Assembly: GCF_044324875.1 (NCBI RefSeq) | Contig: NZ_CP172185.1 | DNA length: 64,000 nt | From: Escherichia coli | GTDB lineage: Bacteria; Pseudomonadota; Gammaproteobacteria; Enterobacterales; Enterobacteriaceae | Strand: one strand, 5' to 3' | Shown here: positions 1 through 64,000 of the stretch, piece after piece | How positions within the stretch are numbered: the first letter of the stretch is position 1 | How the letters are laid out: the number at the start of each line of letters is the position of its first letter | The notes under the pieces: model-generated | The model's database searches: none | Told to the model about the DNA's origin: nothing | Seen by the model: only the letters and a program-made list of their open reading frames with translations | Translations under genes and position numbers: made by a program

Positions 1-10585: not shown

Positions 10586-11230
10586 TCAGCCGGTGCGCAG
10601 ACCGGCTTCGGTGAAGGTGTATTCGTTGATGAGAAGGGCCTCATCCACAGGGGCATCTGAGGTCAGCCTGTTGTGCTCGTTTTCCAGTTGACGGTACAGC
10701 CAGAAGGCCAGGTCGCGCAGGGCTTCGCTGACAGCGGCTTCCGCATCTGTTGTCATAGTCTGACCAGTCGGACTGTTCCGGGTAACAGTGATATCCATGC
10801 TGTACGGATGGCAGTAGCGTCCCCGGCGGTGGATTTCAGCCTGCAGTTGCCAGAAGTTACGCTTCTGCACCGCCTGCAGGGCATCCGCGATACGATGGAG
10901 TTCATGCTCCTGTGGGGCATACTTCCGGATTATCCGGGCTGTCGCCGGCTGCCAGTGCCAGCGTCCTTCAAAACAGGCTCCGTCCCCCTGGCTGCAGCAT
11001 CCGCTGAACCAGATGCACGGCTCTTCCATAAACCTGCCGTTGCTGAGCCGGAAAACGCGCTGGCGGAGGTCAATTCCGAAAATGTCACAGACCGCCCTGA
11101 AGTCCTCATACACGTTTTCATACCAGTTGCTGTCAGCATGATGCTGACGGTACCCGTCGCGGGCTTTTCCCCGTACCGGGCAGGAAAGTTCATCCAGCGT
11201 ATACACTGTGATGGTGATAATGCTGCTCAT
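10586..11230 (-). CDS. Hypothetical Cys/Trp-rich protein (214 aa) sitting between DUF987 and antitoxin genes
   Basis: ORF in operon orientation with RBS aaagggga before ATG; no family recognised; antisense ORF 10673-11410 regarded as shadow. Confidence 0.5.
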   Translation of the reverse strand: MSSIITITVYTLDELSCPVRGKARDGYRQHHADSNWYENVYEDFRAVCDIFGIDLRQRVFRLSNGRFMEEPCIWFSGCCSQGDGACFEGRWHWQPATARIIRKYAPQEHELHRIADALQAVQKRNFWQLQAEIHRRGRYCHPYSMDITVTRNSPTGQTMTTDAEAAVSEALRDLAFWLYRQLENEHNRLTSDAPVDEALLINEYTFTEAGLRTG

Positions 11231-11248
11231 CAGAATCCCCTTTCTGAT

Positions 11249-11470
11249 TCAGTTCAGGGTGACGCTCATCAGCCGGACATACGGGCCAAAACTGTCCTTA
11301 CGGCGTTCAGCAAACACGGCCAGCACACCGGGAATATCCTGTACTTCACGACCGGTATACGTCTCAGCACTGCCGTGCCAGCGGTACTTACCGGTGCAGA
11401 ACGGAAATAGACGGGATGCAGGATGCTGTTGGTGAATACGCATGGCTTCACCACGGGTGATAATTTTCAT
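11249..11470 (-). CDS. DUF987 protein (YeeT/YpjJ-like)
   Basis: 73 aa, position directly downstream of radC-like gene as in CP4-type islands. Confidence 0.6.
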   Translation of the reverse strand: MKIITRGEAMRIHQQHPASRLFPFCTGKYRWHGSAETYTGREVQDIPGVLAVFAERRKDSFGPYVRLMSVTLN

Positions 11471-11532
11471 AATGGGATACCTCTGAAGACAGAAGATAAA
11501 AGTGAAAACAGGTGTGATGTGGTTGTGACGGG

Positions 11533-12009
11533 TTAAAGCAGACCATGTTCGGCAAAGGAGAAAACCTGGCTGCCACCGACTATCAGATGGTCCGGCACCC
11601 GGATATCCACCAGGCCCAGTGCCTGTACCAGACGTTCCGTGATAAGGCGGTCTGCCTTGCTGGGTGTGACTTCACCGGACGGGTGATTGTGCGCCAGCAC
11701 CACGGCAGCGGCATTGTGGTACAGGGCGCGTTTAATCACTTCCCGGGGATGGACTTCCGTGCGGTTGATGGTGCCGGTGAAGAGGGTTTCACCGGCAATC
11801 AGCTGATTCTGGTTGTTCAGATACAGCACCCGGAATTCTTCACGCTCCAGTCCCGCCATGTTCAGAATCAGCCATTCCCGTGCCGCATGCGTGGAGGTGA
11901 AGGCCACGCCGGGTTCATGAAGATGGCGGTCCAGGGCTTTCAGGGCCCGCTGAATGAGGCTGCGCTCTCTGGTTGTCATTTCTCCGGGCAGAAAGGAAAT
12001 CTGTTGCAT
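11533..12009 (-). CDS. RadC-like JAB/JAMM-domain protein (YeeS/YfjY/YkfG-like)
   Basis: 158 aa with JAMM motif HNHPSG and upstream E; synteny with antirestriction gene. Confidence 0.8.
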   Translation of the reverse strand: MQQISFLPGEMTTRERSLIQRALKALDRHLHEPGVAFTSTHAAREWLILNMAGLEREEFRVLYLNNQNQLIAGETLFTGTINRTEVHPREVIKRALYHNAAAVVLAHNHPSGEVTPSKADRLITERLVQALGLVDIRVPDHLIVGGSQVFSFAEHGLL

Positions 12010-12024
12010 TGTTCCGGCCCCCTT

Positions 12025-12504
12025 TCAGTCAATGATGCGCATAATGGCGCTGCATTCCGGATGCTGCAGGGCGTAATCCCGCAGACGGTAATAATGAACC
12101 GTCATGGCATAACACTCCGTACGGCAGGCGTGATGACTGTACGTCATCAGACAGGCAGCAATGCCGGCGGCTTCCGGGCTCATTTCAGCGCGGTTACCGT
12201 TCATGGCATTGAACAGTACCCATGTTTCGTCATCATCATCATCCGGTTCGGGGGCCATAAATGCCCCGCCGTTGTTCAGGGTGTACAGATTCCAGATACC
12301 ACCGCAGTAGTCTTCGCACAGACGGTCCATCCAGCCGAAGACACTGGGCTCCAGGGTCACCCACTGTGGAATGAGGCCAAAATGCTGCGGCCAGAAGCTG
12401 ATGCGCTGTTCATCAGGGACGAGGCTGGCAACCAACTGAGGCGGATTATTCTCTGGTGTTGTAGCTGAATAAATTGTGGGGGTATTCTGAGAAACGGTTT
12501 TCAT
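12025..12504 (-). CDS. Antirestriction protein (ArdB/KlcA-like, YfjX/YeeR-position)
   Basis: 159 aa, acidic stretch DDDDDE; resembles remembered YfjX-family proteins. Confidence 0.6.
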   Translation of the reverse strand: MKTVSQNTPTIYSATTPENNPPQLVASLVPDEQRISFWPQHFGLIPQWVTLEPSVFGWMDRLCEDYCGGIWNLYTLNNGGAFMAPEPDDDDDETWVLFNAMNGNRAEMSPEAAGIAACLMTYSHHACRTECYAMTVHYYRLRDYALQHPECSAIMRIID

Positions 12505-12585
12505 GAGATAACGCCTTAAATAACAAATAAATGTGTGTTTTTCAGGAACGAAAGCTGAATGATTCCCTCACTCAGGGAAACGGCA

Positions 12586-13404
12586 TCAGCGCATGCTCTC
12601 CAGCAGCGTTTCTGCCATCACCCACAATGCGCGGTTGAGTTTTATATCGGTATCAATGCTGTGAATGGCCCGGGTATGGATACGTTTTCCTTTTGCACTG
12701 CGACCGGAAATCCCGCCTTTCAGCATATTCTCCTGGATGGTCTGATAAGCACTCCACAGGTCCTTACCGTAATCCTCCCGGCGTCGTGGTGTCAGAATGT
12801 CGGCGGTGGTGACGGGCTGATGTTCGTCACCATAACGGTAAGTCAGTGCCGCCTGTGCCAGCGCCTGGCGTGCCGGTGGCGGCAGGACCAGCGACTGCAT
12901 GGCATCACGCTTCTCCTCTATCCGGTCAAACACGCCCACCACCTCGTAAGCCCCTTCAATGACTCTGTCCACCACATTTCCCCGGTGCGGAACACGCACT
13001 TCCCCCCGAGACTGACCGCAGACGCATCCGTTCTGGCAGACGAACCTGAAGTAACCCGGCAGCATCTGGTAGCTGGAGGTACCGTCATGAGAGTTGAGCA
13101 GAATAATTTCAGGGACATGTTGTCCGTTTATCTCCCCGTCACGGCGCAGACGCAGCATGTGTTTGGTATACCCCCGGCGACCCGGGTCACGTACGCGGGT
13201 CTGGCAGGCGAAGAATGGCTGAAAGCCTTCCCGCTGCAGGCTTTCCAGCACGGTGATGGTGGGGATGTATGTATAGTTCCGGCTCCGGGAGGTGTGTTTA
13301 TCTTCCCCGAAAATCCCGGGCACATGGTGCATCAGCTCTTCACGGGTCAGCGGACGGTCACGGCGTATCTGGTTCGCATAACCAAAACGACTGGCTAATC
13401 GCAT
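12586..13404 (-). CDS. DUF932-family protein (YfjQ/YafZ-like)
   Basis: 272 aa; family assignment from memory of CP4-57 gene order and size. Confidence 0.55.
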   Translation of the reverse strand: MRLASRFGYANQIRRDRPLTREELMHHVPGIFGEDKHTSRSRNYTYIPTITVLESLQREGFQPFFACQTRVRDPGRRGYTKHMLRLRRDGEINGQHVPEIILLNSHDGTSSYQMLPGYFRFVCQNGCVCGQSRGEVRVPHRGNVVDRVIEGAYEVVGVFDRIEEKRDAMQSLVLPPPARQALAQAALTYRYGDEHQPVTTADILTPRRREDYGKDLWSAYQTIQENMLKGGISGRSAKGKRIHTRAIHSIDTDIKLNRALWVMAETLLESMR

Positions 13405-13448
13405 ACTTTGCTCCTTATCAGTGGTTAAGACTGAATGACGTAATCAAT

Positions 13449-13480
13449 GAAAAAGCCGCGTCTCACGGAGAAGACGCGGC
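13449..13480 (-). terminator. Rho-independent terminator on minus strand between secreted-protein gene and DUF932 gene
   Basis: 9-bp stem gccgcgtct / agacgcggc with 8-nt loop; A-run on plus strand equals U-tract on minus strand. Confidence 0.6.
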
Positions 13481-13662
13481 CTGATGGATGAAATGAATGA
13501 GGGTTTACCGAAGCCCTTCAGCATTGTGGTGACGCAACCGGAAATGCGTTCCCTGATCATCTTCAATAAGCACATTGCGGTAAGCTGTTGTGACAGCCAT
13601 CGCCTGTTCGCGTGAGAAAGGGCCTTCGGGCAATAAAACAGGGTGACAGTCCGACATACCGG

Positions 13663-14340
13663 CTATTTTCCGATAAATTCAACGCTGGCGCCGGTGGCAT
13701 TACCGTCAGCACCAACCGTGACGGTCACTTTGTCGTACGCACGGTCTTCAGGATTGAACACTTCAAACTCAACCTTATTGCCTTTTACTTCGTAAGAGCC
13801 AAAATCAGCGGTTTCTGTTATTTCCTCGTCATATTCCCGGGCGTATGCCTGCCGGGCAGCCTGCAGGACGGAATCTTTATTAATAGTGGTCGTCTGTTTC
13901 GGGGAAAAACCGGCAAGTGATGTGACAAATTTCGGACAGACCTTCAGCATATCACCGCGGGTGAATTCCATTCGTACACCAAATGCCTGTAAAACGGACA
14001 CATCACGCTCTGCTATGGAGTGAACGGCTTTTTTGACCATTTCCGGCGCCTGTCCGACTTCCACCTCAACAGCCCTGAATCCTGTCTGCTGATTACACAT
14101 TTGTGATGTGGGGATCAGGTTACCGTTAATACTGATACGGTTGCCCAGGAGCGTCTGTACGCCATTCGGGCATCCCTGCATCAGGCCGGTAATACCAATC
14201 GTGCCATTTTTCAGCATTACCAGCGCCTGACCATCTTCCGTCATGGTCTGACACCAGCCGTTTTTGACAGCCCAGTTGCCGGCGGAGGCGGAGAATGATG
14301 CCACAGTGAACAGCAGGGGAAAAAGAATTCTGGTATTCAT
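13663..14340 (-). CDS. Secreted/periplasmic hypothetical protein (225 aa)
   Basis: N-terminal signal peptide [20 protein letters not shown]; several Cys; no family recognised. Confidence 0.55.
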
Positions 14341-14458
14341 GACTGACCTCTGAAATTAAAGAGCGTGTTATTGATAATGACAGACGGTATACGGCAGTGG
14401 TTACCGTAATCCGTTGTCGTGTAAAGGTATACGGTTGCCACGGGGGACTCCGGAGCGT

Positions 14459-15343
14459 TCAGAACAGGTGATCCCACAGAGTGACCAGCAGGTGGATAAT
14501 GCGGTCCCGGGTTTTGCGCAGAAGCTGTAACATCCAGGCCGGAAAACTGAAACGGGCAACGGCGTCGTCAAAACTTTTCCCGATGGTTTCACCAAAAGTC
14601 TGTTGTGCGTGTTTCTGGACCCGTTCAGAGCGGTTTTCCCCCCGGATATGTGAATAAACCGCGCTGGTTGCCTGTGGCGGCAGTGCGTGGATCATCAGTG
14701 ACACCAGTGCCGGAATATTCCAGCCGACAGGCGCGGCAACGGGGAGTACCGGAAATGATGAAGGGAACAGGGTTGCCACCCGGGCTGTCACCGTCGCCAG
14801 CGAGAGTTCCTGGTGACGGGACGGGCATTTTTCTGTGTCGTTCCATTCTTCAGCAGGAAATACGCGATCGGCATGGCTGAGAACAAACAGAAAACGCGAG
14901 GGATCTGCACCTTCATTCAGTAAAAACTGATGCATGGCGATGTCGGCAGCATACGCACGTTCATCAGCCCGCAGGATCCAGATAATCAGATCCAGTTCGG
15001 GCAGTAACTGACTGTAAAGTGCCCGGTATTCCTGATCATGCTGTGGTGTTTCGCCAGTGCCGGGCAGATCGACCAGCGTCATTCTTCGTTCACCGGGCTG
15101 AAAGGTAAGACGATGAGCCTGACGGGTGCAGCCGTTCAGCGGATGCGTGGCGCAGACACGGGACTGAAAAATGGCATTGCACAGGCTGCTTTTTCCGGCA
15201 CCGGATTTACCCATAATGCCAATCACGGGCTCGTAATGAATAACACTGTGGAGATGTTCAAGGATTTTCTGGCGAATTTCTTCAGGAAGAAACGTCAGAT
15301 ATGATTTCACTTGTGCGGAGAGGGAAGAATGGCTGAATGACAT
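14459..15343 (-). CDS. 50S ribosome-binding GTPase-family protein (YeeP/YfjP/YkfA-like)
   Basis: 294 aa with P-loop GIMGKSGAGKSSL and DxxG (DLPG); first gene of the minus-strand island block. Confidence 0.8.
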   Translation of the reverse strand: MSFSHSSLSAQVKSYLTFLPEEIRQKILEHLHSVIHYEPVIGIMGKSGAGKSSLCNAIFQSRVCATHPLNGCTRQAHRLTFQPGERRMTLVDLPGTGETPQHDQEYRALYSQLLPELDLIIWILRADERAYAADIAMHQFLLNEGADPSRFLFVLSHADRVFPAEEWNDTEKCPSRHQELSLATVTARVATLFPSSFPVLPVAAPVGWNIPALVSLMIHALPPQATSAVYSHIRGENRSERVQKHAQQTFGETIGKSFDDAVARFSFPAWMLQLLRKTRDRIIHLLVTLWDHLF

Positions 15344-15448
15344 ACCGGTATCCTGTTGATTTCACTGAACCGGATCACACTAATCCGGTTTATCATTCAG
15401 GTAATATGGGCGTGAAAAAATCTGGAGTGACAAAGTTCGGGAGGAGTG

Positions 15449-16399
15449 ATGGCATCACTGTCGATTAATACGCTACGCCGAATGAGCATTTGTAAAAGTC
15501 AGGCCTGGAAAGATACCCAGCGAATACTGAAGCGTAGTGGACTTGTGTACAGAGGGGAACGGTCAGAATCGTTTGATCCTGAGAAACATTTTAATCGTTA
15601 TACGGTGCGTTATCTGTACCTGCTTAACATAATTGCGCTTAAGATAAGGTCGGTTAGTAAATTTTCCTGTTGGATCGAGGTGGGACAATGCCATCGTATG
15701 ACTGGTAAACATTTATCTCTTAATGCCCCGCCTTTTATGCTGATTCCGCGTAGTATCCGGAGAAAAGTGGATGGATTCAGACAGTCAAAAGGTGAAGCAA
15801 CCCCAAAATCGGCTCAACCGTTCACGGGCAGTTTGTATGAGGTTTTGAGAAAGGAGAGCGATTCAGCTAAGCTGGACGCATGGATTGCTGAACTGCCTCT
15901 GAACTTGCAGGAGGAGGGAAAGGAAATCTCAGTCATGGGATTTAGTCCACGGGCTGTGGCCCGACCTGTTCTTCGGTCAGCATCCCCGACGTTTGAACTG
16001 TTTTATCAGGAGTATCAATCCCTAAGATTAAAATCTGTTTTTAAATTTGAACCAAGATTTGAACAACTTTTAACAAGACTGAGCTTTAGAAAACAATCAA
16101 TTCTCAGAAAACAACAATACAGGGTTAAATCGCAATTACTGGAGAGACTGGGGAATGTGTTGTTTTTCACGTCGCTTTATAACCAGGGATGTTTAGAGGA
16201 GTTTATAAATGCACTTGTGGAAAAGGAGGACATTTATCTGAAAATGTCCCCTGGGGAGGAAAAGGTGAAAGCACACCAGAAAATGGTTAACTACATTGAA
16301 GCGTTCTGCAACAAAATGACGGAAAAATACCTGATGCCCGCAGCAAGCAGACACTACAAAAAGAAGAAAATCGCCAGGAGCGAAAGTGGTGAAAGTTAA
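15449..16399 (+). CDS. Hypothetical basic protein (about 316 aa), unknown family
   Basis: ORF divergent from GTPase gene; RBS gggagg before ATG 15449; lower-GC codon usage than core genes. Confidence 0.5.
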   Translation: MASLSINTLRRMSICKSQAWKDTQRILKRSGLVYRGERSESFDPEKHFNRYTVRYLYLLNIIALKIRSVSKFSCWIEVGQCHRMTGKHLSLNAPPFMLIPRSIRRKVDGFRQSKGEATPKSAQPFTGSLYEVLRKESDSAKLDAWIAELPLNLQEEGKEISVMGFSPRAVARPVLRSASPTFELFYQEYQSLRLKSVFKFEPRFEQLLTRLSFRKQSILRKQQYRVKSQLLERLGNVLFFTSLYNQGCLEEFINALVEKEDIYLKMSPGEEKVKAHQKMVNYIEAFCNKMTEKYLMPAASRHYKKKKIARSESGES

Positions 16400-17184
16400 T
16401 CCAGTCTACCGTACAGAATCAGTTGTTCCAGAATAGCCTGCTGTGTTGTTTTCCGCTCTCTGGTCAGTCTGTCCAGAGCGCTTTTTGCGGATGGCGATAT
16501 CTTTACGTTGATTTGTACCCGTTTATCTTTTTTTCCATCGATAAACTGTTTTCTGAATGCATTGTGCATCTTGTCGAAAAATCTTTCTTTTGCAGCGAAT
16601 CCTAGGTGAAATTCTTTTGGCGTCAGTAAACAGGGTGTGTCTGTGGGGAATAACATTTTTAGTAAAACTACAATGGCAATATATCTTTCGTTATCATTTA
16701 CAGGATTAAACCAGGAAAGATATGTGGGTGAGATACGTGCATCAATATATTCCCATGCCCATTTCAGTTGTTCGGTATTCTTTTTAAGCCATTTGGCTTC
16801 GTTTCTCTTTTCGAGTCCCAGCCAGTTTTGATGCATTATTGAGATAATCCGATCTGCTTCCCCATAAAGGATTAACGCATTAATCCATTTCCCTATAACA
16901 TTCAGTCGTGTTTCATGACTTGAAGGAATAATTGTCATGGGGTTATCCTTCATAACGATCACCCCCTTCAAGGCAGAGTTGAACTCAGATTCATTATTAA
17001 GTTTAAGTTTTTCGGGAACTGTATGAGACATAATTAACCAGAACCAGAATGCTGCAATTTCATTTTTTCTGATCCATTCAGGTATGTGATTATCTGCCAG
17101 ATTATTATCATTCAATAAATGCTCAGTTGTTTTATTTTTCCAGTCATATCTATTCACGTTATAACCGCCTTTATATTGTTTCAT
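16396..17184 (-). CDS. Hypothetical protein with C-terminal ribbon-helix-helix-like segment (about 262 aa)
   Basis: Start taken at MKQYKGGYN (RBS gaggcg upstream); C-terminus VQINVKISPSAKSALDRLTRERKTTQQAILEQLILYG looks like beta-strand plus two helices of RHH/CopG type; 3' end overlaps the convergent gene by 4 nt. Confidence 0.5.
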   Translation of the reverse strand: MKQYKGGYNVNRYDWKNKTTEHLLNDNNLADNHIPEWIRKNEIAAFWFWLIMSHTVPEKLKLNNESEFNSALKGVIVMKDNPMTIIPSSHETRLNVIGKWINALILYGEADRIISIMHQNWLGLEKRNEAKWLKKNTEQLKWAWEYIDARISPTYLSWFNPVNDNERYIAIVVLLKMLFPTDTPCLLTPKEFHLGFAAKERFFDKMHNAFRKQFIDGKKDKRVQINVKISPSAKSALDRLTRERKTTQQAILEQLILYGRLD

Positions 17185-17299
17185 CTGATTACGCCTCAAT
17201 CGTTTTCTTTTCTGGTGATTTTCACCATCACATGTCAGTTGTATATGCAAGGGGATCAATAAAAATATCACCCTGCAAGCACTTCAAAGCTGATTATGG

Positions 17300-18880
17300 G
17301 GATATTCTAGAACTATTCACAAAACTATTCCAGACATATCAAGAACTATTTCTTGACCTATTCATAATAAAATAAAACATGCTATCAACTACGGCTCATA
17401 TTCTCCTTGGGGGTGTCGTTGTACTGTTCGACTGTTCTTGTGGTCAGATTAACAATCTGAAGAGTAAAAGCGACAGTAATCTGTCTGTTATAGTGGCGAT
17501 AAAAACACTGAATGCGCATCCTGTATGTGAAATCCTGTCATGTAGAGCAGTAAGCAATGACAGACATGCATGTTATATGTGAAGGGGGCCGGGAGACGAC
17601 ATAATCAGTATGGCTGTCATTCTGGTTGTAAAACGCGATCACTTTCCGGGGGTAAAAGATGATATGGAGGTTGACAAACGGTTTGCTTCGGATTGTCTTT
17701 TCTGGGGCCTGAAATACGAGGGCAGAAAAATAATTCCAGAGTAAATCTGCTCTGTTTTTAGGACAGAAAACTCCATGCTGGCTGTAAAAGTGAAAAATTA
17801 ACACCCAGTATGTATGGAAGTCTGAAGATGTTGAGAATGTCGGTATGATACTATATACACATATTTTACTAAGTATTTTTACTAAGCATTTCAGTAAGTG
17901 TTATACACGTATTTTCTACTAAGTGTTTTACCAGACATACACGTGTTTTCATAAACAGCCCTATAAGTGTTTTCATTAAGCATTGCTGTACACATTGCTT
18001 TGTCTGAAACACATCCAGTTTAGTAAATCTTTACGTTAGCTAAAATCAGTTTAAAGCTGCTGTAAAACCTTTCTGTTTAAGCAATCAATCTGCTATTCGA
18101 TTTTACTGATGTTGCGTTTAACCTTTTCTGAGATTTCGAGTTTCGACGTTAGCATGAGAAAAGTATCTTTACGCTAAATCAACCCGAACTTTCCTGAAGT
18201 AATCTGACGTTTTTTTCGATGTGCTTACGACGATTCTGTTAAACGACTTTCTGGATGTTTTGATAACAATCAGATTGAGGCATTAACGATTCCTGACGTT
18301 TTCTTTTCCGTGTAAGGTCATTCTTTTTGTCATGAGGTTTCTTCTTGCATTGCGAAAGTGTGATGAACGGTTTTGGTGTTTTTGATTCAGATAAGGTTTA
18401 CGTTATCGATGGTTAATCGTTTTTATGGTGCGTAGTGAAACGTAACTTTTTCAGGATGAGAAAATCGATTCTGATGTTGGTGATTTTTGTTCTTGTGGCG
18501 GGGTTTATCTGTAAACAGGTTTTAAACGTGTCATTCACATCCGTGATTGAGTTGTGTGATTAAGCTGTAGGTTTTGGGGTTGTTGTTGATTTGCATTACC
18601 AGGAAGCGTTCTGGTTGCGTTTCTGGTGTTTTGTTCGAATGTTCTGTGGATCCTTTTCCCTTCTGACTTTTCTCGTTGTCCATGTCGTTTTTAAATCCAT
18701 TCGCTGTTCTTGAGTGTTTTTACCCTGCGTGTAGAATTATCTTTTCGTTCCGGGATGGTTTGTTCCGTTTCAATCACTCTTAATCAGAGAGTTGTAGCAT
18801 TGCTCAATGCCGGATGCCGTAAAGTTTTACCGCGGTGATTAATGATGTGAAGTCAATCCAAATCAACGGAGATCTCTCAT
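17300..18880. other. 1.6-kb AT-rich, ORF-poor region with short direct repeats upstream of the Gp2-family genes
   Basis: Repeated motifs tactaagt(a/g)tttt and acacgt(g/a)ttttc around 17870-17950; only short ORFs; strongly T-skewed plus strand. Confidence 0.5.
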
Positions 18881-18881
18881 C

Positions 18882-19613
18882 ATGAATCAACCAATACATA
18901 ATGCTTACTGGTTATCCCGTTTTGACAGCCTTCTCGACAGTGCCCTGGCGCAGCACCGTGCCGTCTCGTTAATCCGGGTGGATTTACGTTTCCCTGAGTA
19001 TATGCCTGTCACCATCATGGATCCCGATCCGGATTCAGCGGTGATTTCTCGTTTTTTTGCATCCCTGAAAGCCAAAATTCAGGCTTACCAGCGGAAAAAA
19101 AGATGTGCCAATCAGCGTGTGCATGCAACCAGCCTGCGTTATTTCTGGTGCCGGGAGTTCGGCAAGGAAAAAGGCAGGAAACATTATCACGTGATATTAC
19201 TGCTCAACAAAGATACCTGGTGCTCGCCAGGGGATTTCACCGTTCCTTCTTCGCTGGCGACACTGATCAAGCTGGCATGGTGTAGCGCTCTGCATCTTGA
19301 GCCCTGGCAGGGTAATGGACTGGTTCATTTTTCCAGGCGGACGCCTTTCCGTAAACCGGCATCATCTGATGCTCGCCCTTCTTCCGATGATACGCCTTTG
19401 TCGGGTGGATGTTCTGATACCAGGAAGGCTTCAGAAAAAAAGCCGGGTGAAGCCGCTGTTCTCTGGATCAAGCGTGGTGATGTGGAAGCGCTGCAGAAAG
19501 CCCGGAACAGAGCCAGTTATCTCGTGAAATATGAGACGAAGCAGCATGACGGTTCCGGGCAACGTAATTATGGTTGCAGTCGTGGGCCGGGGCGTCTGCT
19601 GGATGGCAGGTGA
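18882..19613 (+). CDS. Inovirus Gp2-family protein (YfjJ/YagK-like)
   Basis: 243 aa, contains RVDLRFPEYMP and HYHVILLLN motifs typical of the YagK/YfjJ family. Confidence 0.75.
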   Translation: MNQPIHNAYWLSRFDSLLDSALAQHRAVSLIRVDLRFPEYMPVTIMDPDPDSAVISRFFASLKAKIQAYQRKKRCANQRVHATSLRYFWCREFGKEKGRKHYHVILLLNKDTWCSPGDFTVPSSLATLIKLAWCSALHLEPWQGNGLVHFSRRTPFRKPASSDARPSSDDTPLSGGCSDTRKASEKKPGEAAVLWIKRGDVEALQKARNRASYLVKYETKQHDGSGQRNYGCSRGPGRLLDGR

Positions 19614-19969
19614 GCCCTGTAAAACGACATCCGGTGCCTGAGCTTATGCTACAGGACGTTGGCTGACGCCCTTAGCTCGTTTTCTGAAAAAGTCGTCCTG
19701 AAGTCATGCAACGGTATTTTTCTCTGCTTTCGCTCCTGGAAACACTCCGTCGGTAAAACCTTACTGTCCTGCTTAATGATGTGAACCGAAGTCAACGGAG
19801 ATCATTCATTCTGAACCTGCATCCGGTGTTCTGTCCCTTGTCGGTTACCTGATCTTCCCGTTCTGCCGCGGTTTTTCACTTATTCCATCAACCCCATACG
19901 CAAGCCATAACACGTCAGCGCATCCACGGGCAGGACGCGTTGTGGGCTGCGTATAACGGAACATATCTT

Positions 19970-20542
19970 ATGAATGCTATCCCTTATTTCGACTATAGCA
20001 TGGCGCCCTTCTGGCCATCTTATCAGAACAAAATCATCGGCGTTCTCAACCGTGTGTTGCGCGAGCAGTCCTGCTCCCGAATACGGCGGATCCTGCTTCG
20101 TCTGCCGGGGGAACATGGCAACATCTTCAGCGACAGAAAAACCTGGTTCGGTATGGCCTTTATCGAAACCGTCAGTGCGCTGATGAATGCAACCCCCGGA
20201 CGCGACCTCTGCTGGCTCCTGACCCGTCATCCTGAAAAACCGGAATACCACGTGGTGCTGTGCGTCAGACAGGAATATTTCGACGGCCCTGAGCTGGACC
20301 GGTTGATTCTGGATGCCTGGAGCAACGTACTGGGCTTCGCGTCACCGGGTGAAGCAGCACCGTACCAGAAACAGATAACCCGGGATGTGGTGCTGGACAG
20401 TTGTTCACCGGACTGCGAAGAGAGACTCAAAGAGCTGATATGGGCGTTCAGTGATTTCGCCCGCGATCGTCGTGGTGTGCGCGATCCGGAAGCCCGTTAC
20501 CTCGCCGGTAATCCCTGGTATCCCGTAGCAGGCCAGCTCTGA
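19970..20542 (+). CDS. Inovirus Gp2-family paralogue
   Basis: Same layout as previous gene (RILLRLPGEHGN ... EYHVVLCVRQ); start taken at MNAIPYF. Confidence 0.65.
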   Translation: MNAIPYFDYSMAPFWPSYQNKIIGVLNRVLREQSCSRIRRILLRLPGEHGNIFSDRKTWFGMAFIETVSALMNATPGRDLCWLLTRHPEKPEYHVVLCVRQEYFDGPELDRLILDAWSNVLGFASPGEAAPYQKQITRDVVLDSCSPDCEERLKELIWAFSDFARDRRGVRDPEARYLAGNPWYPVAGQL

Positions 20543-20610
20543 AAGCTCAGCTCAGCAGATTCACCCGCATTTGCCCAACATTCATAAATCTCACAGAGGA
20601 CATTCTGACC

Positions 20611-20847
20611 ATGTTGACCTCAATGACAGGTCACGACAGCGTATTGCTGCGTGCCGACGATCCCCTGATCGACATGAACTACATCACCAGCTTCACTGGT
20701 ATGACCGACAAATGGTTTTACAAGCTGATCAGTGAAGGCCATTTCCCTAAACCCATCAAACTGGGGCGCAGCAGCCGCTGGTACAAAAGTGAAGTGGAGC
20801 AGTGGATGCAGCAACGAATCGAGGCATCACGAGGGGCAGCAGCATGA
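20611..20847 (+). CDS. alpA: AlpA-family phage/island transcriptional regulator
   Basis: 78 aa; MTDKWFYKLISEGHFPKPIKLGRSSRWYKSEVEQW matches AlpA wHTH consensus. Confidence 0.8.
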   Translation: MLTSMTGHDSVLLRADDPLIDMNYITSFTGMTDKWFYKLISEGHFPKPIKLGRSSRWYKSEVEQWMQQRIEASRGAAA

Positions 20848-32352: not shown

Positions 32353-32919
32353 TACTTATTTGGTGGACACCACTTTGTCTAATTCGTCAGATTCTGACCA
32401 GACGGTTCAGGCTGTACGCTTACTGACCTTATCGGTCACCGCGCGGATGGTGGCTGTGGAAACGCTGAAGGCATATAAATCTTCAATCTCCCGACTGATA
32501 TCCTGGTAGCTCATTCCCAGCGCAAACAGGCGAATGATCTTGCGTTCGATCTCATCAGACAACGTGGTCTGGTGCTTCTTCACCAGTTGGGGTTAAAAAG
32601 TACCATTACGATCGCGCGGAGTCGCCAGTTCGAAGCTACCGGTCGGGGCTTTAATGGTCTTTTTGCCGGAGCCATTTTTACGATTGGCTTCCACATCCTG
32701 AGCCAGATGGGATTCAAGCTCTGCAGACAGGGCAGCCTAAGTTAACTGCTTGATTAATGACGTTAAGATTCCATCTTTGCCCGTTAATGCCTAGCCGGAC
32801 TGGAGTGCCTTAAGCGCTTTATCGAAATCGAAGGGTTGGGACATGTGTCATTCCTTTTTGATTGTATATTACTGGAATGACACAGAATTTCTAACACTCC
32901 CTTTTTAGATGAAATATAG

Positions 32920-33705
32920 TTAATCTTCGGTATGAATGTGTTGCAGCCAGTTTTTTATTACTGTATTTACTTCCTTTGCATGAGTGATATTTAGAGCGTG
33001 ATTTGCGTCGGGAATAACTTCAAGCTTGGAGTGTGCAATCACTTTGTGCATTTTAATTGCTTTCTCTAATGGGATTCCCATATCACTGTCACCATGAATA
33101 ATCAGTGTGGGGGTTGTGATTGTGTTAATTTTTTCTGAAATATCGTCACGTTCCAGCATTGCATTCATGGCATTTCTGATATTTTCTGGCTTATGTCCCA
33201 TCCATACTTTTTTCCATTTTTCTGCTTCAGAGACATTATTTCCGAAAAAAATGGGTAATAATAAGGAGATTATATTTTCCTTTATGATTGGGTCTTGCCA
33301 TCCATTACATAACTCCATGTAACTGGACGCGATTTCTGGTGGATCTTGCTCTGCCTGAGTTGCCATAAGGATTAGCCCTGACAAACGTTCTGAATGTGAC
33401 AGAGCAAATCGTAATGATATATATCCGCCCATCGACATTCCCCCTAAAACGAACTTATCCATTTGTAGTGAGTCTGCAACGCTTAAAATATCATCAACGA
33501 TATCATAGAGTGAGAAAGCTTCTGTTTTTTCAGTGTTTTTATCAAAACCCCGAACATTAATACAAACAAACCTGTGTTTTTCTTTTAGTTCGTCAAGTTG
33601 ATATTTAAACATGTCACTATTCATGAAAAATCCATGAACGAGTATGACTGGGGGATTATTTTTGTTTGTTTCAGTGTATCCAGAGTCAGCAAATGAATAT
33701 TTCAT
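32920..33705 (-). CDS. Alpha/beta-fold hydrolase (low-GC, likely horizontally acquired)
   Basis: 261 aa; HGFFMN oxyanion-region, nucleophile elbow GGMSMGG, C-terminal His (DANHAL); AT-rich codon usage. Confidence 0.7.
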   Translation of the reverse strand: MKYSFADSGYTETNKNNPPVILVHGFFMNSDMFKYQLDELKEKHRFVCINVRGFDKNTEKTEAFSLYDIVDDILSVADSLQMDKFVLGGMSMGGYISLRFALSHSERLSGLILMATQAEQDPPEIASSYMELCNGWQDPIIKENIISLLLPIFFGNNVSEAEKWKKVWMGHKPENIRNAMNAMLERDDISEKINTITTPTLIIHGDSDMGIPLEKAIKMHKVIAHSKLEVIPDANHALNITHAKEVNTVIKNWLQHIHTED

Positions 33706-34780
33706 GGAGCCTCCTTGATTTAGATGAATATATTGTGTGTTTTGTTAGTAATAGTGAAGCATTTCATTATATTGTCGAACTAGGATATATCTGTTGGATA
33801 AATATCCGTTTTAGAGTTTTTCAAATACTCGCCAGTTAAGACTCTTTTGGTGTGTTTACCAGTCTTGAGATATTGTTGTCAAGTATTTAAAAGGATATAA
33901 ACACACTGATTTAATGCTGATACTTATATATCAATAAATATTACCGGATGCCATGGTTAAAACTGGCTTATTTACTTCAGAAGAACAACGGCTAATGGAG
34001 CGATTGAAGTATTGTGGATATACCTATGCGAAGGTGTTTATGCTCGATTGGTTTTAGCAAACACGATAATATCCGAAAATTGCCTACATGGATAGATTTG
34101 TTAATTGCTATTAGCGGATGGGTAAGATTCATTGATGAGGCGGATTGATGGGCAAAGCCCCAGCCTCACGAACTGGTGGTCTTGAAAGCTTACATATTTC
34201 ATTTATTAAAGACGTAAACGTTTTAACTGTGTGGCATAAAAAGCAGAAGAGTGAAAATCCATAAATTACCGAATTATATCGGTGCCAGTCCGAATTTAGC
34301 CTTTGCACGGTTGCACGACTCATTGACTTCTCAGTTCTCACTGGACATGGCGAATTTTCTGTACGTTGATGAGGGATTTTCATATATCGTACAACAGGCA
34401 TTTCTTCCCGGTATTCCCTCAAGCGCAATACATCGGGGATTTTTCTGATTAGTGCCGATCATGCATCGGTGGAAAGGGGAGGTTTGTTCAGTAAGTCAGG
34501 TGGGGATAGTACCGCCAGCATCATCGGCTTCAGACCAGTAAAAAGAGACGCGGAAAAATATACAACAGGCACCACACGTCATGCATGGATTCAGATCGCT
34601 CATTTTTAGTACCATTTTAAAGTTTGACTTTGTATTTTTGCAACGAATCGCTAAAGAGAGCAGAAAAAACTATTCTCCAAAACTTGGTTATAACTACTTG
34701 ATTTTATAGATAGAGGCATGCTGTTTACACAGCAGTAAAAAGCATGCCAAATTTGCTATTAACCTTTTGAATATAAAATA

Positions 34781-35644
34781 CTAATCGTCTATTTCGGAAA
34801 CCTTCTTATTCAGCAGACGAGAAGCGCGCCAGTAAACCAGCAACATCAGGCCCATTACGATAGTCAGCGTAATGCTGGTGGCTGCACCAAACGGCCAGTC
34901 ACGAATATTGAGGAACTGTACCTTGATGACGTTACCGATCAGCAGGTTTTTCGCACCGCCCATCAGGTCGGACACATAGAACAGGCCCATCGCTGGCAGC
35001 ATCACCAGCAGACATCCGGCAATAATTCCCGGCATCGTCAGTGGGATAATGATGCGGATAAAGGTCTGCAACTTGCTGGCACCGAGATCGCGCGCCGCCT
35101 CAAGCAACGGCTTATCCAGTTTTTCGATACTGGAGTACAGCGGCATCACCATAAACGGTAGCAGAATGTAAACCAGACCGATAATCACCGCACTGGGCGT
35201 GAACATGATGCGAATTGGTGTATCAATAACGCCCAGCCAGAGCAAAAACTCGTTGAGATAGCCTTTGGTGCTGAGGAAAATTTTCAGCCCGTAGATACGA
35301 ATCAATGAGTTGGTCCAGAACGGAACAATCAGCAGAAACAGCAGCAGCGGACGCACCTTGTGTGGCAGCTTCGCCAGAAACCAGGCAAAAGGATAGCCCA
35401 GCACCAGGCAGGCGAGGGTGGCGATCAGCGCCATATTCAGCGAGTGCAATAGCACTTCAAAATAGAGCGGATCGAGCAGACGCGTGTAGTTATCCAGCGT
35501 AAAGACCATTTTGACGAAACTGGCGTCGTCGCGGGTCAAAAAGCTGGTGCCAATGATCATCAGGTTGGGCAGAAAGACAAACAACACAAGCCAACCGACA
35601 ATAGTGACAATCACTACATTCTGGAACTTACTTGTGTTCTTCAT
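34781..35644 (-). CDS. potB: Spermidine/putrescine ABC transporter permease PotB, C-terminal codons differ from the K-12 version as I remember it
   Basis: Matches PotB throughout; K-12 annotated start probably the internal GTG (MIVTIVGW); product here ends ...[12 protein letters not shown] whereas remembered PotB ends ...NKKVELE. Confidence 0.8.
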
Positions 35645-36764
35645 CAGCCAGTACGACCTCCCAGCTTTCTACCCAATTAATGGCCATTTTTTGGTCGAGA
35701 GAGTGGTCAAAGTCAGGATCGTCTTCATTGAAGAATTCGCTGACCATCACCATCTTGCCATTTTCCAGTTCAACAACCGACTCCAGCGTCATGCCTTTGT
35801 AGTTACGCTCGCGAACGTAACCAATCAGCCCTTCAGCGTGGTTGTCGTCGTTAATCTCTTCAACACGTAAGTCTTCCGGGCGCAGCAGAACATGCAGTTT
35901 TTGCCCCGGTTCAACGGCGAAGTTAACGTAGATATTACATTCGCGGCCTTCAACGTTGGCGCGTACGCGCTGCTCGTCTAGACGTTCGATGACAGTGGCG
36001 TTAAACATATTGATTTCGCCAATAAACCCAGCAACAAACAGGTTTTTCGGCTCTTCATAGATTTCACGCGGCGTGCCGTCTTGCTCAATGCGACCATCGC
36101 GCATCACCACAATCCTGTCCGACATGGTGAGTGCTTCTTCCTGGTCGTGAGTCACGAAGACGAATGTAATGCCAAGCTTACGCTGTAACGCTTTCAGCTC
36201 GTTCTGCATTTGCTTGCGCAGTTTGTAATCCAGCGCTGAGAGCGACTCATCCAGCAACAACAGACGAGGCTTGTTAACCACTGCGCGGGCAATGGCGACG
36301 CGTTGCTGTTGACCACCAGAGAGCTGATGCGGTTTGCGTTGAGCGAAGGTTTCCAGCTGCACCATCCGCAGGGCTTCCATCACGCGGGGCGTAATTTCAG
36401 CAGCGGGGGTTTTTTGCATGCGTAACCCAAAGGCCACATTTTCGAACACGGTCATGTGGGGGAAAAGTGCGTAGCTTTGGAAAACAGTGTTCACATAGCG
36501 GTTTTCCGCCGGAACGTGGGTGATGTCCTCGTTATCCAGCATGATGCGTCCGGAATCAACAGTTTCCAGACCTGCAATCAGGCGAAGAACGGTTGTTTTA
36601 CCGCAGCCAGAAGGGCCAAGCAGCGTGAGGAACTCGCCATTGTTGATAGTCAGATCCAGCTGGGGAATGACCTCTTTACCATCAAAGCATTTGCGAATTC
36701 CCGCCAATTGCACCAGCGGTGAAAGCGAACTCGGTTGTTTATTCAATTTTTTACTCTGTCCCAT
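35628..36764 (-). CDS. potA: Spermidine/putrescine ABC transporter ATP-binding protein PotA
   Basis: 378 aa; Walker [10 protein letters not shown], signature [10 protein letters not shown], Walker B LLLDES. Confidence 0.95.
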
Positions 36765-37013
36765 GTAAACGCAACGGATGGCTTACCGATGCGGGGTTTG
36801 TGGTTAACCACCTTGGTGACTCTTAATGAGGGCGGTAATTCTACGGCAAACCGCTTGAATCGCCAATCTTTGTTGTGAATTACTGGCTTAGCTTTATATT
36901 CATTAAGGTAATGCTGATAAATATTCCCGCTTGCAGGGGTAAAAGTGACCTGACGCAATATTTGTCTTTTCTTGCTTCTTAATAATGTTGTCACAAAAAG
37001 TGAGGGTGACTAC

Positions 37014-38240
37014 ATGGATAAACTACTTGAGCGATTTTTGAACTACGTGTCTCTGGATACCCAATCAAAGGCAGGGGTGAGACAGGTTCCCAGCACGGAA
37101 GGCCAATGGAAGTTATTGCATCTGCTGAAAGAGCAGCTCGAAGAGATGGGGCTTATCAATGTGACCTTAAGTGAGAAGGGCACTTTGATGGCGACGTTAC
37201 CGGCTAACGTCCCTGGCGATATCCCGGCGATTGGCTTTATTTCTCATGTGGATACCTCACCGGATTGCAGCGGCAAAAATGTGAATCCGCAAATTGTTGA
37301 AAACTATCGCGGTGGCGATATTGCGCTGGGTATCGGCGATGAAGTTTTATCACCGGTTATGTTCCCGGTGCTGCATCAGCTACTGAGTCAGACGCTGATT
37401 ACCACCGATGGTAAAACCTTGTTAGGAGCCGATGACAAAGCAGGTATTGCAGAAATCATGACCGCGCTGGCGGTATTGCAACAGAAAAACATTCCGCATG
37501 GTGATATTCGCGTCGCCTTTACCCCGGATGAAGAAGTGGGCAAAGGGGCGAAACATTTTGATGTTGACGCCTTCGATGCCCGCTGGGCTTACACCGTTGA
37601 TGGTGGTGGCGTAGGCGAACTGGAGTTTGAAAACTTCAACGCTGCGTCGGTCAATATCAAAATTGTAGGCAATAACGTTCACCCAGGCACAGCGAAAGGT
37701 GTAATGGTGAATGCGCTGTCGCTGGCGGCACGTATTCATGCGGAAGTTCCGGCGGATGAAAGCCCGGAAATGACAGAAGGCTATGAAGGTTTCTATCACC
37801 TGGCGAGCATGAAAGGCACCGTTGAACGGGCCGATATGCACTACATCATCCGTGATTTCGACCGTAAACAGTTTGAAGCGCGTAAACGTAAAATGATGGA
37901 GATCGCCAAAAAAGTGGGCAAAGGGTTACATCCTGATTGCTACATTGAATTGGTGATTGAAGACAGTTACTACAATATGCGCGAGAAAGTGGTTGAGCAT
38001 CCGCATATTCTCGATATCGCCCAGCAGGCGATGCGTGACTGCGATATTGAACCGGAACTGAAACCGATCCGCGGCGGTACCGACGGCGCGCAGTTGTCGT
38101 TTATGGGATTACCGTGCCCGAACCTGTTCACTGGCGGTTACAACTATCATGGTAAGCATGAGTTTGTGACTCTGGAAGGTATGGAAAAAGCGGTGCAGGT
38201 GATCGTCCGTATTGCCGAGTTAACGGCGCAACGGAAGTAA
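37014..38240 (+). CDS. pepT: Peptidase T (tripeptide aminopeptidase)
   Basis: 408 aa from [13 protein letters not shown]20 family metal-binding motifs (HVDT, GADDKAG). Confidence 0.95.
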
Positions 38241-38288
38241 GCGAAAAGGGATGCGGCATGTGATGCCGCATCCGGCTTAAATCCAAAC

Positions 38289-39410
38289 TTACCCTTCGAA
38301 GAACCAATACCCGCTATTGACCAGCGCCGCGAGCATCGCGAGGAATGACGGATCTTCCAGCGCATCGCCAAAATTCTCCGCAGTCAGCGCAATGTTGCTG
38401 GCGAGTGCATCCAGTGCCGGACGGTGCGGGGAATCGATCTTCTCACCATTGGCATACACGTCGTCGCCAATGCGCAATACGCGCAGACCACCCAGACGCA
38501 CCAGCACTTCACCTTGTTTCAGCGCATCGTAGATTTCATCCGGCTGATAAGGCGGCTCTGGCGGCGCGATATCCAGTTCATGGCGTGACTGGGATATAAA
38601 CTCCCCAAACCATTGCTTAAAGTGTTCCGGCTGGTTGATCAATTCGAGCATCATCTCACGCAGTTTATCCATCTCTTGCGGCAGAACATCCGCAGGATGA
38701 GCGCGAGGTGAAACATCAGGATCGCTGTAGTAGTTGCCGCCCAGTTCACGTTGCAGCACATAATCGGCAAATCCGCTAATCAGTTCCCGCGTATTTGGTG
38801 CGCGAAAACCGACGGAATAGTTCATCGCATTTTCCAGCGCGTAGCCTTCATGGGGGAATCCTGGCGGAATATAAAGAATATCGCCTGGCTCCAGTTCTTC
38901 ATCAATGATGGCTTCGAACGGATCAACCTGTAACAGATCCGGGTGCGGGCAGTGCTGTTTCATTTGCAGCTTTTCGCCCACTCGCCAGCGACGACGTCCG
39001 GTACCCTGAATGATAAACACGTCGTACTGATCGAGATGCGGGCCGACGCCGCCGCCAGGTACAGAAAAAGAGATCATCAGATCATCAATACGCCAGTCCG
39101 GTAGTTCACGGAACGGTCGCATCAGCGCGGCGGTCGGCTCATGCCAGTGGTTCACTGCCTGCACTAACAATGACCAGTTAGTTTCACCGAGATGATCGTA
39201 GCTTTCGAACGGGCCGTGGCTGACCTGCCATTTGCCATCCTGGTGGCTGACCAGTCGACTGTCGACTTCGCTTTCCATCGCCAGACCCGCCAACTCGTCT
39301 GGAGAGATCGGGTCAATAAAATTATTAAAGCCGCGTTTTAACACCACCGGACGTTTCTGCCAGTGACGTTCAAGAAAATCGGGCCAGTTAAGAGTGAGTT
39401 GGTATTCCAT
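38289..39410 (-). CDS. roxA: Ribosomal oxygenase RoxA (YcfD), JmjC/cupin family
   Basis: 373 aa from MEYQLTLNWPDFLERHW; synteny with pepT. Confidence 0.9.
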   Translation of the reverse strand: MEYQLTLNWPDFLERHWQKRPVVLKRGFNNFIDPISPDELAGLAMESEVDSRLVSHQDGKWQVSHGPFESYDHLGETNWSLLVQAVNHWHEPTAALMRPFRELPDWRIDDLMISFSVPGGGVGPHLDQYDVFIIQGTGRRRWRVGEKLQMKQHCPHPDLLQVDPFEAIIDEELEPGDILYIPPGFPHEGYALENAMNYSVGFRAPNTRELISGFADYVLQRELGGNYYSDPDVSPRAHPADVLPQEMDKLREMMLELINQPEHFKQWFGEFISQSRHELDIAPPEPPYQPDEIYDALKQGEVLVRLGGLRVLRIGDDVYANGEKIDSPHRPALDALASNIALTAENFGDALEDPSFLAMLAALVNSGYWFFEG

Positions 39411-39611
39411 GTTAAGCATCCACAGGCTGGTATCTGCAACCGATTATAACGGATGCTTAACGTAATGCGTGAAGTATGGGCATACTTTATCAATTAGTGT
39501 TTTTTGCCGTTTCATAATGTTTCAGGTTGTGCATTATGTTTTTGATTATAAACAAATTTGTGATTTTTCTTGTTCCAGCTTGTTTCACGTTGTAGCCCTT
39601 TGTGCAACGAT

Positions 39612-39637
39612 CGGTGTAGTTAATGGTGTAGTTAATT
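39612..39637 (+). repeat. attL core: 26-bp direct repeat cggtgtagttaatggtgtagttaatt
   Basis: Identical copy at 50721-50746; itself contains an internal tandem gtgtagttaat duplication. Confidence 0.8.
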
Positions 39638-40888
39638 GTGATGACCGGATTCAAAATTATGAGCAGAGCACTTAACAAGCTGAGCGATACACAGCTAAGG
39701 AAAATCAACGGCACACCCGCCCAAAAAACAGCCTTTCTTAATGACGGTGGAAACTTGAGCGTCAGGCATTCAACCAGCGGCCTTTTAACCTGGTATTTCA
39801 CTTACAGGGCCGGAACGGGAAGGGGGGCATCACCGGAACGCATTAAGCTGGGAAATTATCCTGATCTGAGCCTGAAATCAGCCAGGGAAAAAGCCGCCCA
39901 GTGTCGCGCATGGCTGGCTGAGGGGAAAAATCCACGTCATGAGATGAATTACACCGTACAGGAAGCGTTAAAGCCTGTAACGGTTGGCGATGCGCTCACC
40001 TACTGGCTTGAGTCGTACGCAAAGGAAAACCGTGTGGATTATGACCCACTGAAAAAGCGGCTAAATAATCACGTAATACAGCACATTGGCCCTATGCCGC
40101 TGGATAAATGCGAGCTACGGCACTGGCTGGCCTGTTTTGATCGGGTGGCAAAGCAAGCCCCTGTTTCCGCCGGGTTCCTGCTACAGACATGCAAACAGGC
40201 GCTTAAGTTCTGCCGGAAGCGGCGCTATGCAATCAGCAACGTTCTTGATGATATGAGTGTGGCTGACGTTGGGAAAAAACCGGATATAGGCGAACGTGTC
40301 TTAAGTACCAAAGAACTGGGCGAATTATTGCAGGCACTGGACAAAAAAATATTTTCCCCTTACTACGTCGCACTAATCCGCCTCCTGATTGTTTTCGGAT
40401 GCCGGACAGTAGAACTGAGGTTATCGGAGATCGGCGAGTGGGATTTTACCGAAATGCTCTGGACCGTTCCGAAGGAGCACAGCAAAACGAAGGTAGCCAT
40501 ATTCCGGCCCATACCGGAAGCGATACTGCCGTTCGTCACGCAGCTGATGGAGCAGAACAGGCACACGGGCTTATTGCTGGGGGAAGTGAAACAGGAAACC
40601 AGCGTGTCGCAGTACGGCAGATTAGTGCACAGGAGGCTTAAACACCCTCACTGGTCACTGCATGACATCCGGCGCACCTTTACAACGATGCTGAACGATT
40701 TAGGCGTGGATCCTCACGTCGTGGAGCAGCTTACAGGCCACCAGATGCCAGGAATGCAGCGAGTTTATAATCATTCCCGTTATCTGGATGCGAAACGCAA
40801 TGCGCTGGATATGTGGACGGAGCGGTTAGGGATACTGGCGGGAGCACATGAAAACGTAACCACGCTACCAGTAACCAGAAGAAAATAA
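39638..40888 (+). CDS. int: Tyrosine-type site-specific integrase (P4-like family)
   Basis: C-terminal catalytic signature (…HDIRRTFTTML…GHQMPGMQRVYNHSRYLD…); true start possibly at MSRALNKLS (39659). Confidence 0.85.
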   Translation: MMTGFKIMSRALNKLSDTQLRKINGTPAQKTAFLNDGGNLSVRHSTSGLLTWYFTYRAGTGRGASPERIKLGNYPDLSLKSAREKAAQCRAWLAEGKNPRHEMNYTVQEALKPVTVGDALTYWLESYAKENRVDYDPLKKRLNNHVIQHIGPMPLDKCELRHWLACFDRVAKQAPVSAGFLLQTCKQALKFCRKRRYAISNVLDDMSVADVGKKPDIGERVLSTKELGELLQALDKKIFSPYYVALIRLLIVFGCRTVELRLSEIGEWDFTEMLWTVPKEHSKTKVAIFRPIPEAILPFVTQLMEQNRHTGLLLGEVKQETSVSQYGRLVHRRLKHPHWSLHDIRRTFTTMLNDLGVDPHVVEQLTGHQMPGMQRVYNHSRYLDAKRNALDMWTERLGILAGAHENVTTLPVTRRK

Positions 40889-40937
40889 TTTTTTTCGTGT
40901 TTTTTCAGTATGCGCATACTGGATAAGTGCACAGATA

Positions 40938-40969
40938 CAACGTGAAACAATAAGCAACAACGTGAAACA
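40938..40969 (+). repeat. Two direct copies of CAACGTGAAACA (candidate integrase arm-type or regulator binding sites)
   Basis: Copies at 40938-40949 and 40958-40969; inverted copies tgtttcacgttg at 39581-39592 (near attL) and tgttccacgttg at 50690-50701 (near attR). Confidence 0.5.
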
Positions 40970-41262
40970 ACCACGAACAAGAGGTCAAAAAGTATACAGA
41001 TTTATAAGTTGCTGATTTTTAATGCTCAACTGGTTTTTTATACATTAGCGAATAACGCTTTAAATAGTGAGAAAAAAGTCATAAAACGAGATTTTATGCC
41101 TTTGCATAATACTGAATTAAAATGATTTTTATTAAAATCACCCCGTTTCTGTAAAATACCCGCCACCAACATTTGCCAACTCTGAATCACCCTGACACAA
41201 TCAGACACATCCCAACGCAATAGAACACGAAATAACTCTTTAAGAAACGAAAGGGGGCAATA

Positions 41263-41451
41263 GTGTTAAGCACTGATCGGTTTATACGTGAAAAAGAATG
41301 CGAAAAGCTAACAGGCCTTAGCCGCTCATGCCGCTACCGCCTGGAAAAGGCCGGACAATTCCCATCACGGCGTAAGCTGGGCGGTCGTTCCGTTGGCTGG
41401 TCTTTATCCGAAGTTCTGGCATGGAAGGAAAGCTGCGAGGCAGTTCACTAA
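41263..41451 (+). CDS. AlpA/Xis-like small DNA-binding protein
   Basis: 62 aa; ...KECEKLTGLSRSCRYRLEKAGQFPSRRKLGGRSVGWSLSEVLAWK matches AlpA-type wHTH. Confidence 0.7.
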   Translation: MLSTDRFIREKECEKLTGLSRSCRYRLEKAGQFPSRRKLGGRSVGWSLSEVLAWKESCEAVH

Positions 41452-41777
41452 AAAGACTGGCGGCACACAGCCGCCACCCATCCACTAATACAGAGATTTA
41501 ACCATGAAGACTGGATATACGCCCGAACAGGGGCGGGGCTTCGTTCGGCCTGGTGAAACTGAAAAACAACAAAATCGCGGTTTTTCAGGCATAAAAAAAG
41601 CGGCCCCGATAAGGAGCCGCCTTTCTGAACAATTAACCTACAGCGCAAAAAATGAATCTGAGCAGTGGGATTATATCAACCGTGCAACGAAGCGCCACAA
41701 TTGCCGGATAACGGGCAAAGAAAAGGCCACCTGTCACGGTGGCCAATGTGATCAGTGTGGTGGCTTGCTGGTGGCTA

Positions 41778-41969
41778 TCAACCTTTGGGTTCTATACCGC
41801 GCCGCTTTAGTTCAGCGCGCCCCAACTCTTTAAGCCAGTTGGCTAGGCTTATGCCGTCGCTCTGCGCTTCTTTGTCGAATTGCTCTTTTAGCTCTGGAGA
41901 AATTCGCATTCTGAATTGTGGGGATTGCCCATCACCCTTAGGGCTTTTATCACGTTTGATTGTTGACAA
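41778..41969 (-). CDS. Arc/MetJ-type ribbon-helix-helix DNA-binding protein (candidate island repressor)
   Basis: 63 aa; FRMRISPELKEQFDKEAQSDGISLANWLKELG; transcribed divergently from the replication operon. Confidence 0.55.
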   Translation of the reverse strand: MSTIKRDKSPKGDGQSPQFRMRISPELKEQFDKEAQSDGISLANWLKELGRAELKRRGIEPKG

Positions 41970-42103
41970 GTGGTCACCTATTAAATTAGCCTTTCTATTG
42001 TTAGGTGGTCACCTTAACACGGGGACACTTAAAAAAGCAAAGCCCGAAGGCGCTAGGAACACCAACGGGCTTCTAACCACAAACCGTTATGAGAGGTAGT
42101 TTT

Positions 42104-42301
42104 ATGGCTGTAAGACAGCATACCCCACGACTAGCGCACACACAAACCGCCTTTGTGTGGCGTTTTCTGGCACTGAGTGCCGGAGAATCTCAAATCATCC
42201 ACGTAACCGCCTGGACGGAACGCGAAGCGCGTAGCCGTTGCCCGTCCGGTTGTGTTGCTGTATTCGCCGCCCGTATTCGTCAGGGGGTGTACCATGATTA
42301 A
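42104..42301 (+). CDS. Small hypothetical protein, first gene of rightward operon
   Basis: 65 aa from ATG 42104 with RBS gagagg; unknown family. Confidence 0.45.
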   Translation: MAVRQHTPRLAHTQTAFVWRFLALSAGESQIIHVTAWTEREARSRCPSGCVAVFAARIRQGVYHD

Positions 42302-42662
42302 CCTGTCACTTACCGATCTTAACCGCGTTCAGTTTCGTGAGAAATTTACCGGACAGCTACTCGTCAATGTGGAGAACGGGCGCATAGTGCGTAATTATCA
42401 CCTGCCGGATGGTGCAATTGCCGGAAGCGTTGAAGCATTGCTGGAACTGGCGGAACGTGCGCGACTGATTAAGCCGTCAACGAGCCATCACGATGATGAT
42501 CTGCATTTTACCGGATGTATGGTGAGTCACTACGAAAACGGCGTCGAGGTATCCTGCGAACGGCTGCGTGATGATTGCTGTTTCGGCACACTGCCGGAAT
42601 TTATCGAATTGCTGACCAGTTGCGGATATCAGGTTATTCAGGGGGTGCGCCATGTGCAATAA
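42294..42662 (+). CDS. Hypothetical protein (122 aa)
   Basis: Start MINLSLTDL overlaps upstream gene end; unknown family. Confidence 0.5.
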   Translation: MINLSLTDLNRVQFREKFTGQLLVNVENGRIVRNYHLPDGAIAGSVEALLELAERARLIKPSTSHHDDDLHFTGCMVSHYENGVEVSCERLRDDCCFGTLPEFIELLTSCGYQVIQGVRHVQ

Positions 42663-43107
42663 CATCCGTCCGGACGCAGCAGGCGAAGCCATCATAACGC
42701 TAATGCACGCGCTGATTGATATTTCATGCACGGCAGCAACCGCAGAAAAACACATTACCAGAGAGCCGGAATATACAGGGGCAATAATCCCGCATTCGCT
42801 GGCCTACGCACAGCTAACCGCTGATATGGCGCTGAATGAGGCTAAAGCCATCCTGATTGCTGATTGTGAAAATGGGGGGGGGGTTATGCGTGATGATCGT
42901 TTTAATTCCCTGAAACAGGAATTTTCCGGCGTTCCTGATAATGCGGCTGATGCGCTTTCGTCAATATCTGAAATTATGCGGGTGGCTTTTTTCTTTCTTT
43001 GCACTGATGAGCACAGGGATACAGGGCTAAATATTCTTGATATCGCCGCTAATTATGCTGATTTCGTAACGGAAACTGTTTTAAGAAAAACGACGGACGG
43101 GGATTAA
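42652..43107 (+). CDS. Hypothetical protein (151 aa)
   Basis: Overlapping start with previous gene; unknown family. Confidence 0.5.
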   Translation: MCNNIRPDAAGEAIITLMHALIDISCTAATAEKHITREPEYTGAIIPHSLAYAQLTADMALNEAKAILIADCENGGGVMRDDRFNSLKQEFSGVPDNAADALSSISEIMRVAFFFLCTDEHRDTGLNILDIAANYADFVTETVLRKTTDGD

Positions 43108-43108
43108 T

Positions 43109-43342
43109 ATGCGTGATATTTACCACGAAACAATAGACCGCGCATTTCTTGCACTTTCTCACAGTGAAAATATGTTGGAAATATTGCGCATATGTCTTGA
43201 AACGCTTGGAGATAATGAACGTGATAAACAGAAATCAATGATTGTCACGGCATTAATAACGCTTCTTGAGCCTGTAATAAATGAGTTGCAGGAAATAGAG
43301 ACATTACACGACCAGTATAAAGCGCCCCACACCGGAGAATAA
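43109..43342 (+). CDS. Hypothetical protein (77 aa)
   Basis: Tightly packed in operon; unknown family. Confidence 0.45.
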   Translation: MRDIYHETIDRAFLALSHSENMLEILRICLETLGDNERDKQKSMIVTALITLLEPVINELQEIETLHDQYKAPHTGE

Positions 43343-43347
43343 AAAAC

Positions 43348-43635
43348 ATGAAAAATAAAAATTCTGGCGTTAATGCCAGCGGCCCCGCTCGTCCTGAAAT
43401 CCGTCCCGGCGATATTTTCCGTGATAACTACGGCGGCACGGTAATGATTAAGGGCGTGGAAGAACGGCGCGTAACCTACCGCCGTGATGGCTACGAATAT
43501 GACTGCGTTATGCCTGTTTATCAGTTCCGGCGTGATTTCACGCTGGTGGGCCATCGTAAAGCCGTTAATCAGAAACGTGCTGCAAGTTATATCCGCAAAA
43601 TCCGTGAAATGCTGGTCGCAGGGGGTAAGAAATGA
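43348..43635 (+). CDS. Hypothetical basic protein (95 aa)
   Basis: Overlaps helicase gene start (ATGA); unknown family. Confidence 0.45.
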   Translation: MKNKNSGVNASGPARPEIRPGDIFRDNYGGTVMIKGVEERRVTYRRDGYEYDCVMPVYQFRRDFTLVGHRKAVNQKRAASYIRKIREMLVAGGKK

Positions 43636-45038
43636 AACTTGCACCGAACGTAAAACTGTTACCGAAAGATAAACACACTGAGGCGGTTATTTTTGCGGGT
43701 GATAATGCTCACTCCTTTGCAGAACATTACATGATTGCACAGGCCAAAAAAGCAGGCGATCCCATCCCTCCGGTTTACCTGGGCCGTTATCAGTTAAGCG
43801 AACTGGACAACTTACAGATTGTTGATGAAGGACGATACAGGGCAAAGGTCATACGCGCCGGAAACCTGGACGATATGCAGATGCTGACCATTGCCACAAA
43901 ACTGGCGATCGCCGGAGTCCAGGAGGCGCGCCTACTTTCTGAAAATTTCGAACTGCTGGAGGACTGGAGCGACCAGCTACCACGACTACGGGAAACATGG
44001 GAGAGAGGGGAAAGCCTGGTCATGAATGGCGGAAAGCGAAAAATCACACTTCCCATCTCATGGGGTTCTGAGGGATTCGATGCGCAGCAAAGCTACGTCA
44101 TTAAGGGGCTTATTCCGGCTGAGTCATTATGCAGCACCTACGGGGCCAGCGGTTCTTATAAATCGTTCCTCGCCATTTCCTGGTCGTGCCATGTTGCCAC
44201 AGGTATGGCATGGGGAGGCCGCAGGGTAAGTAAGGGTGCGGTTATCTATATCGCTGGCGAAGGCAGCATGGGCGTAAAACGCCGCGTTAAGGCGTGGGAG
44301 ATAACCCACGACAAGGTGGTTACAGATTTGTGCATCATTAACGCGCCTGTTTTCCCTGCATCGCCTGACTATGTGGAGCAGGTTATCAGGACTGCCGGAC
44401 TTGTTAAGAGCAGAACGGGCGAAAATGTGCGGCTGATTGTGATCGACACGCTGGCCCGTTGCTTTGGTGGGAATGATGAAAATGATTCCCGTGATATGGG
44501 CGCATTTATCCAGGGGTGTGACGCGATAAAGCAGGCCACAGGGGCCACGGTGCTGGTGGTTCACCATTCCGGCAAGGATGAAACAAAGGGGGCGCGTGGT
44601 TCCAGTGCATTCCGTGCCGCGCTTGATGCAGAGTACCGAATCAGCCGCGAAAATTCAGACGTTACAGCACTGGTCGCAGCATGTACGAAGATGAAGGACG
44701 CAGAGGAGCCAAAAGAGAGCGCATACGACCTTAAAAGCGTGGAGGTGTTCACCGATACAGATGGCGAAGAAATTGTGTCCATGGTGGTGATTGACGTTCC
44801 CCGCGCCCCTGCTGAACTGGAGCGCATCGAGGAGGCAGGCAACAAGACGGAAAACCATACCGCGCTATGGGGGTGCATCCGTTCACGCACACAGAACGGC
44901 GACAAGTGCACGATCCCGCTGTTACGTGATGACATGAAACGGCTTGGGTATGACGTGAAAAATATGCGGCGATGGTTAGCCAAACTGGAAAAAGACGCCG
45001 TGATTTACATTGATGGTGATGATGTAGGACCACTGTAA
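43632..45038 (+). CDS. Replication protein, RecA-fold P-loop ATPase/helicase (RepA/DnaB-like, satellite pri-rep position)
   Basis: 468 aa; P-loop-like YGASGSYKS, Walker-B-like LIVIDTL, followed immediately by iteron cluster. Confidence 0.7.
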   Translation: MKLAPNVKLLPKDKHTEAVIFAGDNAHSFAEHYMIAQAKKAGDPIPPVYLGRYQLSELDNLQIVDEGRYRAKVIRAGNLDDMQMLTIATKLAIAGVQEARLLSENFELLEDWSDQLPRLRETWERGESLVMNGGKRKITLPISWGSEGFDAQQSYVIKGLIPAESLCSTYGASGSYKSFLAISWSCHVATGMAWGGRRVSKGAVIYIAGEGSMGVKRRVKAWEITHDKVVTDLCIINAPVFPASPDYVEQVIRTAGLVKSRTGENVRLIVIDTLARCFGGNDENDSRDMGAFIQGCDAIKQATGATVLVVHHSGKDETKGARGSSAFRAALDAEYRISRENSDVTALVAACTKMKDAEEPKESAYDLKSVEVFTDTDGEEIVSMVVIDVPRAPAELERIEEAGNKTENHTALWGCIRSRTQNGDKCTIPLLRDDMKRLGYDVKNMRRWLAKLEKDAVIYIDGDDVGPL

Positions 45039-45238
45039 AAAGTGAGTAGTAAAAGTGAGTAATGGTGAGGTTTTTACAAAATATTAACACAATTACTCAC
45101 TTTCTCACCTGTATACATGCTCAAAAGTGAGCAGTGAAAAAACACTTATGAAACATGCACATATAAAACACAAAAATCTCAAGTGAGACGAAGTGAGACG
45201 CTTTAAAAAGTGAGTAGTAAAAGTGAGAGATGGTGAGC
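45037..45238 (+). repeat. Iteron cluster, putative island replication origin
   Basis: Multiple aaaagtgag / ggtgag repeats in both orientations around an AT-rich spacer (tttttacaaaatattaacacaatta), directly downstream of helicase gene. Confidence 0.65.
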
Positions 45239-45239
45239 A

Positions 45240-45608
45240 ATGAATAAAAACCGAACAGCAGGACAAAATACCGAAGGTAAATTTATGAACACTGAAATTG
45301 AAACACTGAGCATATCAACTGCCCTTCCTGGCTGGTGGGCTAAGTTCAAAGACGACGACGGCACGGAATGGTATAGCCCAATTGCTGCATGGGCGCTTTG
45401 TGATATCCACCATTTCGGCACCGGAGATACTTACCGCGAAATCTTACCCGTGCTGACCAGTGAGCTGGGCATGAGTCCGCATAGTCCTGATGAGGGAATG
45501 TGCGAGTGCCTTTATCTGCCGGATAAGAAGTTTGTTCACTGTGGTGAATCGATGGTATTTGCCTGGTATCCGGTTAACGACAGCAGCAATAGCGGTACTC
45601 TGGAGTAA
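45240..45608 (+). CDS. Hypothetical protein (122 aa; alternative start at 45285)
   Basis: ORF after ori; unknown family. Confidence 0.45.
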   Translation: MNKNRTAGQNTEGKFMNTEIETLSISTALPGWWAKFKDDDGTEWYSPIAAWALCDIHHFGTGDTYREILPVLTSELGMSPHSPDEGMCECLYLPDKKFVHCGESMVFAWYPVNDSSNSGTLE

Positions 45609-45611
45609 ATC

Positions 45612-45854
45612 ATGAAGGTAAACCACAAAAAGACAGATCACCGCGCCATTGACCTTACAGAGCACTGGCTGAGGGTGGCGATAAAAATCATCGACCGCAA
45701 CACGGGGGAAGGATACGCGAAAGCACATCCCGAACTGATAAGTGCATTCATGACCACAGCGGCGGCAAACTTTGCCACGCTGACAGAGCGGGATATTGCC
45801 GAAGCAGAACAGGTAACAACCATCAACGTTAAAACCAGTGAGGTGGAATCATGA
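45612..45854 (+). CDS. Hypothetical protein (80 aa)
   Basis: ORF overlapping ssb start; unknown family. Confidence 0.45.
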   Translation: MKVNHKKTDHRAIDLTEHWLRVAIKIIDRNTGEGYAKAHPELISAFMTTAAANFATLTERDIAEAEQVTTINVKTSEVES

Positions 45855-46261
45855 CAGCACAGATAGCGGCTTACGGGCGGCTGGTGGACGACCCGCAGGT
45901 AAAACAGACCAGTAAGGGTACACCGATGACGCTGGCGCGTATGGCGGTATCTTTACCATGCGGCCAGGCACAGGACGGACAGGCGACGTTATGGTTATCG
46001 GTCATCGCATTTGGCAAACAGGCCGACTTTCTGGCTAAACATCAAAAAGGCGACGTTGCCAGCGTATCCGGCACGATGCAGGTCAGCCAGTGGACCGGAC
46101 AGAACGGGGAAACGCGGCAGGGTTATCAGGTTATTGCAGACAGCGTAATCAGTGCCCGTGCGGCACGTCCTGGCGGGAACAGACGCAAAACCACAGGCAC
46201 ACAGGGTAATCAGCCACCAGCGGGAGGCGATGACCCTTACGGTGATGATATTCCGTTCTGA
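45851..46261 (+). CDS. Single-stranded DNA-binding protein (short SSB)
   Basis: 136 aa OB-fold-like with Gly/Pro-rich tail ending in acidic DDIPF, as in E. coli SSB. Confidence 0.7.
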   Translation: MTAQIAAYGRLVDDPQVKQTSKGTPMTLARMAVSLPCGQAQDGQATLWLSVIAFGKQADFLAKHQKGDVASVSGTMQVSQWTGQNGETRQGYQVIADSVISARAARPGGNRRKTTGTQGNQPPAGGDDPYGDDIPF

Positions 46262-46271
46262 GGGGGTGACG

Positions 46272-46544
46272 ATGGTACATGACCGCATAGCGGAGGAACT
46301 CGAGGCAAAAGGATTTTACCGGAGGGCGGCGGCGCGATGGGGTGAAGTTATGAGGCTGGTGAGCACTGACAAGGAGCGCGAACAGGTGGCAATGCGACGG
46401 CTGGAATGTTCCCTGAAGGCACAGAGGCCACCGGAGCCGCCGGATGATTTAGGCGCTCTGAAAAGGTCAGTTAATCGCACTGAAAAACAAATGGGGATAG
46501 CTGGTATTGGCAAAGCAATATGGCGCAACTACCCGCAGAAGTGA
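46272..46544 (+). CDS. PerC-family transcriptional regulator homologue
   Basis: 90 aa from MVHDRIAEELEAKGFYRRAAARW (RBS aggggg); resembles PerC/Pch family N-terminus as remembered. Confidence 0.55.
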   Translation: MVHDRIAEELEAKGFYRRAAARWGEVMRLVSTDKEREQVAMRRLECSLKAQRPPEPPDDLGALKRSVNRTEKQMGIAGIGKAIWRNYPQK

Positions 46545-46551
46545 GCACACA

Positions 46552-46573
46552 GCCGGAGCAATCCGGCTTTTTT
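46552..46573 (+). terminator. Rho-independent terminator after perC-like gene
   Basis: gccgga-gcaa-tccggc followed by tttttt. Confidence 0.7.
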
Positions 46574-46585
46574 ACGCCTAAAAAA

Positions 46586-46622
46586 AGCCCGATAAGGTCA
46601 AAGGGGGCTTATCGGGCTTTTG
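46586..46622. terminator. Second hairpin, possibly bidirectional terminator
   Basis: 11-bp stem agcccgataag / cttatcgggct flanked by A-run and T-run. Confidence 0.5.
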
Positions 46623-46784
46623 TAGAGGAGGTTTTTTATGGTGCACTGGCACACATGATCGGGATAATCATTTCATAATTTGCAACATAACTCAATATTG
46701 TTGCGCAAAATGCAATCATGATTATAATCAGGACTGGATGAACATCCAGTTATGATTTTTTAAGTCAAAGAGGAATTTCTGACT

Positions 46785-46991
46785 ATGGCAGAAGAGAAAA
46801 AAGGCGGGGTGACGGTCTACATAAGCCCCGACATCGTGGAGGCGCTCAAGGAACGCCACCAGCAGAATGTAAAAGCAGGCATTGCGGCAGGACTTGATCC
46901 GCTGGCGATGGTTGAGCCGTCAACAGGCTGGCAGGTGCGTACCTATTTACGTGCGGCGCTGGGTATCAATCAGGTTCACGGAGGTGAATAA
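46785..46991 (+). CDS. Small hypothetical protein preceding capsid gene
   Basis: 68 aa; stop overlaps capsid gene ATG. Confidence 0.45.
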   Translation: MAEEKKGGVTVYISPDIVEALKERHQQNVKAGIAAGLDPLAMVEPSTGWQVRTYLRAALGINQVHGGE

Positions 46992-48046
46992 TGACAGGCA
47001 AAGCAAAGGCACTTACAACTAACCAGCTTTTCGCGTACCTGAATCGCGGGGATATTTCGGAATATAAATTTAGTCCGCTGTTTACCACGCTGTTTTTCCC
47101 GAACGTGGCGACCTTCAACACCCAAAACATCATGCTGGACACCCTGGACATTGAAGAGGTTACGATGTCAGCGTTCTGTTCTCCTATGGTGGGTAGTCAG
47201 GTCCAGCGCGATAAAGGGTACGAAACCAGCACGATTAAACCAGGCTACATGAAGCCAAAGCACGAAATCGATCCAACAAAGACCATCATGCGCATGGATG
47301 GAGAAGATCCGGCACAGCTTAACGATCCAACTTACCGCCGTATGCGCCTGATTACTGGCAACATGCGCCGCCAGATAAACGCCATTAAGGCGCGCGTGGA
47401 ATGGCTGGCGGTGAATGCGGTAACGACCGGAAAAAACATCATTGAGGGCGAAGGCATAGAACGCTATGAAATCGACTGGAAAATACCGGAAAACTGCATC
47501 ATACAGCAGGCCAGTGGTAAAAAATGGTCCCAGCAGGATAAAGACATGCACGACCCAATCTATGACATCGAGCTTTATGCTGATCAGGCAGGTTGCCCCG
47601 CCAACGTCATGATTATGGGCGGTGAGGTATGGCGCACATTACGCAGCTTTAAAAAATTCCGTGAACTGTACGATCTTTCCCGTGGATCAGAATCCGCCGC
47701 CGAGCTGGCCTGTAAAAACCTGGGCGAAGTGGTGAGCTTTAAAGGCTATCTTGGTGATCTGGCCCTTATCGTCTATTCCGGCAAATACACTGACAGCGAC
47801 GGGACCGAAAAATATTTCCTTGAGCCTGATTTGCTGGTCCTGGGTAACACCAACAATAAAGGGCTGGTGGCATATGGTGCGATTATGGATCAGGAAGCGG
47901 TAAGAACGGGCGCAACGCAAAACATGTACTACCCGAAAAACTGGATTGAGGACGGCGATCCGGCGATTGAGTACGTGCAGACGCACAGCGCACCGCAGCC
48001 TGTACCGGCAGATATTCGCAAATTTGTTACCGTCAAAATTGCTTAA
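46991..48046 (+). CDS. Lambda gpE-family major capsid protein homologue
   Basis: 351 aa; collinear similarity to lambda E (KFSPLFTTLFF / KFDPLFLRLFF; PGYMKPKHEI / PGYVKPKHEV; DPTYRRMRLI / DPAYRRRRII; YYPKNWIEDGDPAIEY / RYPKNWVTTGDPAREF). Confidence 0.8.
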   Translation: MTGKAKALTTNQLFAYLNRGDISEYKFSPLFTTLFFPNVATFNTQNIMLDTLDIEEVTMSAFCSPMVGSQVQRDKGYETSTIKPGYMKPKHEIDPTKTIMRMDGEDPAQLNDPTYRRMRLITGNMRRQINAIKARVEWLAVNAVTTGKNIIEGEGIERYEIDWKIPENCIIQQASGKKWSQQDKDMHDPIYDIELYADQAGCPANVMIMGGEVWRTLRSFKKFRELYDLSRGSESAAELACKNLGEVVSFKGYLGDLALIVYSGKYTDSDGTEKYFLEPDLLVLGNTNNKGLVAYGAIMDQEAVRTGATQNMYYPKNWIEDGDPAIEYVQTHSAPQPVPADIRKFVTVKIA

Positions 48047-48057
48047 CGGGGGATTCT

Positions 48058-48393
48058 ATGGACGCTCCATACATTGAGTTATTTTCAGGCAGCCAACAGG
48101 TATCCACGACGCTGGTACATTTTGCCGCTGATGCTGGCGTTATTCAGGAATTTACCCCGCTGATGCTGGCAGACAATGGCGAGTTTAAGCCGTGGGATGG
48201 TAAGGAATCTGGCAAGGCTGTTTATCTGACCTCGTACCCTGTGGACACGTCAAAGCAGAAATCAGCACAGTGTTACAAGACGGGGATATTCAATATTGCC
48301 GCCGTTAACTGGCCTGACAGCGTCGACACCGATGCGAAAAAATGCGCCGCCTTTGCGGGTTCCGGCGTATCCGTTCAGCCGCTGGCCCGATAA
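48058..48393 (+). CDS. Lambda gpD-like head decoration protein homologue
   Basis: 111 aa; C-terminal GIFNIAAVNWPDSVDTDAKKCAAFAGSGVSV parallels lambda D [32 protein letters not shown]. Confidence 0.7.
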   Translation: MDAPYIELFSGSQQVSTTLVHFAADAGVIQEFTPLMLADNGEFKPWDGKESGKAVYLTSYPVDTSKQKSAQCYKTGIFNIAAVNWPDSVDTDAKKCAAFAGSGVSVQPLAR

Positions 48394-48467
48394 GCAGGGG
48401 GAACGATGGCACAAACCAGGGCGATGACGGCGACATCTATCGCATACTGAAAACCATCTGAGACAAG

Positions 48468-48490
48468 GCCGGAGAAATCCGGCTTTTTTT
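48468..48490 (+). terminator. Rho-independent terminator after decoration gene
   Basis: gccgga-gaaa-tccggc followed by ttttttt; near-duplicate of terminator at 46552. Confidence 0.7.
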
Positions 48491-48492
48491 GC

Positions 48493-48620
48493 GGGTCCTT
48501 TCCGGCATGTGGACCCGTTACGGGGCGTCGACCTCGCACGTTTTCGCTATTTATGAAAATTTTCCGGGAAAAAGCATGTCAGTTCTTCTTGTTATTAACA
48601 TATTGTTTTTAAAGAAATAA
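48493..48620 (+). promoter_or_regulatory. Lambda-type cos site (cosQ/cosN/cosB-like) upstream of terS
   Basis: gttacggggcgtcgacctcgcacgttttcgctatttatgaaaattttccgg closely matches remembered lambda cos (gttacggggcggcgacctcgcgggttttcgctatttatgaaaattttccgg); putative cosN gggcgtcgacct at 48523-48534. Confidence 0.75.
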
Positions 48621-48710
48621 CTATCAAGAAAGAAACGACATCATAATGATGAAAAATCTGTTTTTTTTGGCATTTCATGTCGTAACTGATTTTTGATAAG
48701 GAATTGCTGA

Positions 48711-49295
48711 ATGAATGTTAATAAAAAGAGGCTTGCCGAAATTTTTAACGTGGACCCGCGGACGATTGAACGCTGGCAGTCACAGGGGCTTCCTTGCGTC
48801 TCCAAAGGCAGTAAGGGCATTGAATCTGTATTTGATACTGCCATGGCAATTCAGTGGTATGCGCGGAGGGAAACTGATATCGAAAACGAAAAGCTCCGCA
48901 AAGAACTGGACGATTTGCGTGCGGCAGCGGAGTCAGATTTACAACCCGGCACCATTGACTATGAACGCTATCGGCTCACAAAAGCGCAGGCAGATGCGCA
49001 GGAACTTAAAAACGAGCGCGATCGCGGTGACGTGATTGATACAGAGTTTTGCATGTACGCGCTTTCAAAACTGGCGAGTCAGATTTCATCAATCATGGAC
49101 AGCCTCCCGCTTACTATGCAAAGGAGCTTCCCACAGATGACCCCCGCCATGCTGGATGGCCTGAAAAAAGAAGTTGTCAGAGCCTGTAACGCATGCACAA
49201 AACTTGATGAAAACATCCCGCGAATGCTGTCCGATTATCTGATGGAAACTACCGGAAATGTGCCTGATAAGTTTCAGCCGGATAAAGACAAGTAA
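48711..49295 (+). CDS. Terminase small subunit, lambda Nu1-like
   Basis: 194 aa; [28 protein letters not shown]...[29 protein letters not shown] parallels lambda Nu1 (MEVNKKQLADIFGASIRTIQNWQEQGMP...[29 protein letters not shown]). Confidence 0.85.
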
Positions 49296-49536
49296 CGTAG
49301 TGCACAATGACCGAAGCCAGTTTACTGACTGGCTTTCAGCGTTGCGCTGGTGGGCGTTATGCGTCAGTGATAAACGTCTCCAATATTACTGATATTCGAC
49401 ATCCCCACCTCTCCACACCAGCTCGAATATCATTTTTCTCATTAAAAACAGGACATTAAAAACTGGTCAGATGTCCCATAAAAAGCCAAATGGGACAGGT
49501 CAAAAGCTTTTTTTGCAGTAATTTTCAATAGGTTAC

Positions 49537-49935
49537 TTGATGTGGTGGTGTCCCATGAAAATTCAAAAATCAGCCGTTTTCCGCGATGCTCCCGCCCCGT
49601 GGCAGGGCACCCCACAAGGAGGACCCGCCATCACTATGGAGGACATGACCATGACCGAGACCGAAGCGCTCGGGATAATCCGCAGTATTACCGGAATCAG
49701 CCAGCAGGCTGGCGAACAGGAGGCCACGCAGCCGGACAGCGTGATCGCCGAAAATTACGTGCGTGTTGTTGCTGATGTAATGCGCCGTGATGGTATTGAG
49801 CTTAACGGCGTGGATATGCGCGACATACGAATCAGAGTACTAGAGTTGCTGGCATACCGTCGACGCGTGGCGATGTATCAGGAGAGCGCGAAAAACACTT
49901 ATCAGTGGAAGAAGCCGGAGCGGTTACGGCGGTAA
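49537..49935 (+). CDS. Hypothetical protein downstream of terS (likely shorter, start near 49651)
   Basis: ORF of 132 aa; RBS ggagg favours ATG around 49651 giving about 95 aa; unknown family. Confidence 0.4.
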   Translation: MMWWCPMKIQKSAVFRDAPAPWQGTPQGGPAITMEDMTMTETEALGIIRSITGISQQAGEQEATQPDSVIAENYVRVVADVMRRDGIELNGVDMRDIRIRVLELLAYRRRVAMYQESAKNTYQWKKPERLRR

Positions 49936-50290
49936 CTGGTTGATATTTTCGAAATTCGCCAGCGGCGAACATCGGGGAAACCAGCCTAACCAGTTGATTC
50001 TTTCGGAAACAGCCATTGGCGGAATCCGGCGCGGTAACTTGCTGATATTCCCGATAACGCAAAATTGCGCTGGCTACATCCCTCACATCTGAGGACTGAT
50101 AATGCGACATTGCGCTGGCTGGCAAAGTGCAAAATTGCACGATGGCCTAACCCATTGATTATTTCGAAAACCTGCAATGCAGGAAATCGGGGAAGTAAGC
50201 CTAAGCTATTGATTCTTTCGGAAACCTCAATTTGAGGAAGTCGGCGCGGTAACTCGCTGAACTTAAAGCAAACCTCAAAATTGAGCTGGC
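49932..50290 (+). repeat. Array of four degenerate repeats of a ttgattctttcggaaac-like motif with associated short palindromes
   Basis: Motif variants ggttgatattttcgaaat (49938-), cagttgattctttcggaaac (49991-), cattgattatttcgaaaac (50154-), ctattgattctttcggaaac (50205-); cggcgcggtaact at 50028 and 50242. Confidence 0.6.
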
Positions 50291-50720
50291 TGAATAATCA
50301 TTATGATTACGCAGATGATTAAGGAATGACCGAAGGCGGAAATTCGCCTGTGGTTGATGGGGGAGTTGCAGATCTGCAACTCGACCATGAAACTACGGAA
50401 ACTACCCGTAGTTTGGGTAGTAAGAGTAACACCCAGATTTTGGGACTTACTCGTGATACCCAAATTTGGAGTATCGGTGGCAACCATAACGACTTTCGTT
50501 ACGGTTGATGCTTTTACCCCATTGGGGGAAAGGTATTACGATAATCATAACACCTACCGAACAGGTAAAGCCCACCAGCCTGATTGACATTTAACCGGAA
50601 AAAAAGCCAGGTAGCCCCGTTATGTGGATCCCCATATCGACAGCAACGCCCCCTTAAAATTACCCGCCTTTATATTTCTTGTGCCTATTTGTTCCACGTT
50701 GTTTCATACAGTGCGCCGAA

Positions 50721-50746
50721 CGGTGTAGTTAATGGTGTAGTTAATT
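50721..50746 (+). repeat. attR core: second copy of 26-bp direct repeat
   Basis: cggtgtagttaatggtgtagttaatt identical to 39612-39637. Confidence 0.8.
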
Positions 50747-50826
50747 TGCGATTTTTGGCACTTTTGTTTGTGTATATTTTTAATTAAATCAATACATTAA
50801 CTAATATCGGTGATAAAAGGGCATAT

Positions 50827-64000: not shown

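Follow-up and report, generated by a model that had tools for sequence, protein, structure and literature searches.

Gene content of the locus

The window, by which we mean the whole 64-kb stretch of Escherichia coli DNA analysed here, carries a run of genes that lies entirely on the minus strand, from a DUF932 gene to a DUF4942 gene, and the island ends at ynjB. The gene of interest, here called X, is located between a DUF987 gene and the antitoxin gene cbeA. Listed from the upstream to the downstream end of the run, the features are as follows.

12586-13404, minus strand: DUF932 gene, the first of the conserved module considered (PF06067, E=5.3e-52)
12025-12504, minus strand: antirestriction gene of the ArdB/KlcA type (PF03230, E=2.4e-37)
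11533-12009, minus strand: RadC-like JAB-domain gene (PF04002, E=1.2e-44)
11249-11470, minus strand: DUF987 gene, YeeT-like, 18 nt upstream of X (PF06174, E=9.7e-40)
11236-11242, minus strand: Shine-Dalgarno-like AAGGGGA, 5 nt before the ATG of X, read directly from the sequence
10586-11230, minus strand: gene X, 645 nt with ATG start and TGA stop, encoding a 214-aa protein of the DUF8835 / phrog_5162 family
10168-10536, minus strand: cbeA, YeeU-family type IV antitoxin gene, 49 nt downstream of X (PF06154, E=8.8e-52)
9704-10078, minus strand: cbtA toxin gene (PF06755, E=4.6e-62)
9282-9707, minus strand: 141-aa ORF with the N-terminal DUF5983 domain only, residues 5-58 (PF25638, E=2.5e-27)
8412-9197, minus strand: DUF4942 gene, the last gene of the island, with ynjB adjoining (PF13708, E=9.8e-45)

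An earlier, sequence-only reading of this DNA described a well-formed ORF with its own ribosome binding site between the DUF987 and antitoxin genes, and the ORF, the Shine-Dalgarno-like site and the neighbors are all present. No second copy of X was found in the 64-kb window. The start of cbeA is taken as the GTG at 10536, following junction alignments and the RefSeq annotation of a locus whose copy of X is 99.8% identical; the 162-aa ORF at 10168-10656 represents cbeA read from further upstream in the same frame, and shares 71 nt with the 3´ end of X. Other E. coli alleles differ by a 34-nt indel, their spacer between X and cbeA measuring 15 nt instead of the 49 nt of the window. On the opposite strand, a 245-aa ORF (10673-11410, plus strand) spans X and the DUF987 gene. 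It is most likely a shadow ORF, given that homology, selection and structure prediction all favor the minus-strand frame.

A crude consensus scan detected no promoter-like or terminator-like site on the minus strand between 12504 and 10078. The lack of such patterns between the genes, together with the short intergenic gaps, makes it plausible that X is co-transcribed with its neighbors as part of one transcription unit.

Several other features of the island were documented. The 141-aa ORF at 9282-9707 overlaps the cbtA stop codon. It looks like a deletion-derived fusion or remnant, because only the N-terminal DUF5983 domain is present and because the annotation of the locus with the 99.8% identical X gives a truncated DUF5983 pseudogene and, after it, a DUF957 gene. 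An ALIL pseudoknot, the IS3-family frameshift element, was detected by Rfam at 27070-27186 of the window (plus strand; RF01497, 116 bits), which indicates a copy of an IS inside the island. The region surrounding the 99.8% identical copy of X (NZ_CP033635.1, 2598000-2647000) is, beyond the module, a mosaic island rich in IS remnants, and encodes aerobactin (iucABCD-iutA), sitABCD, sodC, a YadA-like adhesin and a group II intron.

Gene X encodes a probable DUF8835 protein

A protein family search, which the sequence-only reading had proposed, assigned X to the phrog_5162 family, and the RefSeq names of its orthologues indicate that this is DUF8835. The match to phrog_5162 (PHROGs v4, unknown function) has E=7.5e-31 and aligns residues 3-212 with positions 3-197 of the 201-position profile, and RefSeq uses the product name DUF8835 for orthologues of X that are 91-94% identical in DNA and found at the same position. 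The name appears as 'DUF8835 domain-containing pootine' on records H6, H7, H11, H18 and H20, a RefSeq typo that has spread through recent records. Copies of Pfam and NCBIfam without a DUF8835 model gave no match for X (none at E≤0.01 in Pfam), and no family of PADLOC-DB 2.0 matched at E≤1. X has no match to PF06154 (CbeA/YeeU), the family of the adjoining gene at 10168-10536, or to PF03230 (ArdB/KlcA), the antirestriction homologue of the module being the gene at 12025-12504.

The family is large. A phmmer search of 1.84 billion cluster representatives found 2739 clusters (50% identity) at E≤1e-3, nearly all of them single-domain proteins of 200-220 aa. Nearly invariant positions include E14, L15, G52, L111, I114, L118, H141, W177, Y179, L182, F206 and G210, and residues 75-89 form a nearly invariant loop motif, FSGFxSQGDGAxFEG. 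AlphaFold2, given an alignment of 112 sequences, predicted one alpha/beta domain with high confidence (pLDDT 96.3, pTM 0.89). Sequence searches of the PDB with the X protein and with the family profile gave no relative; the top match, to a herpesvirus glycoprotein at E=0.34, is noise. Likewise, Foldseek found no match between the model and solved structures (best E 0.24), and a search of BFVD recovered only uncharacterized phage proteins. We found no functional study of DUF8835, DUF987 or the yeeS/yeeT/yeeU islands in the literature.

One product name given to X in databases, that of a RelB/Phd-type antitoxin, can be ruled out, as X has no antitoxin match in Pfam and is a single domain of 214 aa. 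A search of 112 relatives of X against Pfam at E≤0.1 gave 42 weak matches only, and no antitoxin family is among the 25 most frequent of these 42. RelB/Phd-type antitoxins are about 80-90 aa, whereas the predicted fold of X is a different, larger alpha/beta domain; nothing connects the two other than the database name that X has inherited and the toxin-antitoxin (TA) pair that adjoins it. A paper that uses the antitoxin label means relB, a protein unrelated to X. No cognate toxin of the Doc, RelE or YoeB type was found beside X, the neighbors being DUF987 and CbeA/CbtA, and in other taxa the gene after X encodes MbcA, DUF6088 or a methyltransferase/helicase. The "antitoxin" name is thus misleading, with no profile to back it.

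Distribution in E. coli and comparison with K-12

The sequence-only reading gave a canonical order in which the antitoxin gene directly follows the DUF987 gene, and this order was confirmed in all three CP4 islands of MG1655. CP4-44 (yeeS-yeeT-cbeA-cbtA), CP4-57 (lfgA-lfgB-ypjJ-yfjZ-ypjF) and CP4-6 (yafX-ykfG-ykfH-yafW-ykfI) have the same families in the same order as those that flank X in the window but are without X, the gap between the DUF987 and antitoxin genes being 73 nt (yeeT-cbeA), 37 nt (ypjJ-yfjZ) and 18 nt (ykfH-yafW), respectively. The antirestriction, RadC, DUF987, CbeA and CbtA families are common to the window and the K-12 modules. Two prospects that would have spoken against the earlier interpretation, an X homologue at this position in the CP4 islands and disruption of the ORF in related strains, were not borne out: the three K-12 islands are without X, and the ORF is intact in relatives. 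In CP4-57 (locus L010, 1920-2869), the current annotation designates yfjX as lfgA (antirestriction) and yfjY as lfgB ('CP4-57 prophage protease'). A 2024 study (PMC10846083) reports cleavage of the antitoxin MqsA by LfgB, which links the RadC-like neighbor in such modules to antitoxin turnover.

Outside K-12, X is common. Megablast with the 645-nt gene as the query gave 2950 places, spread over 2045 of the 5426 complete E. coli genomes searched (about 38%). In 1942 of these 2045, at least 80% of the query is covered. Identity is mostly 90-95%, and the gene occurs eight times in one genome. By comparison, cbeA was found at 13145 places and DUF987 at 12910, such that X is present in about 22% of E. 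coli DUF987-cbeA modules. Conservation of the insertion among strains had been raised as a check, and X recurs at the same position in these 2045 genomes, lying between DUF987 and cbeA in every annotated E. coli locus that we inspected (L001-L003, L016-L018 and L100-L102). One X-bearing module among those inspected occupies the CP4-44 site, adjoining yeeA and sbmC.

To call X an "extra" gene is therefore misleading, and it does not look like special cargo of this island, because it recurs at the same position in so many genomes and because the link to DUF932 and RadC extends to Alphaproteobacteria. X is an ordinary, widespread and already catalogued gene. It had appeared surprising because the reference was K-12, which does not represent such islands well, X being present in roughly one in five DUF987-cbeA modules.

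Selection, allelic variation and composition

The reading frame of X is intact at 645 nt in the E. coli, Klebsiella and Salmonella copies examined, and is kept at exactly this length despite 40% protein divergence. Comparisons between genera give pairwise dN/dS values of 0.12-0.23, and those among close E. coli alleles give 0.29-0.44, which indicates that X is under purifying selection. The full-length 214-aa form dominates the protein database, in clusters of 500-1300 member sequences, with occasional frameshifted or truncated variants (P0041 and P0043, for example). At several conserved positions, the allele in the window has a residue other than that of the family consensus (W26G, F78C, Y91W and Y93W). 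Together with the higher dN/dS among E. coli alleles than between genera, these departures hint that selection in the E. coli lineage is relaxed or diversifying.

The sequence-only reading had also called the protein Cys/Trp-rich. The window copy is indeed enriched, with seven Cys (3.3%) and six Trp (2.8%) against family means of 1.8% and 2.2%. However, none of the seven Cys is conserved in the family, which rules out a conserved Cys/Trp metal-binding site, and W177 is the only nearly invariant Trp. The richness is therefore a local trait.

Homologues on plasmids and in phages

Tblastn located homologues of X in 108 plasmid records, mostly from Alphaproteobacteria and chiefly Rhodobacterales, 41 of which are typed as conjugative. 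On chromosomal contigs, a scan of one genome per species gave 542 relatives, and the best 80 of the 542 are almost all alphaproteobacterial, at 55-59% identity. On the alphaproteobacterial plasmids, the gene order is SSB .. DUF932 - RadC (- RadC) - DUF6878 - DUF6915 - two small genes - X, which is followed by a variable slot, a strawberry-notch or methyltransferase/helicase gene, and toprim. Of five annotated plasmids, two have MbcA/RES in the variable slot, one has DUF6088/AbiEii, and two have no TA pair there. Over the 50 kb inspected around this plasmid block, neither a relaxase nor an oriT was detected.

When the ORFs surrounding 87 X loci were clustered, X was found to lead directly into a gene for a methyltransferase/helicase of about 1450 aa at about 49 loci, and mixed inserts follow it at the rest. 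Because the inserts are mixed and X so often joins the helicase gene directly, the TA pairs downstream of X appear to be cargo of a junction prone to insertions rather than partners of X.

Upstream, a conserved 138-aa protein is encoded at 68 of the 87 loci by a gene that overlaps the start of X by 8 nt, an overlap that suggests translational coupling between the two. This protein (6589-7008 in locus L004, and 67 other alphaproteobacterial loci among L019-L098) has the sequence MADYFTHFSCLLDVG...GLWGF.YAN.CS.PR.D.FGGGAH and has no match in Pfam. It was also considered as the equivalent of DUF987 or CbeA, a possibility ruled out with an HMM of 58 sequences, whose best hit in the window and the enterobacterial loci has E 2.8.

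In addition, tblastn found X homologues of 25-36% identity in 45 records of lytic or jumbo phages that infect Caulobacter, Brevundimonas, Acinetobacter, Pseudomonas, Erythrobacter and Escherichia. They sit in arrays of small hypothetical genes, and the homologue in Colossusvirus is inside the 18.4-kb terminal repeat. The homologue in an Acinetobacter phage is labeled 'RNA polymerase binding protein', a name we dismissed given the implausible names of neighboring genes, such as 60-aa 'DNA polymerase' genes.

When the modules of E. coli and Alphaproteobacteria are compared, X is 50-58% identical over its full length, compared to 34-41% for RadC and 33% for the antirestriction protein, with similarity undetectable for DUF932. 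X is the best-conserved protein common to the two. The enterobacterial types of X are 57-71% identical to one another and 50-63% identical to the alphaproteobacterial proteins, and are thus nearly as divergent mutually as from the latter. Both observations suggest that X is an old backbone gene of the DUF932-RadC module that was lost by K-12-type islands, rather than a new insertion.

Discussion

We give about an even chance to what we see as the best explanation overall, namely that X is an optional, ancestral backbone gene that acts as an establishment factor and is not a dedicated partner of CbtA/CbeA. In this model, X is intact and looks expressed, its product is a single alpha/beta domain of the DUF8835 family, and the gene is an optional, probably ancestral member of a backbone with the order DUF932 - antirestriction - RadC - DUF987 - (X) - CbeA - CbtA. 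Enterobacterial integrative islands carry this module, with the K-12 CP4 islands representing versions that do not have the gene. We infer that X would be made upon entry of element DNA into a new cell to help the mobile element establish, and that it may neutralize a host defense or engage a conserved host component. The TA genes nearby would be variable cargo, often landing just downstream of X.

An establishment or anti-defense role is our best guess by analogy. It is favored by the company that X keeps (antirestriction, SSB, RadC and methyltransferase/helicase genes), by its being shared among plasmids, integrative elements and phages, and by its position within a phage terminal repeat. 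The leading regions of conjugative elements encode antirestriction proteins, SSB, methyltransferases, TA systems and uncharacterized families, about 10% of which are common to phages (PMC11541004). X resembles members of such leading-region and early phage gene sets (ArdA/ArdB/KlcA, PsiB and SSB; Samuel et al., 2024, PMC11541004) in being a small single-domain protein, in having antirestriction, SSB, RadC and methyltransferase/helicase neighbors, and in being common to plasmids, integrative elements and lytic phages. In contrast, X has no sequence or fold similarity to any characterized anti-defense protein. The high conservation of X across classes of hosts suggests that its target may be a conserved host component.

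The main alternative is that X is an enzyme or a nucleic acid-handling factor for the DNA metabolism of the element itself, such as the processing, repair or recombination of incoming single-stranded DNA, and does not act against host defenses. We consider this unlikely, although it fits the steady linkage to RadC, SSB and DUF932, alongside which X would work, and to toprim and helicase/methyltransferase genes, as well as the very high conservation across bacterial classes. Sequence conservation also points to a putative active or binding site made up of the nearly invariant polar residues (E14, S80, Q81, D83, E88, D108, H112, Y139, H141, R172 and Y179) and the FSGFxSQGDGAxFEG loop. On the other hand, S80 is Cys or Asn in some members of the family, and X is not similar to any known nuclease, ligase, polymerase or DNA-binding fold.

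We ranked lower, as rather improbable, a role as a third, accessory part of the type IV CbtA/CbeA system, in which X would be a regulator, adaptor, sensor or second neutralizer of the toxin and would be co-expressed from the operon of the pair. The sequence-only reading had raised a similar idea, that X could be an alternative partner of the TA module, and several observations agree with it. A cbeA gene adjoins X in every enterobacterial locus examined, and X is even found between the antitoxin and toxin genes, in the order DUF987 - CbeA - X - CbtA, in Klebsiella michiganensis (L013-L015, 6610-7996) and in Salmonella enterica subsp. diarizonae (L074, 5675-7065). Natural X-CbeA fusions of 342-343 aa, which arose by a single TGA>TTA change across the 15-nt in-frame spacer (L100-L102, 3001-4032; P0008 and P0014), occur in several independent assemblies, at least three in number and one of them a complete chromosome, and on some alphaproteobacterial plasmids a TA pair comes directly after X. 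Other observations argue against the idea. X is missing from about 78% of E. coli DUF987-cbeA modules, among them the K-12 systems that have been studied by experiment, and these work in its absence, and co-occurrence of X with cbtA/cbeA is not obligate in the other direction, most non-enterobacterial X genes being without CbtA/CbeA. Lytic phages have X with no such TA pair nearby, and most alphaproteobacterial loci have no TA pair after X or, where one is present, have a pair of unrelated type (MbcA/RES or AbiEi/AbiEii). The AlphaFold2 model of the fusion, a weak test, has a pTM of 0.63, which is about the share of the X domain, and shows no confident interface; its linker is disordered, and CbeA, for which the alignment was shallow, has a pLDDT of 44-75. 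The fusion also keeps the internal cbeA ribosome binding site and GTG start, and thus need not mean a functional link. The adjoining cbeA and the CbeA-X-CbtA order are more easily explained by a functional tie than by chance, and the fusions leave such a role conceivable, yet the case for X as a TA partner is circumstantial and the claim is not supported.

Least probable, and by a wide stretch, is the view of X as a mere passenger, an ORF in decay or without function that hitch-hikes in a mobile island. The gene is dispensable in most modules, dN/dS among close E. coli alleles is above the cross-genus values, the window allele has substitutions at conserved positions, and broken variants do occur at times. 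Against this, the full-length form dominates in large clusters, the frame is preserved across deep protein divergence with low dN/dS, identity between Gamma- and Alphaproteobacteria remains at 50-58%, and the predicted fold is confident.

A third gene within or next to the TA operon is also a feature of tripartite toxin-antitoxin-chaperone (TAC) systems and of other TA operons with three genes. The position of X within CbeA - X - CbtA in Klebsiella and Salmonella is reminiscent of this arrangement. However, X is not SecB-like by fold search, is dispensable at most CbtA/CbeA loci, and is common without a TA pair.

As a discovery in its own right X matters little, being annotated in thousands of genomes and having a DUF number. 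Three points deserve to be kept: a database name that misleads, the natural fusions together with the CbeA - X - CbtA order, and the predicted fold without solved relatives. X is also a reasonable candidate for anti-defense or establishment screens, as it is conserved, has a confidently predicted fold with no solved match, and is common to phages, plasmids and islands. We regard as possible, though tentative, a combined picture in which X has a fold without a solved relative, acts on a conserved host component or defense minutes after DNA entry, and in Enterobacteriaceae has in addition been wired into the CbtA/CbeA operon. If X has indeed been wired in as a third component, the CbtA/CbeA modules with and without X would be functionally different.

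Follow-up and report, generated by a model that had tools for sequence, protein, structure and literature searches.

The two genes considered here, which we call A and B, lie in a mobile island within a 64,000-nucleotide stretch of Escherichia coli DNA (contig NZ_CP172185.1); that whole stretch is referred to below as the window. They are convergent, and their TAA stop codons overlap by 4 nt in a palindromic TTAA at 16396-16399 (Table 1). An initial annotation of this DNA had described a convergent pair of 316 and 262 codons, lower in GC than their surroundings, the first encoding a basic protein. Each of these features held up: both open reading frames were confirmed, the flanking GTPase and Gp2 genes are richer in GC (0.53 and 0.52, respectively), and the product of B is basic as well as that of A. 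RefSeq/PGAP calls the same two coding sequences as hypothetical proteins WP_000157733.1 (A) and WP_000816188.1 (B). For A, a GTG codon 3 bases upstream of the ATG is an alternative start that would yield 317 residues, while a 291-residue version of B from an upstream GTG was discarded because the N termini of homologs do not support it. In the literature that we searched by accession, by island gene names, and by the topics of defense hotspots and satellites, A and B have never been treated as anything beyond "hypothetical."

Table 1. Coordinates of the two genes and of the features predicted in and around the cassette that contains them.
Feature	Position	Strand	Description
Conserved backbone control region	15333-15418	.	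Between GTPase start codon (15343, -) and cassette
Replaceable cassette	15419-17722	.	About 2.3 kb, GC 0.41; blastn breakpoints against L014, L015, and L016
Gene A	15449-16399	+	316 aa from ATG, pI 9.9, GC 0.43
Two terminator-like hairpins	16334-16383	-	Directly downstream of B stop, within 3' end of A; pattern scan only
Gene B	16396-17184	-	262 aa from ATG, pI 9.5, GC 0.37
Ribbon-helix-helix-like tail of B	16399-16539 (residues 216-262)	-	CopB/CopG/Arc-like, KRVQINVKIS-PSAKSALDRLTRERKTTQQAILEQLIL
Hypervariable region of B	16915-17184 (residues 1-90)	-	From dN/dS and locus comparison
Predicted sigma-70-like promoter of B	17293-17322	-	-35 TTGTGA 17322-17317, -10 CATAAT 17298-17293; 9/12 consensus positions
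Four direct copies of RAMCTATTY	17310-17363	+	GAATAG on B strand; two pairs, 12-nt spacing
67-codon open reading frame	17379-17582	+	Divergent from B, inside cassette; called as a gene in L006
Bidirectional terminator-like hairpin	17737-17754	.	CAGAGTAAATCTGCTCTG plus T run, right cassette edge

A and B are genuine coding genes, because full-length homologs retain their reading frames down to roughly 20% identity and because dN/dS is below 1. A contrary view would be that they are decaying leftovers of a degraded island, without current function. There is visible damage nearby, in that the DUF4942, ProQ/FinO, and several IS genes of the island are frameshifted; in addition, the region is AT rich and the dN/dS of A is fairly high, at approximately 0.4 to 0.6. 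Yet the frames of both genes are intact in hundreds of genomes, dN/dS is well under 1 in most segments, and the arrangement is conserved across Enterobacterales. We therefore regard decay as extremely improbable.

The conserved core of A is its N-terminal portion of about 140 residues, which carries the motifs S.AW.NTQ..LKRSG, I.P..IRRK.D.F.Q, and GSLY; the C-terminal half varies more. Profile searches of A against Pfam, NCBIfam, PHROGs, and PADLOC returned no match, in agreement with the initial statement that it belongs to no recognizable family, and no DNA-binding or regulatory domain was found. As far as sequence comparison goes, A is thus an orphan family without a detectable domain. Structure prediction, which had been put forward as a check on both proteins, was informative for one of them: helices were modeled in B (see below), but the AF2 model of A, built from a 16-sequence alignment, had a mean pLDDT of 46 and was unusable. 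Since a Foldseek search of AFDB with A matched its own uncharacterized family only, we draw no fold-based inference for this protein. Sequence searches of the PDB with profiles of A, B, and the B tail produced nothing meaningful. The possibility that A and B are paralogs was also considered and rejected (hhalign probability, 0.3%).

In B, the first 215 or so residues form an all-helical domain, which is followed by a C-terminal tail, and the two evolve differently. Between moderately diverged alleles, dN/dS is approximately 1.1 in residues 1 to 90, compared with 0.12 to 0.34 in the middle and tail; the tail is the most constrained part (0.12 to 0.28) and is near-invariant among E. coli alleles of its clade. 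This tail was initially thought to look like a ribbon-helix-helix (RHH) domain, and the similarity recurs across the family. Specifically, 7 of 11 B-family members match the NCBIfam model NF010256 (CopB/RepA2), always at the tail, with E values from 2e-4 to 0.06. Those matches score 13 to 21 bits against a curated cutoff of 87 and cover model positions ~27 to 78 only, so that the resemblance to this protein of about 85 residues is one of domain level, as judged from the alignments, and not of membership. In Pfam, the tail of the window B matches RHH_1 (E = 0.14) and RepB-RCR_reg (E = 0.32), both below threshold, while 5 of 19 B-family members reach an E value of 0.1 or less with each model (best values, 1.1e-3 and 8.9e-3, respectively). 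PHROGs profiles for Arc/CopG-like repressors also match (E = 2e-3 to 0.6). All of the RHH-family matches fall on the same residues, and none exceeds a family threshold. The AF2 model places helices at residues 231 to 244 and 248 to 257, with local pLDDT of 51 to 80; the beta-strand expected from the pattern RVQINVKIS is unassigned in the monomer. In the alignment, the usual Gly of the RHH interhelix turn is replaced, and the PDB search with the tail profile retrieved no RHH chain. These matches, weak but consistent across members, suggest that the C terminus of B is RHH-like and that B probably encodes a DNA-binding repressor.

Among described proteins, the closest parallels to the tail are plasmid replication regulators. 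In many B-family members, the final ~45 residues can be aligned with the region that binds DNA in CopB/RepA2 of IncFII plasmids, RepC of IncL/M plasmids, and CopG/RepB-RCR_reg. The tail also appears to follow the sequence pattern of CopB/CopG-type repressors, in which a putative strand of alternating residues precedes two helices separated by a T/S-capped turn. There is also a likeness in context, as B adjoins a gene of the replication-initiator type (Gp2 family). However, the CopB/CopG-type proteins stand alone with 45 to 90 residues, whereas B carries the additional helical domain. Moreover, B shares no rep operon structure with them, and its candidate operator lies at its own promoter and not at the Gp2 gene.

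Genes A and B occupy a replaceable cassette. In islands with other cassette types (three compared), a backbone of approximately 93% identity ends at 15413-15418 and restarts at about 17723. The backbone left of the cassette contains a nested inverted repeat, CTGAATGACATACCGG / CCGGTTTATCATTCAG, around CCGGAT-N7-ATCCGG, and ends in GGTAATATGGGCGTGAAAA (15400-15418), which includes a -10-like TAATAT. This region is conserved in E. coli alleles and partly in the distant loci L007 and L010. It may carry the promoter of A along with a promoter or leader of the GTPase operon, although a consensus scan of 15333-15418 found no promoter. The two hairpins within the 3' end of A are candidate terminators of B. 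At the right edge, the terminator-like hairpin also adjoins the boundary in other cassette types. Between it and B lies the 67-codon open reading frame, which is intact in close cassettes and broken in those of 78% identity (RNA fold z-score, -1.4).

The repeats upstream of B are candidate sites at which it could act. They overlap the -35 element of the only promoter predicted upstream of B, and 4 of the 7 RAMCTATTY matches in the window fall within 54 bp, a count that is descriptive, the pattern having been defined from these very copies. In L006, L012, and L013, all of which have the window-type tail, GAATAG repeats lie at the corresponding position, spaced by 11 nt. Overall, such repeats are present in all four examined alleles with this tail and in none of the five with other tails. 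Based on these nine alleles and in AT-rich DNA, we consider the GAATAG repeats a candidate allele-specific operator of B.

B could instead be chiefly a replication or transfer accessory factor and not a transcription switch. It might act on the neighboring Gp2-type rolling-circle initiator as a copy-number controller of the CopB/CopG kind, or it might be an RHH protein of the relaxosome type that works at an origin within a conserved noncoding stretch; A would be its cofactor. Consistent with such a role, the best matches of the tail are the plasmid replication regulators named above. In addition, B has a divergent neighbor of the Gp2/REP_ORF2-G2P family at a distance of 1.7 kb, and a gene of this family accompanies the pair on plasmid pNDM5_LS003. 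Furthermore, the conserved AT-rich stretch between B and the Gp2 gene holds a 13-nt periodic array (17864-17929). We rejected this array as an operator of B. Both the array and the region upstream of the Gp2 gene belong to the backbone, and they are the same in islands with a very different B tail (L014) or with no B (L015, L016, type ii). Their constancy whatever the B makes it unlikely that they serve as sites for B in particular. The tail scores of 14 to 21 bits, well short of the cutoff, also count against an accessory function, as does the fact that A matches no Rep or relaxase family, and we think such a function distinctly unlikely. An Rfam match to PhotoRC-I inside the Gp2 gene (24 bits, versus 45) was set aside as chance.

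Among 5426 complete E. coli genomes, approximately 1870 contain islands of this type, which are characterized by a YeeP/YfjP-family GTPase, antirestriction, RadC, CbtA/CbeA, a Gp2-type Rep, and AlpA; a single genome can have as many as six. The islands are built from two divergent arms. One is an operon of GTPase, antirestriction, RadC, and CbtA-CbeA genes, and the Gp2-type Rep and AlpA genes make up the other. E. coli alleles share the order GTPase(-) / A(+) / B(-) / AlpA/Gp2(+), as do relatives at 17 to 40% identity. The question of whether A and B co-occur beyond this strain can be answered affirmatively: 742 complete E. coli genomes contain the pair, at about 810 sites in total, distant pairs exist in other Enterobacterales with the pairing persisting to approximately 20% identity, and the convergent arrangement was seen in 18 of 18 paired metagenome loci. 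Outside of this setting the pair is rare, with 2 occurrences in 72,556 plasmids, none in phage records, and 1 in 2.9 million viral contigs. A scan of genome contigs with the A alignment returned one locus; its pattern was narrow, and confirmation was against the first sequence only.

To describe what else the slot can hold, we surveyed an unbiased set of 55 islands picked through a backbone motif. Eighteen had A and B, 33 had longer solo A-like proteins, and 3 had a solo B-like protein; the solo versions include proteins of 376, 407, and 338 residues. Thus, an A-family and/or B-family gene was present in 54 of the 55, and the remaining island had an A-like gene cut by an insertion. The solo A-like proteins carry an N-terminal C-x4-C-x15-C-x2-H motif. 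Unrelated cargo, including genes for a TIR protein, a dynamin-like protein, a TonB receptor, and pseudouridine genes, sits beyond Gp2/AlpA. The slot had been described as a site for cargo, and this description is partly right, since the segment is replaceable with sharp boundaries; however, it is not an open slot. The same distinction applies to a comparison with the defense hotspots of P2 phages and P4 satellites (PMC9122126). Like them, the locus is a variable, low-GC segment with fixed, sharp boundaries inside a conserved mobile-element backbone, but those hotspots contain unrelated systems, whereas the occupants here come almost without exception from the A and B families.

These observations bear on the view that the cassette is an anti-phage or anti-plasmid defense or abortive-infection module, with A as the effector, B as a DNA-binding sensor or regulator, and allelic diversity driven by an arms race with phages. 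The initial annotation had considered this a plausible place for an anti-phage or toxin/regulator module by analogy with CP4-57. That analogy is loose. In K-12, CP4-57 does carry proven defense genes (AbpAB and RnlAB) between its Gp2-type and GTPase genes, where abpBA, yfjM, and rnlAB lie between yfjJ and yfjP. Yet neither A nor B has a relative there, and the two elements are not collinear, as the Gp2 and GTPase genes are codirectional in CP4-57 and divergent here. A defense role would suit a replaceable low-GC cassette between conserved flanks, the dN/dS of about 1.1 at the N terminus of B and of 0.4 to 0.6 in A, the defense content of the roughly corresponding CP4-57 interval, and the TIR and dynamin-like genes near the slot in sister islands. 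A PADLOC v2 scan of 16 proteins (A and B of the window, 10 divergent members, and 4 proteins of alternative cassettes) gave no credible match among A, B, and the solo families, its sole match being a stray Cas11 (E = 0.026); this version dates from 2023 and covers neither newer nor undescribed systems. No enzymatic or effector domain was detected, and the genes are convergent and not in one operon. Furthermore, known defense systems move among many kinds of elements, while this pair is restricted to one island family and nearly absent from plasmids, phages, and viral contigs, and the alternative contents of its slot are not unrelated systems. Neither protein was assigned to a known non-defense family and the two genes do co-occur widely, but nothing specific to an anti-phage or toxin-antitoxin function emerged from the PADLOC scan, the convergent layout, the solo forms, the basic charge of both proteins, or their rarity on plasmids and phages. 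The defense idea is therefore weakened rather than refuted, and we now think it unlikely.

Comparison of alleles indicates that the two genes reassort. In L006, A is 89 to 100% identical to that of the window, depending on the segment, while the first 90 residues of B are only 26% identical. More generally, A1 occurs with B1 or B4, and the B3 N terminus occurs with A6, A7, or A9. Co-divergence of A and B is confined to the split between two deep clades, with reassortment within each. A strict lock-and-key covariation between the C-terminal half of A and the N terminus of B is ruled out by L006 and by the within-clade reassortment. Such reassortment weakens the case for a specific interaction between A and B, though the two deep clades do co-diverge.

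Reassortment also bears on whether A and B are a type II toxin-antitoxin pair, with B as an antitoxin bearing a C-terminal RHH domain and A as an unrecognized toxin. Points in favor of this view are the tight linkage of the two genes within a mobile element, the joining in B of an RHH-like domain to a larger second domain, the co-divergence of the deep clades, and the presence in the island of another toxin-antitoxin pair, CbtA/CbeA. Antitoxins of the HicB type have the same order of domains, with a larger N-terminal domain ahead of a C-terminal RHH-like tail (RHH or helix-turn-helix in HicB). However, neither HicB nor HicA homology was found, and the partner of B is a convergent gene for 316 residues that occurs without B in most islands. 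The two genes are not cotranscribed. Each also occurs on its own: B is missing beside the A-family gene in 33 of the 55 islands, and A is missing beside the B-like gene in 3. The same A allele accompanies B N termini with as little in common as those of L006 and the window, both proteins are basic, A matches no toxin family, and the pair is almost never on plasmids. A toxin-antitoxin pair is accordingly a very unlikely explanation.

Our results are more consistent with a role in the island itself. We tentatively propose, with somewhat less than even confidence, that A and B are one allelic version of a control module that belongs to the island and resembles an immunity region. The evidence favors such a module over anti-phage cargo. 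The cassette would act as a hub between the two divergently transcribed arms. B would be a DNA-binding repressor whose RHH-like tail dimerizes and binds the phased GAATAG repeats that overlap its predicted promoter, while its fast-evolving helical domain could provide oligomerization, partner binding, or signal sensing. A, transcribed toward B from a putative promoter in the conserved backbone, would either cooperate with B or oppose it. The solo A-like proteins of sister islands join the A core to a zinc-finger-like Cys/His module at the N terminus, an arrangement suggesting that the core requires a module for binding nucleic acid, which B would supply here. With many diverged alleles between identical flanks, regulatory specificity would differ from one island lineage to the next. 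The reality of the genes, their synteny, the cassette boundaries, the allele diversity, the distribution, the weak RHH homology, and the repeats are observations; DNA binding, the operator, the promoter of A, any interaction of A with B, and the regulatory target are what we infer. The occupancy of the slot in 54 of 55 islands agrees with a function that the island requires and whose specificity has diversified. A control module is further supported by the edges of the cassette, the left one just past the conserved -10-like motif and the right one at a terminator-like hairpin, by the basic nature of both proteins, and by the confinement of the pair to this island type. On the other hand, hypervariability and low GC would suit a function in conflict, that is, defense, equally well.

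The proposed control module can be compared in its working, though not in membership, with the immunity regions of lambdoid phages and the Stl repressors of SaPI/PICI elements. In each case, a highly diverged cassette with a repressor gene (a probable one here) and its own operators (candidates here) has conserved flanks and lies where divergent transcription units meet, many heterotypic alleles circulate in the population with several elements per genome, and a conserved DNA-binding part is joined to a fast-evolving second domain. In contrast to the helix-turn-helix of those repressors, the tail of B is RHH-like, and there is no relationship of sequence or fold. The partner A is convergent and not divergent. 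The island is also not a recognized phage satellite, given its single match in 2.9 million viral contigs.

More broadly, the cassette and its solo relatives could be a previously unrecognized, diversifying sensor-effector system, whose specificity would come from two orphan families, the A core and the B N-terminal domain. Such a system might be either a new form of anti-phage or anti-plasmid immunity limited to this island family or a helper-sensing master switch for the excision and replication of islands that a third of E. coli genomes contain. We consider this doubtful at present.

The locus presents a hypervariable, allele-rich cassette, with a probable repressor and candidate operators, at the junction of the two transcription arms of the islands. 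A role as control switch would account for the coexistence of several related islands within a cell, and bacterial immunity would gain two new protein families if the cassette is a defense module. Either way, A and B would acquire a first functional frame for two widespread families that are now called hypothetical. Islands of this type often carry virulence and fitness genes, and the one in the window carries aerobactin and an adhesin.

On the evidence of their sequences, A and B are real genes. The two open reading frames lie where the initial annotation placed them, match exactly the two CDSs of the RefSeq annotation, and converge with a 4-nt overlap in which a palindromic TTAA is common to both TAA stop codons. 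Full-length relatives of each were found down to about 20% identity, and dN/dS was 0.4 to 0.6 for A and, for B, 0.2 to 0.34 in the middle and 0.12 to 0.28 in the tail; a near-neutral value, about 1.1, is confined to B's first 90 residues. The conservation and purifying selection contradict the idea that A and B are leftovers of decay, to which we give almost no credence. As described earlier, both genes are low in GC (A 0.43, B 0.37, versus 0.52 to 0.53 in the flanking GTPase and Gp2 genes) and A is basic (pI 9.9); B proved basic too (pI 9.5). The two proteins are unrelated to each other, and the literature searched mentions their genes only as hypothetical.

Features of the A/B region and of cargo in sister islands (loci and cargo paired in listed order)
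Feature	Coordinates	Strand	Description
GTPase gene	14459-15343	-	left arm
Nested inverted repeat	15333-15418		
Gene A	15449-16399	+	316 aa, WP_000157733.1, hypothetical in RefSeq
Gene B	16396-17184	-	262 aa, WP_000816188.1, hypothetical in RefSeq
67-codon ORF	17379-17582	+	divergent from B; hydrophobic N-terminus; stops short of hairpin
Terminator-like hairpin	17737-17754		bidirectional; right cassette edge
Non-coding backbone	17723-18881		about 1.15 kb
13-nt periodic array	17864-17929		looser copies 17850-17990
Gp2-family gene	18882-19613	+	right arm; AlpA-like gene to its right, also +
Cargo beyond Gp2, L014	12766-13470		TIR-domain protein
Cargo beyond Gp2, L002	10987-12957		HTH and dynamin-like protein
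Cargo beyond Gp2, L003	11209-12957		TonB-dependent receptor
Cargo beyond Gp2, L015	11914-14765		acyltransferase, pseudouridine kinase and glycosidase genes

The segment that holds the pair is sharply bounded. Compared with islands without window-like A/B, backbone identity of about 93% ends at 15413-15418, directly past a conserved GGTAATATGGGCGTGAAAA motif, and returns from about 17723, beside the terminator-like hairpin, and from these boundaries we conclude that A and B form a replaceable 2.3-kb cassette. Metagenome contigs were scanned for the backbone motif, blind to slot content, and 55 loci had enough sequence. The slot held A and B together in 18 of these, a solo A-like protein of 376 aa in 19 or of 407 aa in 13, and, in 3, a B-like protein of 338 aa alone on the minus strand; of the two remaining loci, one had an A gene interrupted by an IS and the other a 407-type gene interrupted by an insertion. 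One compared locus (L014) has an additional, very divergent A/B pair. Slot content is variable yet drawn almost always from the A and B families, and the unrelated cargo of sister islands sits past Gp2/AlpA, not between the GTPase and Gp2 genes.

Solo A-like proteins of both sizes carry a zinc-finger-like N-terminal C-x4-C-x15-C-x2-H preceding the A core. Examples are those of loci L028 (376 aa) and L035 and L015 (407 aa). Taken together, proteins of these two sizes fill the slot in some 60% of the islands sampled, and they have no known domain and no match in Pfam, NCBIfam, or PADLOC. The alignment of the solo B-like protein (loci L045, L079, and L086) spans the full B profile, including the tail, and the putative conserved backbone promoter region would run antisense into the 3' end of its gene.

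These slot contents bear on the suggestion that the pair is an anti-phage module in a cargo slot like that of CP4-57. K-12 CP4-57 does have abpBA, yfjM, and rnlAB between yfjJ and yfjP, but it lacks any A or B relative, and its Gp2 and GTPase genes point the same way, whereas those of the window island are divergent, so the analogy is only approximate. A role in defense or abortive infection would fit the variability and low GC of the pair, yet no effector domain was detected and there is no PADLOC match, the alternative slot contents are related rather than unrelated, and the distribution is narrow, making such a role unlikely though worth keeping in view. Across complete E. coli genomes there are 2502 places with the GTPase gene and 2507 with the Gp2 gene, spread over about 1870 genomes, and window-like A and B, whose co-occurrence across genomes had been proposed as a check, are detectable at 810 places. 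Of 72,556 plasmids just 2 have the pair, each time as an island fragment; among 2.9 million viral contigs there is 1 occurrence, and phage records have none. The B family is also present in Serratia, Salmonella, Klebsiella, and Citrobacter.

From the GTPase gene leftwards, all genes are on the minus strand (DUF905, DUF932, antirestriction, RadC/JAB, DUF987, CbeA/CbtA, DUF957, DUF4942); given the strands of the two arms, A and B face each other at the hub between the island's two divergent arms. The order GTPase(-), A(+), B(-), AlpA/Gp2(+) recurs widely, both among E. coli alleles and in relatives at 17 to 40% identity. The 4-nt overlap is kept at most loci, the exceptions being a 26-nt overlap at L011 and gaps of 121 nt at L010 and 56 nt at L014.

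B is predicted to be all-helical (structure model, pLDDT 65), and its last 45 or so residues recurrently matched ribbon-helix-helix (RHH) repressor models, every time below threshold: NCBIfam CopB/RepA2 in 7 of 11 members, Pfam RepB-RCR_reg and RHH_1 in 5 of 19 each, IncL/M RepC, a CopG-like "LexA regulated protein," and Arc-like and CopG-like repressors in PHROGs. Searching the PDB by sequence yielded no RHH chain, and the N-terminal 215 or so residues gave no informative structural match. Taken together, the repressor matches make it likely, but do not prove, that the tail is an RHH DNA-binding domain, in line with the appearance noted initially. Four copies of RAMCTATTY lie inside 54 bp upstream of B, overlapping the -35 of its sole predicted promoter, with just three others in the rest of the 64-kb window. 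GAATAG repeats with an exact 11-nt spacing occur at the same position in three loci of the same tail type (L006, L012, and L013) and are absent from five alleles with other tails. Since the pattern was derived from the very copies counted, these sites are no more than suggestive.

A 13-nt array (TTTTACTAAGTAT, 5.2 copies, T-tracts in phase) was rejected as B's site: it belongs to the AT-rich (GC 0.37) non-coding backbone upstream of the Gp2-family gene, is kept in islands of any cassette type, and is unchanged when B changes. Possible identities are iterons, an origin, or a bent DNA segment serving a backbone protein, for instance the Gp2-type initiator. An accessory role for A and B in replication or transfer would agree with the CopB-like tail matches and the Gp2 neighbor, but the candidate origin region stays constant when B differs, and we consider this role improbable. 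At the left edge, between the GTPase start codon and the GGTAATATGGGCGTGAAAA motif, a nested inverted repeat (CTGAATGACATACCGG / CCGGTTTATCATTCAG) encloses CCGGAT-N7-ATCCGG. Even the distant loci L007 and L010 retain the motif and a hairpin at this position, and the element is probably a control element common to the GTPase operon and gene A. The 67-codon ORF is uninterrupted in the nearest cassette relatives and disrupted in those of 78% identity. Its RNA fold is unremarkable (z = -1.4), and it may be a small-protein gene, an sRNA, or neither.

Protein A has, as first noted, no recognizable family, since the window protein and 20 divergent relatives had no match in Pfam, NCBIfam, PHROGs, or PADLOC. 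With only 48 matches among 1.84 billion representative proteins in a deep profile search, about 17 of them full-length distant relatives, it belongs to a small orphan family. The AlphaFold model was unusable (pLDDT 46), and Foldseek matches were confined to A's own uncharacterized family. Conservation centers on the N-terminal 140 or so residues, which form the core and contain the motifs S.AW.NTQ..LKRSG, I.P..IRRK.D.F.Q, and GSLY.

The 27 paired loci fall into 9 classes by A and 7 by B. These form two deep clades in which A and B diverge together, A{2,3,8} with B{2,5,7} and A{1,4,5,6,7,9} with B{1,3,4,6}, and reassortment occurs inside clades (A1 with B1 or B4; B3 with A6, A7, or A9). At one locus, A is 89 to 100% identical by segment, yet the first 90 residues of B are 26% identical. 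This reassortment, the convergent gene order, and the solo occurrences make a toxin-antitoxin pair highly improbable.

The best-supported reading, which we favor tentatively, is that A and B form a control cassette owned by the island. It draws on the RHH-like tail, the phased repeats near the promoter, the hub position, the constrained slot content, the zinc-finger-like fusion in solo forms, the basic character of both proteins, and their confinement to a single island family. B would be an autoregulating RHH repressor carrying a fast-evolving second domain, and A would be its partner, transcribed from the putative backbone promoter. The many alleles may give lineage-specific regulation, much as the master repressors of satellites or the immunity regions of phages do. 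RHH regulators and variable control cassettes are already known kinds; the novelty here is a pair of orphan families together with a cassette, rich in alleles, that sits at the hub of an island found in one third of E. coli genomes. The findings are of use chiefly because they point to well-defined, inexpensive experiments.

In plasmid pNDM5_LS003, A and B lie alongside Gp2 and YfjI, which shows that a conjugative plasmid can pick up the hub region. This IncI-gamma/K1 NDM-5 plasmid (locus L012, NZ_OP290546.1) carries the island fragment at 5396-13417, adjoining repA, in the order DUF6685, A, B, Gp2, ..., YfjI, Gp2. The window copy of the island is probably immobile, because it contains pseudogenes and the window has no intact integrase or tRNA gene; A and B are nonetheless intact. 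Annotation of the identical RefSeq locus (L001) lists as pseudogenes a frameshifted DUF4942, a partial DUF5983, a frameshifted ProQ/FinO, and IS1, which lie at 8412-9197 and about 21600-23200 of the window. A strong Rfam match at 27070-27186 on the plus strand (ALIL pseudoknot, 116 bits), a frameshift element of IS3-family transposases, is consistent with an IS-rich, degraded island to the right of A and B.

Follow-up and report, generated by a model that had tools for sequence, protein, structure and literature searches.

In the 64,000-nucleotide stretch of Escherichia coli DNA analysed here (hereafter, the window), an AT-rich open reading frame lies beside potB. The questions it raises are what kind of enzyme it encodes, whether it is a working gene, and how it came to occupy this place. 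The original prediction put an alpha/beta hydrolase gene at the very positions that the list of open reading frames returns, 32920-33705. The frame has an ATG start and comprises 786 nt, or 261 codons, on the minus strand. The gene and its functional sites are as follows.

32920-33705, minus strand: coding sequence of an alpha/beta-fold serine hydrolase, 261 aa (open reading frame, Pfam, alignment of the catalytic triad, AlphaFold)
33710-33716, minus strand: Shine-Dalgarno sequence AAGGAGG of the hydrolase gene, 4 nt before the ATG (read from the sequence)
33435-33433, minus strand: codon of the nucleophile S91 (alignment with 4uhc, conserved)
33084-33082, minus strand: codon of D208 (alignment with 4uhc, conserved)
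33000-32998, minus strand: codon of H236 (alignment with 4uhc, conserved)

Membership of the alpha/beta hydrolases, for which an HMM search had been suggested as the check, is borne out by Pfam. The Abhydrolase_1 profile (PF00561) matches with E = 2.9e-29 and 102.9 bits, against a cut-off of 25.8, and the match runs over the full model (positions 1-244 of 245). An open reading frame of 786 nt in AT-rich DNA combined with such a full-length match is far beyond chance. The best solved relative by sequence is an esterase from Thermogutta terrifontis (4uhc; E = 1e-34). In the alignment with 4uhc, Ser91, Asp208, and His236 fall on the catalytic serine, aspartate, and histidine, and H24-G25-F26 aligns with the HGF oxyanion motif. 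The predicted nucleophile elbow, GGMSMGG, is present at residues 88-94, and with it the whole Ser-Asp-His triad is intact and conserved. Loss of catalytic residues on careful alignment would have counted against the prediction; instead, none of H24, S91, D208, and H236 varies among 30 relatives, the most distant of which share 26% identity, or across 12 loci, and G25 shows at least 90% conservation.

An AlphaFold model built on the alignment of 30 relatives has a pLDDT of 93.4 and a pTM of 0.92. It shows the canonical order of strands and helices, with a four-helix cap at residues 123-184, and the nucleophile elbow (G89-M-S91-M-G93) comes straight after the strand formed by residues 85-90. The first strand of the fold consists of residues 5-7, and the mean pLDDT of residues 1-10 is 85. 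Given that the fold begins at residue 5 and that the hydrolase has no signal peptide, the protein is cytoplasmic. A Foldseek search of the PDB placed the T. terrifontis structures 4uhc-4uhh at the top (TM 0.89-0.90, 30% identity), followed by a gut feruloyl esterase, a Pseudomonas aryl esterase, the enol-lactonase PcaD, and cofactor-free haloperoxidases. Further neighbours include the butenolide hydrolases KAI2/D14 and the AHL-degrading Est816; in all, there were 1,843 PDB matches at E ≤ 0.001. Each defining feature that we examined was present, and the protein is a canonical member of the alpha/beta fold.

The substrate class is more difficult to specify than the fold. PHROGs puts the protein in a generic esterase/lipase family, and RefSeq already labels its relatives "alpha/beta fold hydrolase". 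The NCBIfam equivalogs for PcaD, BioH, RutD, MenH, macrolide esterases, and PHA depolymerase all scored far under their cut-offs. Three identities were considered and rejected because neither the score thresholds nor the genomic context support them: PcaD (TIGR02427; 100.7 bits against an equivalog cut-off of 255.85, and no pca genes near the hydrolase), BioH (TIGR01738; 86 bits against 206.95), and the macrolide esterases EstT, EstX, and NF052610 (66.4 against 420, 58.4 against 450, and 42.7 against 600, respectively). As no curated equivalog was passed, the chemistry can be assigned only by analogy at the level of the fold. By analogy with the T. terrifontis esterase (TtEst) and with PcaD-like enzymes, the protein is most likely a short-chain carboxylesterase or a lactonase. 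The original prediction had left esterase, lipase, and lactonase open; esterase or lactonase is favoured, and the missing signal peptide and the small cap make a true lipase the weakest candidate. In the proposed mechanism, His236 and Asp208 would activate Ser91 on the GMSMG elbow, and Ser91 would attack the carbonyl of a small ester or lactone. The oxyanion would be stabilised by the His24-Gly25 backbone region, and water would then free the acyl-enzyme. So described, the hydrolase is an ordinary uncharacterised enzyme of a known fold class and leaves current understanding unchanged.

The base composition of the gene is foreign. Its GC content is 36.5%, with 32.8% at third codon positions (GC3), compared with 50.6% for potB, 50.8% for potA, and 53.6% for roxA, host genes nearby whose GC3 is 58-68%. 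The AT-rich, foreign codon usage noted at the outset is thus confirmed, at 36.5% GC against about 51% in potA and potB. The set compared comprises seven E. coli alleles (81-92% nucleotide identity) together with four distant relatives (42-51% amino acid identity), all of which are intact open reading frames. Pairwise Nei-Gojobori dN/dS against the seven E. coli alleles is 0.15-0.22, at dS of 0.26-0.79, which indicates clear purifying selection and supports the earlier view that the gene makes a working protein. As many as 250 contigs encode the exact protein, and eight independent loci are 99.9-100% identical to positions 32424-34800 of the window. In E. coli E24377A a frameshift breaks the allele in two, and the gene is therefore dispensable. 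Taken together, these sequence comparisons indicate that the hydrolase gene is real and probably working.

We found no convincing sigma-70 promoter upstream of the hydrolase, a consensus scan giving fewer promoter-like sites than shuffled sequence, and conservation among alleles reaches only ~55-63 nt before the ATG. No terminator-like site was predicted in 32500-34900. Since the hydrolase is co-directional with potA and potB, and no terminator is predicted in the ~1.1 kb between them, read-through from potAB is possible. Transcription could thus come from potAB read-through or from an unrecognised promoter of the gene's own. In E. coli, H-NS frequently silences AT-rich DNA of foreign origin. 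The lack of a recognisable promoter, the E24377A frameshift, and the decay of the neighbourhood count against function.

The position of the gene, between IS remnants and the potB junction, is as originally described. What the original prediction did not recognise is that the hydrolase is prophage cargo. The neighbouring features, from potB through the prophage arm, are as follows.

34781-35644, minus strand: potB with a prophage-derived 3' end (alignment with K-12)
34280-34602, minus strand: frameshifted pseudogene of the YkgJ family, with a CxxCxxCC cysteine cluster (sequence, Pfam PF03692)
33769-34300, no strand assigned: AT-rich spacer from the YkgJ-like pseudogene to the hydrolase, 532 bp, with only short broken open reading frames
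32407-32860, minus strand: pseudogene fragments of an IS256/Mutator-family transposase (Pfam Transposase_mut, in-frame stops, gene calls in L007, collinearity)
29982-32423, minus strand: IS66-family element with three open reading frames, transposase of 512 aa (open reading frames, comparison of the window with locus L007)
28411-28695, minus strand: DinI-like gene of the prophage right arm (Pfam DinI, 4.1e-18; gene calls in loci L006-L013)
26735-28043, plus strand: IS3-family element (rve and HTH_21 domains; absent from L007)
24596-26714, plus strand: genes for a YadA-like trimeric autotransporter and a sigma-70 region-4-like protein (Pfam, PHROGs, comparison with L007 and E. coli SCU-115)

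Homology to the K-12 potB-potC junction ends at 34800/34801, the right-hand limit of the prophage (attR side). In the window, potB ends in ...NKKVSEIDD, where the K-12 protein presumably ends in ...NKKVELE; phages that integrate into the 3' end of a gene typically leave such a change within its last codons. With the last potB codons replaced by the prophage, and with potC and potD lying outside the window, the potABCD operon is physically split.

The prophage arm itself is best seen in locus L007, which encodes an identical protein. Its order is potA, potB, hydrolase, DinI, sigma-like gene, YadA-like gene, tail-fibre assembly, tail fibre, and gpJ. In the genomes with the identical protein, a spacer of ~1 kb separates potB from the hydrolase and a Mutator-family fragment lies between the hydrolase and the DinI-like gene. 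The sigma-70 region-4-like, YadA-like, tail-fibre-assembly, tail-fibre, and gpJ genes run convergently with the hydrolase side. This gene order is that of the right arm of a lambdoid prophage, and the slot of the hydrolase is the variable region between the tail-fibre genes and attR at potB. Positions 23821-36000 of the window are collinear with the prophage arm of L007 but for two later insertions, of the IS3 and IS66 families. The hydrolase is therefore terminal cargo (a "moron") of a lambdoid prophage integrated in the 3' end of potB: it occupies a variable prophage slot outside the core phage modules, and its base composition is unlike that of the host. The most fitting description is that of the last intact cargo gene at the prophage end.

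The DNA on either side of the hydrolase is in decay. The PF03692 match of the YkgJ-like pseudogene was obtained on a frame-corrected translation made by hand; a YkgJ-family gene is also annotated as incomplete in E. coli KFu019, and a YkgJ-like remnant (75-79% nucleotide match) adjoins the hydrolase in prophages at prfC and dusA. The spacer at 33769-34300 is identical in the eight exact-allele loci (L006-L013), is missing from the other prophages with the gene (it does not align to the prfC or dusA loci), and matched none of 5,426 complete E. coli genomes; a broken small plus-strand open reading frame within it has no Pfam match. Directly downstream of the hydrolase come the IS256/Mutator fragments. 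The IS66-family element sits inside this older remnant, which resumes at ~29542-29981, past the insertion, and in the uninterrupted locus its two flanks have 8 bp in common. The IS3-family element has a flank overlap of 4 bp and contains an ALIL frameshift pseudoknot at 27070-27186, the only hit in an Rfam scan of 26000-41000. Both elements are apparently complete and recent insertions relative to the otherwise identical loci.

Several observations concern the wider window. The YadA-like gene contains tandem-like internal repeats of ~100-114 bp at 25305-25713, and their copy number differs among the window, L006, and L007. The YadA-like/sigma-like module of the prophage arm is also found in an island next to ynj. 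For its first ~23.8 kb, the window matches E. coli SCU-115 at 98.4-99% identity, with the gdhA/ynj region and the island beside it. This gdhA/ynj part is inverted relative to K-12, and the potAB/pepT side keeps the K-12 orientation. The gdhA/ynj part (1-26734) meets the potAB part (28044-36000) in the YadA-like/sigma-like module that occurs in both the island and the prophage arm. The sequence arrangement would fit recombination between the two module copies, giving a large inversion across the terminus region; it is also possible that the join is an assembly artefact. A second island, at 39638-50800 between roxA and phoQ, contains genes for a P4-type integrase, an AAA_25 replication protein, SSB, a PerC-family activator, major capsid protein E, and a Nu1 small terminase. 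The island resembles a capsid-encoding phage satellite (PICI-like element), and in related genomes AlpA and an integrase are found between roxA and phoQ as well.

Relatives of the hydrolase gene are present in 29 of 5,426 complete E. coli genomes, all of them chromosomal and at 81.6-91.9% nucleotide identity; the exact allele of the window is not among these 5,426 genomes. In the eight loci inspected, the relative always lies at a prophage end, convergent with and just past tail-fibre or tail-fibre-assembly genes. The attachment sites are prfC, dusA, and ompW, with a further prophage end in APEC IMT5155; four different attachment sites are represented. The carrier prophages differ in their tail modules, some being of the gpJ type and others of the baseplate J/gp47 type. 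In IMG/VR, the gene is found on three viral contigs, each time ~1 kb from an end. A tblastn search of deposited phage genomes returned no close relative, the best matches having <30% identity and coming from unrelated phages, so that no named phage is a carrier of the gene. One APEC prophage, phiv142-3, has been studied for serum survival through its orf6 and orf10 (PMC7724020); the knockout primers match neither our loci nor the window, and the study therefore concerns other genes.

The distant relatives (42-51% identity) are also found on mobile or virulence-type DNA. On conjugative IncF plasmids of E. coli and Salmonella, relatives stand last behind chaperone-usher fimbrial operons; another lies near bundlin, DsbA, and EAL genes; yet another adjoins a type III polyketide synthase on a conjugative plasmid of Photobacterium damselae. 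The relative with 42% identity is found on the opposite strand within a Ysc-type type III secretion cluster (locus L025, 7001-7795, on metagenome contig ERZ25073293), placed between an LcrR-like gene and translocator and chaperone genes. An IS-flanked relative has speE/speD-like, solute-binding, and aldehyde dehydrogenase genes beside it. This is the 51% relative of three E. coli contigs (L019-L021), which lies between the solute-binding protein and aldehyde dehydrogenase genes; an AdoMet decarboxylase-like gene is upstream in 3/3 and a spermidine-synthase-like gene is also found in L021. The cluster could be a small polyamine-related module. A polyamine link of the hydrolase, suggested by potB and by these speE/speD-like genes, was considered and rejected because the same gene also sits at prfC, dusA, and ompW; potB is merely the attachment site.

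From this evidence, we consider it probable that the gene encodes a soluble cytoplasmic serine esterase or lactonase carried as a moron at the right end of the prophage in potB. It would be lysogenic-conversion cargo, placed in the variable region that separates the tail-fibre genes from the attachment site and transcribed through potAB read-through or from its own unrecognised promoter. The gene might instead be a silent passenger, an intact but unexpressed relic of a decaying prophage arm that contributes nothing to the cell. The pseudogenes and three IS elements that flank it speak for such a relic, as do the unrecognised promoter, the frameshifted E24377A allele, and the occurrence of the gene in merely 29/5,426 complete genomes. 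Selection at dN/dS of 0.15-0.22 across alleles speaks against this reading, and a perfect Shine-Dalgarno sequence, an identical sequence on 250 contigs, and a direction shared with potAB, with no terminator predicted in between, argue against it as well; we regard it as unlikely. A narrower chemistry is also conceivable, namely that of a dedicated lactonase for enol-lactones, butenolides, or AHLs, not a general carboxylesterase, which might for example quench a lactone signal for the lysogen. The enol-lactonases PcaD and PcaDC are indeed the best NCBIfam profiles, and PcaD (2xua), the AHL-degrading Est816, and KAI2/D14 are among the structural neighbours. Against this stand scores far under the equivalog cut-offs (for PcaD, 100.7 against 255.85), surroundings free of pca and quorum-sensing genes, and a nearest relative, by sequence and by structure, that is a short-chain carboxylesterase. 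We accordingly give the dedicated lactonase a low probability.

The genomic setting also invites two further readings. A virulence or colonisation factor directed at the host or the cell surface, possibly a secreted effector, would match the slot between tail-fibre genes and attachment site, which is used for type III effectors in the lambdoid prophages of pathogenic E. coli. The 42-51% relatives in a Ysc-type cluster, behind fimbrial operons, and near bundlin/DsbA/EAL genes point the same way, as does a PerC-like regulator gene nearby in the window. A type III effector is made less likely, however, by the fold, which starts at residue 5 and leaves no room for an N-terminal secretion signal; the AlphaFold model has no disordered N-terminus. 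Moreover, the gene is carried by APEC and ExPEC strains, which to our knowledge are without the LEE secretion system, and no known effector family resembles the hydrolase; this reading is very unlikely. An anti-phage defence or superinfection-exclusion gene would likewise suit the variable slot, as prophage ends are hot spots for such genes, and SMODS and SLATT genes lie ~3.4 kb from the relative in APEC IMT5155. The PADLOC-DB 2.0 defence models gave no match to the hydrolase at E ≤ 0.01, the gene has no conserved partner except the YkgJ-like pseudogene, and we know of no single-gene alpha/beta-hydrolase defence system. Such a role appears extremely improbable.

If the cytoplasmic esterase or lactonase is active, it would add to the cases in which a host gains a metabolic or surface-modifying function from its prophage. 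A role at the interface of the cell with its host or with phage is hinted at by the repeated siting of the gene near tail-fibre genes, fimbrial operons, and a secretion system, and of all its features only these recurring contexts deserve to be pursued. Nearly all of the distant copies have a low GC content, 30-40%. A bolder idea, which we consider distinctly unlikely, is that the gene and its relatives form a distinct low-GC family of mobile-element esterases in Enterobacteria and relatives, acting on a specific surface- or host-related ester or lactone. In this view, members sit where tail-fibre genes meet the attachment site in unrelated prophages, and more distant ones behind fimbrial operons on conjugative virulence plasmids and within a type III secretion cluster. 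Were this true, for example by de-O-acetylation of a surface-polysaccharide precursor or degradation of a signal lactone, the phage susceptibility or colonisation of the lysogen would change. As a small soluble esterase the protein is easy to test, and it is without a characterised close relative (best ~30% identity).

Among known systems, the NanS-p sialate O-acetylesterases resemble the hydrolase in being accessory esterases on lambdoid (Stx) prophages of E. coli. They differ from it in their SGNH-type fold with DUF1737, their place in the late region downstream of stx, and their known substrate, and no search run on the hydrolase showed any similarity to them. EstT and EstX are likewise mobile-element-borne alpha/beta hydrolases of Enterobacteria, with detectable similarity (E = 1e-10 to 1e-12), but they score only 58-66 bits against cut-offs of 420-450, and the hydrolase is without an integron or resistance context. 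The aryl esterase of Pseudomonas fluorescens and the haloperoxidase-perhydrolase group (1va4, 3fob, 1a8s) have the fold class and four-helix cap in common with it (E = 1e-20 to 1e-21, TM 0.83), whereas their sequence identity is 20-25% and their genes are chromosomal and of a housekeeping type. PcaD (TIGR02427; 2xua) is among the best-scoring curated profiles and has a structural TM of 0.86, but its identity is only ~19-20%, its score of 100.7 bits compares with the required 255.85, and the genes of the beta-ketoadipate pathway are not near the hydrolase.

The closest known enzyme is TtEst (4uhc-4uhh), the best match both by sequence (E = 1e-34) and by structure (TM 0.89-0.90, rmsd ~2.1 Å). 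TtEst is a cytoplasmic enzyme that acts on C1-C3 esters (PMC4655241). It comes from a thermophilic planctomycete, has not been described within a mobile element, and shares only ~30% identity with the E. coli hydrolase. Common to both proteins are the GxSMGG elbow, the Ser-Asp-His order, and the HGF oxyanion motif, together with a helical cap, a similar length, and the lack of a signal peptide.

Follow-up and report, generated by a model that had tools for sequence, protein, structure and literature searches.

In the stretch of Escherichia coli DNA that we consider here—64 kb in all, called the window below—potB occupies positions 34781–35644 on the minus strand, its operon-upstream neighbor potA lies at 35628–36764, and pepT and roxA follow beyond potA. 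To the left of potB comes prophage DNA as far as ~23821, then the distal part of a genomic island (~8200–23820), and then gdhA-ynjH-nudG-ynjF-ynjEDCB (514–8181). The original prediction for this locus, made from the sequence alone, placed a rearrangement breakpoint inside the last codons of potB, declared potC and potD absent, and supposed that the spermidine/putrescine importer was probably crippled. The absence of potC and potD holds within the window, in the whole of which blastn with the K-12 locus finds no sequence of either gene, and the claim reaches no further than the window. How, then, does potB come to end in foreign DNA, where might the other half of its operon be, and has the gene been harmed by what happened to it?

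Other mobile elements are to be seen in the window as well. At 39491–50818, between roxA and phoQ, is an 11.3-kb element flanked by a ~12-nt duplication of K-12 sequence; its genes (an integrase, an AlpA-like regulator, a primase/helicase, an SSB, an HK97-type major head protein, a head decoration protein, and a small terminase) make up a set that resembles a capsid-forming phage satellite of the PICI type, and a published list of prophage sites in O157 includes roxA (PMC10925052). Because there is no tRNA gene in the 64-kb window, neither this insertion nor the one at potB is tRNA-targeted. Downstream of icd, relative to the genome KFu019, there is a 1331-bp IS2-like insertion (59806–61137; ends TAGACTGGCCCC...GGGGCAAATCCA). 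At the other extremity, positions 1–513, left of gdhA, do not align with those ST648-like genomes that match the rest of 514–14000, and the ynjI/topB side may be different in this strain.

The boundary at potB is sharp. In a blastn comparison with the K-12 locus (12.5 kb), K-12 positions 6001–10690 match window positions 34800–39490 with 98.3% identity, and nothing aligns to the left of 34800; that is, the alignment ends at window base 34800, which is base 6001 of the K-12 sequence (L001), 13 nt short of where K-12 potB ends. Identity there goes from 98% to none, a loss too abrupt to be chance divergence, and the 19 nt that complete the gene in the window (34781–34799) are not K-12 sequence. 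On the minus strand, these phage-derived nucleotides read T TCC GAA ATA GAC GAT TAG, for ..V SEIDD-stop, in place of the K-12 G GAA CTC GAA TGA, for ..V ELE-stop. K-12 PotB has 285 amino acids and the C-terminus RLLNKKVELE; the PotB of the window has 287 and the C-terminus ..VSEIDD. Residues 1–282, the host part, are identical to E. coli PotB in PDB entry 8Y5F (chain B), and the last three residues have been swapped for five, the final five codons and the stop being those that the phage supplied. The open reading frame is uninterrupted, with no frameshift and no premature stop, and potB is neither a pseudogene nor truncated. G+C is 0.377 in 33706–34799 and 0.509 in potB. In its description of the place, the original prediction was right: the junction is inside the last potB codons, the 3' end of K-12 potB does differ from that of the window (ELE against SEIDD), the DNA that follows is AT rich (38% G+C) and foreign to K-12, and potAB is physically separated from potCD.

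About 35 nt past the stop codon that the phage gave potB is an imperfect 13-bp hairpin (34715–34748, minus strand), which is conserved in other potB prophages and has no U-tract. Its fold is barely more stable than those of shuffled sequences (z = -1.9), and when the DNA beyond potB was scanned for canonical terminators, none was called; the structure may act as a weak terminator or belong to an att arm. At one of its positions, the bases are mismatched in the window (T·C) and paired in KFu019 (T-A).

Is this ending of potB peculiar to one strain? We have compared the junction with those of three lysogens (KFu019, O157:H7 TR01, and ATCC 25922) and with K-12, where the potB/potC site has no insertion. 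In all three lysogens, RefSeq annotates a potB of 864 nt, whose sequence parts from that of K-12 at the very nucleotide where the window's does; their PotB tails are VSEIGD, ATEIDN, and VSELDD, with VSEIDD in the window. In each lysogen examined, PotB has 287 aa and a tail supplied by the phage. What adjoins potB varies among them, being espK and nleB prophage cargo in O157:H7 TR01 and tail-fibre genes and a methyltransferase in ATCC 25922. In KFu019, a complete lambdoid prophage lies between potC and potB, the order being potD-potC-int-xis-exo...tail-ykgJ'-potB. Here potC and potD are a prophage-length away from potB, immediately downstream of int and co-oriented with it, and both are intact: at attL, potC has its own start codon and ribosome-binding site, with potD behind.

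The two ends of the KFu019 prophage also define the attachment site. Its attL reads phage...ATGAATAAAAAGGT followed by GGAACTCGAATG, within which the ATG is the potC start (or, in another reading, phage...ATGAATAAAAAGGT followed by GGAACTCGAATGATCGG, in which the ATG is again the potC start), and its attR reads ...CTGAATAAGAAGGT followed by TTCCGAAATAGGCGATTAG. From these sequences, the core is GAATAAGAAGGT (ACCTTCTTATTC on the plus strand), 12 nt at window positions 34800–34811 on the minus strand and, in lysogens, duplicated at both prophage ends. The junction of host and foreign DNA in the window sits at this conserved core, in the last codons of potB. A single G/A difference between attL and attR of KFu019 places the strand exchange within AAGGT (34800–34804). 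The core likely includes the Shine-Dalgarno sequence of potC, which is kept in attL.

The site is heavily used. Of 5,425 complete E. coli genomes, 3,800 match a 301-nt probe from K-12 potB/potC without a break; in essentially all of the rest (~1,625 of the 5,425), the probe is split into 1–164 and 153–301, two halves that share 12 nt; by this count, about 30% of complete E. coli genomes are occupied at the potB/potC site. The probe halves fall in 7,055 places for 5,435 records, nearly all of the split genomes keeping both of them, the potC-side half included, and one genome (H207) has the potB-side half only. In the literature, too, potB/potC is a prophage locus (PMC9997748, PMC7067040, PMC3573123, PMC8065619, PMC10925052): PP_potB is present in O157:H7 clade 8 (PMC9997748) and in O145:H28 (PMC7067040), PhipotB of CFT073 is 44 kb long (PMC3573123), and potC is an insertion site of Stx phages (PMC8065619). 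The junction recurs in many independent assemblies, which excludes the misassembly at potB that the original prediction had thought worth checking for.

The DNA that adjoins potB on the left has the makeup of a prophage right arm (23821–34799). At the right end of the prophage is a ykgJ-like cysteine-cluster pseudogene (34277–34603, minus strand), so annotated by RefSeq in the homologous KFu019 segment. Leftward of it are an alpha/beta-hydrolase (esterase/lipase) gene of 261 aa, prophage cargo whose product matches the PHROG esterase/lipase family (32920–33705, minus strand); ISEc8, a 2442-bp element of the IS66 family (29982–32423, minus strand); a DinI-family gene (28411–28659, minus strand); and an IS629/IS1203-like element of the IS3 family, 1310 bp long (26735–28044). 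Then come, on the plus strand, a sigma-factor-like HTH gene (26259–26714) and a gene for a YadA-like trimeric autotransporter (24650–26197), which together (24650–26714) supply the coding part of a module of 3.1 kb to which we return below. Both IS elements are simple insertions, ISEc8 with an 8-bp target duplication (TGACCTTA) and the IS629-like element with one of 3 bp (TAT), and ISEc8 is missing from the assemblies L015 and L017, whose loci are otherwise 99.97% identical to the window (over 32424–43705). We considered these two copies as recombination breakpoints and rejected them on account of the perfect target duplications and the otherwise collinear sequence. A degenerate IS256-family (Transposase_mut) remnant is also present in the arm, at 29378–29828 and 32424–32802, split by the ISEc8 insertion, and the number of internal repeats in the YadA-like gene varies between strains (gap 24733–25055).

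Other genomes carry the same arm. At least 10 assemblies are collinear with window positions 23821–34799, at 99–100% identity over the parts that they cover and with the two IS insertions excepted, and the exact esterase protein, found in 284 blocks of an assembly index, is next to a 287-aa potB in all 10 of the 10 places listed. In one sequence of 20.8 kb (L010), the arm continues through DinI, a 151-aa sigma-like gene, the YadA-like gene, DUF4376, tail fibre, and GpJ; in other words, the right arm is contiguous with tail genes in L010, and beyond 23821 in the window, these tail genes are missing. Homology to KFu019 stops at 34278, and one could imagine that only ~520 bp of prophage remain beside potB, a reading that we rejected on the esterase look-up, by which 23821–34799 is an arm of a different mosaic type. 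Compared with the att flanks of complete genomes and of phage records, that of the window shows 83–94% identity. It recurs, at 83%, at the end of Stx1a prophage records, and a phage collection searched with it yielded only distant matches (83%).

We argue that the altered end of potB is, with very high probability, the attR of a lambda-like prophage integrated between potB and potC, in an explanation that also takes in the arm, the island join, and the inversion proposed below. The argument for integration is built from one junction, that on the attR side, which the window covers, and from the comparison with other genomes; neither the integrase and excisionase genes of this prophage nor its attL occur in the 64 kb. 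The tyrosine integrase of a lambdoid prophage would have inserted it at an attB that extends over the final potB codons and the potC ribosome-binding site, with the exchange taking place within the AAGGT of GAATAAGAAGGT and window base 34800 being the attR junction. The attP arm would have brought substitute codons—(V)SEIDD-stop for (V)ELE-stop—so that PotB would stay full length, and the AT-rich DNA left of the junction would be the right arm of the prophage, which would have received its two simple IS insertions later. On this proposal, potC-potD would be expected directly after ...AAGGTGGAACTCGAATG, with a co-oriented phage integrase gene before potC, and a restored attB would read GAATAAGAAGGTGGAACTCGAATG. 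What had been described as a rearrangement breakpoint that damages potB is far better described as an attR next to a complete PotB frame, at a site occupied in about 30% of complete genomes, and the real large rearrangement junction lies 11 kb to the left, at ~23821.

At that second junction (23576–23905), where the prophage DNA of the window ends on the left, a truncated transposase gene on the island side meets a tail-fibre-assembly (DUF4376) gene, truncated to its 3' end, on the prophage side. The part of the island that is present (8200–23820) carries DUF4942, CbtA/antitoxin, antirestriction, DUF932, GTPase, and Gp2-like genes. In the complete genome ECCNB12-2, the same island is 96 kb long and lies between ynjA (integrase side) and ynjB; there it is CP4-like, with aerobactin, sit, iha, and many IS remnants, and the window retains only its ynjB-proximal 15 kb. 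In K-12, 652 kb separate the ynjA/ynjB boundary from the end of potB, and ynjB is on the plus strand, potB on the minus strand. In the window, both genes are on the minus strand and ynjB is 26.6 kb to the left of potB, which is to say that gdhA through the distal island part (514–23820) is inverted relative to the potB side as compared with K-12. This change of strand and of distance is the signature of an inversion junction.

What could have brought such distant places together? The 3.1-kb module—window positions 23821–28243 without the IS element, consisting of the truncated DUF4376 3' end, the YadA-like and sigma-like genes, and ~200 bp beyond—is found both in the ECCNB12-2 island (L006 25768–28876) and in potB prophages (L009; L010 13010–16152), with 95–99.7% identity. 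Recombination between inverted copies of the module, one in the prophage and one in the ynjA/ynjB island, would invert the ~650 kb between them and yield just the order that the window has, and potCD would sit at the reciprocal junction; the inverted orientation of the copies is deduced from the annotations of other genomes, not from this genome's parent. The island abuts the module at the truncated transposase gene, and the module looks like a fragment of a prophage arm that entered the island via an older, IS-mediated event; in the window, 23821–28243 may be the scar of an earlier recombination between prophage and island. We lean toward the view that an inversion of ~650 kb, spanning the terminus, took place between the potB prophage and the island at ynjA/ynjB by way of the module (apparently the captured prophage-arm fragment), that the window contains one of its junctions, and that potAB and potCD are hundreds of kilobases apart; the island module in ST648-like strains could be a scar of inversion and re-inversion. 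We infer this from one junction in one assembly, and as an event of a known kind, it is of modest interest: an O157:H7 isolate from an outbreak is reported to have undergone an inversion of 650 kb between its prophages at potC and yebW (PMC10925052).

One might object that the potB junction is a true attR and that the join of the arm to the ynjB island is a chimera of assembly made through the 3.1-kb module, so that the prophage would be a normal one, potCD would be ~40–60 kb off, and no inversion would have occurred. The module is, after all, found in both contexts in other genomes, and the combination present in the window is found in no complete genome (none of 5,426 complete E. coli RefSeq genomes covers at least 80% of 14000–35000). 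In addition, L015 and L017, the closest relatives, come from draft assemblies whose contigs break off at the module boundary or close to it (window positions 28237–28441), as expected for a repeat. However, each half of the junction is supported elsewhere, the island–module half in complete genomes and the module–potB half in many assemblies; inversions of this size between mobile elements are documented at the potB/potC locus (PMC10925052); and that the window runs for 64 kb through three IS copies points to an assembly that was finished or made from long reads. We consider the chimera unlikely. A look-up of the exact YadA-like protein, with two alternative start codons, gave no match.

Or could the prophage be a remnant, its left part deleted along with potCD, with an orphan potAB left behind and the importer truly lost in this strain? 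The right arm alone is visible, fused to non-phage DNA at the truncated tail-fibre-assembly and transposase genes; deletions within potB prophages are frequent (PMC9997748, PMC7067040, PMC10925052); and in H207, only the potB-side half of the probe was found. Yet, the head-to-head orientation of ynjB and potB is impossible from a single deletion, a deletion from potC to ynjA would have cost ~650 kb, including the terminus region, pheST, thrS, and infC, and both probe halves are kept in nearly all split genomes (the 7,055 places in 5,435 records). Such a loss is, in our judgment, highly improbable. A last alternative is an illegitimate or IS-mediated break that happened to hit the final potB codons, truncated or altered the gene, and deleted or displaced potCD. 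In its favor are the non-K-12 3' end of potB, the absence of potCD from the window, and the many IS elements nearby. We find it scarcely believable: ~1,625 other genomes are broken at this very nucleotide, and the break coincides with a duplicated 12-nt core; the nearest IS (ISEc8) is 2.4 kb off and inserted in the simple manner, its 8-bp target duplication being intact; the flank is collinear with prophage right arms in at least 10 assemblies; and PotB is still a complete open reading frame.

Integration of a prophage at potB, the reading that we prefer, has good precedents. Phage 21 and e14 integrate in the 3' end of icd, where the phage arm rebuilds the terminal codons and the host protein stays functional. 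Compared with icd, the potB case swaps 3 host codons for 5 phage codons, not about 50, and its target is inside an operon, so that the downstream potCD are displaced, whereas there is no such displacement at icd. The closest likeness is to the other potB/potC prophages themselves (PP_potB of O157:H7 and O145:H28, PhipotB of CFT073, and the Stx phages at potC), which have the same junction nucleotide and 12-nt core, likewise a 287-aa PotB with a phage-encoded acidic tail, and a lambdoid right arm with cargo beside potB. The cargo differs (esterase, DinI, sigma-like, and YadA-like genes in the window; espK/nleB in O157 TR01; tail fibre and methyltransferase in ATCC 25922), and unlike the arms of the known potB/potC prophages, that of the window is detached from the rest of its prophage. 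The inversion that we propose would, in turn, be like the potC–yebW inversion (PMC10925052) in having one end in a potB/potC prophage, a length of ~650 kb, a position on the terminus side, and breakpoints in homologous mobile elements; it would be unlike it in that the partner is the ynjA/ynjB island, not a second lambdoid prophage, and in that the shared sequence is 3.1 kb rather than 10 kb.

What does all of this mean for the transporter? That the importer is crippled, as the original prediction supposed, is unproven and unlikely as a general consequence of integration. The many occupied sites show that the split arrangement of potB and potC is tolerated. With 40–60 kb of prophage between them and the potA promoter, potCD may be transcribed in another way, and lysogens may lose spermidine uptake. 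E. coli has further routes of polyamine uptake and synthesis. O157 Sakai is a strain that we take to be a potB lysogen. Among the genes with significant changes of expression in O157 Sakai is potC (ECs1500) (PMC2241611).

The potB junction itself, then, is an ordinary feature and nothing new: a heavily used site with the usual rebuilding of the end of the target gene, as is already known. For those who annotate genomes, the lesson is that a potB with a non-K-12 end and no adjacent potC marks an occupied prophage site, neither a damaged gene nor a misassembly. The inversion, if true, would bear on the balance of the replichores and on the excision of the prophage, since it would undo the direct orientation of attL and attR relative to each other.

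Follow-up and report, generated by a model that had tools for sequence, protein, structure and literature searches.

A 12-mer repeated in an EcCICFT073-type island of Escherichia coli is a fragment of phased TTGT arrays, which may serve as operators for AlpA

A short sequence that recurs at both ends of an integrated island and again beside its integrase gene raises the question of which protein reads it. In a 64,000-nucleotide stretch of Escherichia coli DNA (GCF_044324875.1, NZ_CP172185.1; the window, in what follows, is this whole stretch), a 12-mer, CAACGTGAAACA, had been predicted to form arm-type sites for the island integrase around a 26-bp repeat that was taken to be the att core. Exact copies lie at 39581-39592 (minus strand), 40938-40949 (plus strand) and 40958-40969 (plus strand), where 0.02 would be expected by chance and none of 100 shuffles reached three, and the two plus-strand copies confirm that the motif occurs twice in direct orientation just after int. 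Inverted copies had been placed near the two ends, at 39581-39592 and 50690-50701, and both have the predicted coordinates and orientation, but the latter (minus strand, CAACGTGGAACA) is not identical to the 12-mer, from which it departs by one mismatch. A further degenerate copy that was said to lie nearby is likewise present; it belongs to a stretch of loosely phased TGTTT that follows the crossover and precedes the main left-arm array:

39518-39529, minus strand: degenerate copy of the 12-mer, CAACCTGAAACA, one mismatch (12-mer search)

The 12-mer spans slightly over one 10-bp unit and is not the repeat unit itself; it is a fragment of longer phased arrays, and these very probably bind a protein as part of the island's module for recombination and regulation.

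The island occupies 39485-50825 (11.3 kb) between roxA (ycfD) and phoQ and is a phage-inducible chromosomal island (PICI) of the EcCICFT073 type, with the same attB, the order int-alpA-rep, one-way transcription and a length of about 11 kb. It shares with EcCICFT073 its left and right arms, the wider gene order int-alpA-rep-ssb-perC-capsid E/D and an integrase that is 94.6% identical, and differs from it in carrying a RepA-type helicase in place of the D5-type primase and a small terminase of the Nu1 family that Pfam recognises. PerC and several unannotated small proteins are also encoded. The genes and junctions on which the argument turns are as follows:

39659-40888, plus strand: int, P4-type tyrosine integrase, 409 aa (Pfam Arm-DNA-bind_3, residues 8-95, and Phage_integrase)
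41263-41451, plus strand: alpA, AlpA/Vis-family winged-helix regulator, 62 aa (Pfam PF05930, E = 5e-18)
39478-39484, no strand: attL junction repeat GGGCATA, the true crossover region (K-12 empty site, flank divergence, published att)
50819-50825, no strand: attR junction repeat GGGCATA, 1 nt from the phoQ stop codon (K-12 empty site, published att)
50787-50799, plus strand: candidate bend site, AATCAATACATTA, matching the IHF consensus, after the right doublet and before the crossover

The PDB holds homologues of the Int arm-binding domain (3jtz/3rmp, 3ju0) and an AlpA-family protein (8c3t).

We identify GGGCATA as the junction repeat because of the unoccupied K-12 site, gtgaagtatGGGCATAtttattcatc, and the att cores given in the literature for the EcCICFT073 family, GGACATATTT at ycfD-phoQ and ATAACAGCA at tqsA; the crossover in the window is GGGCATA and not GGACATATTT. 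The same heptamer is the exact point at which the left flanks of islands at other sites diverge, and the first island nucleotide is 39485. On circularisation the two ends would join into an attP of about 300 bp, and the ATCAA-N4-TTR pattern of the candidate bend site is retained in most right arms. The 26-bp repeat, by contrast, has to be abandoned as the att core: the K-12 empty site lacks it, and its two copies are set back from the junctions into the island by 129 nt (left) and 74 nt (right). The table of the founding paper lists this same 26-bp doublet as the att site of EcCIDI14. A tqsA-inserted island that is 98% identical has both the 26-mer and the 12-mer inside its ends.

Each 26-bp repeat (39612-39637 and 50721-50746) contains a tandem doublet of a 12-bp sequence:

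39613-39636, plus strand: left-arm doublet, GGTGTAGTTAAT x2, candidate Int arm-type sites (Tandem Repeats Finder, co-variation, P4 layout)
50722-50745, plus strand: right-arm doublet, GGTGTAGTTAAT x2, candidate Int arm-type sites (Tandem Repeats Finder, co-variation)

The doublets are co-oriented and stand about 143 bp (left) and 88 bp (right) from the crossover, with 22 nt between the end of the left one and the int ATG. At every locus in which both doublet and integrase were readable (21 left arms and at least 24 different right arms), the doublet variant, TTAAT in class A or TCACT in class B, tracks residues 1-45 of Int in both arms; over these residues the two classes are only 67% identical, and every class A doublet unit has A at position 11, where class B units all have C or T. 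The rule holds for both right-arm flank types, and a natural chimera (L025) obeys it in the left arm, the right arm not having been recovered. The doublet does not follow AlpA, one variant of which is paired with both doublet classes. The core-binding domain of Int separately tracks the choice of phoQ or tqsA as target.

The layout is that of a P4-type attP, with a co-oriented 12-bp doublet on each side and the int-proximal one just before the start codon. P4 has an integrase of the same type with an arm-binding N-terminal domain, its int starts beside attP and reads away from it, and its tandem doublets lie 134 and 75 bp from the core, the int-proximal one being 16-22 nt from the start codon in these systems; in both, an AlpA/Vis-family protein is linked to excision as well as transcription (PMC6092414, PMC2951348). 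The P4 doublet, nnGGGGGCATAn, is however unrelated to GGTGTAGTTAAT, no clean 10-bp TTGT array stands beside it, and P4 resides in a tRNA gene with a 20-bp core, whereas the identity here extends over 7-10 bp at an intergenic site. The doubled motif of the HE-PICIs, tgTGTATTGCantgTGTATTGCa, similarly has a 12-bp period, occurs twice in each attP (-81 and +132 bp) in the same orientation, goes with a related integrase family and has been proposed to bind either the Int arm domains or AlpA (PMC10111431); a TGTT-rich, roughly phased stretch precedes its int-proximal copy. Although its sequence differs and the doubled motif was stated to be absent from other PICIs (PMC10111431), a different doublet occupies the same positions here, and the co-variation with the Int N-terminus points to Int as its binder. 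Because of this co-variation and the positional homology to P4, sequence comparison favours the doublets as better candidates for integrase arm-type sites than the 12-mer arrays, and their four half-sites would receive the N-terminal domains of an integrase tetramer.

The arrays consist of TTGT units resembling TTGTTCCACG at an exact 10-bp phase. Three strict arrays occur in the window, with no other found by a phase scan of the 64 kb (shuffle mean 0.03), and Tandem Repeats Finder (TRF) reports a period of 10 with the consensus ACAACGTGAA. A related array lies upstream of alpA:

39570-39609, plus strand: left-arm array, 4 units, TTGTTCCAGC TTGTTTCACG TTGTAGCCCT TTGTGCAACG (phase scan)
50679-50708, plus strand: right-arm array, 3 units, TTGTGCCTAT TTGTTCCACG TTGTTTCATA (phase scan)
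40931-40980, minus strand: array 3' of int, 5 units, TTGTTCGTGG TTGTTTCACG TTGTTGCTTA TTGTTTCACG TTGTATCTGT (phase scan, TRF)
41190-41219, minus strand: related phased array, TTGCGTTGGG ATGTGTCTGA TTGTGTCAGG (promoter scan, phase test)

The left-arm array, which sits just upstream of int, includes the 12-mer copy at 39581-39592; the right-arm array includes the one-mismatch copy at 50690-50701, and the array 3' of int includes the direct copies at 40938-40949 and 40958-40969. Both arm arrays are island DNA flanking the true junctions and are lacking from the K-12 attB, and the left one is kept in 21 related left arms. The arrays are not confined to the att region. That 3' of int is 1.45 kb from the crossover and numbers 3-6 units in relatives, where only ACAA/TTGT and the phase are conserved; EcCICFT073 has the same array between int and alpA, with 6 units. 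The related array covers the -10 element (41196-41201) and leader of the predicted alpA promoter (PalpA); its phase was matched in 0 shuffles and is retained in variants whose sequence has diverged. In L007-type relatives an array stands about 210 nt upstream of the HK97 capsid-protease-portal operon, and L071 has one too; these capsid-operon arrays are 5-7 kb from att.

An alignment of 32 distinct arrays (138 units, defined by a TTGT core at 10-bp spacing) shows that beyond the core, conservation is moderate at positions 5-7 (T, C/T, C) and weak at positions 8-10, with 3-6 units per array. Core and phase persist despite drift in the intervening bases and in unit number, including in Int lineages of 67-78% DNA identity. 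A motif search across related islands, by which the original prediction was to be judged, upholds the TTGT core and the 10-bp phase and not the 12-mer as a whole, the remaining positions being flexible and the number of units variable. The arrays accompany the int-alpA module in islands at no fewer than five chromosomal sites, with differing replication and packaging modules, and are unchanged between class A and class B islands, showing no co-variation with Int residues 1-45.

On these features we consider the AlpA protein of the island to be the most likely binder of the TTGT arrays, with a confidence slightly above an even chance. Published operators of recombination directionality factors (RDFs) are direct repeats about one turn apart, of weak specificity, located at att and at promoters (PMC7498355, PMC3936717, PMC2951348). 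The arrays likewise consist of at least three direct repeats with a period close to one helical turn (exactly 10 bp, 3-6 units), have a short conserved core with flexible positions around it across the 138 units, stand beside candidate Int arm sites and over the predicted PalpA, and share their element with a cognate RDF gene, alpA (PF05930). Conservation that is limited to the TTGT core and the 10-bp phase makes them read as RDF-type operators rather than arm sites. AlpA would then act as a Vis/Xis-like winged-helix RDF and activator that binds the arrays head to tail, one protomer per helical turn, and bends the DNA. Each arm, in which 4-13 bp separate array and doublet, may be viewed as a co-oriented composite of 3-4 units like TTGTTCCACG at 10-bp phase followed by GGTGTAGTTAAT x2, where AlpA would shape attL and attR for excision beside the Int arm sites; it would control transcription at the arrays 3' of int, at PalpA and at the capsid operon of relatives. 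Arrays of this sort are commonplace; what is new is their mapping in a satellite family already known, and no new kind of mechanism is involved.

Known systems offer close parallels. In KplE1 (CPS-53), the int promoter region overlaps attL, and TorI sites with short cores occur in blocks, including three 2 nt apart, that overlap PintS and are interleaved with IntS arm sites, and an effect of both proteins on int expression is expected (PMC2951348); TorI has GTTCG-like cores, however, IntS belongs to another integrase lineage, and no array 3' of int or at a late operon has been reported there. Each site of 186 Apl or P2 Cox comprises 5-7 weakly specific direct repeats at a spacing of 10-11 bp; such sites are used at attP and promoters and vary in orientation by target (PMC7498355, PMC3936717), but they involve other protein families and recognition sequences, whereas here arrays occur in both att arms beside an Int doublet. 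In EcCICFT073, which has the same arms and arrays as the window island, AlpA activates its own promoter, and its overexpression leads to int-dependent excision and replication (PMC6092414). Against AlpA as binder, it had no effect on an EcCICFT073 Pint-lacZ fusion, which may or may not include the array (PMC6092414), an array over a -10 element is an odd place for an activator, and the class C island L070, with its mixed doublet variants and irregular arrays, also counts against it. The literature searched reports no AlpA binding site. No co-variation between array and AlpA was seen, the TTGT core being the same where AlpA is 56-68% identical (L070, L071), and AlpA and this Int clade always co-occur in our sample, so that distribution cannot separate the two candidate binders.

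Less probable is another winged-helix or nucleoid protein of host, island or helper-phage origin, which could be an OmpR/PhoB-family regulator, PerC, a small ORF product or a helper-encoded inducer of alpA. OmpR/PhoB-family response regulators read tandem half-sites of 10-11 bp. Array units with TGAAACA/GNNACA-like half-sites at 10-bp phase presumably resemble OmpR sites, but the conserved core, TTGTT(C/T)C, differs from the boxes of OmpR, PhoP and ArcA, and the units are phased at 10 bp and not 11. PerC and the small proteins of the island supply internal candidates, a helper-phage factor switches on alpA (PMC6092414), and one array overlaps PalpA. The host DNA of the window has no such array, however, and the arrays travel with the int-alpA module across its various chromosomal sites whatever the replication and packaging genes.

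That the N-terminal domain of the integrase binds the 12-mer copies as arm-type sites, as originally predicted, now appears unlikely. The motif does lie in island DNA on both sides of the crossover, in both attP arms as well as beside int; Int has an Arm-DNA-bind_3 domain, P4 has one annotated arm repeat inside int and well off the core, and GTGTAG, the 5' half of the doublet, is similar to array units such as TTGTAG. Yet the motif stays constant across Int classes that diverge in residues 1-45 while the adjacent doublet switches in both arms, it is the doublets, and not the arrays, that correspond in position to the P4 arm repeats and to the doubled motif of the HE-PICIs, and a core of 4-5 bases plus phase is all that the arrays conserve. 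Positions 3' of int, at PalpA and at capsid operons 5-7 kb from att make no sense for an arm-type site. We give still less credence to the arrays having no dedicated binder and reflecting a duplicated 75-nt arm segment together with T/G-rich, bendable DNA: the arms do share a direct repeat of that length (39563-39637 and 50672-50746, 79% identical), and an inverted match of 36 nt links the left arm to the array 3' of int, but phase and TTGT core outlast drift in bases and unit number, and independent arrays stand at promoters. Finally, cosB-like sites for the Nu1-type small terminase are strongly disfavoured, since, although the island has a Nu1-family protein and GTTTC(A/C) is reminiscent of CGTTTCC, the core of the lambda R site that is seen in the cos sequences of lambda and phi80, the cosN-like sequence at 48523-48534 is directly upstream of the Nu1 gene and remote from all arrays, and these arrays are shared by EcCICFT073, in which Pfam finds no Nu1, and by islands with HK97/P27 terminases.

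A bolder extension, which we regard as doubtful, is that the arrays of the arms, of the 3' side of int, of PalpA and of the late operon of relatives form one operator system, the switch of Gram-negative PICIs. Such a switch could be read by AlpA filaments or, more radically, by the integrase, which is made constitutively and would be the missing repressor to be overcome by the helper phage, in which case the inverted arrays flanking int could loop out the gene.

These findings correct the anatomy of a widely studied satellite family and provide precise candidate sites for Int and AlpA in PICIs of the EcCICFT073 type and in those that form capsids. The natural swap between classes A and B constitutes a specificity pair for the arm-binding domain, Int residues 1-45 with TTAAT or TCACT in four half-sites, and together with the tracking of the target by the core-binding domain it could help to retarget integrases or to make orthogonal ones.

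A 12-mer, CAACGTGAAACA, had been reported at four positions in the island, the 11.3-kb EcCICFT073-type phage-inducible chromosomal island (PICI) between roxA and phoQ. The repeat is real and its positions are right, with three exact matches in the window versus 0.02 by chance, while the reported copy at 50690-50701 (CAACGTGGAACA) carries one mismatch, as does a further copy at 39518-39529. The 12-mer covers slightly more than one unit of an array in 10-bp phase, and runs of three or more TTGT cores at exact 10-bp spacing, our criterion for an array, occur at only three places in 64 kb (shuffle mean 0.03). Tandem Repeats Finder (TRF) independently returned a period of 10.

Phased arrays and the 12-mer in the window
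39570-39609, plus strand: left-arm array, four TTGT units at exact 10-bp spacing
40931-40980, minus strand: array 3' of int, five TTGT units at exact 10-bp spacing
50679-50708, plus strand: right-arm array, three TTGT units at exact 10-bp spacing
41190-41219, minus strand: related array TTGCGTTGGG ATGTGTCTGA TTGTGTCAGG, overlapping the predicted alpA promoter
39581-39592 (minus), 40938-40949 (plus) and 40958-40969 (plus): exact 12-mer, from a whole-window match count

Across 66 related loci the array positions are kept with three to six units each, and the 138 units give the consensus TTGTT(C/T)C(A/T)CG, in which positions 5-7 alone show moderate conservation beyond the unit-defining core. The 12-mer itself is kept exactly in the left arm, carries one or more mismatches in every right arm and drifts 3' of int. 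A phased (T/A)TG(T/C)GT pattern at 41190-41229 (minus strand) covers the -10 element and leader of the predicted alpA promoter, and diverged promoter variants retain the 10-bp phase, both in the L008-type island (AGGTGTCTTA TTGTGTCGTA TTGTTCCCGC) and in the CFT073 type (TTGGGTTGGG TTGTGTCGGA TTGTGTCAGG). In many relatives whose head module is of the HK97 type, an extra five-unit array follows directly 3' of the perC terminator, and in one of them (L007) this array is about 210 nt upstream of the capsid-protease-portal genes; it is absent from the window and from EcCICFT073. The interval from the int stop codon to the 3' array contains a perfect 16-bp palindrome, CAGTATGCGCATACTG (40906-40921), which most relatives have and the EcCICFT073 type does not.

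The island is flanked by roxA (ycfD, 38289-39419) on one side and phoQ-phoP-purB on the other, and because the empty site in K-12 reads gtgaagtatGGGCATAtttattcatc, insertion can be placed between two copies of GGGCATA. The 26-bp repeat previously taken as the att core therefore lies within the island, at 129 and 74 nt from its true junctions.

Island boundaries and features within them
39485-50825: island, from the K-12 empty-site comparison
39478-39484 and 50819-50825: GGGCATA junction copies, the latter 1 nt from the phoQ stop codon
39612-39637 and 50721-50746: 26-mer, part of a 75-nt direct repeat common to both arms
50787-50799: IHF-consensus site between the right doublet and the crossover
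48711-49295: Nu1-family small terminase gene, downstream of a cosN-like sequence

In strain TUM1886, tqsA is interrupted by a 98%-identical island that is flanked by ATAACAGCA and has the sequence between 39485 and roughly 50800 in common with the window. Example genomes contain the reconstructed empty tqsA site at 100% identity, and 5175 genomes match it at 80% or more query coverage. Table S1 of the founding paper lists GGACATATTT (ycfD-phoQ) and ATAACAGCA (tqsA) as att sequences (PMC6092414). EcCICFT073, the prototype E. coli PICI, occupies the same roxA-phoQ site in CFT073 with the same arms and an integrase (Int) 94.6% identical. The int-alpA module is present in 877 E. coli genomes. At least five different host sequences abut related left arms, and an IMG/VR contig (L031) represents the circular form of a related island; a peptide-pattern scan of genome contigs with Int gave no confirmed relative. 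A search found no tRNA or tmRNA, and no Rfam family was found in 38000-52000, so an RNA gene is not the target. The island encodes Int (Arm-DNA-bind_3 and Phage_integrase domains), AlpA, a DUF4222 protein, a RepA-type helicase, SSB, PerC, a lambda E-like capsid protein, a D-like decoration protein and a Nu1-like small terminase subunit. Directly upstream of the last gene is the cosN-like GGGCGTCGACCT (48523-48534), one mismatch from the lambda cohesive end; EcCICFT073 has no Pfam-recognisable Nu1 at the corresponding position. Three iteron-like copies of AAAAGTGAG(T/C)AGT about 84 bp apart (45033-45237), directly 3' of the helicase gene, are probably the replication origin. The right end holds about 800 nt of non-coding DNA (49930-50700) with four IHF-consensus matches, three copies of GATAACGCAAAATTGCGCTGGCT and a 113-nt repeat (49933-50045 versus 50148-50260, 74% identical); one relative (L070) has similar repeats.

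The 26-mer is a tandem 12-bp doublet, GGTGTAGTTAAT twice, with four exact units in the window. We predict that this doublet is the Int arm-type site because of its positional homology to P4, its co-variation with the Int N-terminus and the location of the substitutions involved. In the P4 record, the features labelled "attP arm sequence repeat" are 12-bp tandem doublets that flank the core in the same orientation, at 134 and 75 bp from the core's centre (143 and 88 bp in the island), and the int-proximal doublet lies 16 nt from the start codon in P4 and 22 nt here. HE-PICIs have a different doubled 12-mer at +132 and -81, the binder of which was left undecided by its authors (PMC10111431). Table S1 of the founding paper gives CGGTGTAGTTAATGGTGTAGTTAATT, the same internal doublet, as the att of EcCIDI14 in an IS110 context (PMC6092414), which is probably a mis-assignment. 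A sequence two mismatches from the doublet unit, GGTGTAATTCAT (39944-39955, minus strand), lies 286 nt into int, and an annotated arm repeat of P4 lies 294 nt into the P4 int; with 3.9 such matches expected per 64 kb, the former may be due to chance. The likeness of the P4 arm repeat GGGGGCATAT (4151-4174 of the P4 locus, L142) to the island crossover GGGCATAT (39478-39485) is probably a coincidence.

Int residues 1-45 fall into class A (...KINGTPAQKTAFLNDGGNLSVRHSTSGLL...) and class B (...KLHGKPAEKNTFYSDGGNLSVKYLTSGKL...), which are 67% identical to each other. The class A doublet reads GGTGTAGT(T/C)AAT and the class B doublet GGTGTAGTCACT, with (C/T)ATT in the second right-arm unit. Doublet and Int class match in 21 left arms and at least 24 different right arms (16 of known Int class and 18 in a second reading, ten common to both), without exception at position 11. 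The right-arm patch tracks Int class in either of two surrounding flank types, so simple linkage does not account for the match. In a natural chimera (L025), a class B N-terminus joined to a class A body goes with TCACT in the left arm; this counts for the link in that arm only, as the right arm was missed by the exact-pattern scan. One AlpA variant was found with both Int classes. A third right-arm variant, GGTGTAGTTACT GGTGTAGTCATT, occurs in loci without int (L239, L269, L271 and L275). The resemblance of GGTGTAGTC to the lambda Xis X2 site (TATGTAGTC) serves as a lead only, and is outweighed by the co-variation with Int.

Int residues 8-95 match the solved arm-binding domains 3jtz/3rmp and 3ju0. 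In an AlphaFold model of Int (pLDDT 83), roughly half of the class A/B substitutions map in or beside strands 25-28 and 33-37 or the turn that leads into strand 43-50, and most of the remainder to helix 10-16 or the loop that follows. The sheet would contact DNA, judging from the lambda and Tn916 Int N-domains. Which target site is used (phoQ or tqsA) goes with residues 116-215, whatever the class of residues 1-45. Int (39659-40888) is a natural mosaic (loci L001, L025 and L029), with its core-binding domain (116-215) tied to the target and residues 1-45 to the doublet, and all four combinations of N-terminal class and target exist. The last 25 nt or so of the right end switch with the target, imitating each attB.

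As for the arrays, we lean towards AlpA, the island's Vis/Xis-like winged-helix protein, as their binder, because they resemble operators of recombination directionality factors (RDFs), because AlpA is the sole island protein of that family and because of its published activity. Winged-helix RDFs that double as regulators bind direct repeats one helix turn apart with weak specificity and cooperatively, at both att sites and promoters, as for 186 Apl (PMC7498355) and P2 Cox boxes (PMC3936717). KplE1 TorI blocks lie beside IntS arm sites and over PintS (PMC2951348), P4 Vis is reported active at att and at late promoters (PMC2951348, PMC6092414), and in EcCICFT073 AlpA both activates its own promoter and sets off excision and replication that depend on int (PMC6092414). 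Against AlpA, Pint-lacZ was unaffected by it in EcCICFT073 (PMC6092414), the same TTGT core persists across AlpA alleles of 56-68% identity, and an array over a -10 element is unusual for an activator. Here Pint is unplaced since a sigma-70 scan upstream of int found no consensus promoter. AlpA always came together with this Int clade in the sample, and IMG/VR searches with either returned essentially the same contigs, so that the two are inseparable as correlates of the arrays.

Binding by another host, helper-phage or island protein, such as the helper factor that induces alpA, is rather unlikely. The original prediction that Int itself binds the 12-mer copies as arm-type sites we now consider improbable, since the arrays lack co-variation with the Int N-domain and also occur away from att, and since homology to P4 favours the doublets instead. 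A binder-free relic of duplication is more doubtful still, as the sequence drifts while the phase stays conserved. Nu1 cosB sites can be rejected with near certainty, given the cosN location at 48523-48534 and the presence of arrays in islands with other packaging modules. PhoP, OmpR and ArcA boxes, suggested by the nearby phoPQ genes and by the tandem arrangement at 10 bp, appear excluded by core sequence, by spacing and by identical islands in tqsA and elsewhere.

Earlier publications cover the island, its att cores and what AlpA does, and both P4-type arm doublets and operator arrays of RDFs are elements of known kinds; in the literature searched on EcCICFT073-type and capsid-forming PICIs, we found neither doublets nor arrays described. 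If AlpA is the binder, its role in the arms would be to shape attL and attR next to the Int doublets, and at the remaining arrays to control transcription.

Follow-up and report, generated by a model that had tools for sequence, protein, structure and literature searches.

The window, a 64,000-nucleotide stretch of E. coli DNA, carries an island of 11,341 bp between roxA and phoQ, as measured against the empty K-12 roxA-phoQ site. This comparison placed a 7-bp core, GGGCATA, at both junctions: attL at 39478–39484 and attR at 50819–50825, the latter adjoining the phoQ stop codon. A near-identical island in TUM1886 also aligns to the window across 39484–50800. A sequence-only reading had set the limits at 39612 and 50747 and taken a 25-bp repeat as the junctions; these limits proved to coincide with the inner ends of an imperfect repeat of 75 nt inside both arms, and the true junctions are the 7-bp core. 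The left copy of the repeat (39563–39637, plus strand), which lies within the element and ends in a doubled GGTGTAGTTAAT, is 79% identical to the right copy (50672–50746), and the repeat is probably an arm-type site for the integrase. The right copy belongs to a non-coding right arm (49936–50818) that also contains a 113-nt duplicated segment and short palindromes and gave no match in Rfam.

The layout of the island is unidirectional, in the order int, alpA, small early genes, DUF4222, replication initiator and iteron origin, ssb, PerC-like gene, 68-aa ORF, capsid homologue, decoration homologue, cos, TerS and 94-aa ORF. All genes listed in the sequence-only reading were present and intact in the ORF list and PHROGs searches. 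The tyrosine integrase gene int (39659–40888, plus strand; phrog_1, E = 3e-73) and alpA (41263–41451, plus strand; phrog_2790, E = 1e-17), encoding an AlpA-family regulator/excisionase, specify proteins that are each 95% identical to their counterparts in EcCICFT073, the prototype Gram-negative cos PICI, whose induction depends on alpA and a helper (PMC6092414). A small Arc-like protein follows on the minus strand (41778–41969; phrog_228, E = 5e-7); EcCICFT073 has a small YlcI/YnfO-family gene in the same region, also on the minus strand, and blastp found no significant match between the two proteins. Next come an Icd-like small protein (42089–42301, plus strand; NCBIfam NF033153, E = 5e-18) and three small early ORFs (136, 151 and 77 aa; 42252–43342, plus strand), which matched PHROGs without assigned function and nothing in PADLOC. 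These three ORFs form a variable cassette, with positions 42301–43357 being unlike the TUM1886 island.

The replication module begins with a DUF4222-family protein (43348–43635, plus strand; phrog_285, with PF13973 found in relatives on the gene that occupies this position) and a RepA-family (AAA_25) replicative helicase/initiator (43632–45038, plus strand; phrog_2850, E = 2e-187). The helicase is 100% identical to TUM1886 RepA, and its match to the CFT073 primase is confined to residues 1–126 (46%). A repeat search and direct reading of the sequence located the replication origin at 45033–45237, where many (A/G)GTGAG iterons flank an AT-rich core; PICI origins have likewise been described 3' of the rep gene (PMC6092414). 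Downstream lie ssb, for a single-stranded DNA-binding protein (45851–46261, plus strand; phrog_44, E = 2e-40; TIGR00621) that is 98.5% identical to the EcCICFT073 SSB, and a PerC-family regulator of 90 aa from an internal ATG (46272–46544, plus strand; phrog_994, plus transcriptional-activator PHROGs) that is 72% identical to the PerC-family protein of EcCICFT073. An intrinsic-terminator-like hairpin (46551–46578, plus strand) stands upstream of the capsid operon, and the same hairpin is repeated at 48463–48489.

Next is a 68-aa protein (46785–46991, plus strand; phrog_3255) that is 93% identical to its EcCICFT073 counterpart and had no significant match in Pfam or the PDB. Its stop overlaps by one base the start of a gene encoding a 351-aa major capsid homologue of the lambda-E family, with the HK97 fold (46991–48046, plus strand; phrog_29, E = 2e-108). 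This protein is 95% identical to EcCICFT073 c1499, 46% to phage-4 E and 43% to lambda E over 343 residues; in the PDB it matched 3BQW, a “putative capsid protein of prophage” (E = 5e-229), and the lambda capsid 7VI9 (E = 4e-81). The adjacent gene (48058–48393, plus strand; phrog_49, E = 1e-26) encodes a 111-aa decoration homologue of the lambda-D/phage-21-SHP family that is 96% identical to c1500 and matched PDB entries 1TD0 and 1C5E. Of the c1501-like gene that follows in relatives, a remnant of the last 18 codons is left (48405–48458, plus strand; tblastn to c1501 residues 120–137, 89% identity), with ∼350 bp missing and a blastn junction at 48403–48411 against TUM1886 and CFT073.

The capsid and decoration genes were compared across nine islands. 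The capsid gene was intact in all nine (346–351 aa), always with the decoration gene adjoining it. The dN/dS values (0.08–0.18 for capsid and 0.12–0.27 for decoration, against 0.13–0.26 for int) indicate that both genes are kept by purifying selection. Among 50,697 phage records, the best identity of the capsid homologue to any phage capsid protein was ≤47.5%, and capsid homologues that are 68%, 63% and 55% identical exist in Salmonella and E. coli, every time in an island reading int-alpA-DUF4222-rep-(SSB in most)-capsid-decoration-(Nu1 or 146-aa ORF). By these comparisons, the capsid and decoration genes are an old lineage specific to satellites. The cassette was present in 597 of 5,426 complete E. 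coli genomes. In some relatives a ProQ/FinO-family gene takes its place, so the family can do without this module.

The cos site (48493–48689, plus strand) consists of cosQ (GGGTCCT, 48493–48499), the window's single cosN (GGGCGTCGACCT, 48523–48534) at the 23-bp spacing found in lambda, and a phage-21-type cosB with R3 (∼48572–48587), an IHF site (∼48596–48608), R2 (∼48630–48645) and R1 (∼48673–48689). These parts were assigned by alignment with the cos sites of lambda, phage 21, CFT073 phage 4 and PICIs, with the phage-21 annotation taken from OL657228.1. The Nu1-like small terminase TerS that follows (194 aa; 48711–49295, plus strand; phrog_57, E = 4e-68) is 53% identical to lambda Nu1, and its DNA-binding domain was matched by PDB entries 7LWR and 6HN7. 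Residues 1–99 are 96–100% identical to phage 21 and CFT073 phage 4, whereas residues 100–194 are 100% identical to TerS of the TUM1886 island and share no more than 56% identity with any of the phages in the 50,697 records. The alignments thus indicate that TerS is a mosaic of a phage-21-type DNA-binding half, with a matching cosB, and a PICI-specific C-terminal half. The last gene encodes a conserved 94-aa protein (49651–49935, plus strand; phrog_1561, E = 4e-49) that is 100% identical to its TUM1886 counterpart and 73% to that of CFT073, and that had no match in Pfam, the PDB or PADLOC.

We searched all 64 kb by tblastn with Nu1, A, W, B, C, Nu3, D, E, FI and FII of lambda and CFT073 phage 4, and only the Nu1, D and E homologues matched. 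Taken together with the ORF list and PHROGs, the searches found no portal, TerL, protease or tail gene in the window and, by tblastn, no scaffold gene in the island. No helper prophage was found in the 64-kb window, including at icd and on the left side. The earlier description of an integrative PICI-type satellite with a lambda-type cos, a Nu1-like TerS and full-length E and D homologues, lacking those head and tail genes across the window, was therefore borne out.

We next compared the island with EcCICFT073 (Fillol-Salom et al. 2018, 2019), which shares its roxA-phoQ site and gene order. Int, AlpA, SSB, the 68-aa ORF, capsid (c1499) and decoration (c1500) are 93–98.5% identical between the two, and the cosQ-cosN region is 93% identical. 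The two differ in that the island has a RepA-type helicase where EcCICFT073 has a D5-type primase, retains only the 18 codons of c1501, has one cos site rather than two, and pairs its 194-aa TerS with a three-R-site, phage-21-type cosB, whereas EcCICFT073 pairs RppA (144 aa) with an R-site-less cosB. These data make it very probable that the island, which is integrated at the 3' end of phoQ, belongs to the EcCICFT073 family of PICIs and would be packaged by a helper; its capsid and decoration homologues are putative structural proteins. It is an ordinary member of a well-described E. coli family with an architecture that is already known. The proposal of an undescribed intermediate between PICIs and capsid-forming PICIs is not supported, given EcCICFT073 at the same locus, EcCIIHE3034, which also has TerS, and the published finding that 21 of 29 Gram-negative reference PICIs have a capsid gene (PMC10111431). 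Capsid morphogenesis and TerS are among the five PICI core components (PMC10085698).

By analogy with the EcCICFT073 experiments, a lambdoid cos helper would turn on alpA, and the island would then be excised and replicated into concatemers, which the helper's terminase, portal, procapsid and tail would package from the island's own cos. At 45.4 kb, four copies of the island would be enough to fill a lambda-type head of full size. In EcCICFT073, transfer depends on cos and on the phage terS (PMC6092414). The TerS mosaic suggests that the phage-21-type half binds the phage-21-type cosB and that the PICI-specific half engages the helper packaging motor or the helper TerS; direct recruitment of helper TerL is not assured, because the part equivalent to the TerL-binding region is just 32–39% identical to phage 21 and lambda. 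The island's own capsid and decoration homologues would enter helper-built shells, with an effect that may depend on the helper or on conditions. They are unneeded for transfer in EcCICFT073, the closest relative: deletion of c1499 or c1500 altered neither transfer nor lambda interference, a c1499::cat island was still transferred with phage 80 at up to 10^6 per ml, and transfer also occurred after disruption of c1501 (PMC6092414).

That the two homologues serve as interference or hedging factors, rather than as shell builders for the island, is unlikely. They would co-assemble with competing lambdoid phages or titrate their assembly partners, or would provide a spare copy whenever the helper's E gene is interrupted or its product in short supply, as in PICIs that sit inside their helper. 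Long-term conservation without a transfer phenotype is consistent with such roles, and a backup role was proposed by the authors who described the helper-embedded PICI 11capE (PMC10111431). Such relatives (L012) share the family layout, with E and D homologues of their own plus a Nu1-like TerS, and sit within the E gene of the helper prophage; the present island, however, occupies a chromosomal site with no prophage nearby. Moreover, functional replacement is not assured at 43–46% identity to helper E proteins, the c1499 and c1500 deletions left lambda interference unrelieved, and among post-ori genes expressed singly only c1503 (rppA) blocked lambda (PMC6092414; PMC6739421).

Less probable still is the model put forward in the sequence-only reading, that the E- and D-like proteins build small shells on the helper portal and scaffold into which only the 11-kb island fits, which would make the island a “shell-only” form intermediate between PICIs and cf-PICIs. 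The two genes are conserved at full length, under purifying selection and kept side by side in all nine islands. Satellite-encoded homologues of a helper HK97-fold capsid protein do change head size elsewhere: Ccm of SaPIbov5 does so, and PmCI172, which has such a homologue, forms small capsids (PMC6092414). In the EcCICFT073 family, by contrast, neither size redirection nor a capsid-gene phenotype was seen (PMC6092414). The small-capsid model is thus unsupported in the closest relative (capsid 95% identical), because the c1499 and c1500 deletions were neutral and the DNA packaged with lambda was all phage-sized (PMC6092414). The island also lacks scaffold, protease and portal genes. cf-PICIs such as EcCIEDL933 share with it an integrative habit, int, alpA, a replication module, a capsid gene and TerS, and are described as encoding everything for their own small capsids and DNA packaging, including head-tail adaptor and connector genes (PMC10085698; 10.1101/2022.09.08.507074). 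By our own reading of these descriptions, that set includes portal, protease and TerL, none of which is present in the island.

A decayed lambdoid prophage stripped of most genes would account for the lambda-family Nu1, E and D homologues and cos, but is barely credible given a compact layout (∼11 kb in E. coli members) that recurs with intact genes at several sites in E. coli and Salmonella, a capsid-then-decoration order upstream of cos-terS that differs from lambda, a capsid ≤47.5% identical to any phage capsid protein, satellite-type alpA and replication modules, and a closest relative mobilised at high frequency in experiments (PMC6092414).

Satellite P4 likewise integrates, measures ∼11 kb, relies on a helper for cos packaging and carries AlpA-like and Icd-like genes. 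However, no island gene matched the P4 Sid, Psu, Delta or alpha-primase families in PHROGs and NCBIfam, and the island cos is of the lambda/21 rather than the P2 type; P4 and PICIs have been argued to have evolved independently (PMC6092414).

The preferred assignment to the EcCICFT073 family extends to EcCIIHE3034, catalogued in 2018, and to the TUM1886 island, both of which share int-alpA-rep-ssb-68-aa ORF-capsid-decoration-cos-TerS-94-aa ORF with the present island. The TUM1886 island is 97–99% identical to it across most of its length. Both differ in lying at other sites (cspD-clpS and tqsA), in retaining c1501 and in having a 180-aa TerS with its own PICI-specific DNA-binding half (27–29% identical over residues 1–68); EcCIIHE3034 also replicates via a primase gene rather than a RepA-type helicase. 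Mitomycin C treatment of its own strain gave poor transfer of EcCIIHE3034, with transductants numbering <1 to 40 per ml (PMC6092414, Table 1), and islands of the TerS type may depend on helpers yet to be recognised.

The island is inserted in the E. coli chromosome and flanked by two minus-strand genes, roxA (38289-39419) and phoQ (50827-52287). Alignment with the empty K-12 roxA-phoQ site placed its junctions at two copies of a 7-bp core, GGGCATA (39478-39484 and 50819-50825), the right copy directly following the phoQ stop codon, and this duplication sets the element size at 11,341 bp. A near-identical island, that of TUM1886, matches the window over 39484-50800, in agreement with the core-defined ends. 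In strain CFT073, the prototype Gram-negative phage-inducible chromosomal island (PICI), EcCICFT073, occupies the identical site with identical gene order. Both arms also contain a 75-nt imperfect direct repeat (39563-39637 and 50672-50746), ∼80 bp from each junction and ending in a doubled GGTGTAGTTAAT motif, which may be an arm-type binding site of the integrase. The 25-bp repeat first taken for the attachment site is the end of this internal repeat, as the empty-site comparison revealed. The TUM1886 island is 97-99% identical, with a 94% identical integrase, yet it is inserted in tqsA (2990-3010 and 13990-14015 of locus L001) with ATAACAGCA as its junction core instead of GGGCATA; thus, site choice differs between near-identical elements.

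All assigned genes except a small Arc-like gene lie on the plus strand. A tyrosine integrase at the left end (39659-40888) is followed by an AlpA-family regulator (phrog_2790), an Icd-like protein, three small early ORFs, a DUF4222-like protein and a RepA/AAA_25-type helicase. The interval from the helicase gene to the ORF that follows holds a predicted origin-like stretch (45033-45237) in which numerous (A/G)GTGAG repeats surround an AT-rich core, so that the putative replication module has the PICI form of an element-encoded initiator followed by iterons. Two further small ORFs, SSB and a PerC-like regulator precede a 68-aa ORF, a 351-aa homologue of the lambda E capsid family and a 111-aa homologue of the lambda D decoration family. 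The right part carries a 194-aa small terminase (TerS) of the Nu1 family and a terminal 94-aa ORF, and no ORF in the island exceeds 468 aa. The right arm (49936-50818) contains ∼880 bp of non-coding DNA. It includes a 113-nt segment present twice (49933-50045 and 50148-50260, the copies 74% identical), a 23-nt motif in three copies and numerous short palindromes; it had no Rfam match, and none was found at E ≤ 0.1 across the island. No PADLOC match to defence cargo was found among ten small ORFs. Sequence searches of Pfam and PDB with the 68-aa and 94-aa ORFs returned nothing significant; a weak BrnA-antitoxin match (E 0.36) is not evidence.

The gene set listed in the sequence-only reading (int, alpA, replication genes, ssb, cos, a Nu1-like TerS and E and D homologues) was recovered by ORF and PHROG assignment. 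Its observation that portal, large terminase (TerL) and protease are lacking was also confirmed: when the head and packaging proteins of lambda and of CFT073 phage 4 were used as tblastn queries against all 64 kb, the sole matches were the Nu1, D and E homologues, with 0 matches to lambda A, B, C, Nu3, W, FI and FII. PHROG assignments and tblastn with lambda head genes likewise revealed no tail, lysis, portal or TerL genes in the island. At 11,341 bp the island also falls within the size range of such elements, ∼10-20 kb. By all features testable from sequence, the island is a Gram-negative PICI.

The proposal that this architecture might be undescribed did not hold. EcCIIHE3034, a relative with the layout int-alpA-primase-ssb-68-aa ORF-capsid-decoration-c1501-TerS-94-aa ORF, was catalogued in 2018 as an island that "encodes TerS" (PMC6092414), so the architecture was already published. 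Compared with EcCICFT073, the window's island is alike in Int (95% identity), AlpA (95%), SSB (98.5%), the 68-aa ORF (93%), capsid (95%, c1499), decoration (96%, c1500) and the terminal ORF (73%). It differs in three modules: the D5-type primase of EcCICFT073 is replaced by the RepA-type helicase, its RppA (c1503) by a full-length TerS, and its c1501 is absent save the last 18 codons. The c1501-like gene has been deleted at 48403-48458, and blastn alignments to relatives overlap by 9 bp at this junction. In some genomes the gene carries the annotation "head-tail connector." An EcCICFT073 derivative with a c1501::tetA insertion still transferred (PMC6092414), so the loss of c1501 need not disable the window's island. 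The exact combination of modules occurs in no complete E. coli genome, with at least 80% of the island covered at only one place, and the stretch from decoration gene through cos and terS to the 94-aa ORF reached 80% coverage in none. The island is thus a mosaic addition to an already known element type.

Among other known systems, capsid-forming PICIs (cf-PICIs) are characterised by a complete head module, taken here to comprise capsid, portal, protease/scaffold, head-tail adaptor, connector, TerS and TerL, whereas the window's island holds only the capsid, decoration and TerS homologues. Packaging-redirection proteins (RppA/B/C) are 139-154-aa winged-HTH proteins without the C-terminal TerL-binding region of TerS, used with a cos lacking phage R sites; in contrast, the 194-aa protein aligns with Nu1 over its full length but with RppA over just 47 residues, at 28% identity, and three phage-21-type R sites are present in cosB. 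P4-like satellites have AlpA-like and Icd-like genes in common with the island, but PHROG and NCBIfam scans of all ORFs found no Sid/Psu/Delta, alpha primase-helicase or P2-type cos, the island cos being of lambda/21 type. Portal or TerL genes nearby, which the sequence-only reading would have taken as a sign of a decayed prophage, are absent from the 64 kb. A defective lambdoid prophage is rejected: the genes are neither decayed nor truncated and evolve under purifying selection, their order is unlike that of lambda, and the layout is kept across species.

In the packaging region, terS is preceded by a cos site with cosQ (GGGTCCT, 48493-48499) and cosN (GGGCGTCGACCT, 48523-48534), spaced 23 bp apart as in lambda and with a cosN one base different from that of lambda; this cosN is the only one in the window, and a second cos site like that of EcCICFT073 is absent. 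Beside terS, alignment placed R3, an IHF site, R2 and R1 in cosB with the spacing and core type of phage 21. This helper-type cos, TerS and the capsid and decoration homologues together make up a PICI packaging module. TerS residues 1-99, comprising the winged-helix DNA-binding domain and linker, are 96-100% identical to the TerS of phage 21 and CFT073 phage 4. Residues 100-194 match the TerS of the TUM1886 island at 100% identity; their identity to phage 21 and lambda TerS is 41-51% over residues 100-140 and 32-39% over 141-182, and in a collection of 50,697 records no phage exceeds 56% identity to this C-terminal half. At the DNA level, 48568-48983 (cosB and codons 1 to ∼91) is ∼85% identical to phage 21 and CFT073 phage 4, and 48983-49295 (the rest of terS) shares 98.8% identity with the TUM1886 island. 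By these alignments, terS is a recombinant gene encoding a mosaic protein.

The C-terminal half is common to five PICI TerS proteins whose DNA-binding halves are of differing types (one class of 180 aa, and a lambda/21-like class of 194 aa that comprises several alleles), and it was found in 657 of 5,426 complete E. coli genomes (∼12%). In one E. coli relative (L009, 12138-12722), a 194-aa Nu1-like terS lies on the strand opposite the rest of the island. We infer that the conserved half probably serves oligomerisation and contact with the helper motor or helper TerS, and that the DNA-binding half and cosB would be swapped as one cassette, here with a phage-21-type phage. Because a phage-21 DNA-binding half and its matching cosB are joined to the PICI half, phage-21-type prophages are predicted as candidate helpers.

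The window holds no helper prophage. In CFT073 the helper of EcCICFT073 sits at icd; here that site is free of prophage (window 58944-64000); homology to CFT073 ends at 58944, and IS3 and IS200 transposases, ycgX, bluR and bluF follow downstream of icd, according to the annotation of matching E. coli genomes. The left 35 kb contain gdhA and ynj genes (540-8181), a CP4-like island (∼8.4-26.7 kb) with a CbtA/YeeU toxin-antitoxin pair and antirestriction, DUF932, GTPase and YadA-like adhesin genes, and IS elements: an IS3 (26734-28048) followed by a DinI-like gene, and an IS66 (30019-32352) followed by an alpha/beta hydrolase and then potB-potA-pepT (stretch 1-34770). This adjacency is not that of the K-12 map, which suggests a rearrangement associated with the IS elements or the island.

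The capsid and decoration genes are intact and under purifying selection, which disposes of the concern that they might be truncated. All 9 capsid genes compared were intact (346-351 aa), and pairwise dN/dS was 0.08-0.18 for capsid and 0.12-0.27 for decoration, alongside 0.13-0.26 for int and 0.03-0.24 for ssb. Capsid homologues that share 68% (Salmonella), 63% and 55% identity each lie within an island of this PICI kind, one of which is embedded in a prophage E gene. The closest phage capsid protein in the 50,697-record collection is at most 47.5% identical, indicating that the pair is a long-standing satellite lineage and not a recent capture. A crystal structure deposited as "putative capsid protein of prophage" (PDB 3BQW) matches the island protein over all 351 residues (E 5e-229), and the fold was not in doubt. 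The cassette of 68-aa ORF, capsid and decoration genes was present, full length every time, in 597 of 5,426 complete E. coli genomes (∼11%). Nearly alike terminator-like hairpins, GCCGGAGnAATCCGGC followed by a T run, bracket this operon (46547-46573 and 48463-48489), which suggests that the operon is transcribed under separate control; 46650-46770 contains a TATAAT box together with inverted repeats. In cspD-clpS islands of strains LH50-c and ECCNB12-2, a ProQ/FinO-family gene (L016, 9399-9983; L017, 9964-10548) replaces the cassette between the PerC-like gene and cos-terS, so the module is dispensable for the PICI family. Of 29 reference Gram-negative PICIs, 21 carry a major capsid gene, and transfer does not require it (PMC10111431). 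Capsid morphogenesis and small terminase are counted among five PICI core components (PMC10085698).

Helper-dependent induction, packaging, high-frequency transfer and interference with the helper have been shown for EcCICFT073 only (PMC6092414, PMC6739421). By analogy with that island, a lambdoid cos helper would activate alpA, the island would excise and then replicate from its own origin, its DNA would be cut at its own cos, and the TerL, portal, procapsid and tail of the helper would package it. Four island copies amount to 45.4 kb, ∼94% of the lambda genome; since lambda packages roughly 78-105% of its genome length, four copies would fill a normal head. The sequence-only reading had offered, as a plausible model, small capsids built from satellite subunits. 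For the closest relative, EcCICFT073, this is contradicted: deletion of c1499 (putative capsid protein) or c1500 (head decoration protein) left both lambda interference and transfer unchanged, and a c1499::cat island moved well (PMC6092414).

A related reading is that with some natural helper, such as a phage-21-type prophage matching cosB, the satellite E and D proteins replace or dilute the helper shell proteins on the helper portal and scaffold, giving island particles with a satellite-encoded shell, possibly of another size, while the PICI TerS lineage in parallel provides a third route of packaging hijack. We consider this improbable as a whole. If true, it would describe a "shell-only" capsid-forming satellite, and PICI TerS would stand beside Rpp and the SaPI TerS and Ppi pair as a hijack route in which a conserved C-terminal half is combined with DNA-binding halves and cosB cassettes traded with helpers. 

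In lambda, the decoration protein gpD does not bind the shell lattice until it has expanded, and retention of a matched decoration partner suggests that the island capsid protein enters a shell. By this analogy, entry into a shell is the reading of the capsid protein that we prefer.

Publications from 2018-2019 onwards already cover this type of element, its capsid and decoration homologues and its TerS or Rpp packaging module, and satellite-finding software has them built in; the finding as first filed therefore matters little. The puzzle is that a capsid and decoration pair without a laboratory phenotype is kept intact in ∼11% of complete E. coli genomes and in Salmonella. Conservation of this pair, a lineage distinct from all sequenced phage capsid proteins, is a real but already known question, on which the copy described here gives one handle: its mosaic TerS and cosB point to phage-21-type helpers.

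Follow-up and report, generated by a model that had tools for sequence, protein, structure and literature searches.

A candidate ribbon-helix-helix repressor, its operator-like repeats and the early-gene operon of a Gram-negative PICI in Escherichia coli

PICIs are widespread vehicles of gene transfer in the Enterobacteriaceae. The prototype Gram-negative PICI is EcCICFT073 of E. coli CFT073 (Fillol-Salom et al. 2018, PMC6092414), which needs a helper phage to be induced, packaged and transferred. The activator AlpA is necessary and sufficient for its induction; overexpression of AlpA alone induces replication of the island, and a reporter fusion to the gene that follows alpA responds to AlpA with increased expression (PMC6092414). 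For Gram-negative PICIs in general, the global repressor was called "unclear" in the same study, and transcription was described as unidirectional (PMC6092414). Only the activator was found in that founding paper, and our comparison singles out one particular candidate for the repressor of Gram-negative PICIs. As the published control is exerted by an activator, any repression by such a protein must be one that AlpA can override. A protein repressor of this kind is not yet described for Gram-negative PICIs, and a literature search on DUF4222, Icd-like and YlcI/YnfO proteins and on ribbon-helix-helix (RHH) proteins in PICIs found no functional study. A second point of reference is the left operon of P4, which comprises vis, CI RNA, kil/eta, epsilon, orf151, orf106 and alpha, and in which translation of the first gene is coupled to read-through (PMC10111431).

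The window analysed here, 64,000 nucleotides of E. coli contig NZ_CP172185.1 (assembly GCF_044324875.1), contains an element that the initial annotation regarded as a phage satellite, and its att repeats, its roxA–phoQ site and its PICI gene set agree with that view. The island measures 11.1 kb between two exact 26-bp direct repeats, CGGTGTAGTTAATGGTGTAGTTAATT, at 39612–39637 and 50721–50746, which are the longest exact repeat common to both borders; roxA lies to its left and phoQ to its right. It holds genes for an integrase, AlpA, an RHH protein, an Icd-like protein, a DUF4222 protein, a helicase, SSB, PerC, a capsid protein, a decoration protein and a TerS-like protein. The tyrosine integrase gene (39638–40888, plus strand; PHROG 1 integrase, 3.4e-73), whose RefSeq homologues are named tyrosine-type recombinase/integrase, and alpA lie at the left end and are both transcribed towards the interior, as is characteristic of Gram-negative PICIs. 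Also in keeping with that group are an own attachment site, which has direct repeats on both sides and is shared with a known PICI, an own replication module (AAA_25 helicase and SSB) and a size within the range of about 10–15 kb. When the late ORFs were compared with PHROGs, only major head, head decoration, small terminase and unknown-function families were matched, and no tail or lysis gene was found among the late ORFs submitted. The island is not a cf-PICI, as the complete head module of that class (portal, protease, large terminase and connectors) is absent and 46991–50700 holds only major capsid, decoration and TerS-like ORFs; nor is it a P4-like satellite, a class marked by an alpha primase-helicase, epsilon, sid/delta/psu and CI RNA, none of which was found here by BLASTP and TBLASTN against P4 or by Rfam. 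No support was found for the idea in the initial annotation that genes at this position sense or interfere with the helper phage, and a PADLOC search of 10 island ORFs matched no defence-system family. Of 5,426 complete E. coli genomes, 1,663 have matches to the 2.5-kb module, with a coverage of at most 86% in any one of them. We give a probability of about 0.7 to the reading in which an EcCICFT073-type Gram-negative PICI has its immunity and early-gene module here, operating under the regulatory scheme proposed below. The island is otherwise an ordinary element that carries a testable regulatory hypothesis, and should the operon turn out not to be under RHH control, the region would be no more than an ordinary variant of a known island.

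In this module, a minus-strand RHH gene (41778–41969) is divergent from a compact operon that runs rightward as far as the replication helicase, an arrangement that the initial annotation had described and whose coordinates were all confirmed. Five plus-strand ORFs span 42104–43635. From ORF1 through the helicase, successive genes first overlap by 8 nt and by 11 nt, are then separated by 1 nt and by 5 nt, and finally overlap by 4 nt (ATGA), so that no junction has room for a promoter or a terminator. The ORFs are not chance frames, since each of them matches a PHROG at 1e-28 to 1e-57 and annotated genes in E. coli include hundreds of their homologues. The count of five holds for this copy, but ORF3 corresponds to two separate genes in most relatives. 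By contrast, the statement that none of the five proteins has a recognisable family had to be given up, as ORF1 belongs to the Icd/Kil family (NF033153) and ORF5 to DUF4222; Pfam and NCBIfam gave no match for ORF2, ORF3 or ORF4. The helicase (43632–45038, plus strand, 468 aa) is of the RepA type, with matches to Pfam AAA_25 (5.8e-42), to PHROG 2850 (1.7e-187) and also to primase/helicase families, and with a RefSeq homologue named "helicase RepA family protein". Related loci numbered 85 overall and the operon could be scored in 78, where Icd, ORF4, DUF4222 and the helicase form a conserved skeleton present in 68–78 loci.

The protein encoded on the minus strand has 63 aa and a TTG start, and represents variant A1 of its type. 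Its earlier description as an Arc/MetJ-type RHH protein is borne out by PHROG 228 (Arc-like repressor, 4.6e-7), by Pfam HicB, itself an RHH domain (6.9e-4, residues 17–47; Arc scored 0.2), and by a profile search of the PDB, whose top matches (E 0.045–0.9) were Arc (0.045), a CopG-family regulator (0.076) and VapB. The fold is defined by a domain of about 45 residues, an N-terminal beta-strand followed by two helices, which this protein is predicted to have, and the E-values of 4.6e-7 to 0.045 give moderate support to its RHH character. Type A proteins, which include that of the window, and type B proteins (YlcI/YnfO) can be aligned collinearly over strand, helix and helix. Of the 85 related loci, 83 have an RHH-type gene in divergent orientation, and it occurs in at least 16 variants. 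The Pfam match, together with an 80%-identical RefSeq protein in the same position that is named "HicB family antitoxin", could be taken to mean that the protein is mainly an antitoxin or antidote to the Icd/Kil product, whose family inhibits cell division, and not the repressor of the whole early operon. We consider this very improbable, however. The similarity to HicB is confined to its short RHH DNA-binding segment and no HicA match was found in the scanned flanking ORFs, for which reasons a HicAB type II toxin-antitoxin, a system with an adjacent, co-transcribed HicA toxin and a HicB that has an N-terminal toxin-binding domain, was rejected; moreover, the gene is divergent from ORF1 and not co-transcribed with it, PADLOC gave no match, and in 23 of 119 cases the promoter and leader described below precede first genes other than Icd. 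Finally, the repeated, variant-specific sites at the promoter point to recognition of DNA.

These sites lend good support to a repressor role: the product of the RHH gene is very likely a repressor that recognises specific sequences, and the early operon is its proposed target. In type-A loci, no leftward promoter for the RHH gene could be assigned with confidence. The hexamer TTGACA at 41964–41969 (plus strand) is proposed as the −35 element of a rightward early promoter. It overlaps the RHH start codon, and all type-A loci have an unchanged GTTGACA here despite differing neighbouring repeats. The best −10 candidate in this copy, TAGCCT, 18 nt downstream of the −35, is weak, and the early promoter was not called in a consensus promoter scan of the window; relatives have better −10 elements, such as TTGACA-N17-TATTAT in locus L004. 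Two exact copies of GTGGTCACCT on the plus strand bracket the core of this proposed promoter. The first, O1 (41970–41979), sits between the proposed −35 and −10 and on the opposite strand gives the AGGTGA Shine-Dalgarno sequence of the RHH gene, while the second, O2 (42005–42014), lies 35 bp from O1, just downstream of the proposed transcription start. This 10-mer has exactly two copies in the 64 kb, both at operator positions, compared with 0.11 expected, and two copies were reached in 0 of 100 shuffles. Every RHH variant has its own repeated (pseudo)palindromic sites of 10–12 bp at fixed positions around TTGAC(A/G), and this hexamer and the leader stay constant while the sites vary with the RHH variant. 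As the repeats co-vary with the protein, they are best read as candidate operators of a repressor, for which the co-variation is strong indirect evidence. Co-varying palindromes could also be explained by block inheritance of a recombining cassette, although that explanation is weakened because it would not account for the sites being repeated. The initial annotation had placed a master repressor here on an expectation that stems from Gram-positive SaPIs, and the literature on this satellite class reports an activator, AlpA; the repressor role is well supported by repeats that change with the RHH variant. A SaPI-type Stl repressor was rejected, since the protein is RHH and not HTH and its gene is oriented opposite to int.

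The RHH gene is a variable spot between islands that are otherwise near-identical, and a 67%-identical gene is found in one Klebsiella phage record. Both facts would also suit a protein directed mainly at helper-phage DNA, with the repeats at its own promoter serving only autoregulation and the early operon left to AlpA alone, as would the sufficiency of AlpA for EcCICFT073 induction and the interference of EcCICFT073 with lambda through genes that were not identified (PMC6092414). This account seems decidedly unlikely to us: a site between −35 and −10 and another just downstream form the geometry usually seen where a rightward promoter of this kind is repressed, no further copy of the 10-mer occurs in the window, including the DNA beyond icd that may be prophage, and only 6 phage records hold any similar protein.

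Between the putative operators and ORF1 lies a conserved 5′ leader element (42033–42084, plus strand), which consists of a two-part hairpin (42040–42072) followed by an almost invariant UCUAACCA. In the alignment of this hairpin, 92% of cells are paired, compared with 29–51% in slid controls, three pairs show compensatory changes, and covariation reaches 0.208 against 0.057 in shuffles (0/500). The derived covariance model, R1, has one match in the window (59 bits), one in EcCICFT073 and none in P4, and Rfam gave no match for the hairpin. A reading of UCUAACCA as phi21 boxB-like or rrn boxA-like was set aside; the surrounding sequence does not suit a boxB loop.

A conserved hairpin with compensatory changes, followed by terminator-like hairpins within ORF1, recalls the RNA-based immunity of P4 and P1, where kil or icd lies directly downstream of CI or C4 RNA, and C4 and isrK models have been reported to match some Gram-negative PICIs (PMC10111431). 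Immunity could then be due to the leader hairpin, or to an RNA from the alpA–RHH spacer, acting on termination or on ORF1 translation, with the RHH protein auxiliary or unrelated. Nevertheless, we hold this to be unlikely for several reasons. A permissive Rfam scan of the whole island (39000–51000, E up to 1) found nothing, so a P4/P1-type C4, CI or isrK immunity RNA was rejected for this copy. R1 is present in single copy and has no second complementary site in the window. The sole short repeat that links leader and ORF1, CACAAACCG (at 42078 and 42141), is not conserved in relatives and was therefore discarded as a P4-like seqA/seqC pair. Lastly, the leader hairpin is unchanged across RHH variants and thus cannot give specificity.

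ORF1 (42104–42301, plus strand), the first cistron, may start at 42089, the first ATG, to give 70 aa, or at 42104, an ATG with a GAGAGG Shine-Dalgarno sequence, to give 65 aa; its RefSeq homologues have 62–66 aa. By the curated cut-off of the NCBIfam model NF033153, it is an Icd/Kil-family protein (5.1e-18, 64.9 bits, cut-off 25), P4 Kil scoring 76.1 bits with the same model, and the family is present in 78 of the 78 loci with a scorable operon. P1 Icd and P4 Kil inhibit cell division. Inside ORF1 are two adjacent stable hairpins (42134–42186, plus strand), the first of which (42134–42163) is followed by UUUUCU and coincides with a terminator scan match at 42139–42159. Their minimum free energy is −28.9 kcal/mol (z −4.45, 0/200 shuffles), and 27 of 29 sequence variants retain either both or the first together with a weakened second; L004 and L022 do not. 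Synonymous-site conservation in the hairpins is no higher than in the rest of this highly conserved gene, in a comparison limited by the high similarity of the sampled genes. The hairpins are a candidate translation-sensitive attenuator, for which there is precedent in P4 (PMC10111431).

The following genes are more heterogeneous in their conservation. ORF2 (42294–42662, plus strand, 122 aa; PHROG 340 and 2512) is an accessory small protein found only in E. coli and Salmonella; it is absent from many relatives, and variants with internal deletions exist. Its residues 32–109 are related to the first half of ORF3, ORF3a (hhalign, 98.9%), the sole related pair among the small-ORF families; ORF3b, ORF4, the families of 61, 63 and 106 aa, Icd and DUF4222 were mutually unrelated by hhalign. 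The AlphaFold2 model of ORF2 is poor (pLDDT 54), too low for a fold search, and only hints at a duplicated beta-beta-alpha-beta unit. ORF3 (42652–43107, plus strand, 151 aa) has an N-terminal half, ORF3a (42652 to about 42885), that matches PHROG 5146 and a C-terminal half, ORF3b (42886–43107), that matches PHROG 24341 and has its own ATG. At the junction is a G10 homopolymer (42874–42883, plus strand), the sole run of G or of C of at least 8 in the 64 kb. The halves are separate genes in loci L001–L003 (79–86 aa and 73–79 aa), and only the second is present in L004 (73 aa). The tract has seven Gs in 9 relatives, eight in 13, nine in 8, ten in 1 and eleven in 1, and its length differs even where the flanks are identical for 66–68 nt on each side (6 classes). 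Going by these comparisons, ORF3 is an in-frame fusion of genes of 79 and 73 aa across a hypervariable poly-G tract. Its length equals that of P4 orf151, a coincidence, as BLASTP and TBLASTN against P4 gave no match. ORF4 (43109–43342, plus strand, 77 aa; PHROG 2196, 7.2e-36) is a conserved small protein whose family is present in 68 of 78 loci; its 492 homologues, all "hypothetical", come from E. coli and Shigella and have no Pfam domain. ORF5 (43348–43635, plus strand, 95 aa) carries DUF4222 (PF13973, 7e-26, residues 16–67), and its stop overlaps the helicase start (ATGA); it was modelled as a Tudor-like small beta-barrel plus a helix. The annotation is thus corrected to a Kil/Icd homologue as first gene, a predicted Tudor-like DUF4222 protein coupled to the helicase, and a poly-G tract that fuses or separates two genes.

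Upstream of the RHH gene, AlpA (41263–41451, plus strand, 62 aa; PHROG 2790, 1.3e-17) is an AlpA/Vis-family regulator-excisionase, 47% identical to P4 Vis (E 1.8e-15) and 94–98% identical to AlpA of related PICIs. The alpA–RHH spacer (41455–41744) has minus-strand, leftward terminator-like hairpins at 41744–41725 and 41478–41455, and a terminator scan of this spacer found no rightward terminator. In related spacers, which reach about 650 nt, there is mostly no rightward terminator-like site and occasionally one, and the leftward ones number 0–2. A plus-strand frame at 41504–41833, which extends into the 3′ part of the RHH gene, is unlikely to be a gene: it has no PHROG match, holds the terminator hairpins and is a pseudogene in relatives.

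Taken together, these features suggest a switch each regulatory step of which we infer. RHH dimers would bind O1 and O2 and turn the early promoter off, so that the Kil/Icd homologue and satellite replication would be silent. RHH would probably limit its own synthesis too, because O1 overlaps the ribosome-binding site of its gene. If each RHH variant recognises only its own sites, co-resident islands should not cross-regulate each other. More speculatively, induction may occur without destruction of the repressor: helper-activated AlpA would drive transcription from upstream, and the transcript, meeting no rightward terminator, may cross the RHH gene in antisense and enter the early operon. 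There, ribosomes translating ORF1 might melt the terminator-like hairpin within it, as translation of kil/eta does in P4. A wider and tentative generalisation, which we think may well prove wrong, is that RHH and YlcI/YnfO proteins fill the role of the missing master repressor in Gram-negative PICIs and cf-PICIs, keeping the operon for Kil and replication silent and providing at least 16 immunity specificities that define coexistence, that the helper neutralises them through an antirepressor or through AlpA-driven antisense read-through, and that the leader is a new regulatory RNA element. With two exact candidate sites and natural specificity variants at hand, the question of the repressor is directly testable.

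Several known systems share parts of this design. In P1 immI (c4 RNA, icd, ant1/2), the first cistron encodes an Icd-family protein, and expression of the genes behind it is gated by the translation of this cistron; in contrast to P1, however, no c4 RNA was found here with Rfam, and the downstream genes are unrelated. In P22 immI, the RHH repressors Mnt and Arc control ant, and short symmetric operators overlap close, facing promoters. The likeness to this region lies in a small divergent gene for an RHH repressor, a candidate one here, and an operon with products that are harmful if unregulated, and Arc is the best PDB match; nevertheless, the likeness is one of fold class only (E 0.045), and P22 has two repressors and an antirepressor where this island has one candidate repressor and replication genes. 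P4 resembles the island in having an AlpA/Vis homologue upstream, a Kil/Icd-family first early gene (65 aa here), then small proteins and a helicase. Nevertheless, CI/C4 RNA occupies in P4 the place that an opposite-strand gene for a putative protein repressor takes here, and the late genes are directed at P2 in P4 but are of lambda type (gpE/gpD/Nu1-like) in this island. In BLASTP and TBLASTN searches of all ORFs against P4, only Vis was matched, which leaves epsilon, orf151, orf106, alpha, sid, delta and psu without a homologue in this island.

With the Stl/Str region of SaPIs and other Gram-positive PICIs, the module shares its place between integration and replication genes, a divergent gene pair, a rightward operon and an allelic diversity linked to specificity (PMC6092414). 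Stl, however, is a larger HTH protein, whose gene runs in the direction of int and which loses its activity when it binds a protein of the helper phage, whereas here the protein is an RHH of 63 aa, int and alpA are rightward, and the known inducing step is activation by AlpA. EcCICFT073 is likewise among the closest known systems. It differs in a YlcI/YnfO protein of type B with a 200-nt, three-site control region, where this island has type A1, in a replication protein of 584 aa of the primase family, where this island has a RepA-type helicase of 468 aa, and in its accessory ORFs. Nevertheless, both islands occupy the same roxA–phoQ site and follow the same order of int, alpA, a minus-strand RHH-type gene (YlcI/YnfO in EcCICFT073), an Icd-like gene, small ORFs, DUF4222 and a replication protein, continuing with SSB, PerC, a major capsid homologue (c1499) and a decoration homologue (c1500), and both carry the same leader motif.

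The module studied here lies in an 11.1-kb island that is enclosed by a 26-bp direct repeat (39612-39637 and 50721-50746), with E. coli pepT and roxA on its left flank (99.6% identity) and phoQ/phoP on its right. The repeat is itself internally a tandem GGTGTAGTTAAT unit. In addition to the module, the island encodes an integrase, AlpA, SSB and a PerC-like protein, followed by a late region (46991-49935) with homologues of the lambda-type major capsid (gpE-like) and decoration (gpD-like) proteins, a protein resembling small terminases and one of unknown function from PHROG 1561. A portal, a protease and a large terminase are all missing from this region. Both the roxA-phoQ site and the gene order are those of EcCICFT073, the prototype of the Gram-negative phage-inducible chromosomal islands (PICIs), which indicates that the window island is an allelic relative of that element. 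In EcCICFT073, a minus-strand YlcI/YnfO-family gene stands directly before the Icd-like gene, and then come four small ORFs, DUF4222, a primase-family protein, SSB, PerC, and the capsid (c1499) and decoration (c1500) homologues, either of which can be deleted from EcCICFT073 with no phenotype (PMC6092414). The initial reading of this DNA as a satellite is, therefore, borne out by an att-bounded island with the same site and gene order, and the element belongs to a satellite family already known. Two other identities were ruled out: that of a capsid-forming PICI (cf-PICI), as the island lacks the portal, the protease and the large terminase, and that of a P4-like satellite, as only Vis and Kil are related to island proteins.

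The early module is a mosaic: among 5,426 complete E. coli genomes, 1,663 match it, with a coverage of at most 86% in any one of them. Elsewhere in the window, within 57641-64000, GC drops to 0.42-0.47 downstream of icd (57641-58891), and several short minus-strand ORFs are found there. Because the 3′ end of icd is a classic prophage integration site, this lower-GC DNA may be a prophage or a prophage remnant. A 2-kb stretch at 16001-18000, with a GC of 0.378 against a window mean of about 0.49, is possibly another horizontally acquired segment.

The ORF table agrees with the gene layout proposed in the initial annotation, namely a minus-strand ribbon-helix-helix (RHH) ORF (63 aa, 41778-41969) facing five rightward ORFs that precede a helicase gene. 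On the plus strand, these are ORF1 (65 aa counted from an ATG with a GAGAGG Shine-Dalgarno sequence, 42104-42301), ORF2 (122 aa, 42294-42662), ORF3 (151 aa, 42652-43107), ORF4 (77 aa, 43109-43342) and ORF5 (95 aa, 43348-43635). The 468-aa helicase (43632-45038) has an AAA_25 domain according to Pfam (5.8e-42), and its homologue is named "helicase RepA family protein" in RefSeq. From ORF1 to the helicase, the cistrons overlap by 8, 11 and 4 nt at three junctions, leave gaps of 1 and 5 nt at the other two and, thus, form an operon. It had been considered that these ORFs might prove to be pseudogenes. Instead, all operon ORFs have PHROG family matches of 1e-28 or lower, each of the three ORF families searched has at least 72 database homologues, and ORF1 to ORF5 are real genes.

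The five proteins had also been described as lacking a recognisable family. This holds for ORF2, ORF3 and ORF4, which matched nothing in Pfam, NCBIfam or PADLOC and whose PHROG families are all of unknown function, and it does not hold for ORF1 and ORF5, the DUF4222 protein. ORF1 scores 64.9 bits against the Icd-like family NF033153 (cut-off 25), to which P4 Kil, also of 65 aa, scores 76 bits. Homologue searches placed the ORF2 and ORF4 families in E. coli, Shigella and Salmonella only. The first half of ORF3 is related to the C-terminal two-thirds of ORF2 (hhalign, 98.9%); the structure model of ORF2 was of too poor a quality for use. In the 78 loci that could be read as far as the replication gene, the first cistron is always Icd-like and DUF4222 always stands directly before the helicase or primase (78/78 each), and the ORF4 family is found in 68. 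Within this skeleton, the small ORFs vary, comprising ORF2, the two halves of ORF3 (ORF3a and ORF3b), families of 61, 63 and 106 aa and, in some loci, another, longer protein that contains Icd. This variable set is the "Bro" or dynamic zone described for Gram-negative PICIs (PMC10111431).

In relatives, two genes that overlap (about 79 and 73 aa) stand in the place of ORF3. The two halves meet in the window at a G10 homopolymer (42874-42883), which is the only run of at least eight G or C residues in the 64 kb. Across related loci, the tract is G7 in nine cases, G8 in 13, G9 in eight, and G10 and G11 in one each, and its length varies even between loci with identical flanks of 66-68 nt on both sides. 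The two genes are separate with G8 or G11 and fused in frame (ORF3a-ORF3b) with G7 or G10, and G9 adds a short tail to the first gene; the ATG of the second gene is kept at every length. The tract could be a slippage-prone contingency site, or the variation in length could be in part sequencing error.

With regard to the control of the operon, 85 loci were compared, consisting of 80 IMG/VR loci retrieved with ORF1 as the query, the window and four RefSeq loci. A small divergent gene lies upstream of the Icd-like gene in 83 of them. Type A proteins, including that of the window, end in RRGIEPKG and have a control region of about 140 nt, and type B proteins belong to the YlcI/YnfO family (NF041551) and have one of about 200 nt. 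Both types are collinear in alignment (basic arm, strand, helix, turn, helix), and in the PDB their combined profile best matches Arc, a CopG-family regulator and VapB. Type A loci share an invariant GTTGACA that overlaps the RHH start codon, and after it come two copies of a mostly palindromic motif of 10-12 bp. The two copies start 30-38 bp apart (35 bp for the majority of variants), a distance that is constant within each variant. The sequence of this motif changes with the RHH protein variant, being GTGG(T/C)CACC in A1 (the window type), GTGTACACC in A2, TACGTACGTA in A3, ATGGTAATTACC in A4b and TGTATACC in A5. Type B loci carry three GTG-N5-CA motifs that are likewise variant-specific; the hexamer and the downstream leader are constant across RHH variants.

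The window 10-mer, GTGGTCACCT, occurs twice in the 64 kb against 0.11 expected, both times in the RHH/ORF1 control region. The first copy (O1, 41970-41979) is placed between −35 and −10 of the proposed promoter and provides, on the opposite strand, the Shine-Dalgarno sequence of the RHH gene, and the second (O2, 42005-42014) falls just downstream of the expected transcription start. The promoter of relatives reads TTGACA-N17-TATTAT; the −10 element is weak here, and a consensus promoter scan of the window did not call the early promoter. Judged from sequence, the pattern of repeats and variants bears the hallmark of an immunity-type repressor-operator cassette and, mainly for this reason, we infer that the RHH protein acts as a repressor of the early operon. 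Two islands share one isolate genome in only two cases (loci L020/L023 and L044/L074), with differing RHH variants in both (B6 with A3; B6 with B3). This fits immunity groups, two pairs being too few to conclude.

After the early promoter, 81 of the 85 loci have a hairpin and then UCUAACCA, about 32-35 nt ahead of the ORF1 start. In the window, this element spans 42033-42084 (covariance model, 59 bits). Among 21 distinct sequences, 92% of cells are paired, compared with 29-51% in slid controls; there are compensatory changes at three pairs (A-U to C-G; G-C to C-G), and the covariation score lies above all 500 shuffles. Each island has a single copy as a rule; the model hits the window and EcCICFT073 once each and P4 not at all, and Rfam holds no match. 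In a wider scan, 96 of 119 occurrences of the motif stood before an Icd-like ORF and the remaining ones before other first genes; the motif is therefore part of the promoter-leader unit rather than of Icd. These other first genes, on other contigs, encode Cys-rich proteins of 75-88 aa, HNH/AP2-like proteins and GIY-YIG-like proteins. Some related islands (for instance, IMG/VR contigs L089, L151 and L157) have two copies of the motif about 750 nt apart, and in some loci a second, longer Icd-containing protein (about 154 aa) follows the first Icd gene, which suggests tandem duplication of a promoter-leader-Icd unit.

Two further, adjacent hairpins lie within ORF1 (42134-42186), and their folding is much more stable than that of shuffled sequences (z −4.45). 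UUUUCU follows the first one, which was called by the terminator scan, and 27 of 29 variants retain either both hairpins or the first plus a weakened second one; in a synonymous-site comparison, the sampled genes were too similar to discriminate. A translation-sensitive attenuator has been reported at P4 kil/eta (PMC10111431), and the ORF1 hairpins are a possible candidate for a similar element.

Several terminator-like hairpins lie in the alpA-RHH spacer (41452-41777) and face leftward only, a bias shared by the short-spacer relatives. On the plus strand, a 109-aa frame (41504-41833) extends across the end of the RHH gene; a family search gave no match for it, and a pseudogene is annotated here in relatives. 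In EcCICFT073, transcription is described as unidirectional, alpA is switched on by helper phages, AlpA overexpression leads by itself to replication, and the global repressor has been termed "unclear" (PMC6092414). Speculatively, AlpA-driven transcription might continue across the RHH gene in antisense and reach the early operon, and such read-through would both bypass and dampen the RHH repressor. It is equally possible that repression is lifted by an antirepressor from the helper phage instead.

In the literature library searched, no paper was found to give the RHH/YlcI-type gene, DUF4222 or the leader a function. The region is an ordinary genomic feature that yields a specific, testable hypothesis on an open question in satellite biology. 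Among known systems, the proposed RHH switch resembles the Mnt/Arc-ant region of P22, a classical RHH system. The operon, in turn, parallels the early operon of P4, with a protein repressor proposed here where P4 has the CI RNA.

Follow-up and report, generated by a model that had tools for sequence, protein, structure and literature searches.

PerC and the group 1 Pch proteins (PchA/B/C) activate LEE1, Pch through relief of H-NS/StpA/Hha/YdgT silencing (PMC4764244). PchD and PchE have little effect on LEE (PMC6265319). Over-expression of PchE lowers csgD/csgA, biofilm formation and HEp-2 adhesion and strongly raises fliC/flhDC and motility, phenotypes known mostly from a single O157 strain with the gene over-expressed from a plasmid (PMC6265319, PMC7369912). 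Regulatory activity in vivo has been shown for PerC-family relatives (PMC6265319, PMC7369912, PMC11773190, PMC4764244), and published work has already stated that E. coli PICIs carry PerC variants. The PICI protein EcCIMP1_025 silences LEE1 in Citrobacter rodentium, and a tie between the PerC and ANR families has been hinted at (PMC11773190). A statement in that paper, citing Porter 2005, reports no effect of the PerC-like genes of EcCIEDL933 and EcCICFT073 on LEE1-lacZ fusions (PMC11773190).

The roxA-phoQ interval is the site of O157:H7 O-island 51 (CP-933C/Sp7) and of CP073-3 in CFT073 (PMC3378721), currently named PICI EcCIEDL933 and EcCICFT073, respectively. Helper-phage induction and high-frequency transfer have been shown for EcCICFT073 (PMC6092414) and EcCIEDL933 (10.1101/2022.09.08.507074) only. 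O-island 51 was described with an ssDNA-binding protein plus PchE (PMC3378721), and in the Sakai RefSeq annotation of Sp7, ECs_1587 (ssb) is directly followed by ECs_1588, "transcriptional regulator PchE." The literature and RefSeq already contain PICI-borne PerC/Pch homologues of E. coli and, in O-island 51, PchE beside ssb. RACE in O157 mapped one transcript, ECs1586-ssb-pchE, starting 10 nt upstream of ECs1586 (PMC7369912, PMC6265319). Expression of pchE in O157 is steady and low and falls on SOS induction (PMC6265319, PMC7369912).

The island and its surroundings

The whole 64,000-nt stretch of DNA analyzed here is referred to as the window. It carries an att-flanked island of ~11.1 kb between roxA/ycfD (38289-39419, - strand) and phoQ (50827-52287, - strand). 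The left direct repeat (39563..39637) is 75 nt in length; the right repeat (50672..50746), also 75 nt, is an imperfect copy with 79% identity and an exact 3′ core. The three left-arm genes named next are encoded on the + strand. A tyrosine integrase gene (39638..40888) has NCBIfam integrase-domain matches, all under curated cut-offs, and its equivalent in the closest relatives is annotated "tyrosine-type recombinase/integrase." An AlpA-like HTH excisionase/regulator gene (41263..41451; phrog_2790, "excisionase and transcriptional regulator," E=1.3e-17) is separated by several small ORFs from a DUF4222/RgdR-like gene (43348..43635; phrog_285, E=1.5e-28). The latter is the positional homologue of ECs_1581, which is RgdR (PMC3378721), and genes at this position in relatives are annotated DUF4222.

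The replication initiator is a RepA-type helicase (AAA_25) encoded at 43632..45038 (+; Pfam, E=8.5e-43) and annotated "helicase RepA family protein" in relatives. Immediately 3′ of it is an ori-like region (45033..45237) in which two 37-nt iteron blocks of the AAAGTGAG type (45033-45069 and 45201-45237, 92% identical) lie around AT-rich DNA. In PICIs the origin directly follows the gene for the replication initiator (PMC6092414), and this region would be the expected PICI replication origin. Three + strand genes lie between the iterons and perC: orf122 (45240..45608, 122 aa; phrog_27268, E=1e-11), which is not present in Sakai Sp7; the ECs1586-like orf80 (45612..45854, 80 aa; phrog_1231, E=1.5e-45); and the satellite ssb (45851..46261, 136 aa; Pfam SSB PF00436, E=9e-17), immediately 5′ of perC.

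Two terminator-like hairpins lie downstream of perC. A scan found an intrinsic-terminator-like hairpin with a T-run directly 3′ of the gene (46551..46573, +). The hairpin (46547-46573) has an 89% identical copy at 48463-48489, after the decoration gene, and is conserved with Sakai Sp7, where the two copies follow pchE and ECs_1589. A second hairpin, aagcccgataag / cttatcgggctt with a T-rich tail (46586..46622, +), was read from the sequence and was not reported by the scan. The morphogenesis/packaging module (46785..49295, +) starts with orf68 (46785..46991) and encodes a lambda-E-type capsid protein (46991..48046; Pfam Phage_cap_E, 2e-49), a D-type decoration protein (48058..48393; Pfam HDPD, 1e-17) and a Nu1-type small terminase (48711..49295; Pfam Phage_Nu1, 1e-71). 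No tail or lysis genes were found in the island. By its architecture, which agrees with RefSeq-annotated relatives and with PICI descriptions in PMC6092414, the island is a Gram-negative PICI of the EcCICFT073/O-island-51 type. The first-pass annotation had described a gene next to ssb on a mobilizable satellite; ssb is immediately upstream, and the island that carries both genes is att-flanked and of PICI type.

Several features were observed in the right arm. In the TUM1886 and O157 FRIK2455 islands, a ~414-bp "head-tail connector" gene lies between the decoration gene and terS, where the window has a 318-bp gap only. The 5′ half of the window terS (48711-48983) has no DNA match to these relatives. 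The right arm of the window is therefore a different or rearranged module. At the right end of the island are a 113-nt imperfect direct repeat (49933-50045 / 50148-50260, 74%) and three 23-nt repeats (at 50053, 50098 and 50269); these repeats (49933-50291) may lie in a cos/packaging or att-proximal region. A 132-aa ORF 3′ of terS (49537-49935) matches phrog_1561 (E=4e-49, unknown function) and may be the packaging-redirection gene (Rpp) of EcCICFT073-type islands.

The chromosomal backbone was compared with 5,426 complete E. coli genomes. The phoQ-phoP-purB-hflD-mnmA segment (51000-57000) reaches no more than 99.0% identity with any of them, and the exact island occurs in 0/5,426, with a best coverage of 85%. 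The host is E. coli-like, of a lineage without a representative among the complete genomes. The gdhA/ynj region (1-24000) is joined to potA-pepT-roxA, an order that we take to differ from that of E. coli K-12. Within the join are a YadA-anchor adhesin ORF (24596-26197), a sigma70-r4-type regulator (26259-26714), an IS3-family transposase (27112-28002) and an IS66 element (30019-32352), which suggests an IS-associated rearrangement or island.

The perC gene and its homologues

The perC/pchE-type gene (46272..46544, +) is an intact ATG-to-TGA ORF of 90 aa plus stop. A Shine-Dalgarno-like GAGGGGG (46260..46266, +; sequence reading) lies 5-11 nt before the ATG and overlaps the ssb stop codon (46259-46261), which is 10 nt ahead of that ATG. 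A GTG-started ORF (46152-46544, 130 aa) that overlaps ssb was rejected as the true gene because the Pfam match, all homologues and the ribosome-binding site point to the ATG at 46272.

A PerC-family homologue had been called at exactly these coordinates in the first-pass annotation, and the call stands. Pfam PF06069 (PerC) aligns with residues 1-89 over positions 1-89 of its 90-position profile; at E=4e-38 and 130 bits, against a gathering score of 22.6, the match is not due to chance. The protein also falls in phrog_994 (E=7e-41), and several "transcriptional activator" phrogs match its N-terminal ~50 residues. No NCBIfam model matches it, so the sources of the family call are Pfam and PHROGs. 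The ANR (AraC negative regulator) family has no Pfam match to the protein at E<=1. The conserved PerC-family core, A-x2-L-E-x2-G-x2-R-R-A-x2-R-W with Cys46 and Gly75, is complete; 15/15 family-invariant columns of one alignment (A1) are retained, and the nearly invariant columns of a more diverse alignment (A2) are also present. Its 90 aa lie within the family range of ~85-105 aa. By homology, perC is confirmed as an intact, real gene for a small regulator of the PerC/Pch family.

Comparison with the PerC/Pch family, the check proposed at first pass, found similarity throughout. The window protein is 74% identical to Sakai PchE (ECs_1588), 73% to the FRIK2455 allele (76% over 87 aa pairwise), 46% to EcCIMP1_025, 42% to PchA, 39% to PerC from the per-type locus of an IncF plasmid (EPEC-type) and 37% to PchD. 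The closest characterized homologue is therefore PchE, not PchA/B/C, PchD or PerC. With 39-42% identity to PerC and PchA, clustering with PchE and carriage on an 11-kb PICI, the protein stands apart from group 1 and PerC. By both sequence and position it is an orthologue of PchE and belongs to the PchE (group 3) clade. For comparison, pchA is found in the lambda-like prophage Sp4, and EPEC-type perC is on an IncF plasmid, where the ORFs ahead of it are presumably perA and perB fragments.

The predicted fold is all-alpha and TPR-like, with a confident AF2 model, and has no recognizable DNA-binding motif. A PDB sequence search found no solved relative (top match E=0.4). Against two O157 PchE alleles, dN/dS is 0.41-0.53 overall, 0.19-0.27 over codons 1-45 and 0.63-0.85 in the C-terminal half. 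On these ratios purifying selection acts on the N-terminal half; evolution is fast in the C-terminal half, and the targets of the window allele could differ from those of PchE. All 80 IMG/VR loci with a close homologue (80/80) have an intact ATG-started ORF; 74 of the ORFs are 90 aa, some relatives are shortened to 81-82 aa, and 37 distinct proteins are represented. These comparisons show an intact gene that is selectively maintained.

The window allele is 100% identical at the DNA level to a TUM1886 gene annotated in RefSeq as "PerC family transcriptional regulator," whose island is in tqsA. DNA-level homologues occur in 1,018/5,426 complete E. coli genomes. Among the IMG/VR loci, the window allele is a minor variant, with 94-98% identity to perC in 4/80. 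The mid-section VSTDKEREQVA is also found in another PICI PerC clade. In tblastn searches, the PerC family was found on 140 plasmids and in 2/50,697 phage records. On a metagenomic contig, a 51% identical homologue (L015, 2651-2941) lies directly 3′ of a PapC-type fimbrial usher gene, which links the family to fimbrial operons outside satellites as well.

Genomic context was counted with single-protein scans, as alignment A2 varied too much to yield a usable degenerate pattern. These scans reach close relatives only, so the counts describe the PchE clade and its ssb type and not the whole PerC family. Of the 76 IMG/VR loci with enough flank, 72 have an SSB homologue whose end lies just 5′ of perC. 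By replication protein, the ssb-perC loci comprise 37 RepA-type, 4 DUF927-type and 25 matching neither query; by head module, 42 are of lambda-E type and 30 of HK97 type. The same ssb-perC order is found with a 62% identical homologue in cf-PICI-like islands, and a 36% identical homologue lies within a DUF4222-primase-ProQ-SSB-PerC array. Conversely, satellites with the window-type SSB have a PerC-HMM match just downstream in 69/78 cases and none in 9/78 (L112, L117, L136 and L162-L167). In eight of these nine, a spacer of ~240-410 nt separates ssb from orf68 and the capsid gene. In L117, the remaining one, the ORF after ssb resembles window ORF 49537-49935, and the sequence ends before any capsid gene. 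From these nine satellites, perC is common but dispensable for island architecture. The intergenic DNA 3′ of perC travels with the packaging (head) module, not with perC. New here are the ssb-perC adjacency, the nine similar satellites without perC and the predicted TPR-like fold without a DNA-binding motif.

The promoter mapped in O157 is not conserved in the window, and a promoter scan of the + strand from 45000 to 47100 gave no sigma-70-like site. Co-transcription of perC with ssb in this island is therefore an inference from the O157 transcript.

Proposed role of PerC

We propose that perC is a PchE-type (group 3) PerC/Pch gene. It would close a short orf-ssb-perC transcription unit with which the replication module of this EcCICFT073/O-island-51-type PICI ends. 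Judging from relatives, the resident island would express it constitutively, at a low level and on one transcript with ssb, and its product would act in trans on host promoters, most likely at loci under H-NS silencing (csgD/curli, flhDC and adhesin genes, for example). PerC, small, all-alpha and TPR-like, would serve as an adaptor in the remodeling of nucleoprotein complexes that contain H-NS and not as a classical DNA-binding activator; the H-NS mechanism has been demonstrated for group 1 Pch only, 42% identical to the window protein (PMC4764244). The gene would be accessory (moron-like) and not needed by the satellite, given that 9/78 satellites with the same ssb do without it. This account as a whole, an accessory PchE-type regulator with H-NS-related action in trans on host loci and with ler/LEE1 activation unlikely, is in our judgment probable, with real room for doubt. 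The proposal in the first-pass annotation that island carriage is coupled to host regulation is plausible, and for PchE such regulation had already been published (PMC6265319, PMC7369912).

That annotation further expected activation of ler and virulence regulons in the manner of PerC and PchABC, by which the satellite would deliver a positive regulator of type III secretion. The protein has its Pfam family and a conserved N-terminal motif in common with PerC and PchA, some PICI-encoded PerC homologues activate LEE according to Fillol-Salom et al. (PMC6092414), and pchE over-expression raised ler transcript >2-fold in one study (PMC7369912). However, the protein is 39-42% identical to PerC/PchA as against 74% to PchE, and PchD and PchE had little LEE effect (PMC6265319). 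The EcCIMP1 homologue silences LEE1, and the PerC-like genes of EcCIEDL933 and EcCICFT073 are without LEE1-lacZ effect in the relevant statement of the same paper (PMC11773190). No sign of LEE in the host was found within the 64,000-nt window. The expectation is not supported: the protein belongs with the PchE clade, its nearest tested homologues either fail to activate LEE1 or repress it, and activation of ler/LEE1 by the window perC is unlikely. An activator like EPEC PerC or EHEC PchA/B/C, delivered by the satellite, is a reading to which we give very little credence. Also hardly credible is an inactive remnant annotated by homology only and without regulatory activity. The fast C-terminal half (dN/dS 0.63-0.85) and relatives of only 81-82 aa would fit a remnant, but the ORF is unbroken and has a good ribosome-binding site, all 80 of 80 relatives keep an intact copy, the N-terminal half has dN/dS of 0.19-0.27 with all family-invariant residues kept, the AF2 model is confident, and PchE and EcCIMP1_025 have clear phenotypes (PMC6265319, PMC11773190).

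Alternatively, perC could serve the satellite life cycle and not regulate the host, either as a counter-silencer/adaptor that switches on the island's own capsid/packaging operon or as a partner of SSB, the replisome or the helper phage. Its constant place at the junction of the replication and packaging modules is consistent with this, as are SSB upstream in 72/76 loci whatever the replication protein or head type, the 36% identical homologue in the same SSB-PerC order, co-transcription of pchE with ssb in O157 (PMC7369912), a predicted fold typical of protein-protein interaction and the near absence of the family from sequenced phages (2/50,697 records). That ssb and perC stay paired even where identity has fallen to 36% hints at a function for the satellite itself. 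Against it, perC is cleanly missing from nine natural satellites that share the ssb and capsid operon, the DNA 3′ of perC moves with the packaging module and not with perC, pchE expression drops on SOS induction instead of rising (PMC6265319), the family also occurs on plasmids and beside fimbrial genes, and the EcCIEDL933 paper makes no mention of the gene in its PMC version (10.1101/2022.09.08.507074). We regard a life-cycle factor as unlikely but worth keeping in view. A related and rather doubtful suggestion drops the "virulence moron" label and counts perC among the semi-core genes of the replication module in enterobacterial PICIs. Its product, a TPR-like adaptor made together with SSB, would lift H-NS silencing from the AT-rich late operon of the satellite or interact with the helper phage or host replisome, and any influence on LEE, curli and flagella would be a side-effect of this activity. 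Retention of the pair across replication and head module swaps, to 36% identity, is compatible with this suggestion; the nine natural satellites without perC make the gene at most conditionally useful.

For the accessory PchE-type regulator that we favor, the practical value is a correction: members of the PchE clade should not be read as ler/LEE activators. If the window PerC regulates host genes at all, curli/biofilm, adhesins and motility are the expected targets. The satellites without perC would make useful natural controls for its function. The findings raise the questions of why satellites so consistently keep perC in the ssb transcription unit and what the fast C-terminal half recognizes.

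Comparison with described loci

EPEC PerC (BfpW) and EHEC PchA/B/C are small all-alpha PF06069 proteins like the window protein, and A7, L10, E11, G14, R17, R18, A19, R22, W23, C46 and G75 form a core common to PerC, PchA/B/C and the window protein. Their genes belong to the per locus of the EAF plasmid or to lambdoid prophages, whereas the window gene is on a satellite after ssb. EcCIMP1_025 of E. coli MP1 is likewise a PICI-borne PerC-family protein (PICI EcCIMP1), but its gene is near the far end of its own island and not after ssb.

EcCICFT073 (CP073-3) of UPEC CFT073 has the same insertion site as O-island 51 (PMC3378721) and, like islands of the window type, carries capsid (c1499) and decoration (c1500) genes (PMC6092414). 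A PerC-like gene with no effect on LEE1 is attributed to it in a statement of PMC11773190, and the comparison with this island is by description only. The island of O157 FRIK2455 is at the same site and resembles that of the window in having a lambda-E/D/Nu1 right arm and an ssb-PerC pair.

Sakai Sp7 has the same roxA-phoQ site and the same gene order as the window, ECs1586-like orf, ssb, perC and terminator. Window positions 45657-46573 (orf80-ssb-perC-terminator) match the Sakai ECs1586-ssb-pchE block at 89% DNA identity. The two islands differ in replication protein (RepA-type helicase in the window, DUF927-type primase in Sakai) and in head genes (lambda E/D/Nu1 module in the window, full HK97 module in Sakai), and the extra ORF in the window (45240-45608) replaces the mapped O157 promoter region. 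The C-terminal half of the window protein diverges from that of Sakai PchE, whereas the family, the 90-aa length and residues 1-27 are the same in both proteins.

Follow-up and report, generated by a model that had tools for sequence, protein, structure and literature searches.

A lambdoid cos site beside a chimeric small terminase gene in an EcCICFT073-family island of Escherichia coli

The island at the roxA/phoQ site

The window, by which we mean the whole stretch of 64,000 nucleotides of Escherichia coli contig NZ_CP172185.1 that was analysed, carries an island at 39612-50746, inserted at the roxA/phoQ site. Its unit length is 11,109 bp between two 26-nt direct repeats, both located by a repeat search: the attL core, CGGTGTAGTTAATGGTGTAGTTAATT, at 39612-39637, next to roxA (38289-39419), and the second copy, the attR core, at 50721-50746, after which phoQ comes next (50827-52287). 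The order of the genes is integrase, AlpA, an Icd-like region, DUF4222, a RepA-type helicase, SSB, PerC, a 68-aa protein, a gpE-like and a gpD-like protein, the cos site, terS, and a 94-aa protein.

Six of these genes are central to what follows, all on the plus strand; the last of them, terS, is described below. The tyrosine integrase occupies 39659-40888 (409 aa from an internal ATG; NCBIfam integrase, with Pfam Phage_integrase on the 99.97%-identical locus L015), and the AlpA-family regulator, 41263-41451 (62 aa; PF05930 on the identical gene of L015; same position as in EcCICFT073). The RepA-family replicative helicase is found at 43632-45038 (468 aa; phrog_2850, primase/helicase families, PF13481). 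Two genes resemble phage head genes: a homologue of c1499 at 46991-48046 codes for a major capsid protein of the lambda gpE family (351 aa; phrog_29, E=1.7e-108; PF03864 Phage_cap_E), a gene also present in EcCICFT073 (PMC6092414), and a homologue of c1500 at 48058-48393, for a head decoration protein of the lambda gpD family (111 aa; phrog_49; PF02924 HDPD). The integrase, alpA and replication genes are all intact, as is each att repeat. With integrase, alpA and primase-helicase in the same direction, att repeats, a length between 10 and 15 kb, and neither lysis nor tail genes, the element has the composition of a phage-inducible chromosomal island (PICI).

The comparison with EcCICFT073, the PICI of strain CFT073 that serves as the Gram-negative model (Fillol-Salom 2018 and 2019), is immediate: it uses the same roxA/phoQ att site, and shares the order int, alpA, DUF4222, replication gene, SSB, PerC, gpE-like gene, gpD-like gene, cos module. 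The cosQ, the spacer and cosN are near-identical in the two islands, and in both the cos lies directly upstream of the packaging-specificity gene. The differences are in that gene and in the rest of the cos. EcCICFT073 has no TerS, but a 144-aa RppA in the slot where the window island has a 194-aa TerS of the Nu1 family; and its cos1, without the phage R, I1, R2 and R1 elements (PMC9026076), is accompanied by a second, inverted cos2, whereas the single cos of the window island is equipped with a complete cosB of phage type. On the strength of shared site and gene order, the element at 39612-50746 is an allele of EcCICFT073 in which terS replaces rppA. It is known from experiments that the terminases of lambdoid helpers package islands of this family, the cos sites of EcCICFT073 mediating transfer that depends on lambda, phi80 or "phage 4" (PMC6092414, PMC6739421), with a packaging specificity that depends on RppA, the product of c1503 (PMC6739421).

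Three observations can be added on the island itself. A homologue of c1501 (137 aa; "head-tail connector" in PGAP) separates the decoration gene and the cos in EcCICFT073 and most of its relatives; at 48394-48460 of the window, a deletion between 9-bp direct repeats, ACGATGGCA, has left only its last ~55 nt. The same deletion is found in four other assemblies, the gene being intact in L018; in EcCICFT073, a c1501::tetA insertion left transfer possible (PMC6092414). Immediately 3' of the RepA-helicase gene, two 37-nt direct repeats (45033-45069 and 45201-45237, 92% identical, rich in AAAAGTGAGTAG) sit where PICI replication origins are reported, so that they are probably iterons of the origin. 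Finally, the window holds no helper prophage: iraM, not a prophage, follows icd.

The cos site

The window was aligned with lambda (the DE3 record, with its annotated cos), with Escherichia phage PhiR5_1, and with phage 21, whose record OL657228 marks cosN, R3, I1, R2, R1 and cosQ. A full lambdoid cos is present at 48493-48689, with cosQ, cosN, R3, I1, an inverted R2, and R1. The stretch from cosQ through I1 aligns to lambda and to phage 21 free of indels, and a 1-nt offset precedes R2.

The cosQ heptamer GGGTCCT, the packaging-termination subsite, is at 48493-48499 on the plus strand: it is exact, and the 23-bp gap that separates it from cosN is also that of lambda and of the phage 21 annotation. 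The cosN, at 48523-48534 on the plus strand, has a predicted 12-nt cohesive end, GGGCGTCGACCT, that matches the GGGCGGCGACCT of lambda, phage 21 and PhiR5_1 in 11 of 12 positions, the sole change, at position 6, defining an allele that we denote G6T. The cosB element R3, AAGCATGTCAGTTCTT, lies at 48572-48587 on the plus strand, that is, at +50 to +65 from the start of the cohesive end, as in lambda and 21; mapped without indels onto the annotated phage 21 R3, it is identical to PhiR5_1 in 16/16 positions, to 21 in 12/16, and to lambda in 12/16. The homologue of the IHF site I1, TAACATATTGTTT, follows at 48596-48608 on the same strand, with 11/13 positions in common with both the annotated phage 21 I1 and lambda. 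The two remaining elements were also mapped onto the phage 21 annotation: R2, inverted, is on the minus strand at 48630-48645 (reverse complement TATGATGTCGTTTCTT; PhiR5_1 15/16), and R1, TTTCATGTCGTAACTGA, on the plus strand at 48673-48689 (PhiR5_1 17/17; 21, 12/17).

The similarity is far above chance. When 48400-48720 is compared by blastn with 50,697 phage records, it aligns to the cos of lambda and its relatives with 76.6% identity over 153 nt (E=2e-23), and to PhiR5_1 with 94% over 234 nt (E=9e-97); the window has a single match to the 21-nt core of cosN at 3 mismatches or fewer, for an expected 0.00 over 100 shuffles. A second inverted cos in the style of the EcCICFT073 cos2 was sought in the window at up to 3 mismatches, and none was found. 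Judging by the order, spacing and identity of its subsites, the segment 48493-48689 is the cos site, for both initiation and termination of packaging, of this 11.1-kb PICI of the EcCICFT073 family.

A preliminary description of this DNA had recognised a near-lambda cos immediately upstream of a Nu1-like gene, with a cohesive end one change away from that of lambda. All of this holds: the segment that it quoted is present at 48517-48567, inside the mobile island, a Nu1-family terS starts at 48711, and the alignment with lambda cos, suggested there as a check, brings the subsites into register. Two of its statements need adjustment. The interval proposed, 48493-48620, starts exactly at cosQ, but ends before R2 and R1; and the claim of only a few differences from the lambda cosN/cosB applies from cosQ to about +49, not to the R elements. 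Segment by segment, identity to lambda is 11/12 in cosN, 32/37 from +13 to +49, 12/16 in R3, 11/13 in I1, 11/16 in R2 and 9/18 in R1.

Directly 5' of cosQ, at 48465-48490 on the plus strand, is a GC-rich hairpin followed by a run of seven U, similar to an intrinsic terminator (RNA fold of -19.1 kcal/mol, z=-2.9) and kept in EcCICFT073 and in the O55:H7 island. A scan of the locus with consensus terminator and promoter models did not call this hairpin, and returned no promoter for terS.

The G6T allele

Position 6 of cosN is the centre of the site, the farthest from the nick positions. Natural variation in cosN is common at base pairs 7 to 12, and mutations of the left half can be costly (Feiss et al., PMC4669245). 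The G6T allele, together with the same cosQ-cosN spacer, CCGGCATGTGGACCC, is found in two E. coli prophages that have terS, terL, a W-like gene and a portal gene (L007 and L009), in several PICIs (L003, L006, L008 and L012), and in 10 viral contigs of IMG/VR, in several of which terS and terL come directly after it. Its presence beside intact terS, terL and portal genes in prophages, and in the viral contigs, indicates that the allele works: as far as these neighbourhoods allow us to judge, lambdoid terminases use G6T as one of the natural alleles of cosN. Among the isolated phages of INPHARED, the best matches to the 79-nt cosQ-cosN query reach 88%.

The alternative of a disabling mutation or a sequencing error was considered for G6T, and is ruled out by the same prophages, PICIs and 10 viral contigs.

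A chimeric small terminase

The gene terS, at 48711-49295 on the plus strand, begins with an ATG directly downstream of the cos, and its reading frame and ribosome-binding site are intact. The product is a chimeric small terminase of 194 aa (PF07471 Phage_Nu1; phrog_57, E=4e-68), aligned with lambda Nu1 at 53% identity over 180 aa with zero gaps, and nearest to gp1 of phage 21, at 71% overall. An N-terminal winged-HTH DBD, a central coiled coil and a C-terminal domain, presumed to bind TerL, are collinear with those of Nu1. PDB entries of TerS DBDs match the protein at E=2e-36 to 9e-14; one of them, 7lwr, whose 54 residues are by sequence identity the first 54 of phage 21 gp1, matches at 51/54.

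The overall figure of 71% conceals two very different halves. Residues 1-100, the DBD and coiled coil, are identical to 21 gp1 in 97 of 100 positions (52/55 in residues 1-55, and 45/45 in residues 56-100). Over residues 101-180, the count drops to 28/80 for 21 gp1, 34/80 for lambda Nu1 and 44/80 for PhiR5_1, but rises to 80/80 for the TerS of islands L006 and L012, and to 79/80 for that of island L014. Identity to the C-termini of phage TerS proteins ranges from 35 to 55%, and in the 50,697 phage records there is none above 55%; within the domain, the last 35 residues (LDE.IP..LS.Y) are nearer lambda and PhiR5_1 than 21. Lambda TerS binds TerL through its last ~40 residues (PMC9026076). Residues 101-194 form a C-terminal domain of an island-specific lineage, common to many PICIs, whose presumed role is the binding of TerL; at 35-55% identity to its phage counterparts, any given TerL is no more than a candidate partner for it.

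The DNA tells a similar story. A 40-nt sliding comparison across cos and terS yields a mosaic of four parts: island backbone to ~48560, a PhiR5_1-type cosB from 48560 to 48715, a phage-21-type 5' part of terS from 48715 to 49000, and an island-type 3' part from 49000. Identity to phages stops at ~49000. No terL, a gene that in a lambdoid packaging module overlaps the 3' end of terS, and no large ORF at all is found between the end of terS (49295) and phoQ, where the sole other called gene is that of the 94-aa protein; phage 21, on the contrary, has gp2, its TerL, after gp1.

Since the gene occupies the slot of rppA, its product was also considered as an Rpp protein. This candidate is ruled out: identity to RppA is 22%, phmmer gives E=0.16 to RppC, and the 194-aa protein has a complete Nu1-like C-terminus, whereas Rpps measure about 144-153 aa and lack the TerL-binding region of TerS.

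Specificity of cosB and TerS

The three R copies of the window share an ATGTC(G/A) core; the corresponding cores are TGTCGG in 21 and CGTTTCC in lambda. Over all of cosB, the DNA is 90-100% identical to PhiR5_1 and 60-70% identical to 21. Two TerS residues, 20 and 24, are implicated in the discrimination between lambda and 21 (PMC4669245): the island protein has E20 and S24, as 21 does, while lambda has Q20 and E24. The marks of lambda packaging specificity, the R core CGTTTCC and the pair Q20 and E24, are thus found in neither the cos nor the TerS of the window. By these sequence criteria the cosB and the TerS DBD are in the phage-21/PhiR5_1 specificity class, not that of lambda. With ATGTC(G/A) cores and a 21-like DBD carrying E20 and S24, lambda terminase is probably the wrong enzyme for a cleavage assay of this cos. 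As the cosB DNA is PhiR5_1-like but the DBD is 21-like, it is from the shared TGTC cores that we infer the cognate pairing of TerS and cosB.

The island cos compares well with that of phage 21, with an identical cosQ, 11/12 positions of cosN, the same order and spacing of the subsites, and TGTC in the R cores.

Related islands

We now turn to the distribution of these modules. Of 5426 complete E. coli genomes, 656 (~12%) carry the island-type 3' half of terS, among them the one with the O55:H7 roxA/phoQ island, with matching hits in many O157:H7 genomes. In a larger collection, the exact TerS protein is found on 107 contigs, and in five independent assemblies that have it, the island is the same and the cos 100% identical. 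The exact arrangement of cosB and chimeric terS, sought at a query coverage of at least 80%, is found in 0 of the 5426 complete RefSeq E. coli genomes.

The N-terminal DBD that accompanies the conserved C-terminal domain differs among the related islands, and the cosB variants match it. At least three cassettes can be distinguished: a short DBD with an R3 of the GGTGGTGG type (L006, L012 and L013), a longer DBD whose full cosB has R elements of the AGATCC type (L014), and, in the window island, a 21-type DBD with a full cosB of the ATGTC type. That the C-terminal domain is 100% conserved in islands whose DBDs differ points to a positive function, the capture of TerL for instance, and not to a mere loss of function.

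That some PICIs carry terS is known. The gene is a core, but not universal, component of PICIs (PMC6092414, PMC10085698), treated by SatelliteFinder as a core component that redirects packaging (PMC10085698), and two TerS-encoding E. coli PICIs, IHE3034 and 18098, are on record with unidentified helpers (PMC6092414, PMC10085698). In our search of the literature, whose coverage is incomplete, we found catalogue-level mentions only, and nothing on how a Nu1-type TerS works in a cos-type or Gram-negative PICI.

Some details of these relatives deserve to be recorded. At the R3 position, cos1 of EcCICFT073 (L011) has the motif GTGACACCACCACCAC, the reverse complement of the GGTGGTGGTGG that appears in forward orientation in the TerS islands L006, L012 and L013; the inverse relation at the same position suggests a related recognition sequence, in opposite orientation, in Rpp-type and TerS-type islands. 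A "PICI-type" R3, TGGTTGTTGTTTAATT, also seen in the GF4 and strain-135 islands, occurs in two IMG/VR contigs (L025:7509-9483 and L026:12859-13816), where terS comes next, together with a terL that has 91% identity to 21 gp2: this class of cosB exists in apparent phages as well, and is not exclusive to satellites. A third IMG/VR contig, L027, of 4.6 kb, has a gpE-like capsid gene of island type (98.6% identity to that of the window), then a cos, then terS and terL of phage type; it could be a satellite embedded in or adjacent to a helper, a hybrid element, or an assembly chimera.

Finally, in two assemblies with an identical island, a lambdoid-type integrase gene (Arm-DNA-bind_1 and Phage_integrase) lies immediately after icd (L016:18975-19265 and L017:15092-15382). 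This is the site of helper phage 4 of CFT073, a prophage with a 21-type cos and TerS, and the integrase may therefore belong to a resident helper.

Discussion

The explanation that we consider probable is that of a PICI cos served by the island's own TerS, which would bind cosB and recruit the TerL of a helper, the latter cutting cosN and packaging concatemers. The sequence of events would be the following. Induction by a lambdoid helper phage would lead the island to excise and to replicate as concatemers; island TerS would bind R3, R2 and R1 across an I1 bent by IHF, and its Nu1-like C-terminal domain would recruit helper TerL; TerL would then nick cosN, producing 12-nt GGGCGTCGACCT cohesive ends, and the DNA would enter helper capsids until packaging stops at a downstream cosQ-cosN. 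About four island units, or 44.4 kb, would fill a lambda-sized head. The lower limit of packaging in lambda is ~78% of the genome: three units, 33.3 kb, fall below it, but four amount to 92% of the lambda genome, a length that fits the multimer packaging reported for EcCICFT073 (PMC6092414). Whenever the cosB specificity of the helper differs, TerL would be diverted from the helper's own cos, and a 21-type helper TerS could, in addition, recognise the island cos directly.

The preliminary description held the cos to be direct evidence of packaging by, or competition for, a lambda-type terminase. It is right in that the cos is a genuine member of the lambda family and related islands are packaged (PMC6092414, PMC6739421), but the similarity of sequences is strong, yet indirect, evidence of packaging, and the cosB is of the 21/PhiR5_1 type.

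The direct recognition just mentioned leads to another account, in which it would be the whole mechanism: helper TerS and TerL of the 21 type recognise the island cosB, as with SaPIbov5 and cosmids, and the island TerS mainly interferes, by forming mixed oligomers in which a foreign C-terminal domain poisons the recruitment of TerL. Residues 1-100 have 97% identity both to 21 gp1 and to its counterpart in helper phage 4 of CFT073, which makes co-oligomerisation plausible; the divergence from 21 gp1 over the C-terminal domain, the precedent of Rpp proteins, which act by binding helper TerS (PMC6739421), and the two assemblies with an integrase gene at the helper phage 4 site go in the same direction. 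However, the C-terminal domain keeps a Nu1-like length and Nu1-like motifs, with no gaps, and the same domain is found elsewhere with a cosB and DBD of non-phage type, in islands whose cos a helper TerS could not recognise. We regard this account as unlikely. Still less likely, in our opinion, is a mode of action modelled on Rpp, in which the island TerS must heterodimerise with a helper TerS that supplies the TerL-binding domain. Such is the characterised mechanism of EcCICFT073, an allelic island at the same locus and with the same gene slot (PMC6739421); but the island protein is barely similar to RppA and RppC, it has a full Nu1-like C-terminal domain where Rpps are without the last 30-40 residues (PMC9026076), and its cosB has the I1, R2 and R1 that are absent from the cos sites of Rpp-type PICIs (PMC9026076).

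There is also the possibility that the cos and terS are a non-functional relic: an island that is no longer mobile would have acquired, through recombination, a piece of a decayed lambdoid prophage. The module is indeed a recombinational mosaic of island, PhiR5_1-like and 21-like DNA, the adjacent c1501 homologue is deleted, and the exact arrangement was found in none of the 5426 complete RefSeq genomes. But int, alpA and the replication gene are as intact as the cos subsites with their spacing, the terS frame with its ribosome-binding site, and both att repeats; the module is identical in multiple assemblies, one of which has an intact c1501 homologue; and the breakpoints fall at boundaries of functional domains, as in viable lambda-21 hybrid phages (PMC9026076). 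Intact subsites, reading frame and att repeats, and the conservation of the module across assemblies, make decay the least likely of the readings, and we give it very little credence.

Returning to the capture of helper TerL by island TerS, known systems offer several points of comparison. For the protein there are the TerS of the lambda-21 hybrid phages of the Feiss laboratory, which likewise combine a 21-type N-terminal half with a C-terminal half of another lineage that sets the TerL partner, and in which the crossover, as in the island TerS, is in the conserved central helix (PMC9026076); but those hybrids are laboratory-made, with a C-terminal half from lambda, whereas the island TerS is a natural chimera whose C-terminal half is specific to satellites. 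In the pac SaPIs, SaPI1 and SaPIbov1, the satellite supplies a small terminase alone and uses the TerL of the helper for preferential packaging (PMC6739421), with a TerS of a different family and by headful (pac) packaging, in contrast to the cos-type, Nu1-family system of the window island, with its defined cohesive ends. The cos SaPIs, such as SaPIbov5, and P4 carry a copy of a helper-type cos that is cut by the helper terminase; unlike the window island they have no terminase subunit of their own, and their cos/terminase families (phi12-type, HNH-dependent, and P2-type) are unrelated to that of lambda.

A more general conjecture, which we advance tentatively and would not yet call the likelier outcome, is that E. 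coli PICIs of this family use a modular TerS for TerL capture, made of a conserved satellite C-terminal domain and of interchangeable DBD/cosB cassettes recombined with helper phages. Were this true, satellites would switch packaging specificity independently of the TerL that they parasitise, and the window island would be a natural chimera akin to the lambda-21 hybrids, and the cos-type equivalent of what SaPIs achieve with their TerS, by a mechanism other than that of Rpp. The element itself belongs to the known family of EcCICFT073-type PICIs, and this modular TerS/cosB design alone may be under-described.

With respect to EcCICFT073, the comparison suggests that one PICI backbone can use alternative modules to hijack packaging: a full cos with a Nu1-type TerS, or RppA with a stripped-down cos. 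The version studied so far is the stripped-down one, and the window island copies the whole phage-type cos. If its TerS does capture helper TerL, the island would provide a simple cos-type analogue of the SaPI TerS strategy, and a natural experiment on the modularity of TerS, opposing the specificity of DBD and cosB to that of TerL binding; in the Feiss laboratory, this modularity has reportedly been explored only through engineered lambda-21 hybrids. Two predictions follow from the sequences: the virion DNA ends of the island would be GGGCGTCGACCT, and the mobilising helpers would be phages with 21-type cosB specificity, or any phage whose TerL binds the island C-terminal domain. The island, moreover, adjoins the virulence regulator phoPQ.

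Other features of the window

The non-coding stretch between the last gene of the island and attR contains a 113-nt direct repeat of 74% identity (49933-50045 and 50148-50260), and three copies of a 23-nt motif, GATAAYGCRAMATTGCGCTGGCT. Outside of the island, an ALIL pseudoknot at 27070-27186 (Rfam RF01497, 116 bits) marks a transposase of the IS3 family with programmed frameshift, and the interval 30019-32352 holds three ORFs of 512, 115 and 133 aa on the reverse strand, which we take, from their layout, to be IS66-family-like.
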